The notes under the pieces were generated by a model that was not told the origin of the DNA, did not search any database, and saw only the letters and a program-made list of their open reading frames with translations. Shown one piece after another: positions 1 to 64,000 of a stretch of 64,000 bases of DNA. The DNA comes from Eubacteriales bacterium (GTDB lineage: Bacteria; Bacillota; Clostridia; Oscillospirales; CAG-382). The stretch is from contig JAZNPH010000025.1 of the NCBI GenBank assembly GCA_045589515.1, positions 4,034 through 68,033 on the forward strand, written 5' to 3'. A program made the translations under genes and the position numbers. Within the stretch, counting starts at the first letter, position 1. Every line of letters begins with the position of its first letter.

Positions 1-180
1 AATGCGGGGTTTTACTTCCTGCCCAACGGTGAGGTATTCCTCCACATCGGAAACATAAACATCCGAGACTTGGGAGATATGGATCAGACCGCTGCTGCCA
101 TCCTCAAGTCTGACAAAAGCACCGAACTTGGTAATCCCGGTGACCTTGCCTTTACACGTCCTGCCTGCTTCCGCCTGCAT
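1..180 (-). CDS. S1 RNA-binding domain protein (YabR-like), N-terminal part only; the gene runs off the left edge
   Basis: My own minus-strand translation from the ATG at 178-180 gives MQAEAGRTCKGKVTGITKFGAFVRLEDGSSGLIHISQVSDVYVSDVEEYLTVGQEVKPRI, a classic S1/OB signature (FGAFV...GLIHISQ). The RBS GGGAAGGGGG lies 6 nt upstream. The position after divIC matches the Bacillus yabQ-divIC-yabR order. Confidence 0.7.
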   Translation of the reverse strand, partial: MQAEAGRTCKGKVTGITKFGAFVRLEDGSSGLIHISQVSDVYVSDVEEYLTVGQEVKPRI

Positions 181-211
181 GGACTGCCCCCTTCCCTTTC
201 CGGGTTAGCGT

Positions 212-493
212 TTATTCGGCGATATCGTTGTAGAAAAGAATCTCGTTGGGATAACGGTAATTCAATTTCTCTCTGGCATAGCGCTCGATATAAGCCGCAT
301 TGGTTTCTTCGGATAAACGATACTTGGTCTCCTCGATATCATCCTGCAGGTCGGCAATGTCGCTTTCCAGCTGTGCACGTTCTCTGCGGAGGGTATTGAG
401 ACTCAACTGCATATTGATCACGGAAATGAACAGGACCACAAGGATCCCGCCCAAAGCGAATTTAACCGCCAGACTGGTTCTTTGACGTTTCAT
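212..493 (-). CDS. divIC: Septum formation initiator, FtsB/DivIC family
   Basis: The ORF is 212..583. The likely true start is the internal ATG at 491-493 (MKRQRTSLAVKFALGGILVVLFISV...). It has one N-terminal TM helix followed by a coiled coil (RRERAQLESDIADLQDDIEETKYRL) and the conserved ARE.L....P.E tail. It is syntenic with yabP/yabQ. Confidence 0.75.
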   Translation of the reverse strand: MKRQRTSLAVKFALGGILVVLFISVINMQLSLNTLRRERAQLESDIADLQDDIEETKYRLSEETNAAYIERYAREKLNYRYPNEILFYNDIAE

Positions 494-923
494 CTTCCGT
501 TCTCCTTTTGAAATGACTTCTTGTGCCAAGCCCCTTACGGGCGTGGACGGACATAACGTACGTACGCATCCAAGTACGTACAAACCCTTTTATATACCGA
601 ACAGGCGGACCGAGCCGACGGGAAAGGCCTAAACAGATCCGACGAAACAGCCTGCCCAAGGTAAAGTACCAAATGACGAACCCCAAAATCAATCCGGGAA
701 AAGCGAAGAACCGCATCCTCCCGAAGGAAAGATTGAAAAACAACAGCATCATGCATACCGAGCAGATACAGGCAAAGAGAAGATCCTCAATGCAGATCAG
801 CCAAGCAGTACGCGGGTGCAAACGATGAAAGATCCGAAAAAATTCGTACACAAAGCCCAGAAACGCCCCAAGAAGCAAAGACCACAGAGCAAGCAGACTA
901 TGGAGAAGATAGTTGGTGCTCAT
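462..923 (-). CDS. yabQ: Spore cortex biosynthesis protein YabQ-like membrane protein
   Basis: The 153-aa protein is very hydrophobic with several TM helices. It lies immediately downstream of yabP (4-nt ATGA overlap) and upstream of divIC, as in Bacillus. The call rests mainly on synteny and topology. Confidence 0.6.
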   Translation of the reverse strand: MSTNYLLHSLLALWSLLLGAFLGFVYEFFRIFHRLHPRTAWLICIEDLLFACICSVCMMLLFFNLSFGRMRFFAFPGLILGFVIWYFTLGRLFRRICLGLSRRLGPPVRYIKGFVRTWMRTYVMSVHARKGLGTRSHFKRRTEDETSKNQSGG

Positions 924-1192
924 GCGCCGAAGAATCTGCCCAAGCCTTTCTTGCGGGGTTTGGAGTCATCCAGGTACAGGATCGTCTCCACACAGCCGCA
1001 AACGGTGATCTCGCCGTTTTCCAGAGACAAGCTGCTGACGGAAAGATCGGCTCCCCCAACACTCAATACCGTATCCCCCAAGGACATGGTAACGTTGGTT
1101 TCGTCGAAACTCAAAACCTCCTGCACCGCGGTGATCTTCAAAACACGGCGATCGGTTAGAGACAAGCTGTGGATGGGTGTTTGTGTATTCAT
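920..1192 (-). CDS. yabP: Sporulation protein YabP
   Basis: The ORF is 920..1210 (GTG). The ATG at 1190-1192 has the RBS AGAAAGG about 8 nt upstream. The sequence MNTQTPIHSLSLTDRRVLKITAVQEVLSFDETNVTMSLGDTVLSVGGADLSVSSLSLENGEITVCG is typical of the YabP/YqfC family. Confidence 0.7.
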   Translation of the reverse strand: MNTQTPIHSLSLTDRRVLKITAVQEVLSFDETNVTMSLGDTVLSVGGADLSVSSLSLENGEITVCGCVETILYLDDSKPRKKGLGRFFGA

Positions 1193-1258
1193 AGGCAAAA
1201 CCTTTCTCACATTTTTGAAATGATCCTACGGTTTCAGCTTATGAAGGAAGAATGGAAT

Positions 1259-1501
1259 TTATGACAGGATCTCGTACATCTCAGCGGCTTCCGCCTTACC
1301 GACGTGATCGTTGACGGATAAAACCTTCAGACGGGTGGTACGATTTCCGAAGGTGATCTCCAGAATATCCCCAACCTTTACGTCGTAAGAAGCCTTTGCA
1401 CGGCGGCCGTTTGCCAAAACGAGAGACTCATCGCAAGCCTCGTTGGCTACTGTGCGCCGCTTGATGATGCGGGAAACCTTTAAAAATTTATCTAATCGCA
1501 T
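1259..1501 (-). CDS. S4-domain RNA-binding protein (YabO/Hsp15-like)
   Basis: MRLDKFLKVSRIIKRRTVANEACD...V.NG..AK.S..VK.GD is the S4 alpha-L motif. The 80-aa size and the position next to yabP match Bacillus yabO. Confidence 0.75.
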   Translation of the reverse strand: MRLDKFLKVSRIIKRRTVANEACDESLVLANGRRAKASYDVKVGDILEITFGNRTTRLKVLSVNDHVGKAEAAEMYEILS

Positions 1502-1507
1502 ACTCTC

Positions 1508-1546
1508 AAAAAAGATATATTACCGGGTGATATACTCACCCGGTAA
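1508..1546 (-). terminator. Rho-independent terminator downstream of hup
   Basis: There is a perfect 11-bp stem, TTACCGGGTGA / TCACCCGGTAA (1520-1546), with a 5-nt loop. It is followed on the minus strand by TATATCTTTTTT. Confidence 0.65.
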
Positions 1547-1564
1547 TACATTGTTCAAATGAAA

Positions 1565-1843
1565 TCAGTCTTTTGCAACTGCATCCTTCAGACATTTGCC
1601 GGGTACGAAGGAAGGAAGCTTGGTTGCCTTGATGGTGATGGCCTGATTGGTTCTGGGGTTACGGCCGCTACGCTCTGCGCGCTCCTTAACCTTGAACGTA
1701 CCAAAGCCCGCTACCTGAACCTTGCCGCCGGTAGCCAACTCATCTTCGATTGCGGTAAATACTGCATTCACAGCTGCTTCAGCCTCTTTCTTCTTGAGAC
1801 CGGTGTTGGATGCTACAATTTCGATCAAAGTGGTTTTCGTCAT
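1565..1843 (-). CDS. hup: DNA-binding protein HU
   Basis: The 92-aa protein MTKTTLIEIVASNTGLKKKEAEAAVNAVFTAIEDELATGGKVQVAGFGTFKVKERAERSGRNPRTNQAITIKATKLPSFVPGK has the canonical HU/IHF signature (GFGTF.V..RA.R.GRNP.T). Confidence 0.92.
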   Translation of the reverse strand: MTKTTLIEIVASNTGLKKKEAEAAVNAVFTAIEDELATGGKVQVAGFGTFKVKERAERSGRNPRTNQAITIKATKLPSFVPGKCLKDAVAKD

Positions 1844-1883
1844 GATTGATTACTCCTTTTCAATAATCATAAGTCTTGAGGAT

Positions 1884-1912
1884 ATTATATCACATCATTT
1901 TACAATTTGCAA
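1884..1912 (-). promoter_or_regulatory. Sigma-A type promoter for hup
   Basis: The minus strand reads TTGCAA (1912-1907), a 17-nt spacer, then TATAAT (1889-1884). This lies about 40 nt upstream of the hup start. Confidence 0.5.
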
Positions 1913-1956
1913 GGGGGTTTTTAGAATATTTCCACAAAAATACAGAAATATTGTCA

Positions 1957-2763
1957 CTATGTAACATCTGTTTTAGCAATTTTCCAATAGGTCAATAAGT
2001 TTTCTCTGCTATTATCGACAATCTTCTTCCCGGCCGCCAAACTTTGCGATTCTACGGAAGCAAATCTGCGGAGGTATTTTTCGCAAGCCTTTGTCAGTGC
2101 AAGCTCGGGATCTACGCCATGAAGACGGGCGGCATTCACAGTGGAAAGCAACAGGTCACCGAATTCTTCTTCGATATGAGCGAAGTCATTTTCTGAAATT
2201 GCTTCCTTAACCTCCGCCAGCTCGTCGTCTATCTTGGAAAGGGATTCATCTGCTTCCCAATCGAAGCCGAACTTACGGGACTTCTTCCCCAGCTTGTCCG
2301 CCCGCATCAACGCGGGGAGGGTGCGGGGGATGGCCTGCAAAGTCTCGGTTGCGGTGGTGAAGCTGTGGGACTTGGCCTTGATGGCTTCCCAATCCTTTAA
2401 GGGCTTTCCGTCGCTGTCGAAGACGTGATCACCAAACACATGAGGATGGCGGATGATCATTTTGCGGCAGATCTCGTCGCAGACCTCCTCCAGATCAAAC
2501 CAACCGTCCTCCTCCGCAATACGGGAATGGAAGACCACTTGGAACAAAACGTCTCCAAGCTCCTCGCGCATACCGATGAGATCCTTGTTGTCGATGGTCT
2601 CCACGGTCTCGTAAACCTCTTCCAGAAAGTTCATTCGGATGCTTTCGTGGGTCTGTTCCTTGTCCCAGGGACACCCCTCGGGAGAGCGGAGGATCTCCAC
2701 CACGGTGCGGAGATCTTCGAAGGTATAGCGTTCTTTATTGCAAAGGGTTTCAATTCGATTCAT
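1957..2763 (-). CDS. mazG: Nucleoside triphosphate pyrophosphohydrolase MazG
   Basis: The 268-aa protein has two MazG repeats (EE.YE..E.I......EELGD.LFQV.F. and EE.GDLL). It begins LR.P.GCPWD.EQTH.S. Confidence 0.85.
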   Translation of the reverse strand: MNRIETLCNKERYTFEDLRTVVEILRSPEGCPWDKEQTHESIRMNFLEEVYETVETIDNKDLIGMREELGDVLFQVVFHSRIAEEDGWFDLEEVCDEICRKMIIRHPHVFGDHVFDSDGKPLKDWEAIKAKSHSFTTATETLQAIPRTLPALMRADKLGKKSRKFGFDWEADESLSKIDDELAEVKEAISENDFAHIEEEFGDLLLSTVNAARLHGVDPELALTKACEKYLRRFASVESQSLAAGKKIVDNSRENLLTYWKIAKTDVT

Positions 2764-4420
2764 GTAACAAGCCCTTTCTCACCAAGAAGGAGGCCAATCT
2801 GCCCCCCATGGGGAGCAATCGAACCTCGTCGGCGGTGATGCCCTTGAACAACAGCATGGTGATGACGTAAATGGCGACGGCGACAATCCCCGTAACAAGC
2901 AAAAGGATCAAAGCGTGAAGTCGTCCCGTGCCGTTAAGCACCAGACCAAGCAAACGATAGACAACCGTCGCGCCTCCGCAAGTCAGCAAAGCACACAAAG
3001 CCGGACGGGCAAACAGCTTGACGGGAGAAAGCTGTGCAGTGGTATACCTTGCAAGGAAGAACAGGTTCAGGGTTGCGGCAACGCAGTAGCAGCTGATAGA
3101 ACTGATGGGGGCGCCGTAAATACCAAGGAAGCCCGATACGCCGAAATATTCGATCAAGGCCATGCACACCACGCCTACACCCACGGAGACCATGGGTAAC
3201 CAGATCTTCCCCACCGCCTGCAAAAGGGCGTTGGTGGTGGAAACGATGGCCATGAAAATAATACCTACGGCAAGGATCATCAAAGTCCCCGAGGAAACCG
3301 TCAAGGCGTCGATGCGGGTGTATTGATTCAAAGCACCCTGATACAGGATGGAAAGGCAGGAGGGCGCTGTAGCGATCAGGAAGGCCGCGCTGGGCAAGCC
3401 AATAATTGCGCTGATGCGGATGGACTGGACGATGCTGTTGTTGGCGTTCTTGATATCCTTAACGGACAACGCGGCGGAAACCAAGGGTAACACGCTGATG
3501 GCGATGGGATAGATCAGCGTGGAAGGTAACAGATCCGCAATGGCGGTGGAATATGAGGTATACGCCGTGTAAAGGTCTTGAGCAACCTCTTCGGTGGCGC
3601 CGCCGATCATCAAGCACTTTTTGATCAGTACCGTATCAATAAAGGTGGAAAGATACAGCGCGGAAGAGGTGATGGTAGCCGGCAATGCGATGATCAGTAT
3701 CTTTTTGGTGAGTGCAGTGGTACGTTCACAGCCTTCATCCGTTCCTGTAGTGCGTTTTCTTTTGGTGAAAAAACGGTAGACGAACAGGAGGATCATCTCT
3801 AAGAACATCCCTACCGTAATACCGCTGACGGCACAAGCCGCCTGCACGTAAGGAGAATAGCCCGCATTGGCCGCCCAGACAGTAGCACCAAGTCCCAAGC
3901 CCATCTTCAGCGCCGCTTCGATGAGCTGGCCGATGGCGGTGGGATACATATTGTGAAGACCCTGGTAATACCCACGGAAGGCAGAGCAAACGCAGACAAA
4001 CAGCAAGGTCGGAGCGATTACATAAGCCGCAAGAACGCTGTCATGATGCCCGGTAGCTCCGAAGAAGGGCTTGGCCAGCAGGATCATGGCCGCCATGGCT
4101 GCAAAACCCAGCAGAGTAAATACCGTTAAGGCCACACGAAAGGTACGCTGTACCTCCTTTTCTCTGCCCTGCTTGGCAGATGCGGAGATCATACGACTGA
4201 TGGCCACCGGCAAACCACTGGTAGAGACCATATACAGCATAGCGTACAAGGAGTATGCCGCGCTGAAGATGCCCATGTGCTCGCCAAGGATATTGGCAAG
4301 GGGGATCTTAAACAGAACCCCGATGATCTTCACAACAAAGCTGGAAACGGAGATGATCCCCGCTTCCACCAAAAAACTTTTATTCTTTTTTTGTCCTTGT
4401 GCTTTTTCCAATTCAGACAT
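2750..4420 (-). CDS. MOP-superfamily polysaccharide/lipid II flippase (SpoVB/YabM/MurJ-like)
   Basis: The 556-aa polytopic membrane protein has about 14 TM helices. The N-terminus (F.V.AGIIS.SSF..KIIG..FKIPL.NILG) is typical of the SpoVB/polysaccharide biosynthesis family. The yabM position next to mazG is conserved. Confidence 0.75.
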   Translation of the reverse strand: MSELEKAQGQKKNKSFLVEAGIISVSSFVVKIIGVLFKIPLANILGEHMGIFSAAYSLYAMLYMVSTSGLPVAISRMISASAKQGREKEVQRTFRVALTVFTLLGFAAMAAMILLAKPFFGATGHHDSVLAAYVIAPTLLFVCVCSAFRGYYQGLHNMYPTAIGQLIEAALKMGLGLGATVWAANAGYSPYVQAACAVSGITVGMFLEMILLFVYRFFTKRKRTTGTDEGCERTTALTKKILIIALPATITSSALYLSTFIDTVLIKKCLMIGGATEEVAQDLYTAYTSYSTAIADLLPSTLIYPIAISVLPLVSAALSVKDIKNANNSIVQSIRISAIIGLPSAAFLIATAPSCLSILYQGALNQYTRIDALTVSSGTLMILAVGIIFMAIVSTTNALLQAVGKIWLPMVSVGVGVVCMALIEYFGVSGFLGIYGAPISSISCYCVAATLNLFFLARYTTAQLSPVKLFARPALCALLTCGGATVVYRLLGLVLNGTGRLHALILLLVTGIVAVAIYVITMLLFKGITADEVRLLPMGGRLASFLVRKGLLHESN

Positions 4421-4426
4421 AAAAAA

Positions 4427-5248
4427 TCAAATAAACTCTCTTAACAAAGAATCCTCCGGTACTGCGCTGTCCGGCAACAGAGGGATGGGCTTTAAGATCT
4501 CAATGAGCTCTTTTGCCTGATTAGCGTGGGAATGACCCGCAGGGAGCTGTTCCAGCAGTTCGATGGCATCATCTGCCAAAATGCTGCGTTCGTAATCGAA
4601 GAAGGTGTTGATCTTGGCATCCGCAAGGTACACGAAGGGCTCGATGGTCTCCTTCTCAGAGCTGCGGACGGTATCCCACTGGTCGAAGGTCTGAGCCGCG
4701 TCTGCGGCACGGTAGCGGGAATCTCTCACCAAACGGCGCAAAAGACGGCCGTCGATGCCATCCTCCGCCTCGGAATACAGATAGATACGGTATAAAGTCT
4801 CCTCAGACGTCCCCTTGGCACAGATGGCGGGATTCAAGGCGTGAAGACCTTCCACAATGGTGATGCCACCGGGTACGGGCTTTAAGGTACGGTAAGCGTC
4901 GGTACGTCGTTTACAGGTAAAATCGTAAAACGGGATGGGCGCCGGCTCTCCAACGGAGAGGAGGTGCATGGTCTCCTGCAACAGATCCAGTCGAAGGCTT
5001 CCCAAGCCTTCGATATCAGGCTTGCCGTTGGGGAGGAAAACCGCGTTTTCGGGGTTGCGGTAATAATCGTCCAGGGAGATGGTGTCCACGTGGCGGCCGC
5101 CTTTTTCGATGAGGCGTGCCAGCTTTTTCGTGGTGGTGGTTTTCCCTGCGCAGGAACCGCCTGCAATGAGAACCAATTTTAACTTCTCGTTTTTGCAGAT
5201 CTCGTCGGCACATTCAAGCAGACGCTGTTCATACAGTTCCTCTTTCAT
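4427..5248 (-). CDS. Uridine kinase/phosphoribulokinase-family nucleoside kinase
   Basis: It has the P-loop IAGGSCAGKTTTTKKL followed by SLDDYY and an IVEG.HALNP segment, as in Udk-like kinases. Substrate is unknown. Confidence 0.6.
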   Translation of the reverse strand: MKEELYEQRLLECADEICKNEKLKLVLIAGGSCAGKTTTTKKLARLIEKGGRHVDTISLDDYYRNPENAVFLPNGKPDIEGLGSLRLDLLQETMHLLSVGEPAPIPFYDFTCKRRTDAYRTLKPVPGGITIVEGLHALNPAICAKGTSEETLYRIYLYSEAEDGIDGRLLRRLVRDSRYRAADAAQTFDQWDTVRSSEKETIEPFVYLADAKINTFFDYERSILADDAIELLEQLPAGHSHANQAKELIEILKPIPLLPDSAVPEDSLLREFI

Positions 5249-5251
5249 TGA

Positions 5252-6742
5252 TCATCGATCCTTTCTTTGATAGTGTGAAAAGAACTCGCGGATCTCCGAC
5301 TCACGGATGCCGTTGTCGGTATCCAGATATTCATAGGGATATTTGGGGAATGCAATGCGGCAGATCTCGTCTCTTGCGGGAGAGACCAGCTTGGTGATAG
5401 CACCTGCGCCGCAGGCAAAGACGGTGGAGTATTCCTCCATCATTAAAACGTTGTAAAGGTTCTCGGTGCCTTCCTTGGCATAGCCCACGTTCTCTGCGTT
5501 GCCGATGATGTTCTTCTGGCGGTAGAGGTAATAGGGCTCCCAACCGGCATCATGCAAAGTCTTACAGGCGTACTCCACACACTCCCTTGCCAAAACTCCG
5601 GCAGGGTCGTAAACTTCCCCGTCGCGGAAGCGAAGCGAGGCGGATTTCTTCACGGATAGGGTGTGGACGGTAATGTTCTCAAAGCCCAGCTCCATCACGT
5701 CGGCAAGACTTTTTGCGAAGCTCTCGCGGGTATCCCCGGGAAGACCTGCGATGAGATCCGCGTTGACGGTATCAAAGCCCATGGACAAGGCTTTTTCCGC
5801 CACGGCAAAAAAATCGGAAACGGAGTGCTTTCTGCCGATGGCCTTCAGCACCTCGTCGTTGGTGGTTTGGGGGTTGACGCTGATGCGGTCAACACCGTTT
5901 GCTTTCAGGATATGCAGCTTCTCTTCTGTGATGGTATCCGGTCTGCCTGCCTCGAAGGAAAACTCCAGAAGATGCTCCTTGGGAAGATGCACGTTCATGC
6001 AGGACAGCAGGTCGGAAAGCTGTTCTTCTGTCAGGATAGATGGTGTTCCGCCGCCGATGTAAACGCTTCTGAGACGGAGACCAAGCTCTTTTATAATGGC
6101 GTAGGTGTTTACGAAATCTCTCTTCAAGCGCTCTAAATACGCGGGGATCAAAGAGAAAAGACGAGGGGTTGCGCAGGAGATAAAGGAGCAATAGTCACAT
6201 TTGGTGGGGCAGAACGGAATTGAAAGATACAATCCGCAATCAAATTCTCCCACATCTTTCAGCATGAGGTTTTCCGTCATGGCGGTCTTCACCGCAAGGT
6301 GTGCCTTGGAGGGCAGAACGTTATAATCCTCGGTAAAGAGTTTTTCCACAGTTTCGGGAGAATAACCGCGATCCAGATAATATTTTGCACGTTTGACGGG
6401 ACGAAGGCCGAGAAGATAGCCCCAAGGGAGGGGGAATCCAAGTAAGGCCTCACCTGCCTGCAGATACGCTTTGCCCAAGGCCAGAGATGCAAAATCGCTT
6501 TCCGTCATGGTGACATTGGGGGTATATCCTGCGGTATGGAAGCAACCCTCCGCGGTACGATCTCCCAAAGTCAGCGCAGTGTGGCAATAAAAGCCGTCCT
6601 CACGCTGTTCCAGAAGGAAAGAAGCCTCTGCAGGGCTATCAAAACCCTCGTGAAACTTTTCCCCGGGGAAATACAGCAGACAAAGGGTTTGGAAATAGTA
6701 ATCGTTAAGATATTCGGTTTTGTTTTGAATGGTCAGTTTCAT
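5252..6742 (-). CDS. hemZ: Radical SAM coproporphyrinogen dehydrogenase HemZ-like protein
   Basis: The 496-aa protein has the radical SAM cluster motif IPFCPTKCDYCSF and a HemN-like core (YIGGGTPS, GVDRISVNPQT). The long N-terminal extension is characteristic of clostridial HemZ. Confidence 0.65.
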   Translation of the reverse strand: MKLTIQNKTEYLNDYYFQTLCLLYFPGEKFHEGFDSPAEASFLLEQREDGFYCHTALTLGDRTAEGCFHTAGYTPNVTMTESDFASLALGKAYLQAGEALLGFPLPWGYLLGLRPVKRAKYYLDRGYSPETVEKLFTEDYNVLPSKAHLAVKTAMTENLMLKDVGEFDCGLYLSIPFCPTKCDYCSFISCATPRLFSLIPAYLERLKRDFVNTYAIIKELGLRLRSVYIGGGTPSILTEEQLSDLLSCMNVHLPKEHLLEFSFEAGRPDTITEEKLHILKANGVDRISVNPQTTNDEVLKAIGRKHSVSDFFAVAEKALSMGFDTVNADLIAGLPGDTRESFAKSLADVMELGFENITVHTLSVKKSASLRFRDGEVYDPAGVLARECVEYACKTLHDAGWEPYYLYRQKNIIGNAENVGYAKEGTENLYNVLMMEEYSTVFACGAGAITKLVSPARDEICRIAFPKYPYEYLDTDNGIRESEIREFFSHYQRKDR

Positions 6743-7191
6743 TTCTTCAAAAGTTCCGCAGTATCAAGGATCAGATTCACAGGGCCATCCAAATGAGCAG
6801 AAATCTGCATATCCGCGCCGAAGATGCCTCGGGCGACGGGAACCGTTTCCGCAACGGCATCGCAAAAGGCGTTATACATAGGTTCTGCCACAGAAGGATG
6901 GGCAGCATGGGTGCAATCGGGACGGAAGCCTCTTTGCACTCTGCCAAGCAGTGTGAAGTTGGAGATGATCATGATCTCTCCGCCTATGTCGGTGGCGGAG
7001 AGGGACATCTTCCCTTCTTCATTCTCGAAGATCCGAAGGCCTGCCAGCTTGGCACTGCCCTTTTTCAGATCCTCCTCCGTATCACCGTCAGCCACGCCAA
7101 CAAAGGCCAGAAGGCCTTTCCCGATACGAGAGACTTCTTTTCCTTCTACCACGCAGGAGGCGCTGTTGACACGCTGAACCACGATCTTCAT
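6739..7191 (-). CDS. dtd: D-aminoacyl-tRNA deacylase
   Basis: MKIVVQRV..ASC.V.G....IGKGLL.FVGV...D...D......K...LRIFE and SNFTL....RG.RP are conserved Dtd motifs. The protein is 150 aa. Confidence 0.9.
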   Translation of the reverse strand: MKIVVQRVNSASCVVEGKEVSRIGKGLLAFVGVADGDTEEDLKKGSAKLAGLRIFENEEGKMSLSATDIGGEIMIISNFTLLGRVQRGFRPDCTHAAHPSVAEPMYNAFCDAVAETVPVARGIFGADMQISAHLDGPVNLILDTAELLKK

Positions 7192-7193
7192 AC

Positions 7194-9395
7194 TTACTGA
7201 GTACCTCTTGTGATTTCATAGACGCCTTTGATCTTACGCAAAGCGCCGATAATGGTATTGGCATGTTCGGTATTGCTGCAACGGATACCGAAATTCAAAA
7301 CGATGTTGTCTCCGTTTTCTTTGGTGGCAACGGAGGTGATCTCCACCTTCATATCTCTCAGCAAAATGGAAACGTCTGCGATAATGCTGGGGGTATAGGT
7401 TGCAAAGATGTTGAGATGGATTTCAAAGCCGCCCAGCGCTCTTCTTTCCGCACGGGCAGTCCAGGAGGCGGTGACCCAGCGGTCGCGGTCTTCCTCCCGT
7501 TTCAGGCCGTTCTGGACGTTGATACAATCGTATTTATGAATGGAGATGCCGTAGCCCTTGGTGATAAAGCCAATGATATTGTCCCCGGGCAAGGGAGAAC
7601 AGCATTTTGCGAACTTCACGGCACAGCCTTCCACGTTGTCCACGATAACGCTTTCGGAGGATTTCTTGCTCTTGCGGTCCTCTCTGGCGGGGCGGTCTAC
7701 GATGTCGGGCTTCACGGGAGCGGGCTCCTGCTCGGGAACAACCTGGCGGTTGAACTCTTCCTTCAGCTTTGTACCCAGCTTAACAATATCCATTCCGCCG
7801 AAGCCGATGCTGTTATACAGGTCGTCTCCTTCTGCAAAGCCCATACGGGAAGCCAGGCTCTGCATGATCTTATCACGCTGAGCCTCGGTATAACGAACGC
7901 CGTAGCGCTTGAACTCACGATCGATCTCCTGCTTGCCCAAGAGAATGTTCTCTTCCCGCATTTCCTTCTTGAAGAACATACGGATCTTGTTGCGGGCCTC
8001 GCTGGAACGAACGTAGGTGAGCCAGTCGCGGCTGGGGCCTTTGGAATTGGGGTTGGTAAGGACTTCCACGATCTGCCCGGTCTGCAGCTCCGTATCGATA
8101 GGAACGATGTTGCCGTTGACCTTGGCGCCTACCATCTTATTACCTACCCCGGAGTGAATGGCATAGGCAAAGTCTACAGGGGTACTGCGGGCGGGAAGGT
8201 TGATCACGTCCCCCTTGGGGGTGAAGACGAAGATCTCGTCCTCAAACAGATCGATCTTCAGAGAATTGAAAAATTCGTCGGGATCTCCCCCTTCGTTGTC
8301 GGATTCCACAAGGGAACGGATCCAACGGAGCTTCTCGTCCAAGCCATGGGTGGCACGCTCGCCGGATTTATACTTCCAGTGAGCCGCAAGGCCGTATTCC
8401 GCAACGGAATGCATTTCCCAGGTACGGATCTGCACCTCAAAGGGAATACCGCCGGAGCCGATAACGGTGGTGTGGAGAGAACGGTAGAGGTTCTGCTTGG
8501 GGGTGGAGATATAGTCCTTAAAGCGCCCGGGCACGGAATTGAATTTCTCATGGATGATGCCCAGCACAGTATAACAATCCAACTCGGTATCCACGAGAAC
8601 ACGCAGAGCGTAGAAGTCGTAGATCTCATCAAAGGATTTGCTTTGGTTATACATCTTTTTATAGATGCTGTAGGTGCTTTTGACACGGCCTTCCAGTCGA
8701 TAATGCACGCCGTAGGAATCCAGACTTTGTGCAACCATTTTGGTAGCCTGGGTCAGGAAGTCCTTGCTTTCGCCGTAACGCTTTTCCGTATCCTTCTGGA
8801 TCTCCGCATAGCCGATGGGATCCAAATAAGACAGAGCCAGGGTTTCCAGCTCCAGCTTGATACGCTGCATACCGATACGGTGAGCCAAGGGTGCGTAGAC
8901 GTGCATGGTCTCCAAAGCGATGGAACGCTGTTTTTCAGGAGAGCGGACGTCAAGAGTACGCATATTGTGGAGGCGGTCGGCAAGCTTGACGAAAATAACG
9001 CGCAAGTCCTTGGACATTGCCAGGAACATCTTGCGCAGATTACGGATGCTGGCTTCCTGCTTGGTCTCGAAGGGGATGTTCAGCTTGGTAACGCCGTCCA
9101 CAATGTCGGCAACGTCGTTACCGAACTGCTTGCGAACGTCATCCAAGGTGACCCGATCGGAGCAATCCTCAACCGTATCGTGCAAAAAAGCGGCACAGAT
9201 GGAATCGGTATCCAACTGGCATTCGTACACGATGGTGGCAACTGCGATGGGGTGAATGATATAATCTTCCCCGGAAATACGCTTCTGGCCGCGGTGTAAT
9301 TCCTCGGCCAGATAATAAGCGCGTTTTATTTTGTCTATGTCGTAACAACCGCTTGCATCACATCTGGCAAGCAATTCGTTTACATCGTATTCCAT
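7194..9395 (-). CDS. relA: Bifunctional (p)ppGpp synthetase/hydrolase RelA/SpoT (Rel)
   Basis: The 733-aa protein has an HD hydrolase domain (HPIAVA..., LHDTVEDC), a synthetase domain (YRSLHTTV, EVQIRT..MH..AE.G.AAHW.YK), TGS, and a C-terminal ACT-like region. Confidence 0.92.
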   Translation of the reverse strand: MEYDVNELLARCDASGCYDIDKIKRAYYLAEELHRGQKRISGEDYIIHPIAVATIVYECQLDTDSICAAFLHDTVEDCSDRVTLDDVRKQFGNDVADIVDGVTKLNIPFETKQEASIRNLRKMFLAMSKDLRVIFVKLADRLHNMRTLDVRSPEKQRSIALETMHVYAPLAHRIGMQRIKLELETLALSYLDPIGYAEIQKDTEKRYGESKDFLTQATKMVAQSLDSYGVHYRLEGRVKSTYSIYKKMYNQSKSFDEIYDFYALRVLVDTELDCYTVLGIIHEKFNSVPGRFKDYISTPKQNLYRSLHTTVIGSGGIPFEVQIRTWEMHSVAEYGLAAHWKYKSGERATHGLDEKLRWIRSLVESDNEGGDPDEFFNSLKIDLFEDEIFVFTPKGDVINLPARSTPVDFAYAIHSGVGNKMVGAKVNGNIVPIDTELQTGQIVEVLTNPNSKGPSRDWLTYVRSSEARNKIRMFFKKEMREENILLGKQEIDREFKRYGVRYTEAQRDKIMQSLASRMGFAEGDDLYNSIGFGGMDIVKLGTKLKEEFNRQVVPEQEPAPVKPDIVDRPAREDRKSKKSSESVIVDNVEGCAVKFAKCCSPLPGDNIIGFITKGYGISIHKYDCINVQNGLKREEDRDRWVTASWTARAERRALGGFEIHLNIFATYTPSIIADVSILLRDMKVEITSVATKENGDNIVLNFGIRCSNTEHANTIIGALRKIKGVYEITRGTQ

Positions 9396-9407
9396 AGAGG
9401 CTTCCTT

Positions 9408-11504
9408 TTAAATTTGACGGTGGTTCCCCCGAATCATCTGCAGGATGGGAGATTGGTCCAGATTGACCTTTTTACCCACGGGCAGAATGCTGACCTCGGC
9501 AACCTTGCCGCCGTCGCTGTAGGTACGACTGATCAGTCCCTCGTCCGCAAGAACGTCCAGAATGACCTTGAAGCTGCAATAGGAAATATGAATATCCTCC
9601 TGCTCCAAGGCGCGGCAGGTGGCGGCGATAGCCATATGTTTGCTACTTTCCAGAACGTCGCGCTTCAGGAACTTGTAGACGTCTCTGAAGCCTGCCAGGG
9701 TAGGAACATCGCTGCGTGCAACGTCGCTGTGATCGGCAGGATCTATCAGACGGCGATAGGTGACCTCACCCTCAGCGGTGTCTTCACTTTCAATATCGGA
9801 CAGACGCAGAGCCTTGATGGTAACCTGGGGGGTGCATTGACCCATGTATTCGTTGATATCTGCGGTAAAGACAACATCACAGATATTCCCCTCGCTGAGT
9901 TTGAGATCAGCGGGAACGGAGAACCAGATGGCCCCAACCTCGCTACCTCCAAACTTATGGTCATGAGGACGGAGCTTGAACTTCAAATGCTTACCGCCGG
10001 AAAGGTATACCAGATCGGTAACCGCAACACGCTTCATCATCAGCACGGGCTGAGGATTCTGCAAGCCGAAGGGCTCCATAGTCTGCATCTCACGGATACC
10101 CTCAAGAGTGATATCGTTGAAATCCACCTTGCATTCGATTTCCAAAGGAAGGGAGGAATCGGTCTTCACCAGATACTGCTTGGCGTATTCGTTGATCCGC
10201 TTGCGGAAGTCGTCGATACGATCCTTGGAAACGGAGAGACCTGCGGCAAGCTCATGGCCGCCGTACTCACACAGAAGCTCCTCGCAGGAGGACAAAGCAT
10301 CCATGAGAGAAAAACCTTTGATACTTCTGCCAGATCCCTTGGCAACTTCCCCATCGTAAGAGAATAGAATGCATGGCAAAGAGAACTTCTCGGCAATTTT
10401 GGAAGCTACCACACCGATAACCCCCTGATGCCAGCCCTCGGAGCCGAGAACGTAGAAGCAATCGTCCTTGCAGGATGCTTCAATCTGGGCAAGAGCCTGC
10501 TCGTAGATTTCCTGCTCCATAGCCTGGCGAAGCTTGTTGGTCTCGCAAAGCTCCCCGGCAATACGATCTGCCATTTGCTCGTCCTTAGTGACCAGCAATT
10601 CCACAGCACGAGATGCGGAGGCGATTCTGCCTGCAGCGTTGATACGGGGAGCCAACACGTAGCCGACGGTGGAGGAAGTGACCTTCTTCACCTGTCTGCC
10701 ATGCTTGATGATGCCCGCATGACGCATCAGCGCAAGAATACCGGGAGAGCGGACAGTCTCCAGTTTCTTAAGTCCCATTGCCGCAATACGACGGTTTTCA
10801 TCAACAATAGGCATAACGTCTGCAATGGTACCGATGGCGACAATGTCCGCGTATCGATCACAGATCCGCTTGGTATCCCCGTCCACAGCACAAAGCACCT
10901 TGAACACCACGCCAACACCGGCAAGATTCTTAAAGGGATAGGGGCAATCCTCTCTGTGGGGATTCACCACCGCAACAGCCTCCGGAATTACCTCGCGGCA
11001 ATTGTGATGGTCGGTGATCACCATGTCGATTCCCTGTTCTTTTGCATACAGAGCTTCGTCAATGGCGGTGATACCCGTATCTACGGTGATGATCATATCT
11101 ACTCTGCCAACCATGCGTTTGATCACAGGGAGGCTGAGCCCATAGCCCTCGGAGATACGGTCAGGAATGAAATACTCGCACTTTACACCTCTGCCTGTGA
11201 GGTAATCGTACAGCATCATGGTAGAGGTAACGCCGTCTACGTCATAGTCGCCGTAGATACAGACACGCTCCTTGTTCTCGATGGCGCGACGGATTCTGGC
11301 AACGGCGGGCTCCATATCCTTGAGAAGATAGGGGTCGTGGAGAGGAATCTCATCCTTGTTTAAAAATGCTTTGACTTTATCGGCTGAGTCAAGCCCTCTG
11401 TTGGAGAGCAATTTAGCGGTCAGGGGAAGAACACCCAGCTCTGCCTGCAAACGGCTGCACAGGGTTTCGTTCAGCTCCCGGAGAACCCATTTTCTTTCTG
11501 TCAT
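9408..11504 (-). CDS. recJ: Single-stranded-DNA-specific exonuclease RecJ
   Basis: The 698-aa protein has DHH motifs (IYGDYDVDGVTS, ITVDTG, ITDHH) and DHHA1 (GGHELAAG). Confidence 0.9.
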   Translation of the reverse strand: MTERKWVLRELNETLCSRLQAELGVLPLTAKLLSNRGLDSADKVKAFLNKDEIPLHDPYLLKDMEPAVARIRRAIENKERVCIYGDYDVDGVTSTMMLYDYLTGRGVKCEYFIPDRISEGYGLSLPVIKRMVGRVDMIITVDTGITAIDEALYAKEQGIDMVITDHHNCREVIPEAVAVVNPHREDCPYPFKNLAGVGVVFKVLCAVDGDTKRICDRYADIVAIGTIADVMPIVDENRRIAAMGLKKLETVRSPGILALMRHAGIIKHGRQVKKVTSSTVGYVLAPRINAAGRIASASRAVELLVTKDEQMADRIAGELCETNKLRQAMEQEIYEQALAQIEASCKDDCFYVLGSEGWHQGVIGVVASKIAEKFSLPCILFSYDGEVAKGSGRSIKGFSLMDALSSCEELLCEYGGHELAAGLSVSKDRIDDFRKRINEYAKQYLVKTDSSLPLEIECKVDFNDITLEGIREMQTMEPFGLQNPQPVLMMKRVAVTDLVYLSGGKHLKFKLRPHDHKFGGSEVGAIWFSVPADLKLSEGNICDVVFTADINEYMGQCTPQVTIKALRLSDIESEDTAEGEVTYRRLIDPADHSDVARSDVPTLAGFRDVYKFLKRDVLESSKHMAIAATCRALEQEDIHISYCSFKVILDVLADEGLISRTYSDGGKVAEVSILPVGKKVNLDQSPILQMIRGNHRQI

Positions 11505-11532
11505 TTGACTCCGCCTCCTTTCTGTTTTATCA

Positions 11533-12804
11533 TCAGGGAATCATGTTTTCGACAACCTGCAAGGTCATCTCTGCCACGGAAACGGTATAATTTCCAACCA
11601 CACAAATATGGTTATTGCCGGTAGAAATCTCGGCGATACCGATGTAATCACCGGTGGCCGTATCCTTCTGCATGGTGTTGTAGTTGACCATAACAGTCAT
11701 AAGCTCGCTGTTATAATTCAAAACTTCTTGATACGGACCGAGAATGCGAACGGTAATATCTCTGATCGCCTCCGCGATGAGATTACTGTCTGCGGGAATC
11801 CCGTAGACAAAAATGCGTGAAGCGTCGATTTCGATATCCGCAAAACTGATGGCGGGAAGTGATACCGTATAAGTGAATTCCGTTTCGCCGAATTCAGCAC
11901 CGAGCGTAGTAGGAACGTTGTTCTCCGTCAAAAGCTCGAAAACCGTCATGGTTCTGGAAAAATCACCATTTTCGATGGACTCATCACAAGTAACGGTGAG
12001 GTAATCTACCTTCGAAAGATCGTAAACGGGCCCCTCCAGAGTCACGGAAGACAAGCCTGTCACAAAGCTGACCTCGTCTGCAGTGAAATCCGTATTCTCC
12101 ATAACAAGCTTGACGGGAACGGTCTTCTTGCCATTCATGGTAATGGTAACGTTCACCGTATTACGGCTGAGGGAAATATAGGGGTTGGAAATCGTCGCTT
12201 TTGTTTCCATATCCCGCAGCAAAATGTTGCCGCTAACGTTAAAGGAACCGGTCACAACGTTGCCAAGATCAAAATGAACGTAAGCTTCCGCATTGCTGAT
12301 GATGCTTTCGGGACCGTACACCGTAACAACGTAAGCATCCTGCTTCACCTGCCCAATGGTATAGGCAGACGTATAGGTTTTTTCCACGTTGATCTGAATG
12401 GTACGGGAGGTAAAAACGTCCACGTACAAAGTCACGTTGGGAACGGAAACGGATTCCACGGTAGAGCCGTTGGGCGCAACCACAGTTACGGGAAGAGTGG
12501 CCAAGCCCGGGCCGTTTACGCCGGAAATATCCACGTAAGCGGAAAGATCCCCGGCGTCGATATCGGAAAGCAGTTGGCGGGTGCCCTCCAAACGAACGTC
12601 TACGGACAGGGAGAAACTGTCTCCGTCCGCCACAGTATAGCCGTTGGTATTCACACCCATGATCTCAACCACCACGCCGGTGTAAGTCTCGCTGGCCATT
12701 TCGGTATCGTAGCCAATGGCGTACATCCAAAGAAGCAAAGCGCCGAACAATGCTACCGCAAAGGTAAAGATCTTTCTTTTTCTGCCAATCACTTCGTTAT
12801 TCAT
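11533..12804 (-). CDS. cdaR: YbbR-domain protein, putative diadenylate cyclase regulator CdaR
   Basis: It has an N-terminal TM helix (IFTFAVALFGALLLWMYAIGY) followed by repeated beta-rich YbbR-like segments. It overlaps the cdaA stop by 8 nt. Confidence 0.7.
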   Translation of the reverse strand: MNNEVIGRKRKIFTFAVALFGALLLWMYAIGYDTEMASETYTGVVVEIMGVNTNGYTVADGDSFSLSVDVRLEGTRQLLSDIDAGDLSAYVDISGVNGPGLATLPVTVVAPNGSTVESVSVPNVTLYVDVFTSRTIQINVEKTYTSAYTIGQVKQDAYVVTVYGPESIISNAEAYVHFDLGNVVTGSFNVSGNILLRDMETKATISNPYISLSRNTVNVTITMNGKKTVPVKLVMENTDFTADEVSFVTGLSSVTLEGPVYDLSKVDYLTVTCDESIENGDFSRTMTVFELLTENNVPTTLGAEFGETEFTYTVSLPAISFADIEIDASRIFVYGIPADSNLIAEAIRDITVRILGPYQEVLNYNSELMTVMVNYNTMQKDTATGDYIGIAEISTGNNHICVVGNYTVSVAEMTLQVVENMIP

Positions 12805-13693
12805 CGTTCTTTTTGCCTCCCTTCCGAAGAATGGTGCCTTTGAAACGATTTACCATTTTTTCTGCAATGGCATCCTCGCGGGAAAGACGCACGTTGAGGT
12901 ATTCCTCCAAAGAACTTCGGTCAAAGCCACGCTTCAACTCCCCTTCTACCGCGACGGAAATGATACCGGTCTCCTCGGAAACAATCAAAACAACCGCATC
13001 ACTGTTCTCGCTCATGCCAATACCTGCACGATGACGCGTGCCAAGTTCACGAATGAGATCCTCGTTGGAGGACAAAGGCAACAAGCAACCCGCAGCATAA
13101 AGTCGGGAATTGCTGATGATCACGGCACCGTCGTGCAAAGGAGATTTGTTGAAGAAAATATTTTCCAAAAGATAAGAGGATACATCCGCGTTAACAACGG
13201 TACCCGTCTTTGCCTGGTCACCAAGCTTTGTTTCACGTTCAAAAACGATCAAAGCGCCTGTTCTGGTCTTTGAGAAATAATCTGCGGCAATGCAGACCTC
13301 GTTCACAACGGATCGAAGAGCATCCTGGTTTTTATCCAGCTTGCCTTTGAAGTTATGGAAAGTGGTACCACCCACCTTTTCCAAGAAGCTGCGAAGCTCC
13401 GGCTGGAACACAACGATGAGAGAAAGGATACCTACAGAGAAGACGTTTGTCAAAATAAAATTCAGCGCCTTCATCTTCGCGACCTCGCTGATCAACAGCA
13501 AAACGATCAGCAAAACAACACCCACAAGCAATTTGCCTGCGCGGCGCTTCCGCATAAATTGGAAGATGTAATAGAAAACGAACGCCACCAAAAGGATGTC
13601 CAAGACATCCACGGCACGGATCGATTTCAATTGTTCGCCTACATAGCGAAAATAATCTAAGATCGCAGACACTTTCTTCCCACCTTGCAACAA
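12797..13693 (-). CDS. cdaA: Diadenylate cyclase CdaA
   Basis: It has three N-terminal TM helices and a DAC domain with the motifs GALIV.ERE, DGA.II and GTRHRAG.G.SE.SDA. The start codon is uncertain (TTG at 13693 or a downstream GTG). Confidence 0.85.
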   Translation of the reverse strand: MLQGGKKVSAILDYFRYVGEQLKSIRAVDVLDILLVAFVFYYIFQFMRKRRAGKLLVGVVLLIVLLLISEVAKMKALNFILTNVFSVGILSLIVVFQPELRSFLEKVGGTTFHNFKGKLDKNQDALRSVVNEVCIAADYFSKTRTGALIVFERETKLGDQAKTGTVVNADVSSYLLENIFFNKSPLHDGAVIISNSRLYAAGCLLPLSSNEDLIRELGTRHRAGIGMSENSDAVVLIVSEETGIISVAVEGELKRGFDRSSLEEYLNVRLSREDAIAEKMVNRFKGTILRKGGKKNDE

Positions 13694-13710
13694 AAAGTCA
13701 TCCGTTTCTC

Positions 13711-13739
13711 ATAATAACATATACAAAAAACGTTGTCAA
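13711..13739 (-). promoter_or_regulatory. Putative sigma-A promoter for cdaA-cdaR
   Basis: The minus strand reads TTGACA (13739-13734), a 17-nt spacer, then TATTAT (13716-13711). This lies in the 68-nt gap between rdgB and cdaA. Confidence 0.4.
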
Positions 13740-13761
13740 GAATTTCGATCGGTTTTTTGCG

Positions 13762-14364
13762 CTATTTCAAAAAGAAATCGCGTTTTTTCATCAAAAGTGA
13801 CAGCGCATTCCCACGATGACTCACGGCATTCTTTTCGCTGCCTGTCAATTCGGCAAAGGTCTTGCCAAACGGAGGGTAAAAGAACAAAGGATCGTATCCG
13901 AAAGTACCGTCTCCACGCTTGGACTCCAGAATGATTCCTTCGGCAGTGCCGCGAACGGTGAGATACTCTCCGTCTTCACGATAAACACAGATCGCACTGA
14001 CAAAACGTGCGGTTCGTTTCTCCGCAGGAACCTCGGACAACTCACGCAAAAGCTTTGCATTGTTGGCATCGTCATCCCCGTGAACGCCTGCATATCTCGC
14101 AGAATGGACACCCGGGGCGCCATTCAAAGCATCCACCTCCAAGCCGCTGTCGTCGGCAATGGCCATACATCCCGTCGCAAGAGCAACGGTGCGGGCTTTG
14201 ATGAGAGAGTTTTCCTCGAATGTCAGCCCGTCCTCAATGATCTCGCCCGAAAAGCCGGACTCTCTGAGAGAGACGATCTCCGCAGGGATCTCCGCCTCGC
14301 GGAAATAACGGCGGAACTCCTCAAGCTTATGAGCATTGTCGGAGGCTAAAATAATTCTTTTCAT
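13762..14364 (-). CDS. rdgB: XTP/dITP diphosphatase (RdgB/HAM1 family)
   Basis: MKRIILASDNAHKLEEF, ADDSGLEVDALNGAPGV.SARYAG and FGYDP.F are canonical. The protein is 200 aa. Confidence 0.85.
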   Translation of the reverse strand: MKRIILASDNAHKLEEFRRYFREAEIPAEIVSLRESGFSGEIIEDGLTFEENSLIKARTVALATGCMAIADDSGLEVDALNGAPGVHSARYAGVHGDDDANNAKLLRELSEVPAEKRTARFVSAICVYREDGEYLTVRGTAEGIILESKRGDGTFGYDPLFFYPPFGKTFAELTGSEKNAVSHRGNALSLLMKKRDFFLK

Positions 14365-14372
14365 GTGTGGTC

Positions 14373-15284
14373 TTATCCCTCAAAGAATGCTTCGATAAAT
14401 TCGGTACCGTTAAAGGTCTGAAGATCGTCGATGCCTTCGCCTACGCCGATGAACTTCACAGGGATGCCCAGCTCACGCTTTATGGCAAGAACAATACCAC
14501 CCTTGGCGGTACCGTCCAGCTTGGTGAGTACCAAGCCGGAGATATCGGCGGCCTTGCGGAATTCCTTGGCCTGTACCAAGGCGTTCTGACCTGTGGAGGC
14601 ATCCAGCACCAAAAGGGTGTCTCTGGTGGCCTCGGGAAGCTCGCGAGAGATCACGCGGTTGATCTTGGCGAGTTCGTCGATCAAATTCTTCTTGTTGTGA
14701 AGTCTGCCTGCGGTATCCACGATAAGGACATCAACACCCTGCTTTCTGGCGGCACCTGCGGCATCGAATACCACAGCGGCGGGGTCTGCACCCTCTTTTT
14801 GCTTGATCAGCGGGACGTTGCTTCTGTTTGCCCAAACCTCAAGCTGCTCAATGGCGGCGGCACGGAAGGTATCTGCGGCACAGAGCATCACTTTTTTGCC
14901 CTGCTGCTTCAGACAGTTTGCGATCTTACCGATGGAGGTAGTCTTACCAACGCCGTTGACGCCGATGACCAGGATCACGGATACTCCGTTCTCCCCAAGG
15001 GTCAAGGGAGCGCCCTCCCCTACCAGCTCCCGCAGAATAGCGCGGAACTCCTCTCTGGCAAGCTCGGTCTCCTTGATCTTCTTTTCTTTCAGCCGTTCTC
15101 TCAAGGTATCTGCGATATACTCGGAGGTCTCCACTCCCACGTCTGCCATGATCAGCAGATCGGTAAGCTCCTCGAAAAAGTCATCATCAACCTTGTCGCC
15201 GGAGGCAAACAGCATATCCACCGGCTTCAGCAGTGCATCCTTGGTCTTCTTCAGACCGGATTTCAGTTTATCAAAAAATCCCAT
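14373..15284 (-). CDS. ftsY: Signal recognition particle receptor FtsY
   Basis: The NG domain has GVNGVGKTTSIGK, DTAGRLHNK and TKLDGTAKGG. The start ATG shares one base with the smc TGA stop (TGATG). Confidence 0.92.
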   Translation of the reverse strand: MGFFDKLKSGLKKTKDALLKPVDMLFASGDKVDDDFFEELTDLLIMADVGVETSEYIADTLRERLKEKKIKETELAREEFRAILRELVGEGAPLTLGENGVSVILVIGVNGVGKTTSIGKIANCLKQQGKKVMLCAADTFRAAAIEQLEVWANRSNVPLIKQKEGADPAAVVFDAAGAARKQGVDVLIVDTAGRLHNKKNLIDELAKINRVISRELPEATRDTLLVLDASTGQNALVQAKEFRKAADISGLVLTKLDGTAKGGIVLAIKRELGIPVKFIGVGEGIDDLQTFNGTEFIEAFFEG

Positions 15285-18200
15285 CAGTTGGTGTACTCCT
15301 TAAAATTCTCTTCCAAGCCGGAAAGGCTGAGACGGATATAATCGGAAATGCCCTTCTGGTGCATGGTCACACCGTAAAGGGTATCGGCACGCTCCATGGT
15401 ACCGCGACGATGAGTGATGACGATATACTGGGTCTTTTCGCTGTGAGAACGGATGTAATCGGCGAATTTATTTAGGTTGATATCGTCAAGAGCGCTCTCG
15501 ATCTCGTCGAAGATACAGAAGGGTGCAGGGTTGACGCTTTGCAAAGCGAGATACAGGGCAATAGCCGCAAAGGACTGCTCCCCGCCGGAGAGCAAGGAAA
15601 TGCTCTTGACACTCTTTCCCGGCGGTTTCAAGATAATGTCGATGCCGCATTCCAGAGGATTCTCCGGGTCTTGCAATTCAATCCTTGCGCTGCCGCCGCC
15701 GAAGAGCTCAACAAATACCTGTGCAAAGCTTTCGTTGATCTGCCTGAAGGTGGTGACAAAGTTTTCCTTCATCTCCGTCTCAAGCTTGGAAATGGTACCG
15801 TCCAAACTGCGGCGGGTCTTCTGCAGATCCTCCACCTGGGCAGACAGGAAGTCAAAGCGTTCTTTGGTCTGGCGATATTCCTCCACGGCGTTGACGTTGA
15901 TCACGCCCATGGAGCGGATCTTCGCCTTCAGAGAAGCCAAACGGGAGGGCGCTTTTTCCATCTGCTCGTCGGGCAGTCGGTATGCTTCCGCGTCGGAATA
16001 GGTCAGCTCGTATTCATCCCACAGCTTGGCTGTGACGGTATCGAAATCCTCGTTGAGGCGGCGGAAGTTGTTCTCTTCGTTGGTCACCTGCACAAAGGCG
16101 GCTTCCCGCTTCTGCTGAGCCTCCTTATGCTGACGGCGGATCTCGGCGAGCTTGGATTCCTGTGCCTCGCGGCTACCCACAAGATCTTGCAATTTCTCTT
16201 CTGCCAAGGTGATTCCCTTGCAGGCAGCAAGGATCTTTTCTTCCACCACCGCGATGCGGTTGCCCCGCTCGGCGATGCTGTTCTGTGCGGAGGCAACTGC
16301 GATGCGGAGATTGGCGATACGATCCATGACTCCGGTCAGCTGTGCGGTCTGCTGAGCAAGAGCGGCAGATAAGCTGTCGGTATAGGAACGCTTGGATACT
16401 ACCACAATGCGCGCCTGAGACAATGCCTCATAGGCGGCAGATTCTGCCGAACGGGCATCCTCAACCTGTTTTTTACAGGAGCGGTTCTTCTCTTCTGCGG
16501 TGAGAACGGCCTGGTTGCGAACCTCCAAGCCCTTCTGAACCGCCTGCAAACGTTCCTCCAAGGAACGTCTGCCGTCGGAATCAGCATTCTTTCCGTTTTC
16601 GATGGCATGGATATGAGAAAGCTCCTCTTCCATACGCACCTGATAGCCGTTGATCTCGTTTTCCGCTTCATCATAACGAGACTTCTGCTCTGCGGAAAGA
16701 AGCTCCAGCTCTGCTACGGCTGCTTCGTTTTCTTCCACAGCGCGTTTTCTGCGGGCGGCCTTACGGTCAAGCTCCAGAAGCGCCATATTCAGCTCGCGGA
16801 TCTCCCCCGAGAGGCGCTCAATATCCATAGCGCGGGTAAACACGCCAACCTTTTTGGCAGAGGCGCCTCCTGTGAAGCTTCCGCCGGGATGGATCACCTG
16901 TCCGTCCAGGGTGACAATCTTCACCTTATAGCCGGTAGCGGCAGCGATCTTGGTGGCGTTGTCGATATGGTCGGCGATCACCGTTCTGCCAAGCAGATCG
17001 TTGGCGACACCGCGGAATTTCTCTTCAAAGCGGGCAAGCTGAGACGCAATTCCTACATATCCCTCCATGCCCTTGATCTTGGAAACGTCGCAAAGAGAGC
17101 CTTTGACAGTGTCCAGAGGCAGGAAGGTGGCTCGACCGATACGATGCTCTTTCAGATAACGGATACAAGCCTTGGCATCCTCGGCGCTTTCCACCACGAT
17201 GAACTGGACAGAAGCGGCAAGTGCGGTTTCAAGAGCGACCACATATTCGTTATCGGCGGAAAGAATGTTGGAAACGGGCCCGTGAAGAACCACGTTAGCG
17301 CCGCCGTTTCTGCGGATCTTTCCTGCGGCGCCCTCCTTTAAGATGCTGCGCACGCTTTCGGAATACCCCTCAAAGAGTTGCTCCATTCTTTGCAAGGATT
17401 CTCTGCGCTGTTCGGATGCGGTGAGTTTCAGACGGAGGGAAACGGCTTCCTCGCGAAGTTTTGCTTCCTCGACGGAGTCGATACGGATCTGTTCACGCTT
17501 TTCCTTGATGGAAGTGAGGGTTTCAAGATATTCTTCCTCCAGTCCGTCACGAACTTTTTCTTTTTCGGAGCAAACAGCTTCCAAAGACGCGATACGCTCT
17601 CTGCCTGCGGCGATACGTTCCTCGCTTTCCGAATCGCTTTTCTTGGCGGCCTCCCATTCGGCGGACAGGGCGGCCTCGGCCATGTTCAGATCGGAAAGCG
17701 CCTGTCTGGCAAGGGTAAGCTCCTGTTCCGCCTCCTCGGCGGCTTCCGTGCAGGCAGAGACGGTGGCTCTTGCGGTCTGCCATGTCTGCTCCTTGACGGT
17801 ACAATCTTCCTCGGCGGACTTTACATCTTCCTTGGAGGCGGCAATTTCCTGTTCGGAAACGGAGATCTGCTTAGCGATCACGGCGGACTGCTGTTCCGAT
17901 TCGGTGATCTCCTTGCTGCCGTCGGTGACGATCTGCTCATAGTGCTGAAGGTCGTTGAGGCAGACGGCTTTTTCGCCCTCCGCTTCTGCCTTCACACGCT
18001 CGGAGACAGCTTTTTCCTGTTCTGCCAAAGACATGAGGCGGGCAAACTCGTAGCTTTCGTTCAGCTGGTCATCCAGCTCCTTTTCCAGGGCAGTCTCGGA
18101 AAGCTGTGCCTGCTCCAGGGCAGTCTTGGCGTGGGTCAGACCCTCCTCGCCCAAATTCCGTTTTTCACGCAGGTCATCCAGACGGTTCAGCCAAAGGGTG

Positions 18201-18943
18201 ATCTCCAAGCCCTTCTTTTCCTCGCTGAGAACTAAGTACTGCTTGGCGTTTTCCGCTTCCTTTTCCAAGGGCTTCACACGGGAGGCGACCTCCTGGAGAA
18301 TGTCGGTGACACGCAAAAGATTGTTTTCCGTATCTGCCAGCTTCCGTTCTGCCTCGGTCTTACGATAGCGGAAGCGGGAGATGCCTGCTGCCTCCTCAAA
18401 GATGCTTCGGCGCTCATCGCCTTTTTGGGAGAGAACCTCAGCGATCTTACCCTGGCTGATAACGGAGTATCCCTCTCTGCCGATACCTGTATCGTAGAAC
18501 ATCTCGTAGATATCACGGAGGCGGGACAGCTTGCGGTTGATATAGTACTCACTTTCGCCGCTACGGTAATACTTACGGGTGATGATGGTCTCGGGGGAAT
18601 CGGAGAGACGGGGTTTATCGTCGGAGGACGGTTCCTCCTCCGGAGAATCCAAGGTCAATTGGTGGGTGGAGCGGTATTCCTCCTCGGAATCGATATACAG
18701 AGATACCGAAGCGCAGTTGGAGGCGGGACGGGTGGGCGTGCCGTTGAAAATGACGTCGTCCATTTTGGAGCCGCGCAGGCTCTTCATGCTCATTTCACCC
18801 AAAACCCAACGAACGGCGTCGGAGATATTGGACTTACCGCTTCCGTTGGGGCCGATGATGGCGGTGACACCTTGCTCGAAGGTGATCTTTGTTTTGTCGG
18901 GGAACGATTTGAACCCCTGCATTTCCACAGCTTTTAATCGCAT
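15284..18943 (-). CDS. smc: Chromosome segregation protein SMC
   Basis: The 1,219-aa protein has the N-terminal Walker A GPNGSGKSNI, long coiled coils flanking a hinge, the C-terminal signature LSGGE and Walker B FCIFDEIESALD. Confidence 0.95.
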   Translation of the reverse strand: MRLKAVEMQGFKSFPDKTKITFEQGVTAIIGPNGSGKSNISDAVRWVLGEMSMKSLRGSKMDDVIFNGTPTRPASNCASVSLYIDSEEEYRSTHQLTLDSPEEEPSSDDKPRLSDSPETIITRKYYRSGESEYYINRKLSRLRDIYEMFYDTGIGREGYSVISQGKIAEVLSQKGDERRSIFEEAAGISRFRYRKTEAERKLADTENNLLRVTDILQEVASRVKPLEKEAENAKQYLVLSEEKKGLEITLWLNRLDDLREKRNLGEEGLTHAKTALEQAQLSETALEKELDDQLNESYEFARLMSLAEQEKAVSERVKAEAEGEKAVCLNDLQHYEQIVTDGSKEITESEQQSAVIAKQISVSEQEIAASKEDVKSAEEDCTVKEQTWQTARATVSACTEAAEEAEQELTLARQALSDLNMAEAALSAEWEAAKKSDSESEERIAAGRERIASLEAVCSEKEKVRDGLEEEYLETLTSIKEKREQIRIDSVEEAKLREEAVSLRLKLTASEQRRESLQRMEQLFEGYSESVRSILKEGAAGKIRRNGGANVVLHGPVSNILSADNEYVVALETALAASVQFIVVESAEDAKACIRYLKEHRIGRATFLPLDTVKGSLCDVSKIKGMEGYVGIASQLARFEEKFRGVANDLLGRTVIADHIDNATKIAAATGYKVKIVTLDGQVIHPGGSFTGGASAKKVGVFTRAMDIERLSGEIRELNMALLELDRKAARRKRAVEENEAAVAELELLSAEQKSRYDEAENEINGYQVRMEEELSHIHAIENGKNADSDGRRSLEERLQAVQKGLEVRNQAVLTAEEKNRSCKKQVEDARSAESAAYEALSQARIVVVSKRSYTDSLSAALAQQTAQLTGVMDRIANLRIAVASAQNSIAERGNRIAVVEEKILAACKGITLAEEKLQDLVGSREAQESKLAEIRRQHKEAQQKREAAFVQVTNEENNFRRLNEDFDTVTAKLWDEYELTYSDAEAYRLPDEQMEKAPSRLASLKAKIRSMGVINVNAVEEYRQTKERFDFLSAQVEDLQKTRRSLDGTISKLETEMKENFVTTFRQINESFAQVFVELFGGGSARIELQDPENPLECGIDIILKPPGKSVKSISLLSGGEQSFAAIALYLALQSVNPAPFCIFDEIESALDDINLNKFADYIRSHSEKTQYIVITHRRGTMERADTLYGVTMHQKGISDYIRLSLSGLEENFKEYTN

Positions 18944-18950
18944 GGTTTTG

Positions 18951-19967
18951 TTATCCTTCTATTGAGATTTTCACGCGGGGGACAGAAAGAGCTTCGTCCT
19001 CCTGCAGATCAAGGGTACGGGGTAACAGAATGGTTTGTAATTCTTTCAGCACCAGACGGCCGTGGCCTGTCAGTTTGGAAAGCTCTCCGACGGGCAGATG
19101 TACGGTAAGGTGCTTGTTTTTCGCTTGGTTTTTCGCCTGTAACAGGATCTCTTTTGCATAGAGGTAACCGTAGGCCAACTCTGCAAGAGAGCCGTCGGTA
19201 GGGCCGAAGGGGGCTTCGGTAAGCTCTTTTGAGGATTGTAATCCGATCTTCAACACCTTAACGCCTCGAGACCAAAAGGTCTCCAGACAGGGAACGGTAC
19301 GTCTAGCGGCGGTAACGTCGTCCATGGGATGATACGCGCCCTGCAACGTCATTTGATGAAGCTTGGTTCCCGCAAAGACCACAGTGGGATAGATGCGTGC
19401 TTCCTTTGCTCCCATGTCACAGATGGCTTTGGCGGTGGCCAGCTCTTTTTCCTCGTCCGAGCCGGGTAGGCCAAGCATCATTTGTCCGCCAAACACAAAG
19501 CCGTGTTTGACAAGCAGTTCAGCGGAGGCTCGGGTTTGAGAGGCGGTGTGCCCTCTCCCCGACAAACGTAACACCTCGTCATCCATGCTTTGCACCCCAA
19601 GCTCCACGTGGGTGACACGGTAGTGCTTGAGGATTGCAACAATCTCTTCGTCGATGAGATCGGGACGGGTGGAGATACGAATGCTTGCGGCATCTCCCCT
19701 CTCCAAATATAGATTTGCACGCTCCAACAGAGCAATCATGCGCTTCTTGAGAATTCCCGTAAAGCTGCCGCCGAAGAAGGCGATCTGATTCTCGGTAGTA
19801 TGGAGCGCCCCTGCGTTCGCCATCATGGAATCGAAGGCAGAAAGCTCCGTTTGCAGATCCTCAGCTGTTTCCGTGTGGCCTGTAATCTTTTCCTGAGCGC
19901 AGAAGGCACAACGATGAGGGCATCCCGCGAAGGGGACGAAAAAAGGCAGATTACGGTGTTTCTTCAT
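18951..19967 (-). CDS. Radical SAM protein (ELP3/MiaB-like family, function unknown)
   Basis: It has an N-terminal CxxxCxxC motif (FAGCPHRCAFCAQ) and is 338 aa. It sits between rnc and smc, as in many Clostridia. Confidence 0.75.
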   Translation of the reverse strand: MKKHRNLPFFVPFAGCPHRCAFCAQEKITGHTETAEDLQTELSAFDSMMANAGALHTTENQIAFFGGSFTGILKKRMIALLERANLYLERGDAASIRISTRPDLIDEEIVAILKHYRVTHVELGVQSMDDEVLRLSGRGHTASQTRASAELLVKHGFVFGGQMMLGLPGSDEEKELATAKAICDMGAKEARIYPTVVFAGTKLHQMTLQGAYHPMDDVTAARRTVPCLETFWSRGVKVLKIGLQSSKELTEAPFGPTDGSLAELAYGYLYAKEILLQAKNQAKNKHLTVHLPVGELSKLTGHGRLVLKELQTILLPRTLDLQEDEALSVPRVKISIEG

Positions 19968-20679
19968 TCAGTTCGCCTAACAGAACAAGGGCGTGCTTGG
20001 CGGCCTGCTGTTCCGCTTCCCGCTTGGTTCTGCCCCTGCCCGCACCTAACAAATTGGAGTTCAGATAAACCTCGAAATGAAAAATACGGTCATGAGGAGG
20101 GCCCTCTTCGCCTTTTTCGGAATAGTACAGCTTTTCCTCGGGAGTCTGCTGTACGATCCGTTGGAGCATGGACTTATAATCCTCCGTGCCCTTTTTGGAT
20201 ACGGTCTCCAGCATACGGATCAGACGGGGCAGCAGGAAGGTCTTCACCTGCTCCATGCCGCTGTCCAAATAAATGGCGGCAAGCAGGGCTTCAAAGGCAT
20301 CGGCAATGATGCTCTTCCGCTTTTTTCCGCCCCCGGAGATGATCTCACCGTGTCCGAAGGACATAAAATCTCCCAAACCGATCTCGGTAGCCAGCACGGC
20401 AAGGGTGGCCTCACAAACCAAGGCGGCACGGGTACGGGTAAGAAAGCCTTCGTCTTCCCCGGGAAAGGTGGAAAACAGGTATTCTGCGGTGATTACAGAC
20501 AAAATGGAATCACCCAGAAACTCCAGCCGTTCGTTGCTTTCGATCTTGCGATGTTTATTTTCATTGCAGTAGGAAGAGTGGGTCAACGCTTCCGCTAAAA
20601 ATGCCTTGTTACGGAAGGTATATCCGATTCTCTCTTCCAAAAGCTCTTTGGTATATTCTTTCTGATTCAACTGGTACAC
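19951..20679 (-). CDS. rnc: Ribonuclease III
   Basis: It has the RNase III signature ERLEFLGDS and a C-terminal dsRBD (G.G.TKREAEQ.AA). The listed ORF (to 20988) runs through the 3' end of topA. The RBS AAAGGAAG followed by GTG 20679 / TTG 20670 is the plausible start. Confidence 0.85.
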   Translation of the reverse strand: MYQLNQKEYTKELLEERIGYTFRNKAFLAEALTHSSYCNENKHRKIESNERLEFLGDSILSVITAEYLFSTFPGEDEGFLTRTRAALVCEATLAVLATEIGLGDFMSFGHGEIISGGGKKRKSIIADAFEALLAAIYLDSGMEQVKTFLLPRLIRMLETVSKKGTEDYKSMLQRIVQQTPEEKLYYSEKGEEGPPHDRIFHFEVYLNSNLLGAGRGRTKREAEQQAAKHALVLLGELNEETP

Positions 20680-20695
20680 TTCCTTTTTTAAAGGA

Positions 20696-22918
20696 TTACT
20701 TCCCTTCGGAATAGCCGCAACCGGACTTGCAGTAGACGGTGCCTTTTCCTTTTTTGCGAAGAAGGGGACTGCCGCAGCCGGGACACTTTTCGCCTGTGGG
20801 AGCATCCCAGGAGGAGAAGGAGCATTCCGGATATTTTTCGCAGCAATAATATGTCTTATGCTTACGGGTCTGCTTGATGAGAACACGCTTGCCGCAATCG
20901 GGACAAGGGATACCACTGTCACGATAGAAGGGCATACTTCCCTTGCAGTCGGGATACTTGCGGCAGGCGAAGAAGGTACCGAAGGCACCCTTGCGGGCGA
21001 TCATTTCCCCGCCGCAGATAGGACAGGGATCATCGGCGACGATTTCCGGCTGACGTTCTTCGTCGGAAGCGGAAGCTTCCTCCTTAGTCTCCAGACGCTT
21101 GGTGTTCTTGCACTTGGGATAGTTGGGGCAAGCGGCAAACTTACCGTATCTGCCTTCTCTTTGGATCATGCGGGCGCCGCATTTCTCGCAGATCATATCC
21201 AGCTCTACCTTTTCAAGGGCAATACGCTCCTCGCCCAGAGTCTCGGAGGCGTGCTTCAGCTGGGATTCGAAATCTGCGTAGAAACGACGGAGAACAGCAA
21301 TATAGTCCTCGTCACCGCTTTCGATACGGTCAAGATCCGCTTCCATTTCCGCGGTGAAGTTGTAGTCCACGATATTGGAGAACGCCTTCTTCATCAGATC
21401 AGTGGTGACAAAGCCAAGATCTGTGGGGATCAGGGTCTTGCCCTCTCTCTTCACGTAGCCACGGTTCACGATGGTGGTGATGGTGGCAGTATAGGTGGAG
21501 GGGCGGCCGATACCTTTCTCTTCGAGAACGCGAATGAGAGAGCCCTCGGTGTATCTGGGAGGCGGCTGGGTGAATTTCTGCTCGGGATTGACGGAAACAG
21601 GAGACAGAACGGCGCCCTCGTTCAGTTCAGGAAGTCTGCCTTCTGCTTCCTCCTCATCTGCATCGTCATAAAGTGCCATATAGCCGCGGAAGCGGACGGT
21701 ATTGCCGTTGGCGCGGAACACGGCGGAGCCGGACAGAAGATCTGCCGCAACGGTATCGAAGGCCGCGGAAGCCATCTGGCTTGCCATAAAGCGCTCCCAA
21801 ATCAGCTTATAAAGCTTGTATTGGTCGGCGGAAAGCTTGCCCTTGACGTCCTCGGGAAGCAACGCGGGATCGGAGGGACGGATGGCTTCGTGAGCATCCT
21901 GGGCATTCTTCCGCATTTTGTACTGGTTGGGAGTTTCGGGATAATATTCTTCTCCGTAACGGGAAAGGATCACGTTCTTGGCGGTCTCTCTTGCCTCGTC
22001 GGAGATACGGAGAGAGTCGGTACGCATATAGGTGATCAAACCGTGGGTGCTCTTTTCGCCAAGATTCACGCCCTCATAAAGCTCCTGGGCGATCATCATG
22101 GTGCGGGAGGACTGGAAGCCAAGACGGCGGTTTGCCTCCTGCTGAAGGGTGGAAGTAACAAAGGGAGGCTGGGGCTTACGGTGCTTGACGGACTTCTTCA
22201 CGGAAAGAACTGTGAAGGTGCTGTCCATGGAGGAAAGAACGTCATCCACCTCTGCTTTGCAATGAAGCTCCTTTTTGCCGTTTTCATCTCCGTAGTAATG
22301 AGCGGTGAAGGATTCTCCTGCGCTGTTCTTCAACAGAGCATTGATGTGCCAATACTCATCGGGCACAAAGGCACGGATCTCCTCCTCACGCTCCACGATG
22401 ATGCGGGTGGCAACGGACTGCACGCGCCCTGCGGAGAGACCGTTTTTGATCTTCTTCCACAGGAAAGGGCTGATCTGATAACCCACGAGACGGTCCAGGA
22501 TACGGCGGGTCTGCTGGGAATTGACCATGTCCATATCGATCTCTCTGGGAGATTTGATAGCCTCCTTCACCACGCTCTTGGTGATCTCGTTAAAGGTGAT
22601 ACGCTTGGTCTTTTCGGGATCAAGCTTCAAAACGGCGGCCAGATGCCAGCTGATGGCTTCTCCTTCGCGGTCAGGGTCGGCGGCAAGCAGAACGCGGTCT
22701 GCAGCCTTTGCTTCCTTGCGAAGCTCGTTGATCAGGTCGCCCTTGCCGCGGATATTGATATATTGAGGTTCAAAATCATTTTCGATGTCGATGCCCAGCT
22801 TACTCTTGGGCAGGTCGCGGACGTGGCCCTTGGAGGCCTTGACTTTATATCCTTTTCCCAAAAAGCTTTTGATGGAATTCGCTTTTGTGGGGGACTCCAC
22901 GATTACCAATGTGTTCAT
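20696..22918 (-). CDS. topA: DNA topoisomerase I
   Basis: The Toprim N-terminus MNTLVIVESPTKANSIK begins at the ATG at 22916-22918. The topoisomerase IA core includes ITYMRTDS. The C-terminus has four CxxC...CxxC zinc ribbons. Confidence 0.95.
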   Translation of the reverse strand: MNTLVIVESPTKANSIKSFLGKGYKVKASKGHVRDLPKSKLGIDIENDFEPQYINIRGKGDLINELRKEAKAADRVLLAADPDREGEAISWHLAAVLKLDPEKTKRITFNEITKSVVKEAIKSPREIDMDMVNSQQTRRILDRLVGYQISPFLWKKIKNGLSAGRVQSVATRIIVEREEEIRAFVPDEYWHINALLKNSAGESFTAHYYGDENGKKELHCKAEVDDVLSSMDSTFTVLSVKKSVKHRKPQPPFVTSTLQQEANRRLGFQSSRTMMIAQELYEGVNLGEKSTHGLITYMRTDSLRISDEARETAKNVILSRYGEEYYPETPNQYKMRKNAQDAHEAIRPSDPALLPEDVKGKLSADQYKLYKLIWERFMASQMASAAFDTVAADLLSGSAVFRANGNTVRFRGYMALYDDADEEEAEGRLPELNEGAVLSPVSVNPEQKFTQPPPRYTEGSLIRVLEEKGIGRPSTYTATITTIVNRGYVKREGKTLIPTDLGFVTTDLMKKAFSNIVDYNFTAEMEADLDRIESGDEDYIAVLRRFYADFESQLKHASETLGEERIALEKVELDMICEKCGARMIQREGRYGKFAACPNYPKCKNTKRLETKEEASASDEERQPEIVADDPCPICGGEMIARKGAFGTFFACRKYPDCKGSMPFYRDSGIPCPDCGKRVLIKQTRKHKTYYCCEKYPECSFSSWDAPTGEKCPGCGSPLLRKKGKGTVYCKSGCGYSEGK

Positions 22919-22946
22919 ATAATTGCTTCTATCTCCTTGGTGTGAA

Positions 22947-24149
22947 TTATATACAGGTGAAACGGTTGCCGGGCAGAGAACGGATCTCGCCCTCAATTTC
23001 CAGCTCGGTGAGCTCTGCCAACAGGTCGCCGATACCGATTCCGATGAGAGTGGACAGCTCGTCGGCGGTGAGAGGCTTTGCCTTCAAGGCCTCGCAGATC
23101 CGTTTTGCGGGAGAGCCGGCGGGTATTTCTTTCGGAGGCTCGGCAGGGGGTGCCGCGGGAAGTACGGGAGGTTCCTCTGCAGGCGGGATGAAGGGTTCTT
23201 CTTCAACAGAAACGGCGGAAGCGTTCCCGTAAGCGTAGATCTTTTTGGAATTAAGAAGATACTCGGGATGGATCTTGGTGGGGTAAGAAAGGGAAAGCTC
23301 GTTTAAGATATCCGATGCGGAGGTGGCAGTTCTTGCGCCTCTTTTGATCAGATCGTTGGTGCCTGCATGGGAATCACCCAAAGCGCCGGGGACGGCGAAC
23401 ACCAGCTTATTCTGATAGACGGCGTGCTGTGCGGTGATCAAGGCACCGCTGTGCTCCCCCGCTTCCACCACCAGCGTCGCCTTGGAAAGGCCGCTGATGA
23501 TACGGTTACGGTGGGGAAAATCCCCGCGGCTTCTCTTACAGCCCGGATACATCTCACTGATGACCAAGCCGCTCTTATACAAGGCATGGAAGGCTTTTAC
23601 GTTCTCTTTGGGATAGATCTCGTCGATGGGTGTTCCCAACACACCGATGGTGTACCCGCCTGCGCGGAAGGCGCCCCGATGAGCGCAAGTGTCGATCCCC
23701 TTGGCGAGCCCGCTGATGACGGTGGCGCCGCAAATGGTGAGCCGCATAGCAAAATCTTCCGCTACCTTGGCACCATAGGCGGTCATTGCGCGCGTGCCAA
23801 CCACCGCAACGCCCACAAGATCATTCAAATCCCGTAGATCACCGATGGCGTACAATACGGCAGGAGGGGCTTGAATCAAGCGAAGGGAATCGGGAAAACG
23901 ATCTTCGTAATAGGTAAGCACGTGAATCTGCTTTTCCTTTAAAGACTTCATCAGCTCATAGGCTTCGTCCAGATCCTTACGCTTTAAATTCTTTTCGCAA
24001 ACGTGTTTTCCTTCCAGGAAAGAAAAGTCCTCGCACTCGTAGATCTCCCTGCAGGAGGAAAAACGGGTGAACAGCTTGAGGTAGACCGTATTGGCAATGC
24101 CGCAGGCTTGCTGTAACCATAATGCGTACAAAAGGTCGGGATTATGCAC
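22947..24149 (-). CDS. dprA: DNA-processing protein DprA (Smf)
   Basis: It has a Rossmann-like DprA core (VVGTR..T.YG, SGLA.GID..AH.GA, FP.RNRIISGLS..T.VVEA...SGALITA) and a C-terminal winged-helix-like tail after a Pro-rich linker. Confidence 0.85.
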   Translation of the reverse strand: MHNPDLLYALWLQQACGIANTVYLKLFTRFSSCREIYECEDFSFLEGKHVCEKNLKRKDLDEAYELMKSLKEKQIHVLTYYEDRFPDSLRLIQAPPAVLYAIGDLRDLNDLVGVAVVGTRAMTAYGAKVAEDFAMRLTICGATVISGLAKGIDTCAHRGAFRAGGYTIGVLGTPIDEIYPKENVKAFHALYKSGLVISEMYPGCKRSRGDFPHRNRIISGLSKATLVVEAGEHSGALITAQHAVYQNKLVFAVPGALGDSHAGTNDLIKRGARTATSASDILNELSLSYPTKIHPEYLLNSKKIYAYGNASAVSVEEEPFIPPAEEPPVLPAAPPAEPPKEIPAGSPAKRICEALKAKPLTADELSTLIGIGIGDLLAELTELEIEGEIRSLPGNRFTCI

Positions 24150-24930
24150 GGTTTCGCACTCCTTCCCACATAATAACGGCGGCGGCGACGGAAGCGTTCA
24201 GACTCTCGGCGGCATCCGTCATGGGAATCAACACGCCGCTGTCGCAGGCGGAAAGCAGAGCTTCCGATATCCCTTGTCCCTCGTTCCCTACCACGAAAAG
24301 GTCTTCTCTTCCCACAGGGAACTGCCCCAAAAGGCGGCTTTCTTCGCTCAACGCGGCAGCATAGGTTTGTCTGCCCGTTCCCTTGAAGGAATTAACGAAG
24401 GAAACGGGATCCTCGCACAGGTAGGTATTTCTTGAAAACAAGGCACCCATGGTGGCACGCACGGTCTTGGAGGCGTATACATCGGCACAATCGGAGGACA
24501 GCACCACGGACCAGCCCAAGGCGGCGGCAGTACGCAGGACGGTGCCTACGTTGCCGTTATCCCGAACGGACTCCAGCAAAAGGACCTGCCCCGGAACATG
24601 GGAAGCGTCAGTCACTTCCTGCACCTGCTCCAGATAGGGAGACAGGGTCAGGATGCCCTGGGGAGCCTGCTCGGTGGAAAGCTTTTCAAAAACGTGATCG
24701 GGAACGGAGCAAAGGACGTCCTCCGGCAGGGCGGAAAGGAGCTTTGAATACTTTGCAAGGGCCCCGTCGGTGGCGAACACGGTGTGGGGAAGGTTGCCGA
24801 AGCGGAGGTACTCTTCCAACAGGTGAGCACCTTCGAAAAAGAACAGTTTTTCTTCCTCGCGGTGCTTACGGGACGAAAGCTTCCCAACACGAACCACTAA
24901 CGGATTGTTGCGGGATTCAATACGCTTCAT
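24142..24930 (-). CDS. TrmH/SpoU-family RNA 2'-O-methyltransferase
   Basis: The probable start is the ATG at 24928-24930 (MKRIESRNNP). It has a substrate-binding N-domain and SpoU motifs (L...V.D.GN.G...RTA.A.G, VGNEG.G.S, IPM....ESLN.SVA.A...). Confidence 0.8.
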   Translation of the reverse strand: MKRIESRNNPLVVRVGKLSSRKHREEEKLFFFEGAHLLEEYLRFGNLPHTVFATDGALAKYSKLLSALPEDVLCSVPDHVFEKLSTEQAPQGILTLSPYLEQVQEVTDASHVPGQVLLLESVRDNGNVGTVLRTAAALGWSVVLSSDCADVYASKTVRATMGALFSRNTYLCEDPVSFVNSFKGTGRQTYAAALSEESRLLGQFPVGREDLFVVGNEGQGISEALLSACDSGVLIPMTDAAESLNASVAAAVIMWEGVRNRA

Positions 24931-25008
24931 ACAGCCACTCCTTTCCACGGCAAAACAAAAAATCCATACCATAATTATATATAATAATAGTACAGATTTT
25001 TTGAATTG

Positions 25009-25857
25009 TCAACCTCTTTTTGCTAAAACTACTCGATCATTTTTTGAATAATCCTTCAAAACCGCCACGCTGTAGCCCGCTTCCTCCAAAATACGGGAAA
25101 CATCCTCCCCCTGGTCGTAGCCGATCTCGAAGAGAATGATGCCGTCAGGTTTTAAGATCAGAGGGGCATAGGCCACGATAGCACGATAATAGCGCAAGCC
25201 GTCTTCCCCGCCGTCCAGAGCGTTGTGAGGCTCGTACTGCACCTCGGTAGACAGAAAGTCTATGACGTCCGTGGGGATGTAGGGCGGGTTGGAGATCAAT
25301 ACGTCGATCTGTCTGCCCGCTTTGATGGAAAGGGCGGCGTAATCGTCGGCATCCAATACGTCGAAGCGGAGCACCTCCACATTGGAGCAGGGATCCAGGT
25401 TACGGATGGTATATGGCAAAGCCTTTTGGGAAAGCTCCAAAGCGTAGCCCCTGCAATCCGGCAGATTGGCACCGATGGCTCTGGAGATACAACCGCTACC
25501 GCTGCAAAGATCGGCAAAAACGTCGCCGGGCTTCAAAAGCTTCAAAGCGGTTTCTACCAAAAGCTCTGTATCACTGCGGGGAATAAACACGCCGTCCCCC
25601 ACAAAGATCTCCTGTCCATAGAAGCAACAGCTTCCCAAAATGTACTGAATGGGCTTACCGTAGGAAAGCTCCTTGATGGCTTTGCCGCAGAATTCCTCGG
25701 ATTCTTCGGACATTTCCTCATCCAAGACGGAAAGCATTGTTCCCCTGTCGGTCTCCAAGGCGGCACAAAGCAACAGATCCGCAATGGCGTTTGCTTCCTC
25801 GGGGTTCATCTCCGCAAGAATGTCACGGAGTCTCGTTCTGTATTCCCTCACCAACAT
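25009..25857 (-). CDS. prmC: Release factor glutamine N5-methyltransferase PrmC (HemK)
   Basis: It has the SAM-binding motif DLCSGSGCI and the catalytic NPPY (LISNPPYIPT). The protein is 282 aa. Confidence 0.85.
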   Translation of the reverse strand: MLVREYRTRLRDILAEMNPEEANAIADLLLCAALETDRGTMLSVLDEEMSEESEEFCGKAIKELSYGKPIQYILGSCCFYGQEIFVGDGVFIPRSDTELLVETALKLLKPGDVFADLCSGSGCISRAIGANLPDCRGYALELSQKALPYTIRNLDPCSNVEVLRFDVLDADDYAALSIKAGRQIDVLISNPPYIPTDVIDFLSTEVQYEPHNALDGGEDGLRYYRAIVAYAPLILKPDGIILFEIGYDQGEDVSRILEEAGYSVAVLKDYSKNDRVVLAKRG

Positions 25858-26920
25858 TGGGTTCTTCCTCCGTTTTCTTGGCTTCTTCCTTCTTTTTCAG
25901 ATACTCCGATTCGTAAGGGATCTCAAAATCCGCAAATTCCTCGTGAAGGGCGGACTTGGTGGCAACAATCGCCACTTCGATCATATCGTCATCGGGCTCG
26001 CGGGTGGTGATACGCTGCATCCAAAGACCGGGCGCGGCAAGAACGCGCACCAGGGCGTTGTCGTGCTTACCGGCGTAACGGATGAACTCATAGCCCAATC
26101 CCACGCAAACGGGAAGCAGCAACAGCTTCAAAAGCACACGGAGCCAGCCCCATACGTTGGGGATGAACACAATGGAAACGATGATGGACAGGAACACCAT
26201 AACGAACATAAAGGAAGTACCGCATCTGGGATGAAAGCGGCTTTGCTTGCGAACGTTCTCCACGTTCAGCTCCAGACCCGCTTCGTAACAGAAGATGGTC
26301 TTATGCTCTGCGCCGTGGTACATATAAACACGACGGATTTCTTTCATCAGAGAAGTAAAGTACAGGTAGCCGATAAAGATCAGCACCTTCATAACGCCCT
26401 CTACAAGACACTTCAGGCGATTCATCCAGAAGTCTCCGTCCAGGTCATCCGGGAAGATCAGATTGGTGACGAAGGCGGGCAAAGCGATGAACAGCCCCAT
26501 TGCCAGCAGGATGCCCAGCACCATGGCGATGGCAGATACGAAATTCAGAAGACTTTTGCCGAAATGCTTTTCCAGCCATTTCTCGAACTTAGAGGGCTCT
26601 TCTGCCTGAAGCTCTTCCTCCAGACCCATCATCTCGGTAGATGCTGTCAACGTGGAGAAGGAGAGGATAAACATTTCCACAAGATTCACAACGCCGCGGA
26701 TCAAGGGAAGATCCAGGATCTTATACTTGGTGCGGACGGTAGTGGAGGGTTGGGTACGGACCACAATGGTTCTATCGTCGGTACGGCGAACTGCGGTTGC
26801 CATTTGTTTGGGAGAGCGCATCATGACGCCTTCCATCACTGCCTGACCGCCTACTTTTCCCAAGCGAGGATTTGCGGGGCAGTTTTTTTCTGCATTCTTT
26901 TTCAAAAATTCACCTTCCAT
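25823..26920 (-). CDS. DUF1385-family membrane protein
   Basis: It has the N-terminal motif GGQAVMEGVMMRSP and a central HGAEHK motif with flanking TM helices. It is typically encoded upstream of prmC in Firmicutes. Confidence 0.7.
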   Translation of the reverse strand: MEGEFLKKNAEKNCPANPRLGKVGGQAVMEGVMMRSPKQMATAVRRTDDRTIVVRTQPSTTVRTKYKILDLPLIRGVVNLVEMFILSFSTLTASTEMMGLEEELQAEEPSKFEKWLEKHFGKSLLNFVSAIAMVLGILLAMGLFIALPAFVTNLIFPDDLDGDFWMNRLKCLVEGVMKVLIFIGYLYFTSLMKEIRRVYMYHGAEHKTIFCYEAGLELNVENVRKQSRFHPRCGTSFMFVMVFLSIIVSIVFIPNVWGWLRVLLKLLLLPVCVGLGYEFIRYAGKHDNALVRVLAAPGLWMQRITTREPDDDMIEVAIVATKSALHEEFADFEIPYESEYLKKKEEAKKTEEEPNVGEGIQNETP

Positions 26921-26959
26921 TCTTGCTTTTTTTATAAAGATGTATTATACTGTGTTCAG

Positions 26960-26988
26960 ATGACAAAGTCATCTTTGCCTATTATACT
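26960..26988 (+). promoter_or_regulatory. Putative promoter for the RNHCP operon
   Basis: ATGACA (26960-26965), a 17-nt spacer, then TATACT (26983-26988). This lies about 55 nt upstream of the GTG start, which has the RBS GAGGA. Confidence 0.3.
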
Positions 26989-27041
26989 CTCACAAGCACC
27001 AAAAAGTAAAGACTATTTGTAAATTTTTGTGAGGATTTTTT

Positions 27042-27359
27042 GTGGAAACCAAGAGATTTACCAAAAATGACAGCGGTTTTGTCTGCGAGCACTGCAAAAA
27101 AGAGGTTCCGCCGCTGGTTTACTCCTCCCGCAATCACTGCCCTTACTGCCTTTGGTCTCTTCACGTGGACGAGCTCCCGGGAGACCGTGCCTGCACCTGC
27201 CGCGGGCAGATGAAACCTTACGCGGTGGTCTCCCACCCCAAGAAGGGATTCGTGATCACCCATAAATGCACAGTATGCGGGGAAGAAAAGAATAATCGAT
27301 CCCAACAAGATGACGATATGGATCTTCTGATCCGTCTTACCAATCCTTACAACAGGTGA
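27042..27359 (+). CDS. RNHCP domain-containing zinc-ribbon protein
   Basis: It contains the literal family motif SSRNHCPYCLWSLHVD plus flanking Cys pairs (CEHC, CTVC). The protein is 105 aa. Confidence 0.7.
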   Translation: METKRFTKNDSGFVCEHCKKEVPPLVYSSRNHCPYCLWSLHVDELPGDRACTCRGQMKPYAVVSHPKKGFVITHKCTVCGEEKNNRSQQDDDMDLLIRLTNPYNR

Positions 27360-28420
27360 TGAAATTGAAAAGAAAAGCTGAACTTTCACCCGCACTTTCC
27401 CTTTTATACGTACTACTGATCGGATTGCTGGCCTGCGCGGCTTCCTTGACCATGCGTTCTTCCGCAGGAATCTGGAGCACGGTGCCCTTGTATCCCGTTT
27501 GCGTTGCGGTGGCCTGCTTCATTCCCGCTAAGTCTTGGCATCGGTTTTTGTTCTTCGGGGGAATCACCCTGCTTTTGAATCTGGCGGAAGGGACTCCCGC
27601 GGAATGTCTTCCCTATCTGTTAGTTGCGGTGGGATGCTTTGGAACGGTCTCTGTTGCCATGGCGCTGCTCAAGAGCAGGAAACTGAAGAAGAGCCTCATC
27701 GGCGGTTGCATTCTTGTCAGCTATCTTGTGTTCTCTTTCCTATTCATGGGGAATCCCTTTGTCGCGTTCGGCAAGAGCGCCGCTTTGAATGAGTACATCG
27801 AAACCCATTACGGTGAAGGGAATCACTTTGAAAACGTGCGGTACGATACCACCTCCGGCTGTTACACCGTGACGGCGTATAACAAGCGCTTCCCCTCCGA
27901 GACGGCAGAGATCTTCCTCATGGGCGACCGCGTGATCGATCACTATCGTGAGTTGGTGGAACAGCAAGCTTTACGGGAACAAGCGCTTGTGTTGACTACA
28001 ACGCTGAGAGAAGCATTCCCCAAGGATTCCTTTACCGTTACCGGCGTGAGGATCGACGGGTTCTTGAAAAACGGAGAAAGATTTGACGCCTACGAAACCA
28101 AAGCAGACCCCGCGGATATGCATTTTTACATAGAGCTTTCCGGAAAGCCTATTTTTGAGAAGTATTACGAGGGTGTACAAGGGTACGCCAGAACCTTTGC
28201 CATGAAAAACACGGAGTTTGCTTCCGTGACCTACCTCTGCGGCACGGGGTTGCACTTCCGTGTGGCTATCATCCCTGAGATTTCCGACGGCTTCTACGTG
28301 ACACCGGAAACCATCGCGATTCATACGGTTGCACATCCGGAGAATCATTATTTCCTCCGCGCTTACGAGGATTGGAATCTGATCAAGCGCATCGGCGCAC
28401 TTGACAAAGAGGAAGAATAA
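27356..28420 (+). CDS. Hypothetical membrane protein (about 4 TM helices plus a soluble C-terminal domain)
   Basis: The 354-aa ORF has a hydrophobic N-terminal third. Its ATGA overlaps the RNHCP stop. It is followed by a terminator. I recognise no family. Confidence 0.5.
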   Translation: MMKLKRKAELSPALSLLYVLLIGLLACAASLTMRSSAGIWSTVPLYPVCVAVACFIPAKSWHRFLFFGGITLLLNLAEGTPAECLPYLLVAVGCFGTVSVAMALLKSRKLKKSLIGGCILVSYLVFSFLFMGNPFVAFGKSAALNEYIETHYGEGNHFENVRYDTTSGCYTVTAYNKRFPSETAEIFLMGDRVIDHYRELVEQQALREQALVLTTTLREAFPKDSFTVTGVRIDGFLKNGERFDAYETKADPADMHFYIELSGKPIFEKYYEGVQGYARTFAMKNTEFASVTYLCGTGLHFRVAIIPEISDGFYVTPETIAIHTVAHPENHYFLRAYEDWNLIKRIGALDKEEE

Positions 28421-28426
28421 ACACAC

Positions 28427-28460
28427 AAAAAGCCATCTTTTGCGGATGGCTTTTTTCTTT
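28427..28460 (+). terminator. Rho-independent terminator
   Basis: The stem is AGCCATC (28431-28437) / GATGGCT (28445-28451), flanked by an A-run and a T-run (TTTTTTCTTT). Confidence 0.6.
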
Positions 28461-28567
28461 GAATACGGGAAGGAACTGCGGGCAAAAATACCCTTGGAAA
28501 GGGTAACGGCAAACCCGTCTTCCACATATTCTGTTCTCGGGGGAACTCCCCCACGGGACATCGAGGA

Positions 28568-28984
28568 GTGTTTATCTTGAAAGGACAACAGAACAGCGGT
28601 GAACGGGGCTCCGTTCGCCGAGGTGACATTTTTTACGCCGACCTCAGCCCTGTAGTCGGCTCGGAGCAAGGGGGCGTACGTCCGGTTTTGATCGTGCAAA
28701 ACAACGTGGGGAATCGTTACAGTCCTACGGTAATTGCGGCGGCGATCACCAGCCAAACGGGGAAAAACAAGCTCCCCACTCATATTGAAGTAGAGGGACA
28801 GCCCACCGGAGACGGCAACCACAACGGGCTTGCAAAAAACTCCATCATTCTTCTTGAACAGATTCGCACCATTGACAAGCGAAGGCTGAAGGAAAAGATG
28901 GGGCATCTGGACGACCGCACCATGCATATGGTGGATGAGGCCATATCCGTCAGCTTCGGGCTGGGGAACGGCGGCATCGGATAA
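28568..28984 (+). CDS. mazF: Type II toxin-antitoxin system toxin, MazF/PemK (EndoA-like) endoribonuclease
   Basis: [48 protein letters not shown]...PTHIEV......[17 protein letters not shown] is close to the Bacillus EndoA consensus. The start may be TTG 28577, which has the RBS GAGGAG about 9 nt upstream. Confidence 0.85.
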
Positions 28985-28992
28985 CGAGTAAA

Positions 28993-29024
28993 AAGACCCT
29001 TTGAGAAAAGCCTCAAAGGGTCTT
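28993..29024. terminator. Bidirectional terminator between convergent genes
   Basis: There is a 12-bp perfect stem, AGACCCTTTGAG / CTCAAAGGGTCT, with loop AAAAGC. It sits between mazF (+) and the DUF4855 gene (-). Confidence 0.7.
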
Positions 29025-29029
29025 ATACG

Positions 29030-31153
29030 TTATTTGCGTTTTTTGATCAGCAAGGCAACCACAGCCAGAACGGCAGCGACGCCCCAAACTGCGATCAAAA
29101 TCCAAAGATATCTTCCGCCATTGGAAGGTTCCTCAGGTGCGGAAAGGGCTTCGGAAGACTCTTCGGAAACAACGGGAGGCTCCTCACCAACGTGGAGTAC
29201 AAGGGTGTATTCCACAGTCTCGTTCTGGCCGTCGGTGACGGTGATAACAACCTCCGCATCCCCCGCAAAGCCTTCGTCGGGGATGAAGATCAGGCTCTTT
29301 TTGGTGGCGGAGATCTGGGCTCGACCATTGACACAGGATTCCACCACCGCCTTCAGATCACCGGGGAAGGAATCGGCGTCGGAAACAGAAATCTCAACCT
29401 CCGAGCGTTCCCCTGCAGGGACGTAGGCTTCCTTGGGGATCTCGCAGAGAGGAGGAAGGTTTTCATATGTTTCTTTGATAAACAGATAGGTAATGTCGTA
29501 GAGACGGCGAAGTCTGCGCTCGTTGCCGCCTCCTCCGGTGGAGTGGCAGAAGTTATAAAGCGTACCCGGTCCCGCTCCCTGATAGAAGGTGTGGAGGGCG
29601 TTCATGTATCCCGTTTTGGAACCCACAAAGAGATATCGCTCGTAATTACGAACGGCCTCCGCCATAGTCTCGGGATTTGTAAAGAAAGCGGGCTCGTTGG
29701 TTTCGATCTCAACACCCAGATGGTATTTCCCGATGGTGTCCGAAAACTCCCAAAGCATTTCCGTATCGAAATAGGGACGGCTATCGGTGATGGCTACGTT
29801 AGGCTGCATCACGGCGGCATCGAAGCCCAGCTCCTGCCAATGGTCAAAGCCTGTGGACAGATAGAAGGGGTCGAACAGCACGGATTTCCCTCCGTCCTCG
29901 ATGGCCTTTGTGGCAAGCTTGGTAAACTTTGCCTCGTCCTCCGACCAGGAATAGTTTACTTCCTCACCGTACCAGTAGTAGCCTACCAGCTCCAGATGGG
30001 AGAAATTTGCCTGTTCAAAACGGTTCGTCACATATTCGTCGTACCATTTTACAGCGGCAGCACGTTCTTCGGGGGTTCGGGTGTAATCCGCCTTGCCGTC
30101 ACCGTCCAGGTCGCCAAAGGTCTTGGTGGGGAACCCTGCGTAGGGCATGGTCAACAGTACGGGGAATTTGCCCTCAATACCCAGCTTGGTGTACACCTGC
30201 TCCACGGCGGTGTTCAAGGCGTCCAGATCGTAGCCGTCCTCGAACAGGAAATCGGTATAGTAGATCCAGTCACTCATAACAGCGGCGGGGTACTTGGAGG
30301 TCTTGACCAGGGTGCCGCCGGAGGGGTATGCAAAGTTGGTGGAGACACAGGGAACAAAGGCAACGGCATCAAACATGGTATCCGTAATCTCCATGTCCGC
30401 AGAGAGATACGCCACGTAGGGCAACAGCTCCTCTACCGTGTTTCGAGCTCTGTCCTGAGCAGAGGGGAAATAGCCGTTGTACATCTTGATGATATCGGTG
30501 ATGCCCTCCAGGGAAGTGCAATAGGAGGAATCCTTGACAGGATCGGGGGTAACCTTTCGTTCGGAGCCGGAAAGGGTCCTGCTACCGTAGATCTCGATCT
30601 CGTCGCACACGCCGAAGATGTCACAGCAGTATTCCACCCGCACGTACTTTGCGGCGGTAGACTCAATAGAGAGCTTGGCATCAAAACGGCGTGAGGAGGC
30701 ATTCAGCGCGAAGGAGGGTTTGCAAGTACCTGCCAGGAACCAGTCCTCTCCGTTGTCGGAAAGGTACAGATTTACATAACGGGGTGCGTAGAAGGCGGTA
30801 CCACTGTCGTGATAAAAGCCTGCGGAAAAGCCATCGATGGCTACAGGAGCGTCAAAGGCGAAGGTGACGTAACGGGAACGAGAACGGAAGGAGGTGTACC
30901 AGGCGGAATCCTTGATTCCGCTTTTGGCGCGAACGCCGTCGGTCAGTTTTCCGGCAATGCCCAAACCGTCCTCGCTATCGTAGGTTGCTCCGCTTTCGGA
31001 GAAATTGGAATAGGAATGTTGGGTGGGGACACTGTTTTCCACGGTGTACGCCATTCCGGACACCAGATTGACGCTCTCGGCGCTTGCAGACCCTGTCAGG
31101 GGCAAAAGCAAAGAGAGCAGGATCAAAGAAACGAGCACCAGCTTCTTGAACAT
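29030..31153 (-). CDS. Secreted discoidin (F5/8 type C)-like plus DUF4855-like protein with Ig-like domain and C-terminal TM anchor
   Basis: It has a signal peptide (LLLPLTGSASA-ES) and an N-terminal discoidin-like region (LTDG......W....R...YVTF.F...V.I). It also has a large central domain I recall as DUF4855-like and a C-terminal helix YLWILIAVWGVAAVLAVVALLIKKRK. Confidence 0.55.
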   Translation of the reverse strand: MFKKLVLVSLILLSLLLPLTGSASAESVNLVSGMAYTVENSVPTQHSYSNFSESGATYDSEDGLGIAGKLTDGVRAKSGIKDSAWYTSFRSRSRYVTFAFDAPVAIDGFSAGFYHDSGTAFYAPRYVNLYLSDNGEDWFLAGTCKPSFALNASSRRFDAKLSIESTAAKYVRVEYCCDIFGVCDEIEIYGSRTLSGSERKVTPDPVKDSSYCTSLEGITDIIKMYNGYFPSAQDRARNTVEELLPYVAYLSADMEITDTMFDAVAFVPCVSTNFAYPSGGTLVKTSKYPAAVMSDWIYYTDFLFEDGYDLDALNTAVEQVYTKLGIEGKFPVLLTMPYAGFPTKTFGDLDGDGKADYTRTPEERAAAVKWYDEYVTNRFEQANFSHLELVGYYWYGEEVNYSWSEDEAKFTKLATKAIEDGGKSVLFDPFYLSTGFDHWQELGFDAAVMQPNVAITDSRPYFDTEMLWEFSDTIGKYHLGVEIETNEPAFFTNPETMAEAVRNYERYLFVGSKTGYMNALHTFYQGAGPGTLYNFCHSTGGGGNERRLRRLYDITYLFIKETYENLPPLCEIPKEAYVPAGERSEVEISVSDADSFPGDLKAVVESCVNGRAQISATKKSLIFIPDEGFAGDAEVVITVTDGQNETVEYTLVLHVGEEPPVVSEESSEALSAPEEPSNGGRYLWILIAVWGVAAVLAVVALLIKKRK

Positions 31154-31261
31154 ACGATTATCTCCTTTTCACATCTTAAGTACAGTATAAAGCTTTTTGA
31201 GGAAAATGCAAGGGGCGGAAAAAACTTTTTTTGCATATGCTGTAAATCAGAGGTGTTGTTT

Positions 31262-31987
31262 ATGTTTGACGGCAAGACGGTTGCTTTTCGGTTGCCCTGC
31301 GAGACGCCTGCTTTTTCCGTTGTGTTGACGGGTGAAGAAGGGTTTGCTGCGATTGACAGGCGGGAAAAGGCTGTATATTTGTTCTCCGCCCGGGGACAAT
31401 TTTTGGAGGCAGTATCAACGACGAGAGCATACGATGTGATCACAAGGGCGGGAGAGAACGGTTATCTTGCGCTCCCCCGCTGTGCATGCAGGCGGTATTC
31501 TAATCGGATCTATTTCTTGAACAAGGCCTTTGAGGAGGTGGGCAGCCTGGACCTCCCTTGGGAGGATGAGGACTGCGGAGAGTTGACGGACGTTTATTTC
31601 ACAGAGGACTGCGAGATCATGGCAACCTTCAAAAACAGCCTACGGGTATACGATCTCATGGGAAAGCAGACGGACGAGATGAACGATCCATCTTCCCGAT
31701 ATCTGTTCAACGTTGCCACCAACGAGGAATTAACAGCGGTACATCATCGCCGCAGGTGGGAGGATATGCTGACGGTGGCGTCTCCCACCAACACACAAAC
31801 GGGAGCGATCTGCGGGCGGCTTGTCCTGCGGGATCTGATTGCAGCAAAAGAAGGCGTTTTTTACGGACTATTCGGCTTCCGTTACCGGTATAATTATCTG
31901 TTACCTGTCTATTCCAACGGACGGATCATCCTTCCGAGCGAGGATGAGCTTTTCACCTTTCTGCAAAATGTTACACCCTGTTCTTGA
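31262..31987 (+). CDS. Hypothetical protein
   Basis: This is the in-frame ATG at 31262 within ORF 30809..31987. The upstream part of that ORF is antisense to the previous gene. The protein is 241 aa with no recognisable motifs. Confidence 0.4.
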   Translation: MFDGKTVAFRLPCETPAFSVVLTGEEGFAAIDRREKAVYLFSARGQFLEAVSTTRAYDVITRAGENGYLALPRCACRRYSNRIYFLNKAFEEVGSLDLPWEDEDCGELTDVYFTEDCEIMATFKNSLRVYDLMGKQTDEMNDPSSRYLFNVATNEELTAVHHRRRWEDMLTVASPTNTQTGAICGRLVLRDLIAAKEGVFYGLFGFRYRYNYLLPVYSNGRIILPSEDELFTFLQNVTPCS

Positions 31988-32037
31988 AAAGGAGCAAAAA
32001 ATGTGATACAATGCTTCCTGTAAGGAGGTGTTTTCAC

Positions 32038-32847
32038 ATGGTAAAACCGATTGATGAAAAGATTCTGAAACGGTTATTGCCCAGAGCGGAGGATTCCCAC
32101 AAAGGAAGCTTTGGAACCCTTTCCATGCTTTGCGGATGCGAGGATATGCCCGGTGCGGCGTATTTGGCGGCTTCGGGGGCATTACGTAGCGGCGTGGGAT
32201 TTTTGATGGCAGCGGCAGAGGGAGGATTGAAAACGGTCTTACAAAGCCGTCTGGCAGAGCCTGTATGGATCTCCCCGGAAGCACTTCCCCATCCTTCCGC
32301 AACGGCGTTTCTTTGCGGATGCGGTCTGGGACGGACGAGAGATGACCAATTGAAATCAATTTTGCCGAAGATATTCGTTCCCGCTGTTTACGACGCGGAT
32401 TGCATAAATTTTTTTGCTTTGCATAAAGATGTGTTGGACGGACTATCCGCATCCTTTGTGCTGACCCCGCACCCCATGGAATTTTCCCGTTTAACGGGAA
32501 TTGCCGTAGAGCGGATTCGGCAAAACAGGGAATCTCTTGCGGCTGAATTTGCGCACAAGCACGGCTGTGTTTTGGTTCTCAAGGGACACGGAACAGTGGT
32601 GGCATCTCCCCAGGGTGAGATCTACGTGAATACCAGCGGCTGTAACGCTCTTGCCAAAGGCGGCAGCGGCGACGTATTGGCAGGCGTTATCGCATCCCTG
32701 TTGGCACAGGGGCATTCCTGCTTGGATGCGGCTTGCATCGGTGTGTATGCCCACGGCCTTGCGGGAGAGCGATTGGCAGAAAAGCAAGGAATGCGAGGGG
32801 TTTTGCCCTCCGACCTGCCTATGGAGATCGGGAGGATCCTGGGATAA
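32038..32847 (+). CDS. nnrD: ADP-dependent NAD(P)H-hydrate dehydratase (YjeF C-terminal domain)
   Basis: The ATG at 32038 has the RBS AAGGAGG 8 nt upstream. Motifs are HKGSFGTL, TPHPMEF..L, LKG..T and GGSGDVLAG. Confidence 0.8.
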   Translation: MVKPIDEKILKRLLPRAEDSHKGSFGTLSMLCGCEDMPGAAYLAASGALRSGVGFLMAAAEGGLKTVLQSRLAEPVWISPEALPHPSATAFLCGCGLGRTRDDQLKSILPKIFVPAVYDADCINFFALHKDVLDGLSASFVLTPHPMEFSRLTGIAVERIRQNRESLAAEFAHKHGCVLVLKGHGTVVASPQGEIYVNTSGCNALAKGGSGDVLAGVIASLLAQGHSCLDAACIGVYAHGLAGERLAEKQGMRGVLPSDLPMEIGRILG

Positions 32848-32880
32848 GTCCGTATCTGAACAGAAACGGGACGATGGCAT

Positions 32881-33387
32881 TTGAGAAAGCTTTGGTTGAT
32901 TCCCCTGGTATGCATTCTGCTTTGCGGTTGCGGAGAAAAAAGAGCACAGCCGGAGGAAGCTTTACGATCGGCGATGGAGATCAACTTTTCCACGGAGGAT
33001 GTGGAAGGAATTCTTACAGTGACGGAGTCCGGGTGTACTTTTTCCTTTACCAAGCCCGACACACTGAAAAAGCTGACAGTCTTCTACGACGGAAAGGAAT
33101 TGACGGCAAAGTACGGGAAAATGGAAACCAAGGTGCCGAAATCCTTCCTGGGGAAAATTTTGCCCATCTATCAGCTGTTGGAAGCCTTCCGAGACGGAAC
33201 AGCTGAGCAAAGCGGGGAAAATATCCGCAAGGTAACCCTTGACGAACGGGAATTTTTGTTGTATTATAATTTAGAGAGCAATCGAATCACTCGTTTGGAA
33301 GTGAAAGGAGCAGACGGCACGTACGCGTACGACGTGCTTTCCTACATAGAAAAGAATGACGACACAGAGAGTGCGGGTTCAGATTGA
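32881..33387 (+). CDS. Hypothetical lipoprotein
   Basis: It has a TTG start and the signal peptide MRKLWLIPLVCILLCGCGEK with a lipobox (LLCG-C). The protein is 168 aa. Confidence 0.5.
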   Translation: MRKLWLIPLVCILLCGCGEKRAQPEEALRSAMEINFSTEDVEGILTVTESGCTFSFTKPDTLKKLTVFYDGKELTAKYGKMETKVPKSFLGKILPIYQLLEAFRDGTAEQSGENIRKVTLDEREFLLYYNLESNRITRLEVKGADGTYAYDVLSYIEKNDDTESAGSD

Positions 33388-34456
33388 GACCCGAAAGATC
33401 AAAGAGAATTACAGGCATTTGCAAGCACTTGTTCCCGAAAGCTGCAAGGTTTTGGCAGTGGTAAAGGCGGACGCCTACGGCCACGGTGCCGTGGAGATCT
33501 GCAATCTTCTTTACGAAAGCGGCTGCCGTTATTTTGCGGTTGCTTGTATTGAGGAAGCCATGCATTTGCGGAAGCATGGGATCAAAGGAAACATTCTGAT
33601 CTTGGGCAATACGGATCCCTCTTATGCCAAGCAGCTGGAGGAGTTGGATCTGATCCAGACGGTTGACGGAGAAGAATACGCCAAGGCGTTGGCCGAGGGC
33701 GGCAAGGTACGTATTCACATCAAGGTGGATACGGGTATGTCCCGTTTGGGGCTATACTGCCACCGCGAGGAAGATATTACCAATACCGCGAAGGTAATCC
33801 AACGTATCGCCTCCTCGGAGGGGCTTTTGGTGGAGGGCATCTTTACCCACTTTGCGGACAGCGACGGGGCGACGGAGGACTTTACACGGAAGCAGTTCGG
33901 GCTGTTCTCTTCCCTGCTGAATGCTCTGAATTCCATGGGTGTGGACGTTGGGCTCAGACATTGCTGTAACAGTGCGGGAATCCTGCGCTTCCCGGAAATG
34001 CATTTGGATATGGTCCGTGCCGGGCTGGTGCTTTACGGGCTGATGCCTTCTTCCTACGTGTACGATCCTGCCTTACAGCCTGCCATGAAGCTGATTGCGA
34101 GAGTTTCCGCTGTAAACACATTGCAAGCAGGAGATGCGGTCTCCTACGGCGGCATCTTTAAGGCAGATAAAGAGATGCGGGTGGCCGTGCTTTCCATCGG
34201 GTACGCCGACGGACTTTCCAGGGCGTTATCCGGTGACCTGAGCGTCACCATCAACGGGAGCGAGGTTCCGCTGATCGGACGGATCTGCATGGATCTTTGC
34301 ATGGCGGATCTTGGGGACATTCCCTGCAAGGCGGGGGATGAGGCGGTGATCTTTGATTCTCCGGAGAAGATCGAGGAAATCGCCGAAAAACTTGGCACCA
34401 TCAATTACGAGGTGATCTGCTCTCTGAAAAAGCGGGTCTACATCGAATATATCTGA
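33356..34456 (+). CDS. alr: Alanine racemase
   Basis: It has the PLP-lysine motif AVVKADAYGHG and C-terminal motifs VSYGG and GRI.MD. The protein is 366 aa. Confidence 0.9.
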   Translation: MTTQRVRVQIETRKIKENYRHLQALVPESCKVLAVVKADAYGHGAVEICNLLYESGCRYFAVACIEEAMHLRKHGIKGNILILGNTDPSYAKQLEELDLIQTVDGEEYAKALAEGGKVRIHIKVDTGMSRLGLYCHREEDITNTAKVIQRIASSEGLLVEGIFTHFADSDGATEDFTRKQFGLFSSLLNALNSMGVDVGLRHCCNSAGILRFPEMHLDMVRAGLVLYGLMPSSYVYDPALQPAMKLIARVSAVNTLQAGDAVSYGGIFKADKEMRVAVLSIGYADGLSRALSGDLSVTINGSEVPLIGRICMDLCMADLGDIPCKAGDEAVIFDSPEKIEEIAEKLGTINYEVICSLKKRVYIEYI

Positions 34457-34462
34457 ATATAA

Positions 34463-34492
34463 AAAGACTTCCCGAAAAAGGAAGTCTTTTTT
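34463..34492 (+). terminator. Rho-independent terminator of alr
   Basis: The stem is AGACTTCC / GGAAGTCT with loop CGAAAAA, followed by TTTTT. Confidence 0.75.
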
Positions 34493-34499
34493 AGTGGCT

Positions 34500-35354
34500 T
34501 TATGCGGGAATGAACCTCAGCAGGGCACAGGCGCCAACCATGGCGCTGGAGCAACAGATCTGCTTTTTACCGGGGGCATATTCGGAGATATGATGCCCGT
34601 GAACGTGGCCGCAAAGGATGGCGGCGATGGGACAGGATTCTTCTTGCAGATATGCGAGGAATTCAGCGCTCTCCGCATCTACGTCGTCCCCGCCCAGTAA
34701 GAAGTAAGGGTTGAAGATAGCAGTCTCTGCCGTGTTGTAGGGCGTTTTTACGGGAATATGCATAGCAAGCACGGGAACATTGCCCTGAGCGCTTTCTTGC
34801 AGTGCGGCGGATTTCACGGTCTCGGACAACTCCCGGGAGATCTTCTTGCGGGAATTATCGATACCGAGGAGGGACAGGTTGCCAAACCGAAGGATCTGTA
34901 CGGATCCTTCTCCGGTATAGGGCAGATAAGCCTCGTCGTTACCCACCTCGTGGTTGCCGCGCACCCACATCCGAGGAATCTCCACGTCCTGCAAGGCCTT
35001 CCCAAGGAAATCGATGGTCTCGGTGCTGAAGTCGTTGAGCATATCTCCCGTCATCAAAAGGCCGTTAGGCTTTTTTTCATTCACCAGGGCAATATACTTT
35101 GCAAGTGCTTCCTCGGGTTGGATGAGATGAGGCTCGTCGTAAGCATCGCCGTAGAGCTTTGCGAAGGAAAGGCGGACCCCCTGCCAGGCATCTCGCTGTT
35201 TTTGAGCAAAGGCCTTCCATTCCTCGGTGCTGTTTTCGTCGGTGACGATGAGGTGCAGGTCGGACATATGGAAGATCTGCACTTCCTCCTTAAGCCCTGC
35301 AATCGGAATGATCCGTTCGGTTACCTGGAAATAAGGATCGTTTGTATAAAACAT
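34500..35354 (-). CDS. Metallophosphoesterase (calcineurin-like)
   Basis: The ordered motifs are HMSDLH, TGDMLND, GNHE and CGHVHGH. Confidence 0.75.
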   Translation of the reverse strand: MFYTNDPYFQVTERIIPIAGLKEEVQIFHMSDLHLIVTDENSTEEWKAFAQKQRDAWQGVRLSFAKLYGDAYDEPHLIQPEEALAKYIALVNEKKPNGLLMTGDMLNDFSTETIDFLGKALQDVEIPRMWVRGNHEVGNDEAYLPYTGEGSVQILRFGNLSLLGIDNSRKKISRELSETVKSAALQESAQGNVPVLAMHIPVKTPYNTAETAIFNPYFLLGGDDVDAESAEFLAYLQEESCPIAAILCGHVHGHHISEYAPGKKQICCSSAMVGACALLRFIPA

Positions 35355-35365
35355 AGGCAGACCGC

Positions 35366-36229
35366 TTATTCAAAGGTGACGCTGGAAGCCCATTCAAAGA
35401 CGTCGTCCTTCAGCTTGGAAGTGCTCTTTTCCATGATGGCAAACTCCACAATCCAGAAGGCATCGTCGGTCTTATAGAAGAAGCTGAAATATCTGTATTC
35501 GGTGTCGTCTGCGGGATCTTCGTAGGTGTATTCAATGTAGACCAGATCGTCTTCTGTCTTCGTCTCGAAATCACCCTCAAGCGCATCGATATCCATATTT
35601 GCAATAACTGCGTCGATATATTCGTCCAGGGTAAACTCCTCCAATCCATCGTACGCGGCAAACTTCTCCTTGACGATCATGACGACGGCGTCGTTGGAAG
35701 AATAGCACTGGGTGAAGCCCATCGCATCTTCTTCGCTAAAATTATCCGTCAGAGTGATGGACATACCATCTGCGTTGAAGGTCTTGCCGGATGCGAAATC
35801 CAGATTGCGGAGAACACCAATGGCAACGCCCACCAAAATGGCCACCAGGATGATCACAACGCTCTTGACGGTGTTTTTCTTACGCTGCTTTAAAACGGCT
35901 TCGTTGGAATTGCCGTCAAAGCGGAAGGGGTTGCCCGCGCCGGGGTTGTAGGTGCATTTGCCGGACAGGACGATATCCTCCGTGCCCGCGGGGAGCTGGT
36001 AGAACTCGCCGGAAAGGCTTTTGCTGAGCACGTCGGCGATGACGTAAATCTTGGCCTCCTCGTCGCCTACCACGAAGTTGCGCTCTTCCCCGTTCTTCAG
36101 CTCACCGATCTTACGGCAGGGAACGCCGCCGATGGTGATCTCCTGGGACTGAGGGTCTTCGATGTAGACCTTCATGGTTGCCAAAGCCGCGACACCGGAC
36201 TTGGTACGAATAATGGTTACGTTTCTCAT
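35366..36229 (-). CDS. Hypothetical single-pass membrane protein
   Basis: The ATG at 36227-36229 is preceded by the strong RBS AAGGAGG; the listed ORF starts at an upstream GTG. There is a central TM helix (VVIILVAILVGVAIGVL). I recognise no family. Confidence 0.5.
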   Translation of the reverse strand: MRNVTIIRTKSGVAALATMKVYIEDPQSQEITIGGVPCRKIGELKNGEERNFVVGDEEAKIYVIADVLSKSLSGEFYQLPAGTEDIVLSGKCTYNPGAGNPFRFDGNSNEAVLKQRKKNTVKSVVIILVAILVGVAIGVLRNLDFASGKTFNADGMSITLTDNFSEEDAMGFTQCYSSNDAVVMIVKEKFAAYDGLEEFTLDEYIDAVIANMDIDALEGDFETKTEDDLVYIEYTYEDPADDTEYRYFSFFYKTDDAFWIVEFAIMEKSTSKLKDDVFEWASSVTFE

Positions 36230-36331
36230 ATTTGCCTCCTTTTTAAGCGCCGCAAGGTTCGCGGCTCTTTTTGTCACGGTCAGTATACCATATCGTTAGG
36301 AAAAACACAAGTGGTCAGGCTTATTTTTTAC

Positions 36332-36365
36332 AAAAAAAGAAGGCAACTTTTGCGTTGCCTTCTTT
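36332..36365 (-). terminator. Rho-independent terminator closing the 24-kb surface-protein operon
   Basis: There is a 12-bp stem, AAAGAAGGCAAC (36336-36347) / GTTGCCTTCTTT (36354-36365). It is followed on the minus strand by a run of seven T. It lies 8 nt after the stop of the dockerin gene. Confidence 0.75.
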
Positions 36366-36372
36366 GAAAAAA

Positions 36373-38556
36373 TCAATTTTCGGGAGTCCACTTGCCAAGC
36401 AAGTAGGATTTCAGCTTGAAATAGTCGGTTTTATTGACCTTGCCGTTGCCGTCGATATCGCTTCTGGCAAACATGCCGTCGTCAAAGGCGATATCTTTGC
36501 CCAGCAGGTAGGACTTCAGCTTGAAGTAGTCTGTCTTGGCGGCCTTTCCATCGCCGTCCACGTCACCAAAGACAAACGCGGGCTCTTCCTGCTCGAAATA
36601 GTAGCAAGCGAACATCCAAGCGTCATCCAGATTACCGCCGACCCAGCCGTCTTCACCATACCAATCCTGATACTTACCAACGCTTTGGAAAATGATCATC
36701 AGGTCCTCAGTCAGGGGATAATATGCGGTCTCATCGGTACATGCGAGGTATTCTCCGAATGCTTCGTTGTAGTTAATCTTCTGCACAACGGTATCGCCAT
36801 CATAGATTACATCCTTCAACTGCCCGTATTCCATTGCACCGGCTAGGCTCATGAGAGGATCGCTGAGGCAAGCATACAGGAGAGGACCGTTGGCGTTGCC
36901 AAGGTGATAATAACCATCCACACCGAGAACGGCCACGTCACAGACACCGTCAAAGGTATCTACATACAGAAGGGCATCTTCATCCCCCTCAAAGCTGAAG
37001 GGTACAGGGGTGAACTTGTTTTCATAGATGGTCCACGGAATCTCAACAATGACGATTTCTTCCTTTTCGATGGTGAGGAAGATTCCGGGCTCATCGGAAA
37101 TGGCCGCTACCAGAATGGACTGTCCAACATCCTTGCATTCCCATTCGAAGGTGCTTTCCGTAACGGTTTCTGCAGAGGGCTCGATGGTGACCCACATACC
37201 GTTGTAGCTGACCAGAGCAACATAGCCGTTGGCGGCAGTAAAGGTATACTTGCCGACCTCAGTGGGCTCAAAGTAATACACGGTATACATATACTCGGGA
37301 TCAAGCTCGCACTCGTTATCCCCAACGGAAAGAACGACATCGGACCAGAAGTAGCCTTCCGTTTTTCCATCGCCGGTGGGAGGGGTTACGGGCTCATCGG
37401 GAACGTCTACGGGAGGATCTACGGGATCTTCGCCTTCACCGGGGGTAAAGGTTAAGCTCCAATGCAAGGTTCCGGCAGGGTTATTCCACATATCTGCAGG
37501 GTCGTAGGTGGCAACCATCACGGTCACAACGTCGCCTGCGGATACGGAATGGCTCTCGGTGGAGACAACAGTCTCGTCATCACTCCAATGGGTATCGCCG
37601 TAGACAAAAGTCTCGTCGGCACGCAAAATATTCAAGTTATACTGCCAGCTTTCATCCAGCATGGCAACGGATACGGTCCCGTTTGCGGCGGCGGTCCAAG
37701 TGTAGTGATACCCCTGGTTACCCGCTTCCAGCACAGCGGTATACTCCCCTGCGGTAATTTCCTGAGGGAAATTCATAGAGCCAATGGCATCAAAGGATGC
37801 ATTGACGGAGACAGAGCCGGCAGGATTGCTCCACATATTGTTGGGATCGTAGGTGCTGACAAACAGAACGACCTCGTCGCCTGCAGACACTTTTACAGAC
37901 TCGTAGTTAACGGGAATCTCGTCGTCGCTCCAATGGATATCGCCATAGATGCCTGCGGTCACGTTGTTTAAAAAGTAAAGCCAGCCAACGGGCATATACT
38001 CTGCGTCAAACGCGCTGAGGTTGGCGGTGAAGTAACCGTCGGAAGTAGCGGTCCAGGAATAGTAGTAGCCCTCGTTGCCCGCATCAAGGTCCTTCGTTAA
38101 AAATGCGCCGAGATTGCCGAACCAATCCTTTTCCAAAAGGATCTCTTCGGGATTATCCATGGTTCCTGCACCTGCGAGAGCGCCTGCGGCCAGCTTCAGA
38201 TACACCACCACGTCGGTCTCGCCGCTGTTATAGACGGAGAAGACGTCGGAGAAGGCGTTCATGGTAAACTCTGCGGTGCCGTCTGCGCCGGGATACACGC
38301 TCTGTCTGCCATACTGCAGGAAATAGCCGTCGCTTGTTGCGTGGCCGACGGTGACGGTGGAGTTGTCACATTGATCCACCTTCACGTAAGCCTCTGTTCC
38401 GGGAGCAACGGTAATGGGCAGAGGGGTCATGCTGTCTGCATACAACAGGTAGGGATTCTCGTAAGTGCCGAGATCAGCATTCTCGGCGAGAACTGCCATA
38501 GGCGTGACAGTCAGAATCACTGCCATAAGCAGGCTAAGAAGTTTCTTCATAGTCAT
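36373..38556 (-). CDS. Secreted multi-domain protein with C-terminal type I dockerin
   Basis: It has a type I signal peptide (TPMAVLA-EN) and several beta-sandwich repeats, including an internal duplication. It carries the shared DGYYH...YPLTEDL...CYY module. The C-terminus has two EF-hand-like dockerin segments, DVDGDGKAAKTDYFKLKSYLLG and DIDGNGKVNKTDYFKLKSYLLG. Confidence 0.7.
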   Translation of the reverse strand: MTMKKLLSLLMAVILTVTPMAVLAENADLGTYENPYLLYADSMTPLPITVAPGTEAYVKVDQCDNSTVTVGHATSDGYFLQYGRQSVYPGADGTAEFTMNAFSDVFSVYNSGETDVVVYLKLAAGALAGAGTMDNPEEILLEKDWFGNLGAFLTKDLDAGNEGYYYSWTATSDGYFTANLSAFDAEYMPVGWLYFLNNVTAGIYGDIHWSDDEIPVNYESVKVSAGDEVVLFVSTYDPNNMWSNPAGSVSVNASFDAIGSMNFPQEITAGEYTAVLEAGNQGYHYTWTAAANGTVSVAMLDESWQYNLNILRADETFVYGDTHWSDDETVVSTESHSVSAGDVVTVMVATYDPADMWNNPAGTLHWSLTFTPGEGEDPVDPPVDVPDEPVTPPTGDGKTEGYFWSDVVLSVGDNECELDPEYMYTVYYFEPTEVGKYTFTAANGYVALVSYNGMWVTIEPSAETVTESTFEWECKDVGQSILVAAISDEPGIFLTIEKEEIVIVEIPWTIYENKFTPVPFSFEGDEDALLYVDTFDGVCDVAVLGVDGYYHLGNANGPLLYACLSDPLMSLAGAMEYGQLKDVIYDGDTVVQKINYNEAFGEYLACTDETAYYPLTEDLMIIFQSVGKYQDWYGEDGWVGGNLDDAWMFACYYFEQEEPAFVFGDVDGDGKAAKTDYFKLKSYLLGKDIAFDDGMFARSDIDGNGKVNKTDYFKLKSYLLGKWTPEN
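36391..36576 (-). other. Dockerin module (two 22-residue Ca-binding repeats)
   Basis: This covers aa 661-722 of the 727-aa protein. The D.D.DG.....D loop followed by an amphipathic helix occurs twice. The duplication is also visible at the DNA level (...CAGCTTGAAATAGTC... / ...CAGCTTGAAGTAGTC...). Confidence 0.7.
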
Positions 38557-38586
38557 TTGGGTTGCCTCCTGTTATTTGATTTGTTT

Positions 38587-39639
38587 TTAAGAGAGATATT
38601 CTGCGCACCAGGTAATCACGGTAGCGGGATACTTCCCTCTTCTGTTGGGAACTGCGCCCATATTGATGGAAAGATCATCCCCAGCTTCCACGGCAACATC
38701 AAAGTAGATCCTGCCCTGTTCGTCAACGGTATCCACGCCGTCGGAGCTAACCTGTACGTAACTGCGGTTATTAGTGACTCTGATAAAGCTGTCCACAGTC
38801 GCGGAAAGATAGAATCGAACGGTGCCATCCTTTACCGCTGTATGGCGATAGAAATAACCGATGTCATTTCCAGCTTCCAGAGAAACTACCGTATCTTCGG
38901 CCATAGACTCCTTAAGCTCGGCATTGCCCATAGAACCCAAGGGGATGGTGAACTTCAAGACAAAAGACTGCTCAGAGGTGCCGTTATTGCCTATTTCAAA
39001 GCCGATAGGAGCGCTGGCAAGCGCTCTTTCCACACGAAGAGTAAGAACTCCGTCAACGGGAGTATAGGTTACGCCCTCGTAGATCACGTAAACGTCGGCA
39101 GACTCGATGGTAAGATCCATGCCACCAACACGGTAAATACCAAAGAAGGCAGTGGTGCCGGGTTGGATCTTCACGGTGGTCACGGGGGTGTTCTCGTGGG
39201 GAATATACAGGTAGGGATCTTCCTCGGTGCCGGAGCCATCGGGAATAATCTCTTCGGGTTCAGAAGGATCTTCGGAGGGCTCATCCGGCTCAGAAGGCTC
39301 TACGGGCTCTTCGGAAGACTCATCGGGCTCGGAGGGCGCCTCGGAAGGCTCTTCAGAAGGTTCTTCGGAGGGTTCTTCGGAAGGCTCCACAGAAGGCTCC
39401 TCGGAGGGTTCTTCGGAAGACTCCACAGAGGGCTCCTCGGAGGGTTCTTCGGAAGATTCTTCAACAGAAACGGCCTCGGAAGAGATAGCTTCCGAAGAGG
39501 CATCGGCACTTTCTTCCTTGGATTCAACACCCGTGCTCACCTCGGGAGGAAGCTCCTCGGAGCAACCGACCAAAGCGAGAGAAAGCAGGCAAGTCAAGAG
39601 CAAGGAAGCGGCAAGACAAAGTAACAGTTTCTTATTCAT
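38587..39639 (-). CDS. Lipoprotein with long acidic (P-S-E-E)n linker and a beta-sandwich domain
   Basis: It has the signal/lipobox LSLALVG-CSEE. Residues 59-130 are almost pure SEEP/SEPD repeats. The C-terminal domain begins GTEEDPYLYIP, resembling the GTYENPYLLY / GTMDNPEEIL domain starts of the dockerin protein. Confidence 0.6.
   Translation of the reverse strand: MNKKLLLCLAASLLLTCLLSLALVGCSEELPPEVSTGVESKEESADASSEAISSEAVSVEESSEEPSEEPSVESSEEPSEEPSVEPSEEPSEEPSEEPSEAPSEPDESSEEPVEPSEPDEPSEDPSEPEEIIPDGSGTEEDPYLYIPHENTPVTTVKIQPGTTAFFGIYRVGGMDLTIESADVYVIYEGVTYTPVDGVLTLRVERALASAPIGFEIGNNGTSEQSFVLKFTIPLGSMGNAELKESMAEDTVVSLEAGNDIGYFYRHTAVKDGTVRFYLSATVDSFIRVTNNRSYVQVSSDGVDTVDEQGRIYFDVAVEAGDDLSINMGAVPNRRGKYPATVITWCAEYLS
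39250..39465 (-). repeat. In-frame tandem repeat encoding acidic Pro-Ser-Glu low-complexity linker
   Basis: GAAGGCTCTTC / GGAGGGTTCTTC-type 12-nt units reiterate. The translation is EEPSEEPSVESSEEPSEEPSVEPSEEPSEEPSEEPSEAPSEPDESSEEPVEPSEPDEPSEDPSEPEE. Confidence 0.7.
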
Positions 39640-39641
39640 AA

Positions 39642-40082
39642 TCAGTTACCCTTGGTCAAGGTCAGGGTGTATTCGGTAGCGCCGTATTCCAGATGGATCT
39701 CGGCCTCGCCCTCGTAGGTATACCCCTCAGGGAGCGTCATCACAGACAGTTTATAACCGTCGGTGATCTCAACGTTGAAAACAGCGACGCCGTCCTCGCC
39801 GCTCATAGAGGGCATGCAGGAATCCTTGCAGATCTGCACCATAGCGCCGGAGACGGGATTGCCGTCCTGATCCACTACGGTGACAGAGAACTTGGGAGCT
39901 TCGGGCACAGAGGTCTCGGAAGACTCGTTCTCCACAGCCTCGGAAGAGGTGTTTGCTACGCTCTCCGCAGAAGATTCTGCGGGAGCAGAGGTCTCGTTCT
40001 GCTCGCCGCAAGCCACCAAGCAAAGAAGCATGGTCAGACCCAAGACAAGAGCAAGAAGTCTTTTGGTGAGTTTCATATTCAT
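39642..40082 (-). CDS. Small lipoprotein consisting of an acidic linker plus one carboxypeptidase-regulatory-like beta-sandwich domain
   Basis: It has the lipobox CLVA-CGEQ and a Ser/Glu-rich linker. This is followed by FSVTVVDQDGNPVSGAMVQICKDS....GEDGVAVFNV..GYKLSV..LPEGY, the pattern of CarboxypepD_reg/prealbumin-like folds. Confidence 0.55.
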   Translation of the reverse strand: MNMKLTKRLLALVLGLTMLLCLVACGEQNETSAPAESSAESVANTSSEAVENESSETSVPEAPKFSVTVVDQDGNPVSGAMVQICKDSCMPSMSGEDGVAVFNVEITDGYKLSVMTLPEGYTYEGEAEIHLEYGATEYTLTLTKGN

Positions 40083-40092
40083 TTTCTCCTTT

Positions 40093-40977
40093 TCAGGGAT
40101 TCATTTCTTCGATGCTTTGGTAGGTTCTTTGCACATACTCGTCGGAAGTAACGTAAGCAAACAGACTGGAGAAGGTTTCCGCATCCGTCACAGCGCCGAT
40201 ATGCACCAGACAGATCATTCCATAACGGTCAATGACAACCGTTGTAGGATAAGCTCGGAGATTCATAGCAGTTTGCCAATACAACTCCTCGGAAGCGACG
40301 GGAAATGTCAATCCCATTTGCTCCGCATATGAGGAAACTGTGGCGTCGGTGCCATCGTAAGGATTGATGGCAATGACCTCCAGACTGTCTTTATACTGCA
40401 AATATGCTTGTTCCAGGTAAGGAAATTCCATACGGCAAGGGCCGCAACCGATGAACCAGAAGTTCAGCACGACAGCTTTCCTCTCTTTCAGAAGATCTGC
40501 GATGGAAAGCTGTGTGCCATCGGTACAGGTAACGCTGAGATTGGGAACAATGCTCCCGACACGTAGGGAAAGCGTGGTAAGGTCTTCCACTTCATAAGGA
40601 ACTGCTTGAACGGTGATCGTGGTTTCCGTTCCGGTAACGGGGTAATACGATTCACCGCAATATCCGGGATCTTCCGGATACAGAACCGCAACGTAAGAAT
40701 CGGATAACGGCGCACGGAAAGTGAAATTCCCTTCCCTGTCCGTCATAGCGGCATACACAAGATCGGTGAGGGAAGAATCCTCGTAAACCTTGACCAAAAC
40801 GTCGCCAAACTTCATTCCGCCTTCGGTTTGGAAGGTGAGCGTATAGTCTGCGAAATCGGATTCCTTGGAGGGCGCGGTGCTTTCTTCGAGAGCAGGATCA
40901 CACCCGACAAAGGAAAGGATCGCGATCATCAGCAGCCAAGAAAGTGCTGTGCGTAAATATTTCTTCTTATTCCACAT
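40093..40977 (-). CDS. TlpA/ResA-like thiol-disulfide oxidoreductase lipoprotein (CarboxypepD_reg-like domain plus thioredoxin fold, CGPC)
   Basis: It has the lipobox SFVG-CDP and a beta-sandwich (YTLTFQTEGGMKFGDVLVKVYED...DREGNFTF). The thioredoxin fold reads KAVVLNFWFIGCGPCRMEFPYLEQAY...YPTTVVIDRYG. I verified the CGPC codons at 40435-40446. Confidence 0.8.
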   Translation of the reverse strand: MWNKKKYLRTALSWLLMIAILSFVGCDPALEESTAPSKESDFADYTLTFQTEGGMKFGDVLVKVYEDSSLTDLVYAAMTDREGNFTFRAPLSDSYVAVLYPEDPGYCGESYYPVTGTETTITVQAVPYEVEDLTTLSLRVGSIVPNLSVTCTDGTQLSIADLLKERKAVVLNFWFIGCGPCRMEFPYLEQAYLQYKDSLEVIAINPYDGTDATVSSYAEQMGLTFPVASEELYWQTAMNLRAYPTTVVIDRYGMICLVHIGAVTDAETFSSLFAYVTSDEYVQRTYQSIEEMNP

Positions 40978-42226
40978 AGCAACACATCAACAGCCACGCG
41001 ATATCATGGTTGATACCGGGCTCGGGGTTGCCGTCCATATCCACGAAAAGGTAGGCTCGGCTTTCGGGATCCCACCAGCCCTGGTAATCACCATGCTGCT
41101 GTACAATATACTTCAGATCCTCGGTCAGGGGGTATACCCCCATGGCTTCGTCGGCACAAGCAATGTATTCCGCGAGACACTGGGAATAGGATTCCTTCTT
41201 TGTAAATTTCCCTTCCTCATCGTAGAAATACTTGGTAACGCCGGTGTGTTCCAGGATGGTCTGATAGGAATCCATATACTCGCTGTCCTCGGAAAGGCGC
41301 ATAAGCACCAGGGGACCGTCTGCGGAATCCAGATGGTAGAAGCCGTCGGTTTCATTGTACACCAAGGTGTATTCCTTAGTAAAATCAAATTCCTTTAAGG
41401 TCGCTCCTGCGGGAAGTTGATAAGCTTCGGGAGCTTTCACGGCCTCGTAAACTGTCCAGGGCTCATCCTCGATGGTTTTGATGGGATCGCCGATACGGCG
41501 GATACCAAAGATGCAAGAGGTCTCGATATCTGCATCCACACCAAGCACCAGCACGTTGGTGCCACCTTCGCCGCTTCCGATCATGGAAGCTTTGATGGAT
41601 ACGGTGAACACGTTATCGGTGACGGTTGCAACACTGTTTTCCATCACGTAATGCGGAGAACCGTAGTAGCCGACGGTTGCTTTGGTCTCTCCGATCAGAG
41701 AGAACTCAAAGTTACCGGCAACGGTGGGAGTAAACAGGAAGTAGTTCCGAACACCGGGGGTGAGCTCTACGTAGGTGGTTCCGATCCCTAAAGGATACGT
41801 CTCGATATCAGAAGAACTTACGGTAATCGCTTGAGACTCCGCAGTGATCCTGCCGCAGAGAGTCACTTCCGCAGAAGTGACCTCGGCAGTTACAGTGGTT
41901 TTTTCGTAGTAATGGTTCTCTTCTCCGTCGGAGAACGCAAGAGAGATTTCGTATTCCCCGGCAGTAAGGCTTTTGCTTGCAACGCCGTTTGCATCGCAAG
42001 GCTGCATGGCAACACGCTCACCGTTCTGCAAGAACTGCACGGCCACACCTGCTGTGCAGGGATCGCCGAACGCATCCTTAACGGTGACGGTGTAGGTAAG
42101 CTCCCCGGCAGGGGCAGAAGATTCCGGCTGAGAAGTGCCCTCCCCAGAGGAAGAGCAGGATCCCAGAAGCATTGCTACCGCCAGCAAGGCGGCTAAAATG
42201 TAGGTTTTCAAGTTCTTATTGATCAT
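40967..42226 (-). CDS. Modular lipoprotein (CarboxypepD_reg-like domain, beta-sandwich, shared C-terminal DGFYH...YPLTEDL...CCY module)
   Basis: It has the lipobox LLGS-CSSS and YTVTVKDAFGDPCTAGVAVQFLQNGERV...DANGVAS. Its C-terminal 165 aa are paralogous to the dockerin protein and to the 927-aa protein. Confidence 0.6.
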   Translation of the reverse strand: MINKNLKTYILAALLAVAMLLGSCSSSGEGTSQPESSAPAGELTYTVTVKDAFGDPCTAGVAVQFLQNGERVAMQPCDANGVASKSLTAGEYEISLAFSDGEENHYYEKTTVTAEVTSAEVTLCGRITAESQAITVSSSDIETYPLGIGTTYVELTPGVRNYFLFTPTVAGNFEFSLIGETKATVGYYGSPHYVMENSVATVTDNVFTVSIKASMIGSGEGGTNVLVLGVDADIETSCIFGIRRIGDPIKTIEDEPWTVYEAVKAPEAYQLPAGATLKEFDFTKEYTLVYNETDGFYHLDSADGPLVLMRLSEDSEYMDSYQTILEHTGVTKYFYDEEGKFTKKESYSQCLAEYIACADEAMGVYPLTEDLKYIVQQHGDYQGWWDPESRAYLFVDMDGNPEPGINHDIAWLLMCCYVE

Positions 42227-42241
42227 GGCATTTACCCGTCA

Positions 42242-45025
42242 TCAATCATTGGAGCCCAGATAATCGTAGTAGTAGCAGAGCTTCAACCAGGAATTCTCAA
42301 CACCTGCGAAGGTGTATTTATCCATGAGAAGCTGCAAAATCTCAGCAAGCCGCTGATCTACTACCACGCATCCGTTACGCTCGGTATTTTCGGAATCGTC
42401 AATCTTATCAAGATAGGAACGCACTTCCTCGGTAAGATCCCCGCCCTTGCCGTGGTATCTGCCGGCAAAGACATCCTCCAACTGGTAGTTGATTGCGTTT
42501 TGATCGTACTCATCTCCCCATTTTTCTCTGAGATAAGCATCGGTCTTTTCGATATCGTTATCGTTTTGCTTCAGGTAGGAAAGAATCTCGGCATCGGTCT
42601 CGGATTTACTGAAATCGAAGCCGCCCATCTCGATCATCTCAGTGATAGAGTGGCTGAATACGCTGGTCATAGAGGTGAAATCCGCATAGATCAGACTTCC
42701 GTCCGCAGAATCGTACCAATAACCGTCTTTCAGCTCGGGCTTAATGCCGCCGGTAATGATATCGTACATGGTGTCGCCGGTGGCGTCGCCGTCGTAGGTG
42801 AAGTAACCGGGAGCGGCGGCACGGAAGAGCCAAAGCTCTTCTGCGATATACTCAACGTCGTAGTAAATAACGCCGGTAGCGTAAACATCCCAGAAAGCCA
42901 TATTGATATAGTAGGGCTTGCCGGCTTCCATATAGTAGACCATGGAAACGTTAACGGTATCTGTATACATACGTTCGTCATGCTCGTAGGTATAAATAAT
43001 ATCGCCGTTGCTGTCAAAGATCCAGGAGTCGATGCCGTCTTTGTACTCGCTTCTGGAGGTAAAACGGTATACCCCGGATCTTTCGGGAATAAATTCCGCA
43101 AACATACCTCTGGGAATGATCGCTCTGTCGTAGTAGAAATAGTTGGTCTCGACGCCCTTGCCCAGGGTTGCGTCCAATGCGCTTTCGGGGCAAAGACCGA
43201 TGATGGGATCCTGAAGCTGAGTAGCGGTGGGACCGTATGCCACGAAGTACTTACAGATCTTCAACCATTCGTTTTCGGTGCCGTCGAAGCCTGCCACCTC
43301 GGCAACCTGCTTGAGCATTTCAGCAAGCTCTTTGTTTACGGTGCAAATGCCGTTCAAGGAAGCGTTGGAAGCATAGGAGAAGTACTTCACCATGTTTTTC
43401 CCTTCCTTGTCGTAGAGGCTGACGCCGTCCTTATCTGCCAGACCCTCGTAGACGATCTGGTAAACGGACATTTCCTCGGAGAAGGGAGTGTAGCCCATAA
43501 GGTCTGCCAGAAGAAGGGGGCCGTCCGCCTTGCCTACATGGTAGTAGCCGTCCTTTTCGTTGAAGACGATATCCACATAAGAATAGGTCTCGCCGTCCTC
43601 AGAAGTGCCGGCAGGGCGGGGCAAGTAAGTATCCACGTCGATCTCGGAAGCATCTACAGCGCGGAAATTGTTGATATAAACGGTGTCGTCCCCCTCGGAG
43701 GTGTCGCTATCCTTGACGAAGCAAAGAGCGATCTCGTAGGTGCCATCTTCTTCCGCAACGCAGGGGTAGCAAGACTGCCAGGTCTCGGTCTCTCCTACGC
43801 CGGAGATCTGGAACACGTCCTCGTCGTTGACGATGACGTACAAAATATCGCAAAGGCGCTCGGAGGAGATGAGGTAGTCGAAGCCAACCGCCTGTCCCTT
43901 CTTCAGAGTGACGTCGGCGTAGAGGATGGCGTAGGAGGAATCGATGCCGGTGTTGGAGGCGTAGAGCGCCTTCTTACCGTTCTTTTCCGTAGCGATGAAG
44001 GGCCAGATGTACTGGGCGTTTTCATCCTCGGTCTCGGGACGATAGGTAACTTGGATATCGCCCTTGTTGATGAGAGCAGAAATGTTCTCGGAGGAATCCA
44101 TGGTGTAGTTGGGAACCACCTGAGTCACCAGGTCGCCGATGCCGCCTACACAGACCTTCTGCTTATAAACGTCCGCAAGGAAGTGATCGAAGGCGGACAG
44201 GAAGGGACGCTTGCTGGTAATGGCACCTGCCTCCACTACGCTGATCAGCCCATAACGGTCAATGAACACAGAGGTGGGGTAGCCGGTAACGGAAAAGGTG
44301 TTGGCCCAGGAGGAAGGACAAGCGGCCATGGGAAAATCCAGACCGTGCTCAGCCTTGAAATTCTTAACGGCAGCTTCACCGTCCAGGGGATCCAACGCGA
44401 TGATCTCGATCTGATCCTTGTACTCAGCGTACAACTCGTTCATCAGAGGGAACTCTTCAAGACACCAGGTACAAGTGGTGTACCAGAAGTTCAGGATCAC
44501 CAGCTTTTTGGTCTCCAGAACCTTGGAAAGGGTGAGTTCTTCCCCATCGGAGGTGGTAACGGTGAAATCATACATGATATCGCCCATCCCCAAGGATGCG
44601 GAGGAAAGCTCCTCGTCGGTAACCAAAGAGGAGGTTAGGACGATGCTTGCGGAGGTGCCGGAGAAGCCGTAGTAGCTGTCAACGGAGTAACCCTTTGCAA
44701 CGCCCGTGAGGACAATGGCGTAGTCCTTGCTCTGGGGCAGGGTAAAGGATACGTCGCCGTTTACATCGGTCTTGGCAAAGTCCACCATGTCGGCAAGGGA
44801 ACCGTCTGCGTAGATATATACGTCGGTTTCGGACATTGCCATTCCGCCGGCCGTCTCCACGTGAACGGTATAAGTCGCGGAGCCGCCTGCAGGCGCGCTC
44901 TCCTCGGAGCTTGTGTCGCTGGTGGTTCCGCTGTCATCCGAGCAGGATGCCAACAGAGGGAGACAGATCGCCAAAAGCAGAAGTAAGGCGATCATACCAT
45001 GCTTTCTGTAAGTATTTCTTTTCAT
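42242..45025 (-). CDS. Large modular lipoprotein with TlpA-like thioredoxin fold (CTWC)
   Basis: It has the lipobox LLAS-CSDD and a CarboxypepD_reg-like domain (YTVHVETAGGMAMSETDVYIYADG...DVNGDVSF). The thioredoxin fold reads KLVILNFWYTTCTWCLEEFPLMNELY...GYPTSVFIDRYG, and I verified the CTWC codons at 44462-44473. A jelly-roll-like region and two copies of the shared module follow. Confidence 0.75.
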   Translation of the reverse strand: MKRNTYRKHGMIALLLLLAICLPLLASCSDDSGTTSDTSSEESAPAGGSATYTVHVETAGGMAMSETDVYIYADGSLADMVDFAKTDVNGDVSFTLPQSKDYAIVLTGVAKGYSVDSYYGFSGTSASIVLTSSLVTDEELSSASLGMGDIMYDFTVTTSDGEELTLSKVLETKKLVILNFWYTTCTWCLEEFPLMNELYAEYKDQIEIIALDPLDGEAAVKNFKAEHGLDFPMAACPSSWANTFSVTGYPTSVFIDRYGLISVVEAGAITSKRPFLSAFDHFLADVYKQKVCVGGIGDLVTQVVPNYTMDSSENISALINKGDIQVTYRPETEDENAQYIWPFIATEKNGKKALYASNTGIDSSYAILYADVTLKKGQAVGFDYLISSERLCDILYVIVNDEDVFQISGVGETETWQSCYPCVAEEDGTYEIALCFVKDSDTSEGDDTVYINNFRAVDASEIDVDTYLPRPAGTSEDGETYSYVDIVFNEKDGYYHVGKADGPLLLADLMGYTPFSEEMSVYQIVYEGLADKDGVSLYDKEGKNMVKYFSYASNASLNGICTVNKELAEMLKQVAEVAGFDGTENEWLKICKYFVAYGPTATQLQDPIIGLCPESALDATLGKGVETNYFYYDRAIIPRGMFAEFIPERSGVYRFTSRSEYKDGIDSWIFDSNGDIIYTYEHDERMYTDTVNVSMVYYMEAGKPYYINMAFWDVYATGVIYYDVEYIAEELWLFRAAAPGYFTYDGDATGDTMYDIITGGIKPELKDGYWYDSADGSLIYADFTSMTSVFSHSITEMIEMGGFDFSKSETDAEILSYLKQNDNDIEKTDAYLREKWGDEYDQNAINYQLEDVFAGRYHGKGGDLTEEVRSYLDKIDDSENTERNGCVVVDQRLAEILQLLMDKYTFAGVENSWLKLCYYYDYLGSND

Positions 45026-45058
45026 TCAAATTTTCCTCCCGGATGAATGAGTGTGTGG

Positions 45059-45304
45059 TCAAACGAGCCAAAAGATCAAAGCCACGATGAGAAAGGCGAC
45101 TGCAAGGAAGCCCACGGCAACAAGGGTGGGTAAAAGCATCATACGTACTGCGCTCCAATAGGTGCGCCAGATGTCGCCGACAGAGGACGTGGTACCGCTC
45201 CCCCAGCGGCTTTTCCCCGCGGAAACGCCTGACATATCCGCAATGGTCCTGCCGTCGTCGATATAATGCACTTTTTCCTTTTTGGACTTGTCTTTCTTCA
45301 TCAT
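45059..45304 (-). CDS. Small tail-anchored membrane protein, unknown function
   Basis: The 81-aa protein has a Lys-rich N-terminus (MMKKDKSKKEK) and a C-terminal TM helix (LLPTLVAVGFLAVAFLIVALIFWLV). It is packed 13 nt after the ABC ATPase gene and 33 nt before the 927-aa lipoprotein gene. Confidence 0.45.
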   Translation of the reverse strand: MMKKDKSKKEKVHYIDDGRTIADMSGVSAGKSRWGSGTTSSVGDIWRTYWSAVRMMLLPTLVAVGFLAVAFLIVALIFWLV

Positions 45305-45317
45305 GAACGCTTTTTCC

Positions 45318-46319
45318 TTACTCGTTCAGCAAGTGGCAGGCGGCGCAATGGCCGTTGCCGTAATCTTTGTACTCCGGCGTTACCTCTTTGCAAATATCCT
45401 TTGCATGGGGGCAACGGGTGTGGAAGCGGCAACCCTTGGGCGGGTTAGCGGGAGACGGGATGTCACCACTTAGGATGATACGGTTCATTTTCACGTCGGG
45501 ATCGGGATAAGGAATGGCAGAGAACAAGGCTTGGGTGTAGGGGTGCAAGGGGTTTGCGAAGATATCCTCCTTGGTACCGAATTCCACCATGGAGCCAAGA
45601 TACATGACGCCGATCTTATCGGATATGAACTTGACCACGGAAAGGTCGTGGGAATTGAACACGTAGGTGAGATCCATCTCCTGCTGGAGACGCTTCAACA
45701 GATTGATGATCTGCGCCTGAATAGAAACATCCAGAGCAGATACGGGCTCGTCACAGATGACAAGCTTGGGGTTGACGGAAAGGGCGCGGGCGATGCAAAT
45801 ACGCTGGCGCTGGCCGCCGGAGAATTCGTGGGGGTAGCGCTCGTAATAGTAGGAACGCAGACCGCACTTATCCATCAGATCCAGAACGTACTCCTTTACC
45901 TGATCCTTGGGAACAATATTATGTACCTCCACAGGCTCGGAAAGGATGCCGCCCACGGTGCTTCTGGGTGGCAGAGAGGAGTAGGGGTCCTGGAAAATGA
46001 TCTGCATCTTCTTGCGGATCTCCCGCATTTGGGAAGAAGTATAGTTGGTAATATCCTGCCCTTCAAAGAAGATCTGACCGGAGGTGGGCTGGTGGAGCTT
46101 AAGAATGGCTCTGCCCAAGGTGGTCTTGCCGCAGCCGGATTCGCCAACGATGCCTAAGGTCTCCCCTGCTTTCAGAGAGAAGGACACATCGTCCACGGCG
46201 ATGAGCTCGCGAGTGACCTTACCGGTGATGGTCTTTTTGAGAGGGAAGCACTTACGCAGGTGATGTACCTCCAAAAGGCTGTCACTTGCGGGGGCATTGA
46301 TCTTCTGTTCTTCAGCCAT
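45318..46319 (-). CDS. Oligopeptide/dipeptide ABC transporter ATP-binding protein (OppF/DppF-type)
   Basis: It has Walker A GESGCGKTT, the signature LSGGQRQRICIARAL and Walker B LVICDEPVSALD. The Opp-type C-terminal extension has Cys motifs (CRFHTRCPHAKDIC...CAACH). Confidence 0.9.
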   Translation of the reverse strand: MAEEQKINAPASDSLLEVHHLRKCFPLKKTITGKVTRELIAVDDVSFSLKAGETLGIVGESGCGKTTLGRAILKLHQPTSGQIFFEGQDITNYTSSQMREIRKKMQIIFQDPYSSLPPRSTVGGILSEPVEVHNIVPKDQVKEYVLDLMDKCGLRSYYYERYPHEFSGGQRQRICIARALSVNPKLVICDEPVSALDVSIQAQIINLLKRLQQEMDLTYVFNSHDLSVVKFISDKIGVMYLGSMVEFGTKEDIFANPLHPYTQALFSAIPYPDPDVKMNRIILSGDIPSPANPPKGCRFHTRCPHAKDICKEVTPEYKDYGNGHCAACHLLNE

Positions 46320-47460
46320 TGTTCTGTTCCTCCCCGTATAAGTGACATGCTACGTAATGGGTGGGGCTGACCCGGATCATCCCCGGATACTCCCCTGCGC
46401 ACTTTTTGGTGCAGGAGGAGCATCTCTCACGGAAGTAGCAATAGTTGGGCATATTGATGGGGTTGGGCACGTTACCGGGGATGTTGAACAGCGTGTCGCT
46501 GTCGGAATCCAGGGTGGGCTTGGATTTCTGCAAGCCGATGGTATAGGGGTGCATGGGATTATGGAAGATCTCTTGCACAGTGCCCTGCTCGATGACTCTG
46601 CCTGCGTACATGACCACCACGTAATCCGCCATCTCAGCAATAATGCCAAGATCGTGGGTGATGAGCATGATGGAGCCGTCGATCTTCTCCTTCAGATCAC
46701 GGAGCAGATCCAAGATCTGCGCCTGAATGGTTACGTCCAGAGCGGTGGTGGGTTCGTCGGCAATGATGAGGCGGGGATCCGCCGCGAGAGCCATGGAGAT
46801 CATCACACGCTGGCGCATACCGCCGGAAAGCTCGTGAGGGAAGGAATTATATACACGCTCGGGGATGGCAATGCCCACCAGATTCAGCATCTCGATGGAA
46901 CGGGCTTTCGCCGTCTCCTTAGTGGCCTTGGGGTTGTTGATGAAGGTGACCTCGTCAAGCTGCTGACCAATGGTGAACACGGGGTTCAAAGAGGTCATGG
47001 GCTCCTGGAAGATCATGGCAATCTGGTTGCCGCGGATCTTGTGAATGTCCCGCATGGGCATTTTTGCCACGTCGTAGACCTTCTCGGTGCCGTCGGCTTC
47101 TTTTGCGTTAAAGCGGATGGAGCCGGAATAGATCTGACCTGCGGGGCCCTGGATCAAACGCATAACGGACATACTGGTCACGGACTTGCCGCAACCGGAC
47201 TCCCCTACCACGCCTACGGTAGCATGCTTGGGAATATTGAAGGAAACGCCGTTGACGGCCTTAACCACGCCCTGCTCGGTGAAAAAATAGGTGTGGAGGT
47301 CATCGATCTCCAGAATGTTCGAATCGTCCTTCATTTCGGTGAGGTATTCCGATTCGGGGGCTTTACGATTCTTGTAGGCCTCCAGCTTTTTGATGATCTT
47401 TTTGTTTTCCTTGGCAATGGCGCGGACTTCCTTGCCCGAAAGGTGATTGGTTTTGCTCAT
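46312..47460 (-). CDS. Oligopeptide/dipeptide ABC transporter ATP-binding protein (OppD/DppD-type)
   Basis: It has Walker [10 protein letters not shown], the signature [15 protein letters not shown] and Walker [12 protein letters not shown]. The C-terminal Cys-rich Opp extension reads [14 protein letters not shown]...VACH. There is a Lys-rich N-terminal extension of about 45 aa. Confidence 0.9.
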
Positions 47461-47463
47461 AGC

Positions 47464-48507
47464 TTATCTCCTCGCTTTCGGGTCAAGGGCATCTCTCAGA
47501 CCGTCTCCCACAAAGTTAAAGCCCAACACGGCAATGACGATGCAAATACCTGCGGGAACCCAGACGTTGAGGTGGTTCTGAAGAATGTCCTGGTTGGTGG
47601 AAATGATGTTGATCATGGTACCCCAAGCAGCGTAGGGCGCCTTGACACCCAGGTTCAGGTAGGACAGCGTTGCCTCGTAGAGAATCATACTACCCAGGCT
47701 CAAGCTCATTTGCACGATGAGCTGGGGCATGACGTTGGGGACCAGGTGCTTAAAGATCTTACGGGGTGCGGAGTAGCCCATGGCTTCTGCCGCCACCATG
47801 TATTCCTGCTCGCGGAGAGACAGGATCTGACCGCGGACAAGTCGCGCGGTGCCGGGCCAGGAAATGAAGGTGAGGTAGATCATCAAGAGGTAAATGCGGT
47901 ATTTCGCATCAATGCCGGAGGCATCCAGGATGGTACTGATGATCAGCAGGATCGGGATACCGGGGAGGCAGATCAACACGTCGCATACACGCATGATGAT
48001 GTTATCCACTACCCCGCCGAAGAAACCTGCGATGCCGCCCATGAATACGCCGAGAATGGTGATCAGAAATACGGCGATAAAGCTGACGATGAGGGAGATT
48101 CTGCCGCCGTACATCAGACGGACGAAGATATCGTAGCCCTCGTTGTCGGTGCCGAGGATGTGCTCTGCGGAGGGAGGTGCCAGGAAGTTGTCCTTAAGAC
48201 TCTTCTCGGTGGTCTGATGGAGGGTGTATTCCACGCCATTGACGGTATAGGTGGTCTCCGCGGTGGCGTATTCCGTCTTACCGCTTTCGTCCAGCTCGAT
48301 CTCACCCCACTGAGTATAGATCAGAGGACCCACGAAACTGAACAGAAACAGCCCTACGATCATAACAAGACCGATGATGCTCAGCTTGGAGCGGAAGAAA
48401 CGACGAACCACCATACGGGTGGGAGACATTAAACGGACGTTTTGATCCAAAGGAGTGTCGGTATCTTCTTTCGCTTCGGGAGTATTGTTTTTCAGTTGTT
48501 CTTCCAC
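47464..48507 (-). CDS. ABC transporter permease (OppC/DppC-type)
   Basis: The BPD-transporter fold has the EAA loop (EQEYMVAAEAMGYSAPRKIFKHLVPN) and an OppC-type N-terminal segment. Confidence 0.9.
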   Translation of the reverse strand: MEEQLKNNTPEAKEDTDTPLDQNVRLMSPTRMVVRRFFRSKLSIIGLVMIVGLFLFSFVGPLIYTQWGEIELDESGKTEYATAETTYTVNGVEYTLHQTTEKSLKDNFLAPPSAEHILGTDNEGYDIFVRLMYGGRISLIVSFIAVFLITILGVFMGGIAGFFGGVVDNIIMRVCDVLICLPGIPILLIISTILDASGIDAKYRIYLLMIYLTFISWPGTARLVRGQILSLREQEYMVAAEAMGYSAPRKIFKHLVPNVMPQLIVQMSLSLGSMILYEATLSYLNLGVKAPYAAWGTMINIISTNQDILQNHLNVWVPAGICIVIAVLGFNFVGDGLRDALDPKARR

Positions 48508-48519
48508 AAAGATACCTCC

Positions 48520-49512
48520 TTACTCCAATTTGACTCTGGGGTCTACGATGCCGTACATCAGGTCGGCCAGCAATACGCCGATGACGCTGAGCAACGCAAG
48601 GAACATATTATAACCCATGATAAAGGGGATATCGCCGCGGTTCATGGCGTCCAGGGCGATATTACCGATACCGGGCAGGTTGAACACCTGCTCCGTGATG
48701 ATGGCACCGGAGAACAGGGAGGGCAGAAGCCCTGCCAGAGAGGTGACCATGGGAATCAGAGTGTTGCGGAAGGCGTGCTTGTTGATAACAACGCTTTCCT
48801 TGAGACCCTTTGCACGAGCGGTACGGATGTAGTCGGAGTTCATAACCTCCAACATATTGGTTCTGGTCATACGCATTCTGGCACCGATGGACAGGATCAC
48901 AATGGTGAGAATGGGGATGAACATATGCCGCGCATAGTCCAACAGGAGGGCGAGCCCTGCCTGGGACACGGTAGCGTCCAGCAAGCCCGAAGCCGGGAAC
49001 CATCCCAGCTTCAGGGCAAGGAAATCCTTGAGCACCTGCCCGAAGAAGAAAGAGGGCAGGGAGATGCCGATCATGACCAACACGGTTACCACGTAGTCGC
49101 GGATGCTGTACTGGTGGGTGGCGGCGGTGATCCCAAGGGGGATCGCGATGAGGAATTCGAAAATGGTGGCAATCAAGGCGATGATAAAGGACACGCCCAT
49201 ATGCTCGAAGATAACGTCTGCGACAGGAATGCCGTGGACGAAGCTGGTGCCCAGGTCAAAGGTGGCAAGAGCGCCAAGCCAGCTGAAGTATCCCTTCAGG
49301 ATTCCCATAAAGCTGTTGTCCCCCAGCCCGTACATTTCGTACATGGCGTTCACCGTTTCCTCGCTGACCGTTGCGCCGCCCTGGTTGATGGCGTCGATCT
49401 TGCTCTGGATAAAATCCACGGGCATGAGTCGGATCAGGAAGTAGATGATCATGGAGACGCCCAGCAGAATGAGAACTGCCATGGCAAGTCTTTTAATGAT
49501 GTATTTCAGCAT
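48520..49512 (-). CDS. ABC transporter permease (OppB/DppB-type)
   Basis: It begins MLKYIIKRL......LGVS.I.F.L..L.P.D and has the EAA loop (SDYIRTARAKGLKESVVINKHAFRN). Confidence 0.9.
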   Translation of the reverse strand: MLKYIIKRLAMAVLILLGVSMIIYFLIRLMPVDFIQSKIDAINQGGATVSEETVNAMYEMYGLGDNSFMGILKGYFSWLGALATFDLGTSFVHGIPVADVIFEHMGVSFIIALIATIFEFLIAIPLGITAATHQYSIRDYVVTVLVMIGISLPSFFFGQVLKDFLALKLGWFPASGLLDATVSQAGLALLLDYARHMFIPILTIVILSIGARMRMTRTNMLEVMNSDYIRTARAKGLKESVVINKHAFRNTLIPMVTSLAGLLPSLFSGAIITEQVFNLPGIGNIALDAMNRGDIPFIMGYNMFLALLSVIGVLLADLMYGIVDPRVKLE

Positions 49513-49526
49513 GGGTCACACCCGCT

Positions 49527-52118
49527 TTACTGAGCAAATTCGATTTCCCAAATACGGTCCAAGGGAGAGGAATAGGGATTCATCTCAGCCTCGGTAGGAA
49601 GGCTGGAGGAAGCGATGACGTTGGAGTTGTAGGCGTAGAGAACGCTTCTCTGGTATACGGGGAGCTCGATGGCCAGATCAAGAACGTGCTCCATAGCGCT
49701 CTGGTACAGCTGAGTACGCTTGCCCTGATCGTTGGTCTCACGAGCGGCGTCGATGATCTCGCTGAGCTCGTTGAGGATCTTGGTCTCCTCTGCACTGCCG
49801 CTGGTCTTCAGGTGGTTATAGCCCCAAGCCAGAGTGCTGGTTGCGGTGGAATCCTTGTGGTAAACCTGATACATATCGGGATCAAGAGCGGAGGACCAAG
49901 CTGCTGCCCAAACCTCCAGAGAACCGGTGTTGATCTTGGTAAGAGCCTGGGTATCGCAAACAACCTCTACGTCCCAGCCCATATCGTTCAACAGAGCGGC
50001 GGCATCACGGAACACCTTATAGGTGGGGTGATCCTGCAAGCTGGAGCCTGCGATGGTGAACTTCACGGAAAGCCGAGAGTCGCCTGCACTGACGCCTGCG
50101 GCCTGCATATACTTCTCGATGTTGGCAACAGCGATATCCTGGTTCCAGGTACCCAGAGGAGGATAGTCAAAGTTGTTGTCGTTGGCGGCCGCACCCTTGG
50201 GGTAAGCCCAGCTTACCTTGGACATGGGCCAGAAGATCTGTGCCGCGGTACCTGCACGGTAGTAGTCAAGTGCAAGGGAGGTGTTCATGGCGCACATGAT
50301 GGCCTTACGCAGGTTGATATCGTTAATCTTCGCCGCATTGACACCGATGTAACCGTAGCCCAGCTGATCGGTGGTGAGGGTCACCATGCCCTTGGAAGCC
50401 AGAGCCTCCAGCTTCTCGTAGTTGTTGGTGGTAAGAGAGGGAGAGATGTAGTGAACGTTGCCCTCCTCCAAAGCGGCAATGGCGTTGGCGGAAGAAACGA
50501 TCTGATAACGGATCTTGGGGATCTTGGCATTCTCGATGCCCTCGCCAACGGTGTTAAAGTTTTCGTTGGCCTTGAAGTATACCACGTTGTTGGAATAGAA
50601 CTGGCTTTCGCCGGGGTTATCGTCGTTTGCGGAGTTGGTCACCTTGTAAGCACCTGCACCCATGGGGAGCTTGATGTTACGGGTGGACTGGATCACGTCG
50701 GTCATGAAGTCGAAGCTTGCGAATTCAACGCCGAACTTGTTGTTGGCAATATCCATTGCCACAGAGCTGCCCTCGCCGTAGTAGTGCTGGGGAGCAACGG
50801 TCAGTGCGAAGTTCCAGATGGCCTTGGGGTCAACACCGTCGATGGTGATCTGCAGAACGTCGTACTCGGACGCGTTGGTAACGGTGCCGTCGGCATTGTG
50901 GCCGGAAGCAACGGTGTACTGGGTGCCGTTTACGGTGATGGTGGAGCCTGCCTTATCGGTATGACCCAAAGAAACGATACCGGAGATATGGTCAACTGCA
51001 AGAGAGCCGTCTTCAGAAACGTTCTCGTGGAGGATGACCTCCTTTGCCTTGGCGGTGAACTCGGTGTTAAGCGTGTTGGCGGTTGCCCAATACTGCAGAA
51101 TGATGTTCAGCTCTCTTGCGATCTTATCGTTGTAGATGTAGTCGATAGCAGCTTCCTTGGTGGTGATTGAGGAAGGATATGCAGGGGTCATCTTCTCGAT
51201 GGTGGTACGGTCGATCTTACCGTCTGCACCCTCGGCGTACTCAACTTCCACGTAGCCCTCGGAATACATGAAGCAGAAGATCTCGTTCTTGAATTCCTCG
51301 TAGTTGCTGAAGGGCTTGTCGATGTAGGATTCCTGAGCGGAGAGATAGTCGGTCTCCAGCTCTTCCTTGAACAGCTTCAGAGCGTACTCGTAGTCAGCCA
51401 GCAGGTTCTTGTTGGAGACCTCTGCGGGGTTGGTGGAGATAGCGGTCTTATAGCCGTTGCTCACAGAGTGAGCGTTGATGGCAGCCTTCATTGCCTCGTA
51501 GCCCACCTCTTTGGTGGAGGAAGCTTTTACCTGAGAGTTGAACAGGTTGATCAGCTCATTCAGTCTTGCGGTGGCTCTGGAAGCGGCCTGAGAGGTGATC
51601 TGGCTGTCGCTGTCATCGGAGGAAGAGCCGACGGTCTGGGTTCTGTACTCAGCAAGGCCCAGAATGTCGGTGGAATACAGGGTGTTGGAGCCGGTGTAAA
51701 CAGGATCCAGATATACGTAGTAGTTAAACAGAACGTCCTCCATGGTCAGAGGGTGGCCGTCGGAGAATTTGATGCCGTTCTTAAGGACGAAGGTGTAGGT
51801 CACGGTACCGTCGCTGTTTTCAACGATGTCGTAATCCTTGGTAACCACAGCCTCGTTTTCGCCGTAGGCAACCTGCACTTCCCCGTTGACATACTTGGAT
51901 GCAAGCATGCCGATCTGGGTCATGGCAACGATGGTGCCGTCATTGGCGGAGGTGGAGAAGAACGGATTGAACAGACCGTCAAGCTGTTCCGTCATGATAA
52001 CGAAAGCGTCTACGCCGGCGCCGCCGTTATCGGAACAACCTGTAAATGCAGTCAGGATGCCCATGCAAAGAACAACGCACAGGACCAGTGAAAGGAGTCT
52101 CTTTTTCATTTTGTTCAT
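49527..52118 (-). CDS. ABC transporter substrate-binding lipoprotein, family 5 (peptide/nickel type), unusually large (863 aa)
   Basis: It has the lipobox AFTG-CSDN and family-5 SBP features (...FVLK.GIKFSDG.P.T.EDV.F....). These are spread over about 860 aa with long insertions. The RBS AGGAAGG precedes the start. Confidence 0.8.
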   Translation of the reverse strand: MNKMKKRLLSLVLCVVLCMGILTAFTGCSDNGGAGVDAFVIMTEQLDGLFNPFFSTSANDGTIVAMTQIGMLASKYVNGEVQVAYGENEAVVTKDYDIVENSDGTVTYTFVLKNGIKFSDGHPLTMEDVLFNYYVYLDPVYTGSNTLYSTDILGLAEYRTQTVGSSSDDSDSQITSQAASRATARLNELINLFNSQVKASSTKEVGYEAMKAAINAHSVSNGYKTAISTNPAEVSNKNLLADYEYALKLFKEELETDYLSAQESYIDKPFSNYEEFKNEIFCFMYSEGYVEVEYAEGADGKIDRTTIEKMTPAYPSSITTKEAAIDYIYNDKIARELNIILQYWATANTLNTEFTAKAKEVILHENVSEDGSLAVDHISGIVSLGHTDKAGSTITVNGTQYTVASGHNADGTVTNASEYDVLQITIDGVDPKAIWNFALTVAPQHYYGEGSSVAMDIANNKFGVEFASFDFMTDVIQSTRNIKLPMGAGAYKVTNSANDDNPGESQFYSNNVVYFKANENFNTVGEGIENAKIPKIRYQIVSSANAIAALEEGNVHYISPSLTTNNYEKLEALASKGMVTLTTDQLGYGYIGVNAAKINDINLRKAIMCAMNTSLALDYYRAGTAAQIFWPMSKVSWAYPKGAAANDNNFDYPPLGTWNQDIAVANIEKYMQAAGVSAGDSRLSVKFTIAGSSLQDHPTYKVFRDAAALLNDMGWDVEVVCDTQALTKINTGSLEVWAAAWSSALDPDMYQVYHKDSTATSTLAWGYNHLKTSGSAEETKILNELSEIIDAARETNDQGKRTQLYQSAMEHVLDLAIELPVYQRSVLYAYNSNVIASSSLPTEAEMNPYSSPLDRIWEIEFAQ

Positions 52119-52149
52119 ACCTTCCTATGTGAAAATTTTAAATACGTAT

Positions 52150-53457
52150 TTACTCGGCGAAAGTCAGCGTGACCTTGTTGCCGTCAACAGCAACGGTGAT
52201 GCGATCGGGAGTGTCGCCCACAACGGAGCAAGTGATCTCCGCATCGGAGAGAGCGACTTCGCCCATGCCGCACACCAGGCCGATGGAATAGTCGTCAACG
52301 CCGAAATAGCAGGAGGAATCGATCTGCAAAGCGGAGTTCAGGATCTTTACTTGCTCCAGAACCGCTTCGGCGGAAACGGTGCCTGCCAAAAGACCGTAGT
52401 TGGTGCCCGCTACGCGGGTGCCGGATTGGACGGTGAAGGTAACGTTTTCAAACGTCAGATCCTTGATGGAAGCCTTCTCCGTCAACTGACCGAACAGCCC
52501 TGCGTTCGCCTTGGAGTTGTTGGTCTGTGCGAAAGAAACGTTTTTGATGGTGTGGCCGTTGCCTTTGATCTCGCCGCTGAAATTACCGTACATAAAGGTA
52601 GTGGGCCAGATCTCCTCGGAGAAATCCAGGTCGGCACAAATTTCGTAGTGGCCGTTCAGGTTGGCGTTATCTGCCAGCTGTTCGGCGGTATAGATGCGGT
52701 ACCATTCCCCTTCCGTGTACTCCACGTAAAGTTTCAGCACGGAATCCTTGGCAGTACCGTTCTCGTAGTCGATCACACCGGGATGCACTACGTTTTCGGT
52801 ATCCAGCACCTTGGTAAAGCCGTCGTCGTAATAGGCGGCGGTGAAGGTGTAGCCCTTGCGAGAGGGGAACTTATGCATCTCAAGAGTACCTGTCTCCGTA
52901 TTCCATACAGGAGATGCGATGGTCTCGGTGGTAGGATCGAAATCCAAAGACTCAAGCACTTCCCCGGTGGTCTTGTCGCAGAATTGGATCTCGAAGCGAG
53001 GAATCCACGCGGCATACAGAGTGAGCACGGGAGTTGCGGAGGAATGGACGGCGTTGGGATCAACGGTTACCAGATCGGTATCGAACTCCCACTTTTCGCC
53101 GTAGGTATACTCCCCGTCGGCAACCTCATTGCGAACGGCGTACCAGCCGGCAAGGAAATAACCGGGTCTGGAGACCGCAAAGGCATCGTTGCCGCGGAGG
53201 GGATCGTCGGGAGAAAGCAGGGCGATCTCCGCCTTGCCTTCTCCGTTTTTGTGAAGATTTGCGGGATTGAAGGAATCCACGATCACGGAAGAATTGGTGG
53301 TAAAGGTGCCGCCGTTGGCATCAAACCTGACGCTGACGGTATACCCCTCCAAATCGTTCTTCTCGTAGGGCGTGGGCTCGGCACTGCACCCGGTGATGAG
53401 GAGCAATGCGAAAACGCAAAGCAACGGGAAGAGGATGCTTTTGATGAATTTTTTCAT
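52150..53457 (-). CDS. Lipoprotein with Listeria-Bacteroides (InlB B-type) repeats and a beta-helix/GLUG-like C-terminal half
   Basis: It has the lipobox LLIT-GCSAE -> ITG-C. The repeats are YTVSVRFDANGGTF.... / GYFLAGWY and KGYTFTAAYYD. The C-terminal part (F.GEIKGNGHTIKNVSF......AGLFGQL....IKDLTFENV) resembles parallel beta-helix repeats. Confidence 0.55.
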   Translation of the reverse strand: MKKFIKSILFPLLCVFALLLITGCSAEPTPYEKNDLEGYTVSVRFDANGGTFTTNSSVIVDSFNPANLHKNGEGKAEIALLSPDDPLRGNDAFAVSRPGYFLAGWYAVRNEVADGEYTYGEKWEFDTDLVTVDPNAVHSSATPVLTLYAAWIPRFEIQFCDKTTGEVLESLDFDPTTETIASPVWNTETGTLEMHKFPSRKGYTFTAAYYDDGFTKVLDTENVVHPGVIDYENGTAKDSVLKLYVEYTEGEWYRIYTAEQLADNANLNGHYEICADLDFSEEIWPTTFMYGNFSGEIKGNGHTIKNVSFAQTNNSKANAGLFGQLTEKASIKDLTFENVTFTVQSGTRVAGTNYGLLAGTVSAEAVLEQVKILNSALQIDSSCYFGVDDYSIGLVCGMGEVALSDAEITCSVVGDTPDRITVAVDGNKVTLTFAE

Positions 53458-53485
53458 ATAAGTCTTATAGTCTCCTTCCCGTTAG

Positions 53486-56400
53486 TTACTGTGTGGGAAC
53501 GGGGTCGATGGGATCTTCCTTTTTCAGGACGCCCTGGAGGCAATAGATGGTCAGAACGAACACAGCCACCAGGGAGAAGAGGAGAGCCACTTCCCCGGGG
53601 TTACCCTTGGATGCGGTAGAATCATTGCCGGGAATATCCTCTACGGGAGGCGTCAAGGCCAGAATACGCTGTTCGGCGGATACCAGAACGTCGTAATTGG
53701 TGACCAGTGCCTGCTGTTCCAGGGTCGCGATCTTATCATAAGCAGCACGGGCGGCTTCCACGATAGCCTTATCCTCGTAGGATACCTTCTCAGGAATGGC
53801 GTTGATTGCCTTGATGGCGGCAATGGTCACGTCATCGGGAGCTGCGGGGCCTTGGATGCGGTAGCCGAAGTACTGGTCGCAAATGAAGGAATCGTAGCCG
53901 ACGCCGTTGACGGGGCTGACCATGATCACCTTATTATCCACGTAGCCCACGTAATCCACGAAGTTTGCACCGTAGAAGACGTTGGAGTACTGGCCGCCGG
54001 TGGCGTTCCACATGAAGTAAGGGATCAGACCCATACCGGTGATGGTCACCTCAGTGCCGTCGTAGTCGGTATAATCGCCGTATTCCCCTGCGCCGGGAAC
54101 GTGCTCCAGGGATTCGTAATACGTGGGATCGAACTCCTCTTCCATAATGGGAGCGGTGTAGCTGCCGAAGACCACCAAAGCCAGCTCGTCGCAGGCGTAG
54201 AAGGCCTTGTGGCCGATGGCGATGGTCATATAAGGCATCTTGATGCGCTGTACGTTGCTGCCTGCAAAGGCGTAAGCGGCAATACGTACGGTGTCATCTG
54301 CAACGATCACGTCCTCCGGGGTATAGCCTGCGTAGGTCACAAGCTCCATACCCAAAACGTTCTTGTAGTAAAGAGAGCCATCGATAACGGAAACGGTATC
54401 GCTGATCTCATAGGTGTAGGTAGGCACTTCGTATTCCTTGCCCCCGAAGGTCTCGGTGGTGGTGGATACAAAGGGAGTCAAGGTACACATAGCGAAGGGG
54501 TTATCGCCCAAGGTAGTCAGAGCGTTGCCCAAAGTGACCTTGAAGGGAGTTACCTCTTCCTTGATGAAGGCGTAAGAGCCAAGGGATACCACGCCGGAGA
54601 GATCTGCCTCGGTGAGGGCGATATAAGCAAATGCGTAGTCGCCGATCTCGGTCACGGCGGAGAGGTTCTTCACCTCATCCAACGGATCGCAGTATGCAAA
54701 TGCACCCTCGCCAACGGTGGAGCCGTTGGGATTCAAGGTGACGGATTCCATGAGACGGTTGGAAACGAAGGCGTACTTATCGACCTTGGAAACGGAGGAC
54801 AGATCTACGGATTCCAGGCCGCATTCCATGAAGGCGTATTCGCCGATGGTCTCCACGGACTTCAGATTAATCTTCTTGAGAGCGTCACATCCTGCGAAGG
54901 CGTAGGCGGGGATCTCCTTGATGCCGTCGCCCAGCTTGATCTCTACCATATCGCGGCAGTATGCAAAGGCATATTCGCCGATGCTTGCCGCAGAGGAGAG
55001 ATCCAAGGAAGTGAACTTGGGTCCGTAGTAGGAATAGATGTAATATCCGTCCTTACCTACGGCGGCAACAGTCATGTTGGTATCCATGCAAGCGTAGTAA
55101 ACGTCGCCGGACAGAGCATAGTCGCCGATGGACTTAGCCTTGGAAAGGTCAATGGACTTAAGAGAGCACAGATTGTAGAAGGCCATGTTGCCGATCACAG
55201 CGTTTTTACCCAAAGTGATCTTCTCAAGGCTTGCGGCGTAGGAGAAGGCGTTGTTGCCGATAACTACGTCGTCTCCGATGGTGAGAGAGGTCAGAGCGGA
55301 GGAGAACTTATAACGGAAGTACTTGTCCTCGCCCACATAGAAGCCCTCCACCTCAAAAGCATTATCCTTGTTCAGGCTGAAGGCGTAATCTCCCAGAACT
55401 ACGTTGTCGCCGATGACAACGGTAGCCAGATCCAGACACTCGCTGAAGATCCCTTCCCCTACCGTCATCCCGCTGGGGATGGTAACGGACTGCAGGGAGG
55501 TGTGTGAGAAGGCGTAGTCGCCCATAAAGGCGTCGTTTGCAAAGCCGGGAAGGGTTGTCAGATGAGTCTCGAAGAAGGCGTACGCACCGATGGTGGTAAG
55601 CTTGCCAAGCTTCACAGAAACCAGGTTGGTAGAGGAAGCGAAGCCGTAGTCCGCTACTGCGGTGACCTTTTCCATCACGGCGGAGGTGATCTTCTTGTTG
55701 TGAGACAAAGCACCCTTGCCGACGGTGGTCACGGAAGCGTTGACGTATTCACCGGAAACGTTGGGAGACAGGGCGATAAGGGTCTTTCCGTCGGAGGACA
55801 GAATGTTGTCGGCAGTCTGTGCGCGGTATGCACGGTTGCCGTTTTCCACCAAGAAGGACCCGATCTTGGTCTCGCGGAAGGCGAAGGCGCCGATGTCGTT
55901 CACCTCGGGACCGATGGTAACGGTCTCCATGGCCTTACACTGGTAGAACATACCCTCGGGCAGGACGGCGGAGTTGATGCGGAATTCCTTCAAGGATTCA
56001 CAACCGGTGAAAGCGTATGCACCGTATTTCACCTTATCTGCCTTGACATCTGCGCTTGCAAGCTTCTTACAGCCTGCAAAGGCGTACTGGCCAACGGACT
56101 GCAGAGTGTCCGCCAAAACGATGCCGGACAGGTTCTGGTTTCCTGCAAAGGCGTAGTCGGAGATCACGCAGATGGCATCCAGCGCAAGAGTTCCGCGGAG
56201 GTCGCAGTTCTCGAAAGCGTTCTGGTTGATGATCTTCAGGTTGTTATCACCGCTGAAAGTGATCTTCTTAAGAGAAGTGCAATTGTAGAACGCGCCGTAG
56301 TCGATGGCCTCCAGGGTGGAGGGGAACACGATCTCTTCAAGAGCGGTCAGGTTTGCGAAGGCATAGGAATTGATCTTTTCCACGCCCTCGGGGACGACCA

Positions 56401-59400
56401 CCTTGGTGATAGTGTTGTCACCAATGAACCATGCCTTGGAATTTTCGGCATCGTCAAAGGCAAGCTCTTCCTCCGTCTTCATGATGTATTCGAAGTTGGA
56501 GAAGGCAAACTGGCCGATCTCGGTAAGGGCAAGCTTTGCGGGAATGTCTACCAAGCCGCCGTTGCCGTAATAGTGAGTCAAGCTGGAGCCTGTTTTGATG
56601 TAGGGATCCTTGACCTCTACGGAAACGGTTTCGGAGTAGTAGGTGCTCTTCCCTTCCTGCATGACCTTGACGGTAACGGAAGCGAAGCCTTCCGCAACGG
56701 CGGTAACGATGCCGCTTTGGTCGATCTTGACGATCTTTTCGTTGCTGGATTCGAATTCCACGGTGGTGTCGCCGGGATAATAAGCATCCAGAGAATACTG
56801 CAGCAGAACGGACTCGGAGGGATACATTGCAAGGTTGAAGTTGCCTTCAAAGAAACGGACGTTACCGGTATCGCCGATGTCCTTATCCTCGTTCACCACA
56901 ACATAGTAGGCCTTCAGAGTCTGATAGCCGTCCAGGGTGAATACATCCACAACGGGCTTGTCGTATCTCTCGTAGCCCTCGTCTCCTTCCTTCAATACGG
57001 TGACCTTGAAGGTGACGCTTTCGTTGGTGTTGGGGTCCTGAGCCTTGATGATGGCGTTACCGGAGGAAACAGCCACCAGCTTATTATTTACCACGCGGAC
57101 AACACTGGGCTTGGAGGAGGAGTAGTGGAGCAGCTCGCCCCACTGGGTATAGGGATACACGATGGGCTCCAAAGTGTAAACCTCGTTGGGGCTGAGGGTG
57201 AGACCGTCCTCCAGGCTTTCGAAATAGAACTCGGTGAAGTCGTCGGGAAGAGGGATCTCGAAGGTTGCGGTGTTCAGCGCATAGTCGTAAACACTGACAA
57301 CGAAGCTGTTCTTATTGGTTGCGTTATGCTTAATGTCAAAGAGGTAATCCGTCAGCTCGAAGGTCACACGGGTGGTGCTGTTCTTCTTGGAGTATACGGG
57401 AGTCATATACTGCTCGAAGGACTTCATTTCGGGAGTGGGATTGCCGTTTTCGTCCTGACCCGTGGTGACATAGCCAAGCTGTGCGCTCATGGCGTAGTGG
57501 TTGTCGTAGATCAGCACGTCGGCGTAGAGACGGTTCTTCTTCAAGGTCTTGTCGTACTCGTAGTAATACTCTACGTCGGTAACGGTGGGAGCCTGGAAGT
57601 CGATGGTCAGAGGGAATTCAAAGACGTTGTTCTTATTGGTATCCAGGGCACCGTCGCCGTAATCCAGATATCCGGTGAGGGTGACGATGAACTGAGTGTT
57701 ATTGGCAAAGTTATAATTTGCGGTATCGAACTCTATCTCAATATTAGAGGGGTAGATGGAAGGTCCGCCGTCGCTGTAGGACTTACGCACCATATCGTCC
57801 ACACAGGTGAAGACCACTTCCCCGGTGGTGGCGTTGGAGATGGCCACTTCGATACGTTCGGCGTTACGAAGCATACCTGCCCAGACAAAGCGCAGGGAGT
57901 GGATGGTGCCGTCCTTATTGGAAAGGGCGATGTACTGCTCGTTGGCGGCGATCACCATGTCCTTGGGATCCTGCAGGAAATAGTAGGAGCCCAGGTAGCT
58001 GACGTAGTCCTCGCTGACACCGCCGACGGGACGGGTAGCGTAGGCGTCTGCCATGGTCTTGTCTTCAAAGTCGATGCCGTCATCCAGCTCGTCTGCGTTG
58101 GTATCGTAATAGGTCAGATCGAAGAGAGGCGCAACGGTCCAGTCACCGTAGAAGGCAAGGTAGGGAACGTTCAGGTCATATTCGGTGCCTGAGGTAGCGG
58201 TGAGGGTGATGTAGCCCTCCACATACATACCGTTTTCAAAAGATTTGTTCAGATAAGCTTTATCCGCATCGGACAGGGTGACGGTGACGGTGACGTCCAG
58301 GCTATCGCCGCCGTAAACGGTAACGGTGTTCCCCTGAAGGTGGCCGCCATTATTGTCCTTGGAGGTGACGGTAACGGTAGCACCGTCCAGAATGTAAGAT
58401 TCCTCGGTAACGGTGGTCTTACCTGCGCCGGTCTTGGTGTCGCTGACTCCCTCGGTCATTACGTAGGCGCCAAGGTCGTAGGAAACGGTTGCATCGCCGA
58501 AGTTGTTAATGGTGAAGGTCATCTCGTAGACGCCGGTCTTGGAGGGGTCGTCCCCAAGCTCCAGCTTGGCCTTGTCCATCAGGTTGCCGTTCTTGTCCAG
58601 GGTGGTGATGTAGGCAGGGGTGTTCAAAGCGTTGGAAAGGCTACCCAGACCTGCGCCCTGCTTACGAACGGAATAAGGAAGGCCGTTTTTGCCAAGGGCG
58701 ATGTCTGCGGTGGACATGAGAAGTCCGTTGACCATGGCATTGACCTTGTTGTTATCGTTTGCGATCTCGGGGAAATTCTCCACCACATACTGACGGAGAA
58801 GAACTACCACGCCTGCCAGGTTGGGGCAAGCCATGGAGGTGCCGGAAAGACGGTCGTACCCGCCGCCGGTAACAGAGGACAGGATGCTACCGCCGTGAGC
58901 GGTGATCTCGGGCTTAATGCGGAGATCGGGAGTGGGGCCCCAGGAGGAGAAGTCGGAGATAAAGGGACCGGAGGTCTGGGAACGGCTGATCAACAGCTTG
59001 CCACTACCCACAGCCGCCAGCATTTCGCCGTCGTCCTGGGAGATGGAACACACCGCAAGGGTGGTCTCACCCACGTTCATTTTGATATCGCCGGACACAT
59101 TATTATATATGATGATACCTGCCGCGCCCTGTTCCTGGGCGATGATGGCTTTTTCCTCGAAGGTGTTGGAACCGCGGCGTACCAGGGCGATCTTGCCCTT
59201 CACGTCCATACCGGTATAGTCGGCGGATCTACCCACGCCGGGGATGAGGACGAATTCCAGCTCGGCGGAATCCTTGTCTCCCAAAAGGGTATCGAAGAAG
59301 TTATTCTCTTCACTGGAGGAATTAACGGATTCGGTGAAGTACACGATGGTCTCGCCATATTTGATGTAAGGAGTCTCCACGCCGCTGATGGAAGCAACGG

Positions 59401-60673
59401 AAAGAACGCCCTCGTAGGTGGAGGGAGAACCAACCGTGCCGGTATCGGGGTTGGAAGTCAGACCCAGGTTACCGTTGGCTTCGGAGCCTTGAGAGGAGCT
59501 GTAGCTGTTGGAGGCGGCGACTACCATGCTGATGCCCGCCTTACGGATCTTTTCGTAGATGCCGTTGACAGCCTCTTCATCGGTCTCGCGGGAGAAGCCG
59601 CAGGCGGTACCGATGGACATATTGATCACGTCCACGCCCAAGACTACACAGTCCTCAAGAGCGGCCATAACCCATGCGGTTCTGGTGGTATCCATCACGT
59701 CGGAGAAGATCTTCATGGAAACCAACTGTGCGTTGGGTGCAACGCCGCGGATGGTATCGTCGTTACCCACGATAACGCCGGATACGTGAGTACCGTGGTT
59801 ATTATGGGTGGAATATACGTCGGAGTCGTTGTCGGCATAGTCAAAGCCGAAGGGAACCTTTTCGTTGATGTATACGTCGTCTACAGTAATACCCTTCAAG
59901 AGGTCGTAAGCGGTGGTCTTCTCCACAAGAGACGCCACTTCGTCATAAGTCAAGCCCAGATGAGTAGAGGTAAAGTTATCGGGAGAGAAAGCGGTATGCT
60001 TAGAGTCGAGACCGGTGTCCAGAACGGCAACAACCATGCCGCTGCCGTCGTAGCCCGCATCGGAGCTGTCAAAGATACCCGTATCAAAAACGTCCACTTC
60101 GTTTTCCACCAGCTGGGTCTCTGCGGCATTATATACCTCGCCGACAATGACACCTCTGCCTTCCCCCAAGGCGCTGCAGGTGGTAGCAAAATCCCCGGCT
60201 CTGATCAAAAGCTCAAAGCCACTGACAACGGTAGAGTATTCCTCGCCCAAACGGTAGGAAACGCCCTTCTTCTCCAGATTGGAGAGAACCTGAGATTTCT
60301 CCGCGGCAATGGAGGCTCTGATGCCCTTGGCATCCTCGCTCTCCGTGATGTATTCGGCAAAGCTCATGGTCTTACCGGAGCGTTCATAAGCGTCCATCAT
60401 GCTGATGGTGTCCACGGTGACGATCACAGAGATCTCCTCGCTGTCCTTGATGCCGGAGGGCAAGGGGAACATGACGGAGTTATTCAAATACTTCTGGTAA
60501 TCCAAGGACAATCCTTCCAGCTGCTTAATGGAATAGGGATTATCGACCTTGGCGGAGGTAAGGAGTTCGGTCAAATTCAAAATAGGCGCGACCAAAGTCC
60601 CCGCCAACAGGACGGGCACCAGCAAGGCCGCAAGGCTATTCTTCCATCTTTTTGAGAAAATTCTTCTGTTCAT
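53486..60673 (-). CDS. Giant membrane-anchored subtilisin-family (S8) cell-envelope protease with PA insert, Ig-like (Big_2-type) domains and a BspA-type leucine-rich-repeat region of about 800 aa
   Basis: The start at the ATG 60671-60673 (MNRRIFSKRWK..., RBS AGAGG) gives 2,395 aa. The triad motifs are VAVLDTG (Asp, 60017-60019), HGTHVSG and SGTSMACP (Ser, 58835-58837). A PA-like insert lies between them (GKIALVRRG..F.EK...A...GA.G.IIYN). Big_2-like segments span about 56606-57214. Repeated ...IG.YAF..C..L..I.L... units span about 54152-56569. The C-terminal TM helix ALLFSLVAVFVLTIYCLQGVL lies at 53528-53596, and there is no LPXTG. Confidence 0.85.
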   Translation of the reverse strand: MNRRIFSKRWKNSLAALLVPVLLAGTLVAPILNLTELLTSAKVDNPYSIKQLEGLSLDYQKYLNNSVMFPLPSGIKDSEEISVIVTVDTISMMDAYERSGKTMSFAEYITESEDAKGIRASIAAEKSQVLSNLEKKGVSYRLGEEYSTVVSGFELLIRAGDFATTCSALGEGRGVIVGEVYNAAETQLVENEVDVFDTGIFDSSDAGYDGSGMVVAVLDTGLDSKHTAFSPDNFTSTHLGLTYDEVASLVEKTTAYDLLKGITVDDVYINEKVPFGFDYADNDSDVYSTHNNHGTHVSGVIVGNDDTIRGVAPNAQLVSMKIFSDVMDTTRTAWVMAALEDCVVLGVDVINMSIGTACGFSRETDEEAVNGIYEKIRKAGISMVVAASNSYSSSQGSEANGNLGLTSNPDTGTVGSPSTYEGVLSVASISGVETPYIKYGETIVYFTESVNSSSEENNFFDTLLGDKDSAELEFVLIPGVGRSADYTGMDVKGKIALVRRGSNTFEEKAIIAQEQGAAGIIIYNNVSGDIKMNVGETTLAVCSISQDDGEMLAAVGSGKLLISRSQTSGPFISDFSSWGPTPDLRIKPEITAHGGSILSSVTGGGYDRLSGTSMACPNLAGVVVLLRQYVVENFPEIANDNNKVNAMVNGLLMSTADIALGKNGLPYSVRKQGAGLGSLSNALNTPAYITTLDKNGNLMDKAKLELGDDPSKTGVYEMTFTINNFGDATVSYDLGAYVMTEGVSDTKTGAGKTTVTEESYILDGATVTVTSKDNNGGHLQGNTVTVYGGDSLDVTVTVTLSDADKAYLNKSFENGMYVEGYITLTATSGTEYDLNVPYLAFYGDWTVAPLFDLTYYDTNADELDDGIDFEDKTMADAYATRPVGGVSEDYVSYLGSYYFLQDPKDMVIAANEQYIALSNKDGTIHSLRFVWAGMLRNAERIEVAISNATTGEVVFTCVDDMVRKSYSDGGPSIYPSNIEIEFDTANYNFANNTQFIVTLTGYLDYGDGALDTNKNNVFEFPLTIDFQAPTVTDVEYYYEYDKTLKKNRLYADVLIYDNHYAMSAQLGYVTTGQDENGNPTPEMKSFEQYMTPVYSKKNSTTRVTFELTDYLFDIKHNATNKNSFVVSVYDYALNTATFEIPLPDDFTEFYFESLEDGLTLSPNEVYTLEPIVYPYTQWGELLHYSSSKPSVVRVVNNKLVAVSSGNAIIKAQDPNTNESVTFKVTVLKEGDEGYERYDKPVVDVFTLDGYQTLKAYYVVVNEDKDIGDTGNVRFFEGNFNLAMYPSESVLLQYSLDAYYPGDTTVEFESSNEKIVKIDQSGIVTAVAEGFASVTVKVMQEGKSTYYSETVSVEVKDPYIKTGSSLTHYYGNGGLVDIPAKLALTEIGQFAFSNFEYIMKTEEELAFDDAENSKAWFIGDNTITKVVVPEGVEKINSYAFANLTALEEIVFPSTLEAIDYGAFYNCTSLKKITFSGDNNLKIINQNAFENCDLRGTLALDAICVISDYAFAGNQNLSGIVLADTLQSVGQYAFAGCKKLASADVKADKVKYGAYAFTGCESLKEFRINSAVLPEGMFYQCKAMETVTIGPEVNDIGAFAFRETKIGSFLVENGNRAYRAQTADNILSSDGKTLIALSPNVSGEYVNASVTTVGKGALSHNKKITSAVMEKVTAVADYGFASSTNLVSVKLGKLTTIGAYAFFETHLTTLPGFANDAFMGDYAFSHTSLQSVTIPSGMTVGEGIFSECLDLATVVIGDNVVLGDYAFSLNKDNAFEVEGFYVGEDKYFRYKFSSALTSLTIGDDVVIGNNAFSYAASLEKITLGKNAVIGNMAFYNLCSLKSIDLSKAKSIGDYALSGDVYYACMDTNMTVAAVGKDGYYIYSYYGPKFTSLDLSSAASIGEYAFAYCRDMVEIKLGDGIKEIPAYAFAGCDALKKINLKSVETIGEYAFMECGLESVDLSSVSKVDKYAFVSNRLMESVTLNPNGSTVGEGAFAYCDPLDEVKNLSAVTEIGDYAFAYIALTEADLSGVVSLGSYAFIKEEVTPFKVTLGNALTTLGDNPFAMCTLTPFVSTTTETFGGKEYEVPTYTYEISDTVSVIDGSLYYKNVLGMELVTYAGYTPEDVIVADDTVRIAAYAFAGSNVQRIKMPYMTIAIGHKAFYACDELALVVFGSYTAPIMEEEFDPTYYESLEHVPGAGEYGDYTDYDGTEVTITGMGLIPYFMWNATGGQYSNVFYGANFVDYVGYVDNKVIMVSPVNGVGYDSFICDQYFGYRIQGPAAPDDVTIAAIKAINAIPEKVSYEDKAIVEAARAAYDKIATLEQQALVTNYDVLVSAEQRILALTPPVEDIPGNDSTASKGNPGEVALLFSLVAVFVLTIYCLQGVLKKEDPIDPVPTQ

Positions 60674-60811
60674 CGGGACCTCTTTTCTGATTTGGGCATA
60701 ATACGACACATACATATTCATTATATATTACAATATTTTTTCAAAAAAAGCAATAGCATTATCACATTTTTTTGATATTTAATTTTTTGTTCATCTTTTT
60801 TCGTCAAAACA

Positions 60812-60840
60812 TTTACTTTCGCGAGAACTTGTGGTATACT
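60812..60840 (+). promoter_or_regulatory. Sigma-A promoter with extended -10 for the CxxC-membrane-protein / polyferredoxin-thioredoxin operon
   Basis: TTTACT (60812-60817), a 17-nt spacer, then TGG-TATACT (the hexamer is 60835-60840, with TG at -15/-14). It lies inside the AT-rich divergent region and invalidates the GTG 60831 start of the listed ORF. Confidence 0.5.
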
Positions 60841-60872
60841 CTTTGTTACGAATGAACGATGGGAGCTTCCTT

Positions 60873-61619
60873 ATGACCCAAAAAACGCTGAAAATCATCC
60901 ACCGTATCTACGGTACAACCCTTTCCCTCTCCCTGTTTTTGGCAGGTATATGCCTGATGGCGGGGTGCATTTCCATATACAACGGAGGAGATCCCTTGTA
61001 TTCCCGCGATATGGTGGCGGAGACCTTTTCCGCTGTCGCCGTTCCCGTTTGTATCTTCCCCATTTTGGCGGTGCTTGGTTTCTTTTTGCCCGGCAATCGC
61101 GCGGTCAAGGGAGGCAAACGTTCCGTCCCCGGCGGGATGATTCTGGGAAAAGATCTTTCCGGCTGCGACGAGGCCACCCTCTCCGCCATCAAGGACGAAC
61201 AGACCGGGCGTAAGGTCAGAAGCATCTTTTTGCTGGGTCTTTCCGTTCTTTGCGGTACTGTCTTCCTTGGTTACGCTTTGGCCACCGCTCACAGCGAAGG
61301 GGTTTCTATCAACGATTACGTCATTAACTGTATGCGTGTGATGGTTCCCTGCTTGCTGGTTCCCTTCGGCTTTGGGCTCTATGCTTCCATGTGGAGTGAC
61401 AAGAGCCTTGCCCGTCAATGGGAGCTGGTGAAGAAATGTCCTGCCGCGAAGGGAGAGGAATCTACGTTTTGCCGGGCGGAAAAACGTCGGATGTTCATTC
61501 TGGCATCCTTGACGGTGGTTGCCGTGGCACTGATTATCATCGGCAGATGTATGGACGGCGCGGCGGACGTATTGACCAAGGCCATCAATATTTGCACCGA
61601 ATGTATCGGCTTGGGTTAA
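60873..61619 (+). CDS. Five-TM membrane protein ending in an extracytoplasmic CxxC tail (…INICTECIGLG)
   Basis: The ATG at 60873 has the RBS GGGAG 8 nt upstream. There are five hydrophobic helices with Lys/Arg-rich loops after TM2 and TM4, which places the C-tail outside by the positive-inside rule. I verified the CTEC codons at 61593-61604. The stop lies 12 nt before the next gene. Confidence 0.6.
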   Translation: MTQKTLKIIHRIYGTTLSLSLFLAGICLMAGCISIYNGGDPLYSRDMVAETFSAVAVPVCIFPILAVLGFFLPGNRAVKGGKRSVPGGMILGKDLSGCDEATLSAIKDEQTGRKVRSIFLLGLSVLCGTVFLGYALATAHSEGVSINDYVINCMRVMVPCLLVPFGFGLYASMWSDKSLARQWELVKKCPAAKGEESTFCRAEKRRMFILASLTVVAVALIIIGRCMDGAADVLTKAINICTECIGLG

Positions 61620-61631
61620 AAGGAGCAGACG

Positions 61632-63128
61632 ATGAAAACTTTTTTTGCAAAACTGAAAAAGCTGGTTCCTTCCAAGCGGAAGCTGATCCAATTGTATTTC
61701 GCATTGCTGTTCAACGCAAACGCAAAGGGGTTTGCAGAGGGTAAGATCTTCAGAGGAAGCTCCAAGTCTCTGTGCATTCCCGGATTGAACTGCTATTCCT
61801 GCCCCGGTGCGGTGGGCGCTTGCCCATTGGGATCCCTGCAAGGCTCCTTTGCCGCAGGAAAGAGCACCGTCTTCTACGTATTTGGCATTCTCATGCTCTT
61901 TGGGCTGGCGCTGGGCAGAACCATCTGCGGTTGGCTGTGTCCCTTCGGGTTGATCCAGGAGCTTCTCTATAAGATCAAGACACCAAAGCTGAAGAAAAGC
62001 CGTGTAACTCGTTTGCTTTCTTACTTAAAGTACGTGATCCTGGCTTTCTTCGTGTTCCTGGTGCCGATTCTTTACGCATTCAAGGACACGCCGTTACCTG
62101 CCTTCTGCAAGTACATTTGTCCGGCCGGAACCTTAGAGGGCGGCATCAGCTTGCTTTCCAACAAGCTGAACGAAAGCTATTTCGCTATGCTGGGCCCGCT
62201 GTTTACCTGGAAGTTCTTGCTTTTGGTAAGCTTTGTGGTAGGCTGTGTTTTTGTGTTCCGTTTATTCTGTCGTTTCTTCTGCCCCCTGGGGGCGCTTTAC
62301 GGCTTCTTCAACCGCATTTCCTTTATCGGGGTTCAGGTGGAAGCACCCAAGTGTACCAACTGCGATCTTTGCGTTCACAAGTGTAAAATGGACGTGAAAA
62401 AGGTGGGAGATGCGGAGTGTATCTCCTGCGGAGAATGCATAGACGTTTGTCCCACGAAGGCCATCTCCTGGAAGGGGTTTCCCAAAAAGAAAACCTCCCT
62501 TGCGGAGGACGCTTCGGGAGGCAGCAAGAAAAAGGCCAAATTCATCACCCGCTGTATTTCCGCGGTGTTGATGATCGCGCTGTTGGCAGGAGTATTCGTA
62601 TACGCATGGAACGATACGGGGGACGCATCTTCCGAAATATCCTCCGATGCCTCATCCGAAGAAAGCTCCTCCGTTCCTATTGGGAATCGGGTAGGCGAGA
62701 AGTGCTATCAAGGTACTTTGTCCGCGGTGGATGCCGCGGGAATCAAGGAAGAGACTCTGGACGTGATCGCCGAAGGAAAGATCACCGTGATCAACTTCTG
62801 GGGCACCTGGTGCACTCCTTGCGTCAACGAGCTTCCTTATTTCGACCGCATTGCAACGGAGTACGAGGATTCCGTTTCCGTGGTTGCGATTCACACCAAC
62901 ATGGTGGTGAATACCGCCGGCGGCTACATTGCACAGCATTATCCCGAGAGCAACATCAGATTTGCCTGCGACGGCGAGGGTGAGTCATACTACAACACCT
63001 TGGGCGGCAGAGGGACCTATCCCTATACCGTGGTGGTTGACAAAGATGGTGTGATCGCCGCTGTGTTCGTGCAAGCATTGGAGTATGAGGATCTGCAGGA
63101 GATTGTAGAAAAGCTTCTGGCTGATTAA
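61632..63128 (+). CDS. NapH/MauN-like membrane polyferredoxin (2x[4Fe-4S]) fused via an additional TM helix to a TlpA-like thioredoxin domain (WCTPC)
   Basis: The RBS is AAGGAG. The membrane core has the CxxCP-type motifs NCYSCPGAVGACPLG, GWLCPFG, CKYICPAG and FFCPLG. The ferredoxin motifs are CTNCDLCVHKC (62352-62384) and CISCGECIDVCP (62418-62453). A Lys-rich segment precedes the TM helix FITRCISAVLMIALLAGVFVYAW (62544-62609) and an acidic Ser-rich linker. The thioredoxin fold reads ITVINFWGTWCTPCVNELPYF, with the CTPC codons at 62811-62822. Confidence 0.8.
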   Translation: MKTFFAKLKKLVPSKRKLIQLYFALLFNANAKGFAEGKIFRGSSKSLCIPGLNCYSCPGAVGACPLGSLQGSFAAGKSTVFYVFGILMLFGLALGRTICGWLCPFGLIQELLYKIKTPKLKKSRVTRLLSYLKYVILAFFVFLVPILYAFKDTPLPAFCKYICPAGTLEGGISLLSNKLNESYFAMLGPLFTWKFLLLVSFVVGCVFVFRLFCRFFCPLGALYGFFNRISFIGVQVEAPKCTNCDLCVHKCKMDVKKVGDAECISCGECIDVCPTKAISWKGFPKKKTSLAEDASGGSKKKAKFITRCISAVLMIALLAGVFVYAWNDTGDASSEISSDASSEESSSVPIGNRVGEKCYQGTLSAVDAAGIKEETLDVIAEGKITVINFWGTWCTPCVNELPYFDRIATEYEDSVSVVAIHTNMVVNTAGGYIAQHYPESNIRFACDGEGESYYNTLGGRGTYPYTVVVDKDGVIAAVFVQALEYEDLQEIVEKLLAD

Positions 63129-63151
63129 AGGGTTACGGGGATTAAAGGGTT

Positions 63152-64000
63152 ATGAGACACAAAAGAGACGGCGCGGCATCCTTGATTCTGCTGTGTTGGT
63201 TAGTTTACGCTTGCTCTTATTTGGGGAAGCTGAATTATGCGGCCAATATCACCCCCATCATGGCACATTACGGCGTGAACCATGCCCAGGCGGGATTGGT
63301 GAGCAGTTATTTTTCCGTGACCTACGCCATCGGACAGGTGGTGAATGGGATCTTCTGCAGACGGTATCCCTTGAAGCAGGTGGTTTTCGGTGCTTTGGTG
63401 GTTTCCGCAACCATCAATCTCGCCGTTGCGTTTGCTCCCGCTTTTTGGATGATCCGTTTTCTGTGGATGGTGAACGGGTTTGCCACTTCCCTGCTATGGC
63501 CCTGCCTTGTAAGACTACTTTCCGAGACCTTGGACAAAAAGGATCTGGGTAAAGCGGTGATTGCCATGGGGACCACAACGGCGTCAGGCACCTTTGCCAT
63601 TTACGGCATAAGCGCGGGGTTTGCGTTGTTTGACGGTTTTAAGTGGGTGTTCGTTCTCGCGGCGGCGGTGGTTCTGTCGGTTGCGGTATATTGGTTATGG
63701 GTTGCAGATAAGAAGATCGGCGGCGTTGTCAGAACGGAAGAAGCGGAAACTCCCCTTGTGAAAAAGCAAGAGCGGGTCTCACCGGGGAAAGCACTTTTCA
63801 TCTGTGTCGGGATGTTGGCCCTTTACGGCGTGTTCACCAATCTGGTGAAGGATGGACTTTCCGGGTGGGTGCCTTCCATTTTGAAGGAAGAATACGGACT
63901 GGGAGATTCCCTTTCCATTCTTCTGACCCTGACATTGCCTATGGTATCCATGTTCGGTAGTGCCCTCTCTGTGCGGGCACAGAAACGGATCCCGGATTTT
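63152..64000 (+). CDS. MFS transporter, N-terminal part; the gene runs off the right edge
   Basis: My own translation from the ATG at 63152 has no stop up to position 64000. It reads MRHKRDGAASLILLCWLVYACSYLGKLNYAANITPIMAHYGVNHAQAGLVSSYFSVTYAIGQVVNGIFCRRYPLKQVVFGALVV.... This gives successive TM helices and an MFS-like loop motif, resembling the organophosphate/sugar-phosphate antiporter type. It is absent from the ORF track because it is open-ended. Confidence 0.65.
   Translation, partial: MRHKRDGAASLILLCWLVYACSYLGKLNYAANITPIMAHYGVNHAQAGLVSSYFSVTYAIGQVVNGIFCRRYPLKQVVFGALVVSATINLAVAFAPAFWMIRFLWMVNGFATSLLWPCLVRLLSETLDKKDLGKAVIAMGTTTASGTFAIYGISAGFALFDGFKWVFVLAAAVVLSVAVYWLWVADKKIGGVVRTEEAETPLVKKQERVSPGKALFICVGMLALYGVFTNLVKDGLSGWVPSILKEEYGLGDSLSILLTLTLPMVSMFGSALSVRAQKRIPDF

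Follow-up and report, generated by a model that had tools for sequence, protein, structure and literature searches.

Extracytoplasmic thioredoxins repair oxidised surface proteins, take part in the maturation of cytochromes and spores, and support virulence, and the textbook route by which they are kept reduced is the thiol relay of CcdA/DsbD. For membrane modules of the NapH-like kind, a modular role in carrying electrons across the membrane to FMN domains on the extracytosolic side has been proposed (Meheust et al., 2021; PMC8238504). The gene pair described here, located in the 64-kb stretch of DNA that was analysed (“the window”), encodes a NapH-like core fused to a ferredoxin and a thioredoxin domain (gene 2) and a membrane protein with a CXXC tail (gene 1). 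With a probability of roughly 0.6, the pair forms a membrane complex that accepts electrons from the cytoplasm and hands them over outside as a dithiol, acting as a ferredoxin- or NAD(P)H-dependent thioredoxin reductase. The conserved triad of membrane core, CXXC tail, and thioredoxin suggests a route for reducing power across the membrane that has not been described before.

Both open reading frames claimed by an earlier sequence-only reading of this DNA were found where it had placed them (Table 1). The start of gene 1 is preceded by GGGAG, and the gap between its stop codon and the start of gene 2 is 12 nt. The number of promoter-like matches in the divergent intergenic region was not above that in shuffled sequences. 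Gene 2 has at least 7997 homologues at E ≤ 1e-10 and gene 1 has 417 full-length homologues, and a chance pair of open reading frames is therefore far from likely. The literature search gave no functional study of either gene, and the annotations of the components are generic only.

Table 1. Features of the gene pair and of neighbouring genes, in positions of the window.
Feature	Coordinates	Strand	Remarks
Promoter-like site TTTACT-17-TATACT with TG	60812..60840	+	Consensus match only; in a 151-nt AT-rich divergent intergenic region
Gene 1	60873..61619	+	248-aa 5-TM membrane protein, long form of the CD1871A family
CD1871A module (gene 1)	61509..61616	+	Last TM helix, short amphipathic helix, tail KAxNICTECIGLG-COOH; predicted outside the membrane
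Ribosome-binding site AAGGAG (gene 2)	61620..61625	+	6 nt upstream of ATG
Gene 2	61632..63128	+	498-aa fusion protein
NapH-like (Fer4_5) membrane core, aa 1-230	61632..62321	+	10 invariant Cys
2x[4Fe-4S] ferredoxin domain	62322..62486	+	CxxCxxCxxxC + CxxCxxCxxxCP; predicted cytoplasmic
Lys-rich stop-transfer stretch and extra TM helix 5	62487..62612	+	AF2 helix 298-327
Acidic Ser-rich linker	62613..62696	+	Family net charge -4.0
ResA/TlpA-type thioredoxin domain, active site WCTPCVNELP	62697..63125	+	Predicted extracytoplasmic
S8 subtilase / PA / Fn3 / BspA-LRR surface protein, 2411 aa	53486..60721	-	Divergent head-to-head neighbour
294-aa Redoxin-type lipoprotein, FIGCGPC	40093..40977	-	Candidate downstream client or relay
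927-aa lipoprotein, N-terminal Redoxin domain, CTWC	42242..45025	-	Candidate downstream client or relay

Pfam searches with gene 2 matched Fer4_5 twice, Fer4 dicluster families, and Redoxin/AhpC-TSA/Thioredoxin, in agreement with the combination of a NapH-type core, two 4Fe-4S motifs, and a thioredoxin domain that had been read in the 498-aa product. The NapH-type features comprise CGWLCP and CRFFCP, the two Fer4_5 matches, two CxxCxxCxxxC(P) motifs, and helices in the AF2 model, which has a pLDDT of 93.6 for the membrane core. The invariant cysteines of the core are C48, C54, C57, and C64, followed by the pairs C99/C103, C159/C163, and C213/C217. The “four CxxCP/CP motifs” previously ascribed to the core were a misreading, as there is one C-x5-C-x2-CP-x5-CP block and three C-x3-CP motifs. 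The fold search with the core model returned no PDB neighbour. The best NCBIfam relative is NapH/MauN, although gene 2 falls below the family cut-offs (85.0 vs. 213.05 bits for TIGR02163 and 62.2 vs. 234 bits for PRK09477); it scores 31 against a cut-off of 1000 for NosR and 33.3 bits against 316.7 for the CcoG/RdxA/FixG cupric reductases (TIGR02745). One homologue (P0378, a single representative) has a GltD-like Fer4_20/Pyr_redox_2 NAD(P)H/FAD module fused at its cytoplasmic N-terminus, and this fusion indicates a cytoplasmic donor.

The relationship to NapH/MauN, together with the description of the common 4-TM/CX3CP module as a putative quinol-oxidising domain (PMC5928378; PMC8238504), would suit a quinol-linked module in which the core trades electrons with the menaquinone pool, quinol reduces the thioredoxin or quinone takes electrons from it, and the cytoplasmic Fe-S domain serves only for the docking of a maturation partner, in the manner of NapF and NapH. 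This explanation is quite unlikely, as the TIGR02163 score is far under the NapH cut-off, the NAD(P)H/FAD fusion points to a cytoplasmic donor, and no nap, nos, rdh, or mau genes were present among the scanned ORFs of the window. Genes of these four kinds were also absent from the recurrent neighbour clusters examined at 160 related loci, where most neighbours were clustered by BLAST only. Menaquinol, with a potential of about -75 mV, would moreover be a poor reductant for TlpA/thioredoxin-type dithiols, and many Oscillospiraceae-type Clostridia are not known to contain quinones.

The elements that the sequence-only reading described after the ferredoxin motifs of gene 2 are all present: a Lys-rich stretch, one additional TM helix, an acidic linker rich in Ser, and the WCTPC motif. 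Cys358, directly after the linker, is nearly invariant, and WCTPC is invariant at C394/C397. The thioredoxin domain matches Redoxin (PF08534, 43.5 vs. 26.6 bits) and AhpC-TSA (PF00578, 37.9 vs. 26), among PDB sequences ResA (4nmu, E 5e-12) matches it best, and a Foldseek search with its AF2 model (pLDDT >90) returned 4nmu, ResA, CcmG, Etrx1/2, DsbF, and TlpA with TMt values of 0.74-0.87. The domain has a thioredoxin fold with a ResA/CcmG-type insertion and is TlpA/ResA-like in this sense, while its scores for the NCBIfam equivalogs are below the cut-offs (ResA 51.2 vs. 170, StoA 41.6 vs. 210, TlpA 37.2 vs. 230, and DsbE 36.5 vs. 123).

In bacterial VKOR-Trx fusions, a 4-TM redox core is combined with a further TM helix and a Trx-like domain outside the cytoplasm, and the same layout in gene 2 raises the possibility of flow in the oxidative direction. 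Gene 2 would then be a DsbB/VKOR-like disulfide former, in which the tethered domain oxidises secreted proteins and the electrons pass through the cysteines and Fe-S clusters to a cytoplasmic acceptor; the giant secreted protease and the many lipoproteins encoded nearby might need such disulfides. However, the active site WC[TSG]PC..E.P, with its ResA-type Glu, matches the reducing ResA/TlpA/CcmG/thioredoxin class and is not CPHC/DsbA-like, the fold belongs to the ResA/CcmG/Etrx class, and no DsbB or VKOR similarity was detected in the system. Ferredoxin-type [4Fe-4S] clusters and NAD(P)H are in addition low-potential partners, and outward flow would therefore be the downhill direction. An oxidative role is thus very unlikely.

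Gene 1 contains the five hydrophobic segments and the ICTECIGLG end that had been reported for the upstream protein, with the C-terminus ...DVLTKAINICTECIGLG. Its last 36 residues (213-248) align to positions 3-38 of the 38-position model NF040920 (“CD1871A family CXXC motif-containing protein”) with 36.2 bits against a cut-off of 32; this is the NCBI family of CXXC-tail proteins beside 4Fe-4S proteins that had earlier been mentioned without a name. In RefSeq, 45-aa neighbours of “4Fe-4S binding protein” genes carry the CD1871A name, for example in Peptoclostridium acidaminophilum. Knowledge of the family is at the annotation level only, and no function is attached to it in the literature searched. 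Gene 1 differs from the small single-pass form of about 40-50 aa in that the module ends a 248-aa protein with five TM helices, whose N-terminal 4-TM domain is conserved across 417 homologues, and it is therefore regarded as a long-form member at the domain level. Among these homologues, C32 is invariant and C27 and C160 are conserved in at least 90%. The tail KAxNICTECIGLG is essentially invariant in 80 of 80 fused-type loci.

The K+R counts per loop of gene 1 alternate as 3/1/9/0/9/1, a clear positive-inside pattern, and the short CXXC-tail peptides carry K/R on their N side. Across 100 homologues of gene 2, the net charge is +6.4 for loop 95-131, +4.3 for the ferredoxin domain, about 0 for loop 150-188, and -15.6 for the thioredoxin domain, which follows the acidic linker (Table 1); the loop 28-76 with the N-terminal Cys block has a net charge of +2.1 and its side is ambiguous. 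The thioredoxin domain, acidic in these homologues and preceded by the Lys-rich stretch and a TM helix, is predicted to be outside, and we infer the topology of the whole system from sequence in the same manner. An N-in topology of the NapH-type membrane module was reportedly found by Brondijk et al. in 2004. The charge-based topology agrees with the 4-TM CX3CP module common to NapH, NosR, and RdhC (PMC5928378).

The CXXC-tail gene lies directly upstream of the fusion gene in all 80 fused-type loci (partner identity 52-87%), which come from related gut Clostridia. Unfused cores of about 290 aa, at 40-50% identity, keep all 18 Cys, and 71 of 77 are directly preceded by a 44-60-aa CXXC-tail peptide ending in ...C[LM]EC[IV]GIG. 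At 73 of the 80 unfused loci, a separate CxPC thioredoxin ORF, mostly with a lipobox, adjoins on the same strand (e.g., L083, L084, and L165), and in the cultured P. acidaminophilum (L166) an opposite-strand MFS gene lies between the TlpA gene and the pair. The same components thus occur in three arrangements (fused, thioredoxin upstream, and thioredoxin downstream), and the triad recurs in different orders (Oscillospirales and Peptostreptococcales) and different flanking contexts, which bears out the linkage to CXXC-tail and thioredoxin genes expected of homologues of the fusion. The fused form is found in at least 549 species-level genomes, 2356 clusters at 50% identity match the core at E ≤ 1e-10, and the family stands out in gut metagenomes of humans and ruminants.

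As the relatedness of the fused-type genomes means that synteny could be inherited, the genes might be neighbours by shared ancestry and the fusion a lineage-specific accident. This lack of functional coupling is strongly disfavoured and highly improbable, since the three arrangements span cores of only 40-50% identity with different orders and surroundings, and since the tail has stayed invariant in a gene 1 whose other parts have drifted to 35-40% identity among relatives. The flanking genes themselves include FtsX-type ABC genes at a few unfused triads and, at 37-41 of the 80, an OmpR-type regulator and a histidine kinase. Such neighbours, the weak CcoG match, and a C-terminal CxEC-GxG tail that could bind metal would be compatible with a core that, like CcoG, a Fer4_5 cupric reductase that works with TlpA/Sco, acts as a reductase for a metal ion or small oxidant outside the cell, with the thioredoxin and CXXC tail used for metal handling or detoxification. 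This role is unlikely, however, given that the CcoG score is far under its cut-off, that no copper-chaperone, Sco, or oxidase genes are nearby, and that the recurring partner is a CxPC thioredoxin, a signature of protein disulfide reduction.

The subtilase gene, behind which an Opp-type ABC operon lies in the window, is the divergent neighbour in 64 of the 80 fused-type loci; although conserved in this position, it is not demonstrably a member of the system. The two thioredoxin lipoproteins that had been placed head-to-head with the pair both exist, but they are encoded 16-20 kb away in the same minus-strand array. Homologues of both adjoin the fusion gene in other genomes, and genes of this kind are located within 6 kb of it in 17 of 57 fused-type loci (about 30%). 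In line with the earlier remark that the window has no ccdA/dsbD-like gene, gene 1, gene 2, and the scanned ORFs of the 64-kb window, including the multi-TM ORFs judged to be real genes, gave no DsbD/CcdA match (PF02683).

The comparative linkage strongly supports the earlier proposal that the pair is one unit exporting reductant, whereas the direct Fe-S wire that was part of this proposal is only one option. In the path that we infer, the flow from donor through cofactors and tail to clients would begin with a cytoplasmic donor (either ferredoxin in its reduced form or a flavoprotein that uses NAD(P)H, of the kind fused in P0378) that reduces the 2x[4Fe-4S] domain. The next stations would be the four C-x3-CP cysteines, where TM2 and TM4 end on the cytoplasmic side, and, across the short helix bundle (18-19 residues), six conserved Cys in two non-cytoplasmic loops, before the CD1871A-type partner accepts the electrons through its C-x-E-C tail at the outer face. 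The last acceptor within the complex may be the tethered ResA/TlpA-like domain with its WCTPC disulfide, and this domain would in turn reduce thioredoxins (secreted ones or lipoproteins) or further surface proteins that have become oxidised. The membrane cysteines may either bind extra Fe-S clusters, forming a wire that ends in an FTR-like cluster/disulfide site, or form a disulfide cascade. We know of no route by which Fe-S clusters are inserted outside the cytoplasm into a Sec-inserted Gram-positive membrane protein, which counts against Fe-S at the non-cytoplasmic cysteines. In the literature on NosR and PceC, the role of the CX3CP motif is open, leaning to dithiols, and only 8 Fe per protein are reported for NosR, which argues against Fe-S at the CX3CP motifs (PMC5928378).

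A more specific reading of the triad, put forward tentatively and at somewhat under even odds, is that of an unrecognised class of transmembrane thioredoxin reductase, driven by ferredoxin/NAD(P)H via Fe-S and not by thioredoxin via CcdA/DsbD, with the CxEC tail as the outer disulfide and the large thioredoxin lipoproteins as its clients. The C-x-E-C-x-G-x-G carboxy-terminus would here be located beside a membrane-embedded cluster in an FTR-like manner. If so, in the lineage of the window the lipoproteins would reduce extracellular disulfides, and the giant subtilase would digest the same proteins for import by the Opp transporter. A reductant-exporting complex would add to CcdA/DsbD a second route with a different mechanism, in which Fe-S clusters draw on the ferredoxin/NAD(P)H pool of strict anaerobes, and would explain how many gut Clostridia drive redox chemistry outside the cell. 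The large and structurally unsolved Fer4_5 (NapH/NosR/PceC) module would gain a simple read-out in the redox state of the tethered thioredoxin, and the widespread CD1871A micro-protein family would gain a role.

Gene 2 shares with the NapH/NosR/RdhC(PceC) modules a four-helix unit with two C-x3-CP motifs at cytoplasmic helix ends (Meheust et al., 2021, eLife, PMC8238504; Buttet et al., 2018, PMC5928378), with NapH and NosR a C-terminal cytoplasmic 2x[4Fe-4S] domain, and with NapH-like modules the proposed modular link of an internal electron pool to an extracytosolic redox domain. It differs from them by six further invariant Cys in two non-cytoplasmic loops, by a putative acceptor that is a thioredoxin domain instead of an FMN-binding domain or NapG, by its CXXC-tail micro-protein partner, and by the absence of linkage to nap, nos, or rdh genes or ApbE.

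The proposed task of keeping ResA/TlpA/CcmG/Etrx-type thioredoxins reduced from the cytoplasm is that of CcdA/DsbD/ScsB, and the layering of a membrane part, a tethered Trx-like relay, and clients resembles DsbD. However, there is no sequence or domain similarity to these proteins (no PF02683 match), the input would come from Fe-S fed by ferredoxin/NAD(P)H where theirs comes from cytoplasmic thioredoxin, and CcdA has two membrane cysteines, against 18 conserved Cys plus two ferredoxin motifs in gene 2. Bacterial VKOR-thioredoxin fusions likewise have the layout predicted for gene 2 in a single chain, although they are quinone-dependent and oxidising, show no detected homology to gene 2, and contrast with the reducing class of its active site. 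With FTR and HdrB there is a mechanistic analogy only, namely the use of one-electron Fe-S chemistry for two-electron disulfide reduction beside a cluster. FTR also has thioredoxin as its final acceptor, but it is a soluble enzyme with no detected homology, while the conversion proposed here, at a putative cluster-adjacent disulfide, would take place within or across the membrane.

The two adjacent open reading frames that the sequence-only reading had placed at 60873-63128 were confirmed, both on the same strand. As had been expected from the sequence, Pfam and NCBIfam scans identified Fer4_5 membrane units and a redox domain in the fusion gene (gene 2), and an NCBI CXXC-tail family in its partner (gene 1). 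The Pfam matches of gene 2 comprise two Fer4_5 membrane units, dicluster ferredoxin families, and Redoxin/AhpC-TSA/Thioredoxin, and in NCBIfam it scores highest against NapH/MauN (85 bits, cut-off 213) and ResA (51 bits, cut-off 170). Gene 2 thus resembles NapH/MauN and ResA but belongs to neither, as both scores lie under the cut-off. A peroxiredoxin reading of the AhpC-TSA match was rejected because the active site (WCxPC) is of the thioredoxin/TlpA type, and it is also ruled out by the structural neighbors ResA, CcmG, and Etrx. In an alignment of 100 homologues, gene 2 has 20 invariant cysteines, including all eight ferredoxin cysteines and C394/C397 of the WCTPC motif, and C358, directly ahead of the thioredoxin domain, is kept in at least 90% of sequences. 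The remaining ten of the 20 lie in a C-x5-C-x2-CP-x5-CP block (C48, C54, C57, and C64) and three C-x3-CP motifs (C99/C103, C159/C163, and C213/C217). Many homologues of 640-790 aa (e.g., P0004, P0013, and P0015) have two near-identical tandem thioredoxin domains past the fifth transmembrane helix (TM5), and some of these also bear N-terminal membrane extensions.

Coordinates of the gene pair and its neighbors in the window
Feature	Position	Strand	Description
Redoxin lipoprotein	40093-40977	-	294 aa; lipobox; CGPC
Thioredoxin lipoprotein	42242-45025	-	927 aa; lipobox; CTWC
Secreted/lipoprotein array	36373-45025	-	six genes, including both thioredoxin lipoproteins
Giant subtilase	53486-60721	-	2411 aa; S8, PA, Fn3-like, Big_2, six BspA-type LRR blocks; head-to-head with the pair
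Gene 1	60873-61619	+	248 aa; GGGAG ahead of start
Gene 2	61632-63128	+	498 aa; 12 nt past gene 1 stop; AAGGAG ahead
MFS transporter gene	63152-64000	+	begins 23 nt past gene 2

Gene 1 has five hydrophobic segments with alternating Lys+Arg counts in the flanking loops (3/1/9/0/9/1), and the positive-inside rule predicts a cytoplasmic N-terminus and an outside location for the final 22 residues. The C-terminus reads ...DVLTKAINICTECIGLG, and the last 36 residues score 36.2 bits (cut-off 32) against the curated NCBIfam family NF040920, “CD1871A family CXXC motif-containing protein,” which is the family of CXXC-tail proteins next to 4Fe-4S proteins that the sequence-only reading had tentatively mentioned. 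The tail D-V-L-T-K-A-x-N-I-C-T-E-C-I-G-L-G is essentially fixed among homologues while the body drops to 35-40% identity; among the cysteines of the N-terminal domain, C32 never varies, and at least 90% of sequences retain C27 and C160. Public annotation holds only a fragment of long-form homologues of this gene. The records P0241, P0242, and P0253 cover only the final 40-45 residues of long-form homologues, so that “short” tail matches in the protein database (P0241 and others) were rejected as true short forms. In the closest relative (L081:5165-6138), a conserved stretch of about 800 nt that encodes the 5-TM part is unannotated, as PGAP calls the C-terminal end only, and older NCBI records name some of the under-called fragments “thioredoxin.”

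The gene 1 stop and the gene 2 ATG share a reading frame (window 61617-61634), but programmed read-through has no support, given that relatives space the two genes anywhere between -56 and +16 nt. An in-frame read-through product as a pseudo-complex was also judged topologically wrong, with the tail outside and the gene 2 N-terminus inside. No natural fusion of a CXXC-tail protein to the core (gene 2 residues ~1-300) was found among the best 120 of 417 gene 1 homologues and the N-terminally extended core matches retrieved; the N-terminal extensions of some cores are unrelated. The C-terminal multi-TM extension of some cores (P0318) was rejected as a homologue of the gene 1 N-terminal domain (hhalign probability 2.6%).

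Relatives of gene 2 were collected by scanning one genome per species, which gave at least 549 loci, and the best 80 (52-87% identity) were examined for their neighborhood. All 80 have, directly upstream on the same strand, an ORF ending in C-T/S/R/M-E-C-[IV]-G-[LM]-G, mostly at 4-16 nt or overlapping; nearly all are full-length 5-TM homologues of gene 1, and four are shorter 3-TM forms. A search with the core only (residues 1-300) against 1.84 billion representative proteins matched 2356 clusters at E ≤ 1e-10, 424 of which reach E ≤ 1e-30. The domain architecture follows identity. Above ~55%, most matches are 500-730 aa long and contain a single thioredoxin domain or two in tandem, and those at 40-50% are mostly ~290-aa cores that retain all 18 core and ferredoxin cysteines. 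These unfused cores mostly have the remaining parts encoded nearby, making up a triad of CXXC-tail protein, core, and extracytoplasmic thioredoxin. At L083, a thioredoxin lipoprotein (200 aa, WCTWC) is followed by a 46-aa peptide ending in CLECIGIG and the core; L165 has the same order with an extra C-terminal membrane domain on the core, and L084 has a 44-aa CLECIGIG peptide followed by the core and a thioredoxin lipoprotein.

A metagenome scan seeded with unfused cores gave 80 further loci (L085-L164). A short peptide (...KAxxxC[LM]EC[IV]GIG) lies directly upstream of the core in 71 of the 77 analyzable loci, and 73 of 80 have an adjacent same-strand ORF for a CxPC thioredoxin, which usually bears a lipobox and lies either ahead of the peptide or past the core (active sites CSPC, CNPC, CGPC, CKPC, or CTPC). 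The linkage of gene 2 homologues to CXXC-tail genes anticipated earlier therefore holds in both fused (80/80) and unfused (71/77) loci. The cultured isolate Peptoclostridium acidaminophilum DSM 3953 also has the triad genes together, with an opposite-strand MFS gene between the TlpA gene and the pair; in RefSeq they bear the names “TlpA disulfide reductase family protein,” “CD1871A family CXXC motif-containing protein,” and “4Fe-4S binding protein.” Since three arrangements recur across different orders of Clostridia, the three components likely function together (the Rosetta-stone argument). As judged from gene order, gene 1 and gene 2 are a conserved unit, to which, by the same comparison, the thioredoxin belongs even where it is unfused. 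Mere inherited synteny without functional coupling is extremely improbable, since distant lineages keep all three components in a different gene order.

The unfused triads are accompanied by an OmpR-type response regulator in 41 of 80 loci and by a histidine kinase in 37. The two-component genes are located, for example, past the core in L087 and divergently upstream in L088-L103, and a few unfused triads adjoin an FtsX-type ABC permease and ATPase. Such neighbors suggest a module that is inducible and of an envelope-stress or resistance-like kind. Neither kind of neighbor was found beside the fused form in the window. Two-component systems adjoining about half of the unfused triads would also suit a CcoG-like metal reductase, although this role is unlikely because the triad comes without metal-handling genes and its invariant partner is a thioredoxin of the protein-disulfide type.

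In the window, the giant subtilase heads an array in which a lipoprotein gene and genes for an Opp-type peptide ABC transporter follow, and it is the divergent neighbor of the pair in 64 of the 80 related loci. The two further thioredoxin lipoproteins of the sequence-only reading exist, but they are not head-to-head with the pair; at a distance of 16-20 kb, they occupy the far end of the same minus-strand array, together with a 419-aa Ig-like lipoprotein, 146-aa and 350-aa lipoproteins, and a 727-aa dockerin protein. As candidate clients in the lineage of the window, thioredoxin lipoproteins homologous to the 294-aa and 927-aa proteins occur no farther than 6 kb from the fusion gene in 17 of the 57 loci with enough flank. 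In other genomes, the counterpart of this array is convergent with and adjoins the fusion gene. No terminator-like site was found between gene 2 and the MFS gene. The window, its closest relative (L081:7654-8877), and P. acidaminophilum (L166:3423-4646) each have an MFS gene next to the pair, whereas most other loci lack one there. The claim that the window lacks a ccdA/dsbD-like gene stands by Pfam, as no DsbD/CcdA domain occurs in the scanned ORFs, including multi-TM ORFs judged to be real genes, but it holds for these 64 kb only. The window also encodes a YabQ spore protein, and the closest gene 2 relative listed (87% identity) is from an Oscillospiraceae MAG; YabQ and the closest relatives place the organism among spore-forming gut Oscillospirales.

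An AF2 model of the core built from 100 close homologues was discarded, with pLDDT below 50 across all Cys motifs. With a diverse alignment, the 300-residue core (window 61632-62531) reached a mean pLDDT of 93.6 and a pTM of 0.87. This model predicts short membrane helices at 77-94, 132-149, and 189-207, a short first helix at 15-27, and each Cys-Pro motif on a small helix. Foldseek against the PDB (to April 2026) found no neighbor for the membrane part, as the only matches to the core were 60-70-residue stretches of 2x[4Fe-4S] ferredoxin domains (E > 0.2). By sequence, profile, and fold, the PDB matched the thioredoxin and ferredoxin parts only, leaving the membrane core without a template, and the Fer4_5 membrane module of the whole NapH/NosR/PceC type appears to be without an experimental structure. 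The thioredoxin domain model (pLDDT > 90) superposes on ResA, CcmG, DsbE, Etrx1/2, DsbF, and TlpA with target-normalized TM-scores of 0.74-0.87.

Averaged over 100 homologues, the net charge is +6.4 in loop 95-131, +4.3 in the ferredoxin domain, about 0 in loop 150-188, -4.0 in the linker after TM5, and -15.6 in the thioredoxin domain. This pattern would fit an N-in topology, which Brondijk and colleagues reportedly established by experiment in 2004 for the four helices of E. coli NapH. The charges also fit the four-TM, two-CX3CP membrane module common to NapH, NosR, and RdhC (PMC5928378). In one representative, P0378 (789 aa; L084:3308-5677), the N-terminus of the core is fused to an NAD(P)H/FAD/Fe-S module that resembles GltD (Fer4_20, Pyr_redox_2), and its neighbors are still a CXXC peptide and a thioredoxin lipoprotein. 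The NAD(P)H module would mark this end of the core as cytoplasmic and hints at an electron donor of low potential on that side. A quinol-linked, NapH-like role is decidedly unlikely because of this fusion and the NapH scores under threshold. It is also disfavored because no nap/nos/rdh genes were found in the scanned window ORFs or among the recurrent neighbors examined in 160 related loci, and because menaquinol is a poor reductant of thioredoxin-type dithiols. Three residues of the active site WCTPCVNELP, namely the Trp, the Pro on the cis side, and the Glu (Glu80 in ResA), are characteristic of the reducing ResA/TlpA class. An oxidizing, VKOR-like role is very unlikely in view of this active site, the fold class of the thioredoxin domain, and the low-potential partners.

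We consider it probable (roughly 0.6) that the pair acts as an outward reductant conduit across the membrane. This core idea of the sequence-only reading has strong comparative support from the triad linkage, although the head-to-head adjacency of the lipoproteins was wrong. A cytoplasmic donor would reduce the two ferredoxin clusters of gene 2, from which electrons would pass to four C-x3-CP cysteines where the helices end on the inner side. They would then traverse the thin bundle of helices, reach the six cysteines of the loops, and move on to the CxEC tail of the CD1871A partner. The tail would then reduce the tethered (or lipoprotein) thioredoxin and thereby its clients. The membrane cysteines may hold further Fe-S clusters, with the tail disulfide beside the last one as in ferredoxin:thioredoxin reductase, which is favored by all motifs ending in Cys-Pro like the last ligand of ferredoxin clusters. 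Alternatively, they may act as a cascade of disulfides that the ferredoxin clusters prime, since we know of no way to load Fe-S clusters outside the cytoplasm. Moreover, NosR holds only ~8 Fe, and the authors of the PceC study thought dithiols likelier (PMC5928378). If the conduit exists, an attractive though speculative idea is that, in the lineage of the window, it reduces the disulfides of extracellular proteins before these are proteolyzed and taken up through Opp.

NapH-like proteins are one of five classes of transmembrane electron carriers and are typically fused to an extracytosolic FMN-binding domain; the same survey treats thioredoxin-like proteins only as DsbD clients and reports no NapH-like/thioredoxin system (Meheust et al.; PMC8238504). 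It was the only literature match for PF12801 or NapH-like combined with thioredoxin. Searches for the CD1871A family, CD1871 locus tags, and NapH-like or PF12801 with thioredoxin found no functional study, in agreement with the earlier statement for the pair, and no description of the triad or its function was found in the literature; none of the papers searched names CD1871A. Papers on C. difficile naming CD1871 or CD18710 were dismissed as leads because they concern unrelated matters. The parts of the triad are already annotated, but only generically and in places wrongly. The triad would be a NapH-like modular redox module with thioredoxin as a new acceptor, extra cysteine sites, and an obligatory micro-protein subunit. 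The triad shares the modular transmembrane redox unit with known NapH-like modules and differs from them in these three features. Its proposed function would parallel that of CcdA/DsbD, although it has no homology to CcdA/DsbD, and a likeness to ferredoxin:thioredoxin reductase would apply only if the membrane cysteines hold clusters, in the disulfide beside the last one.
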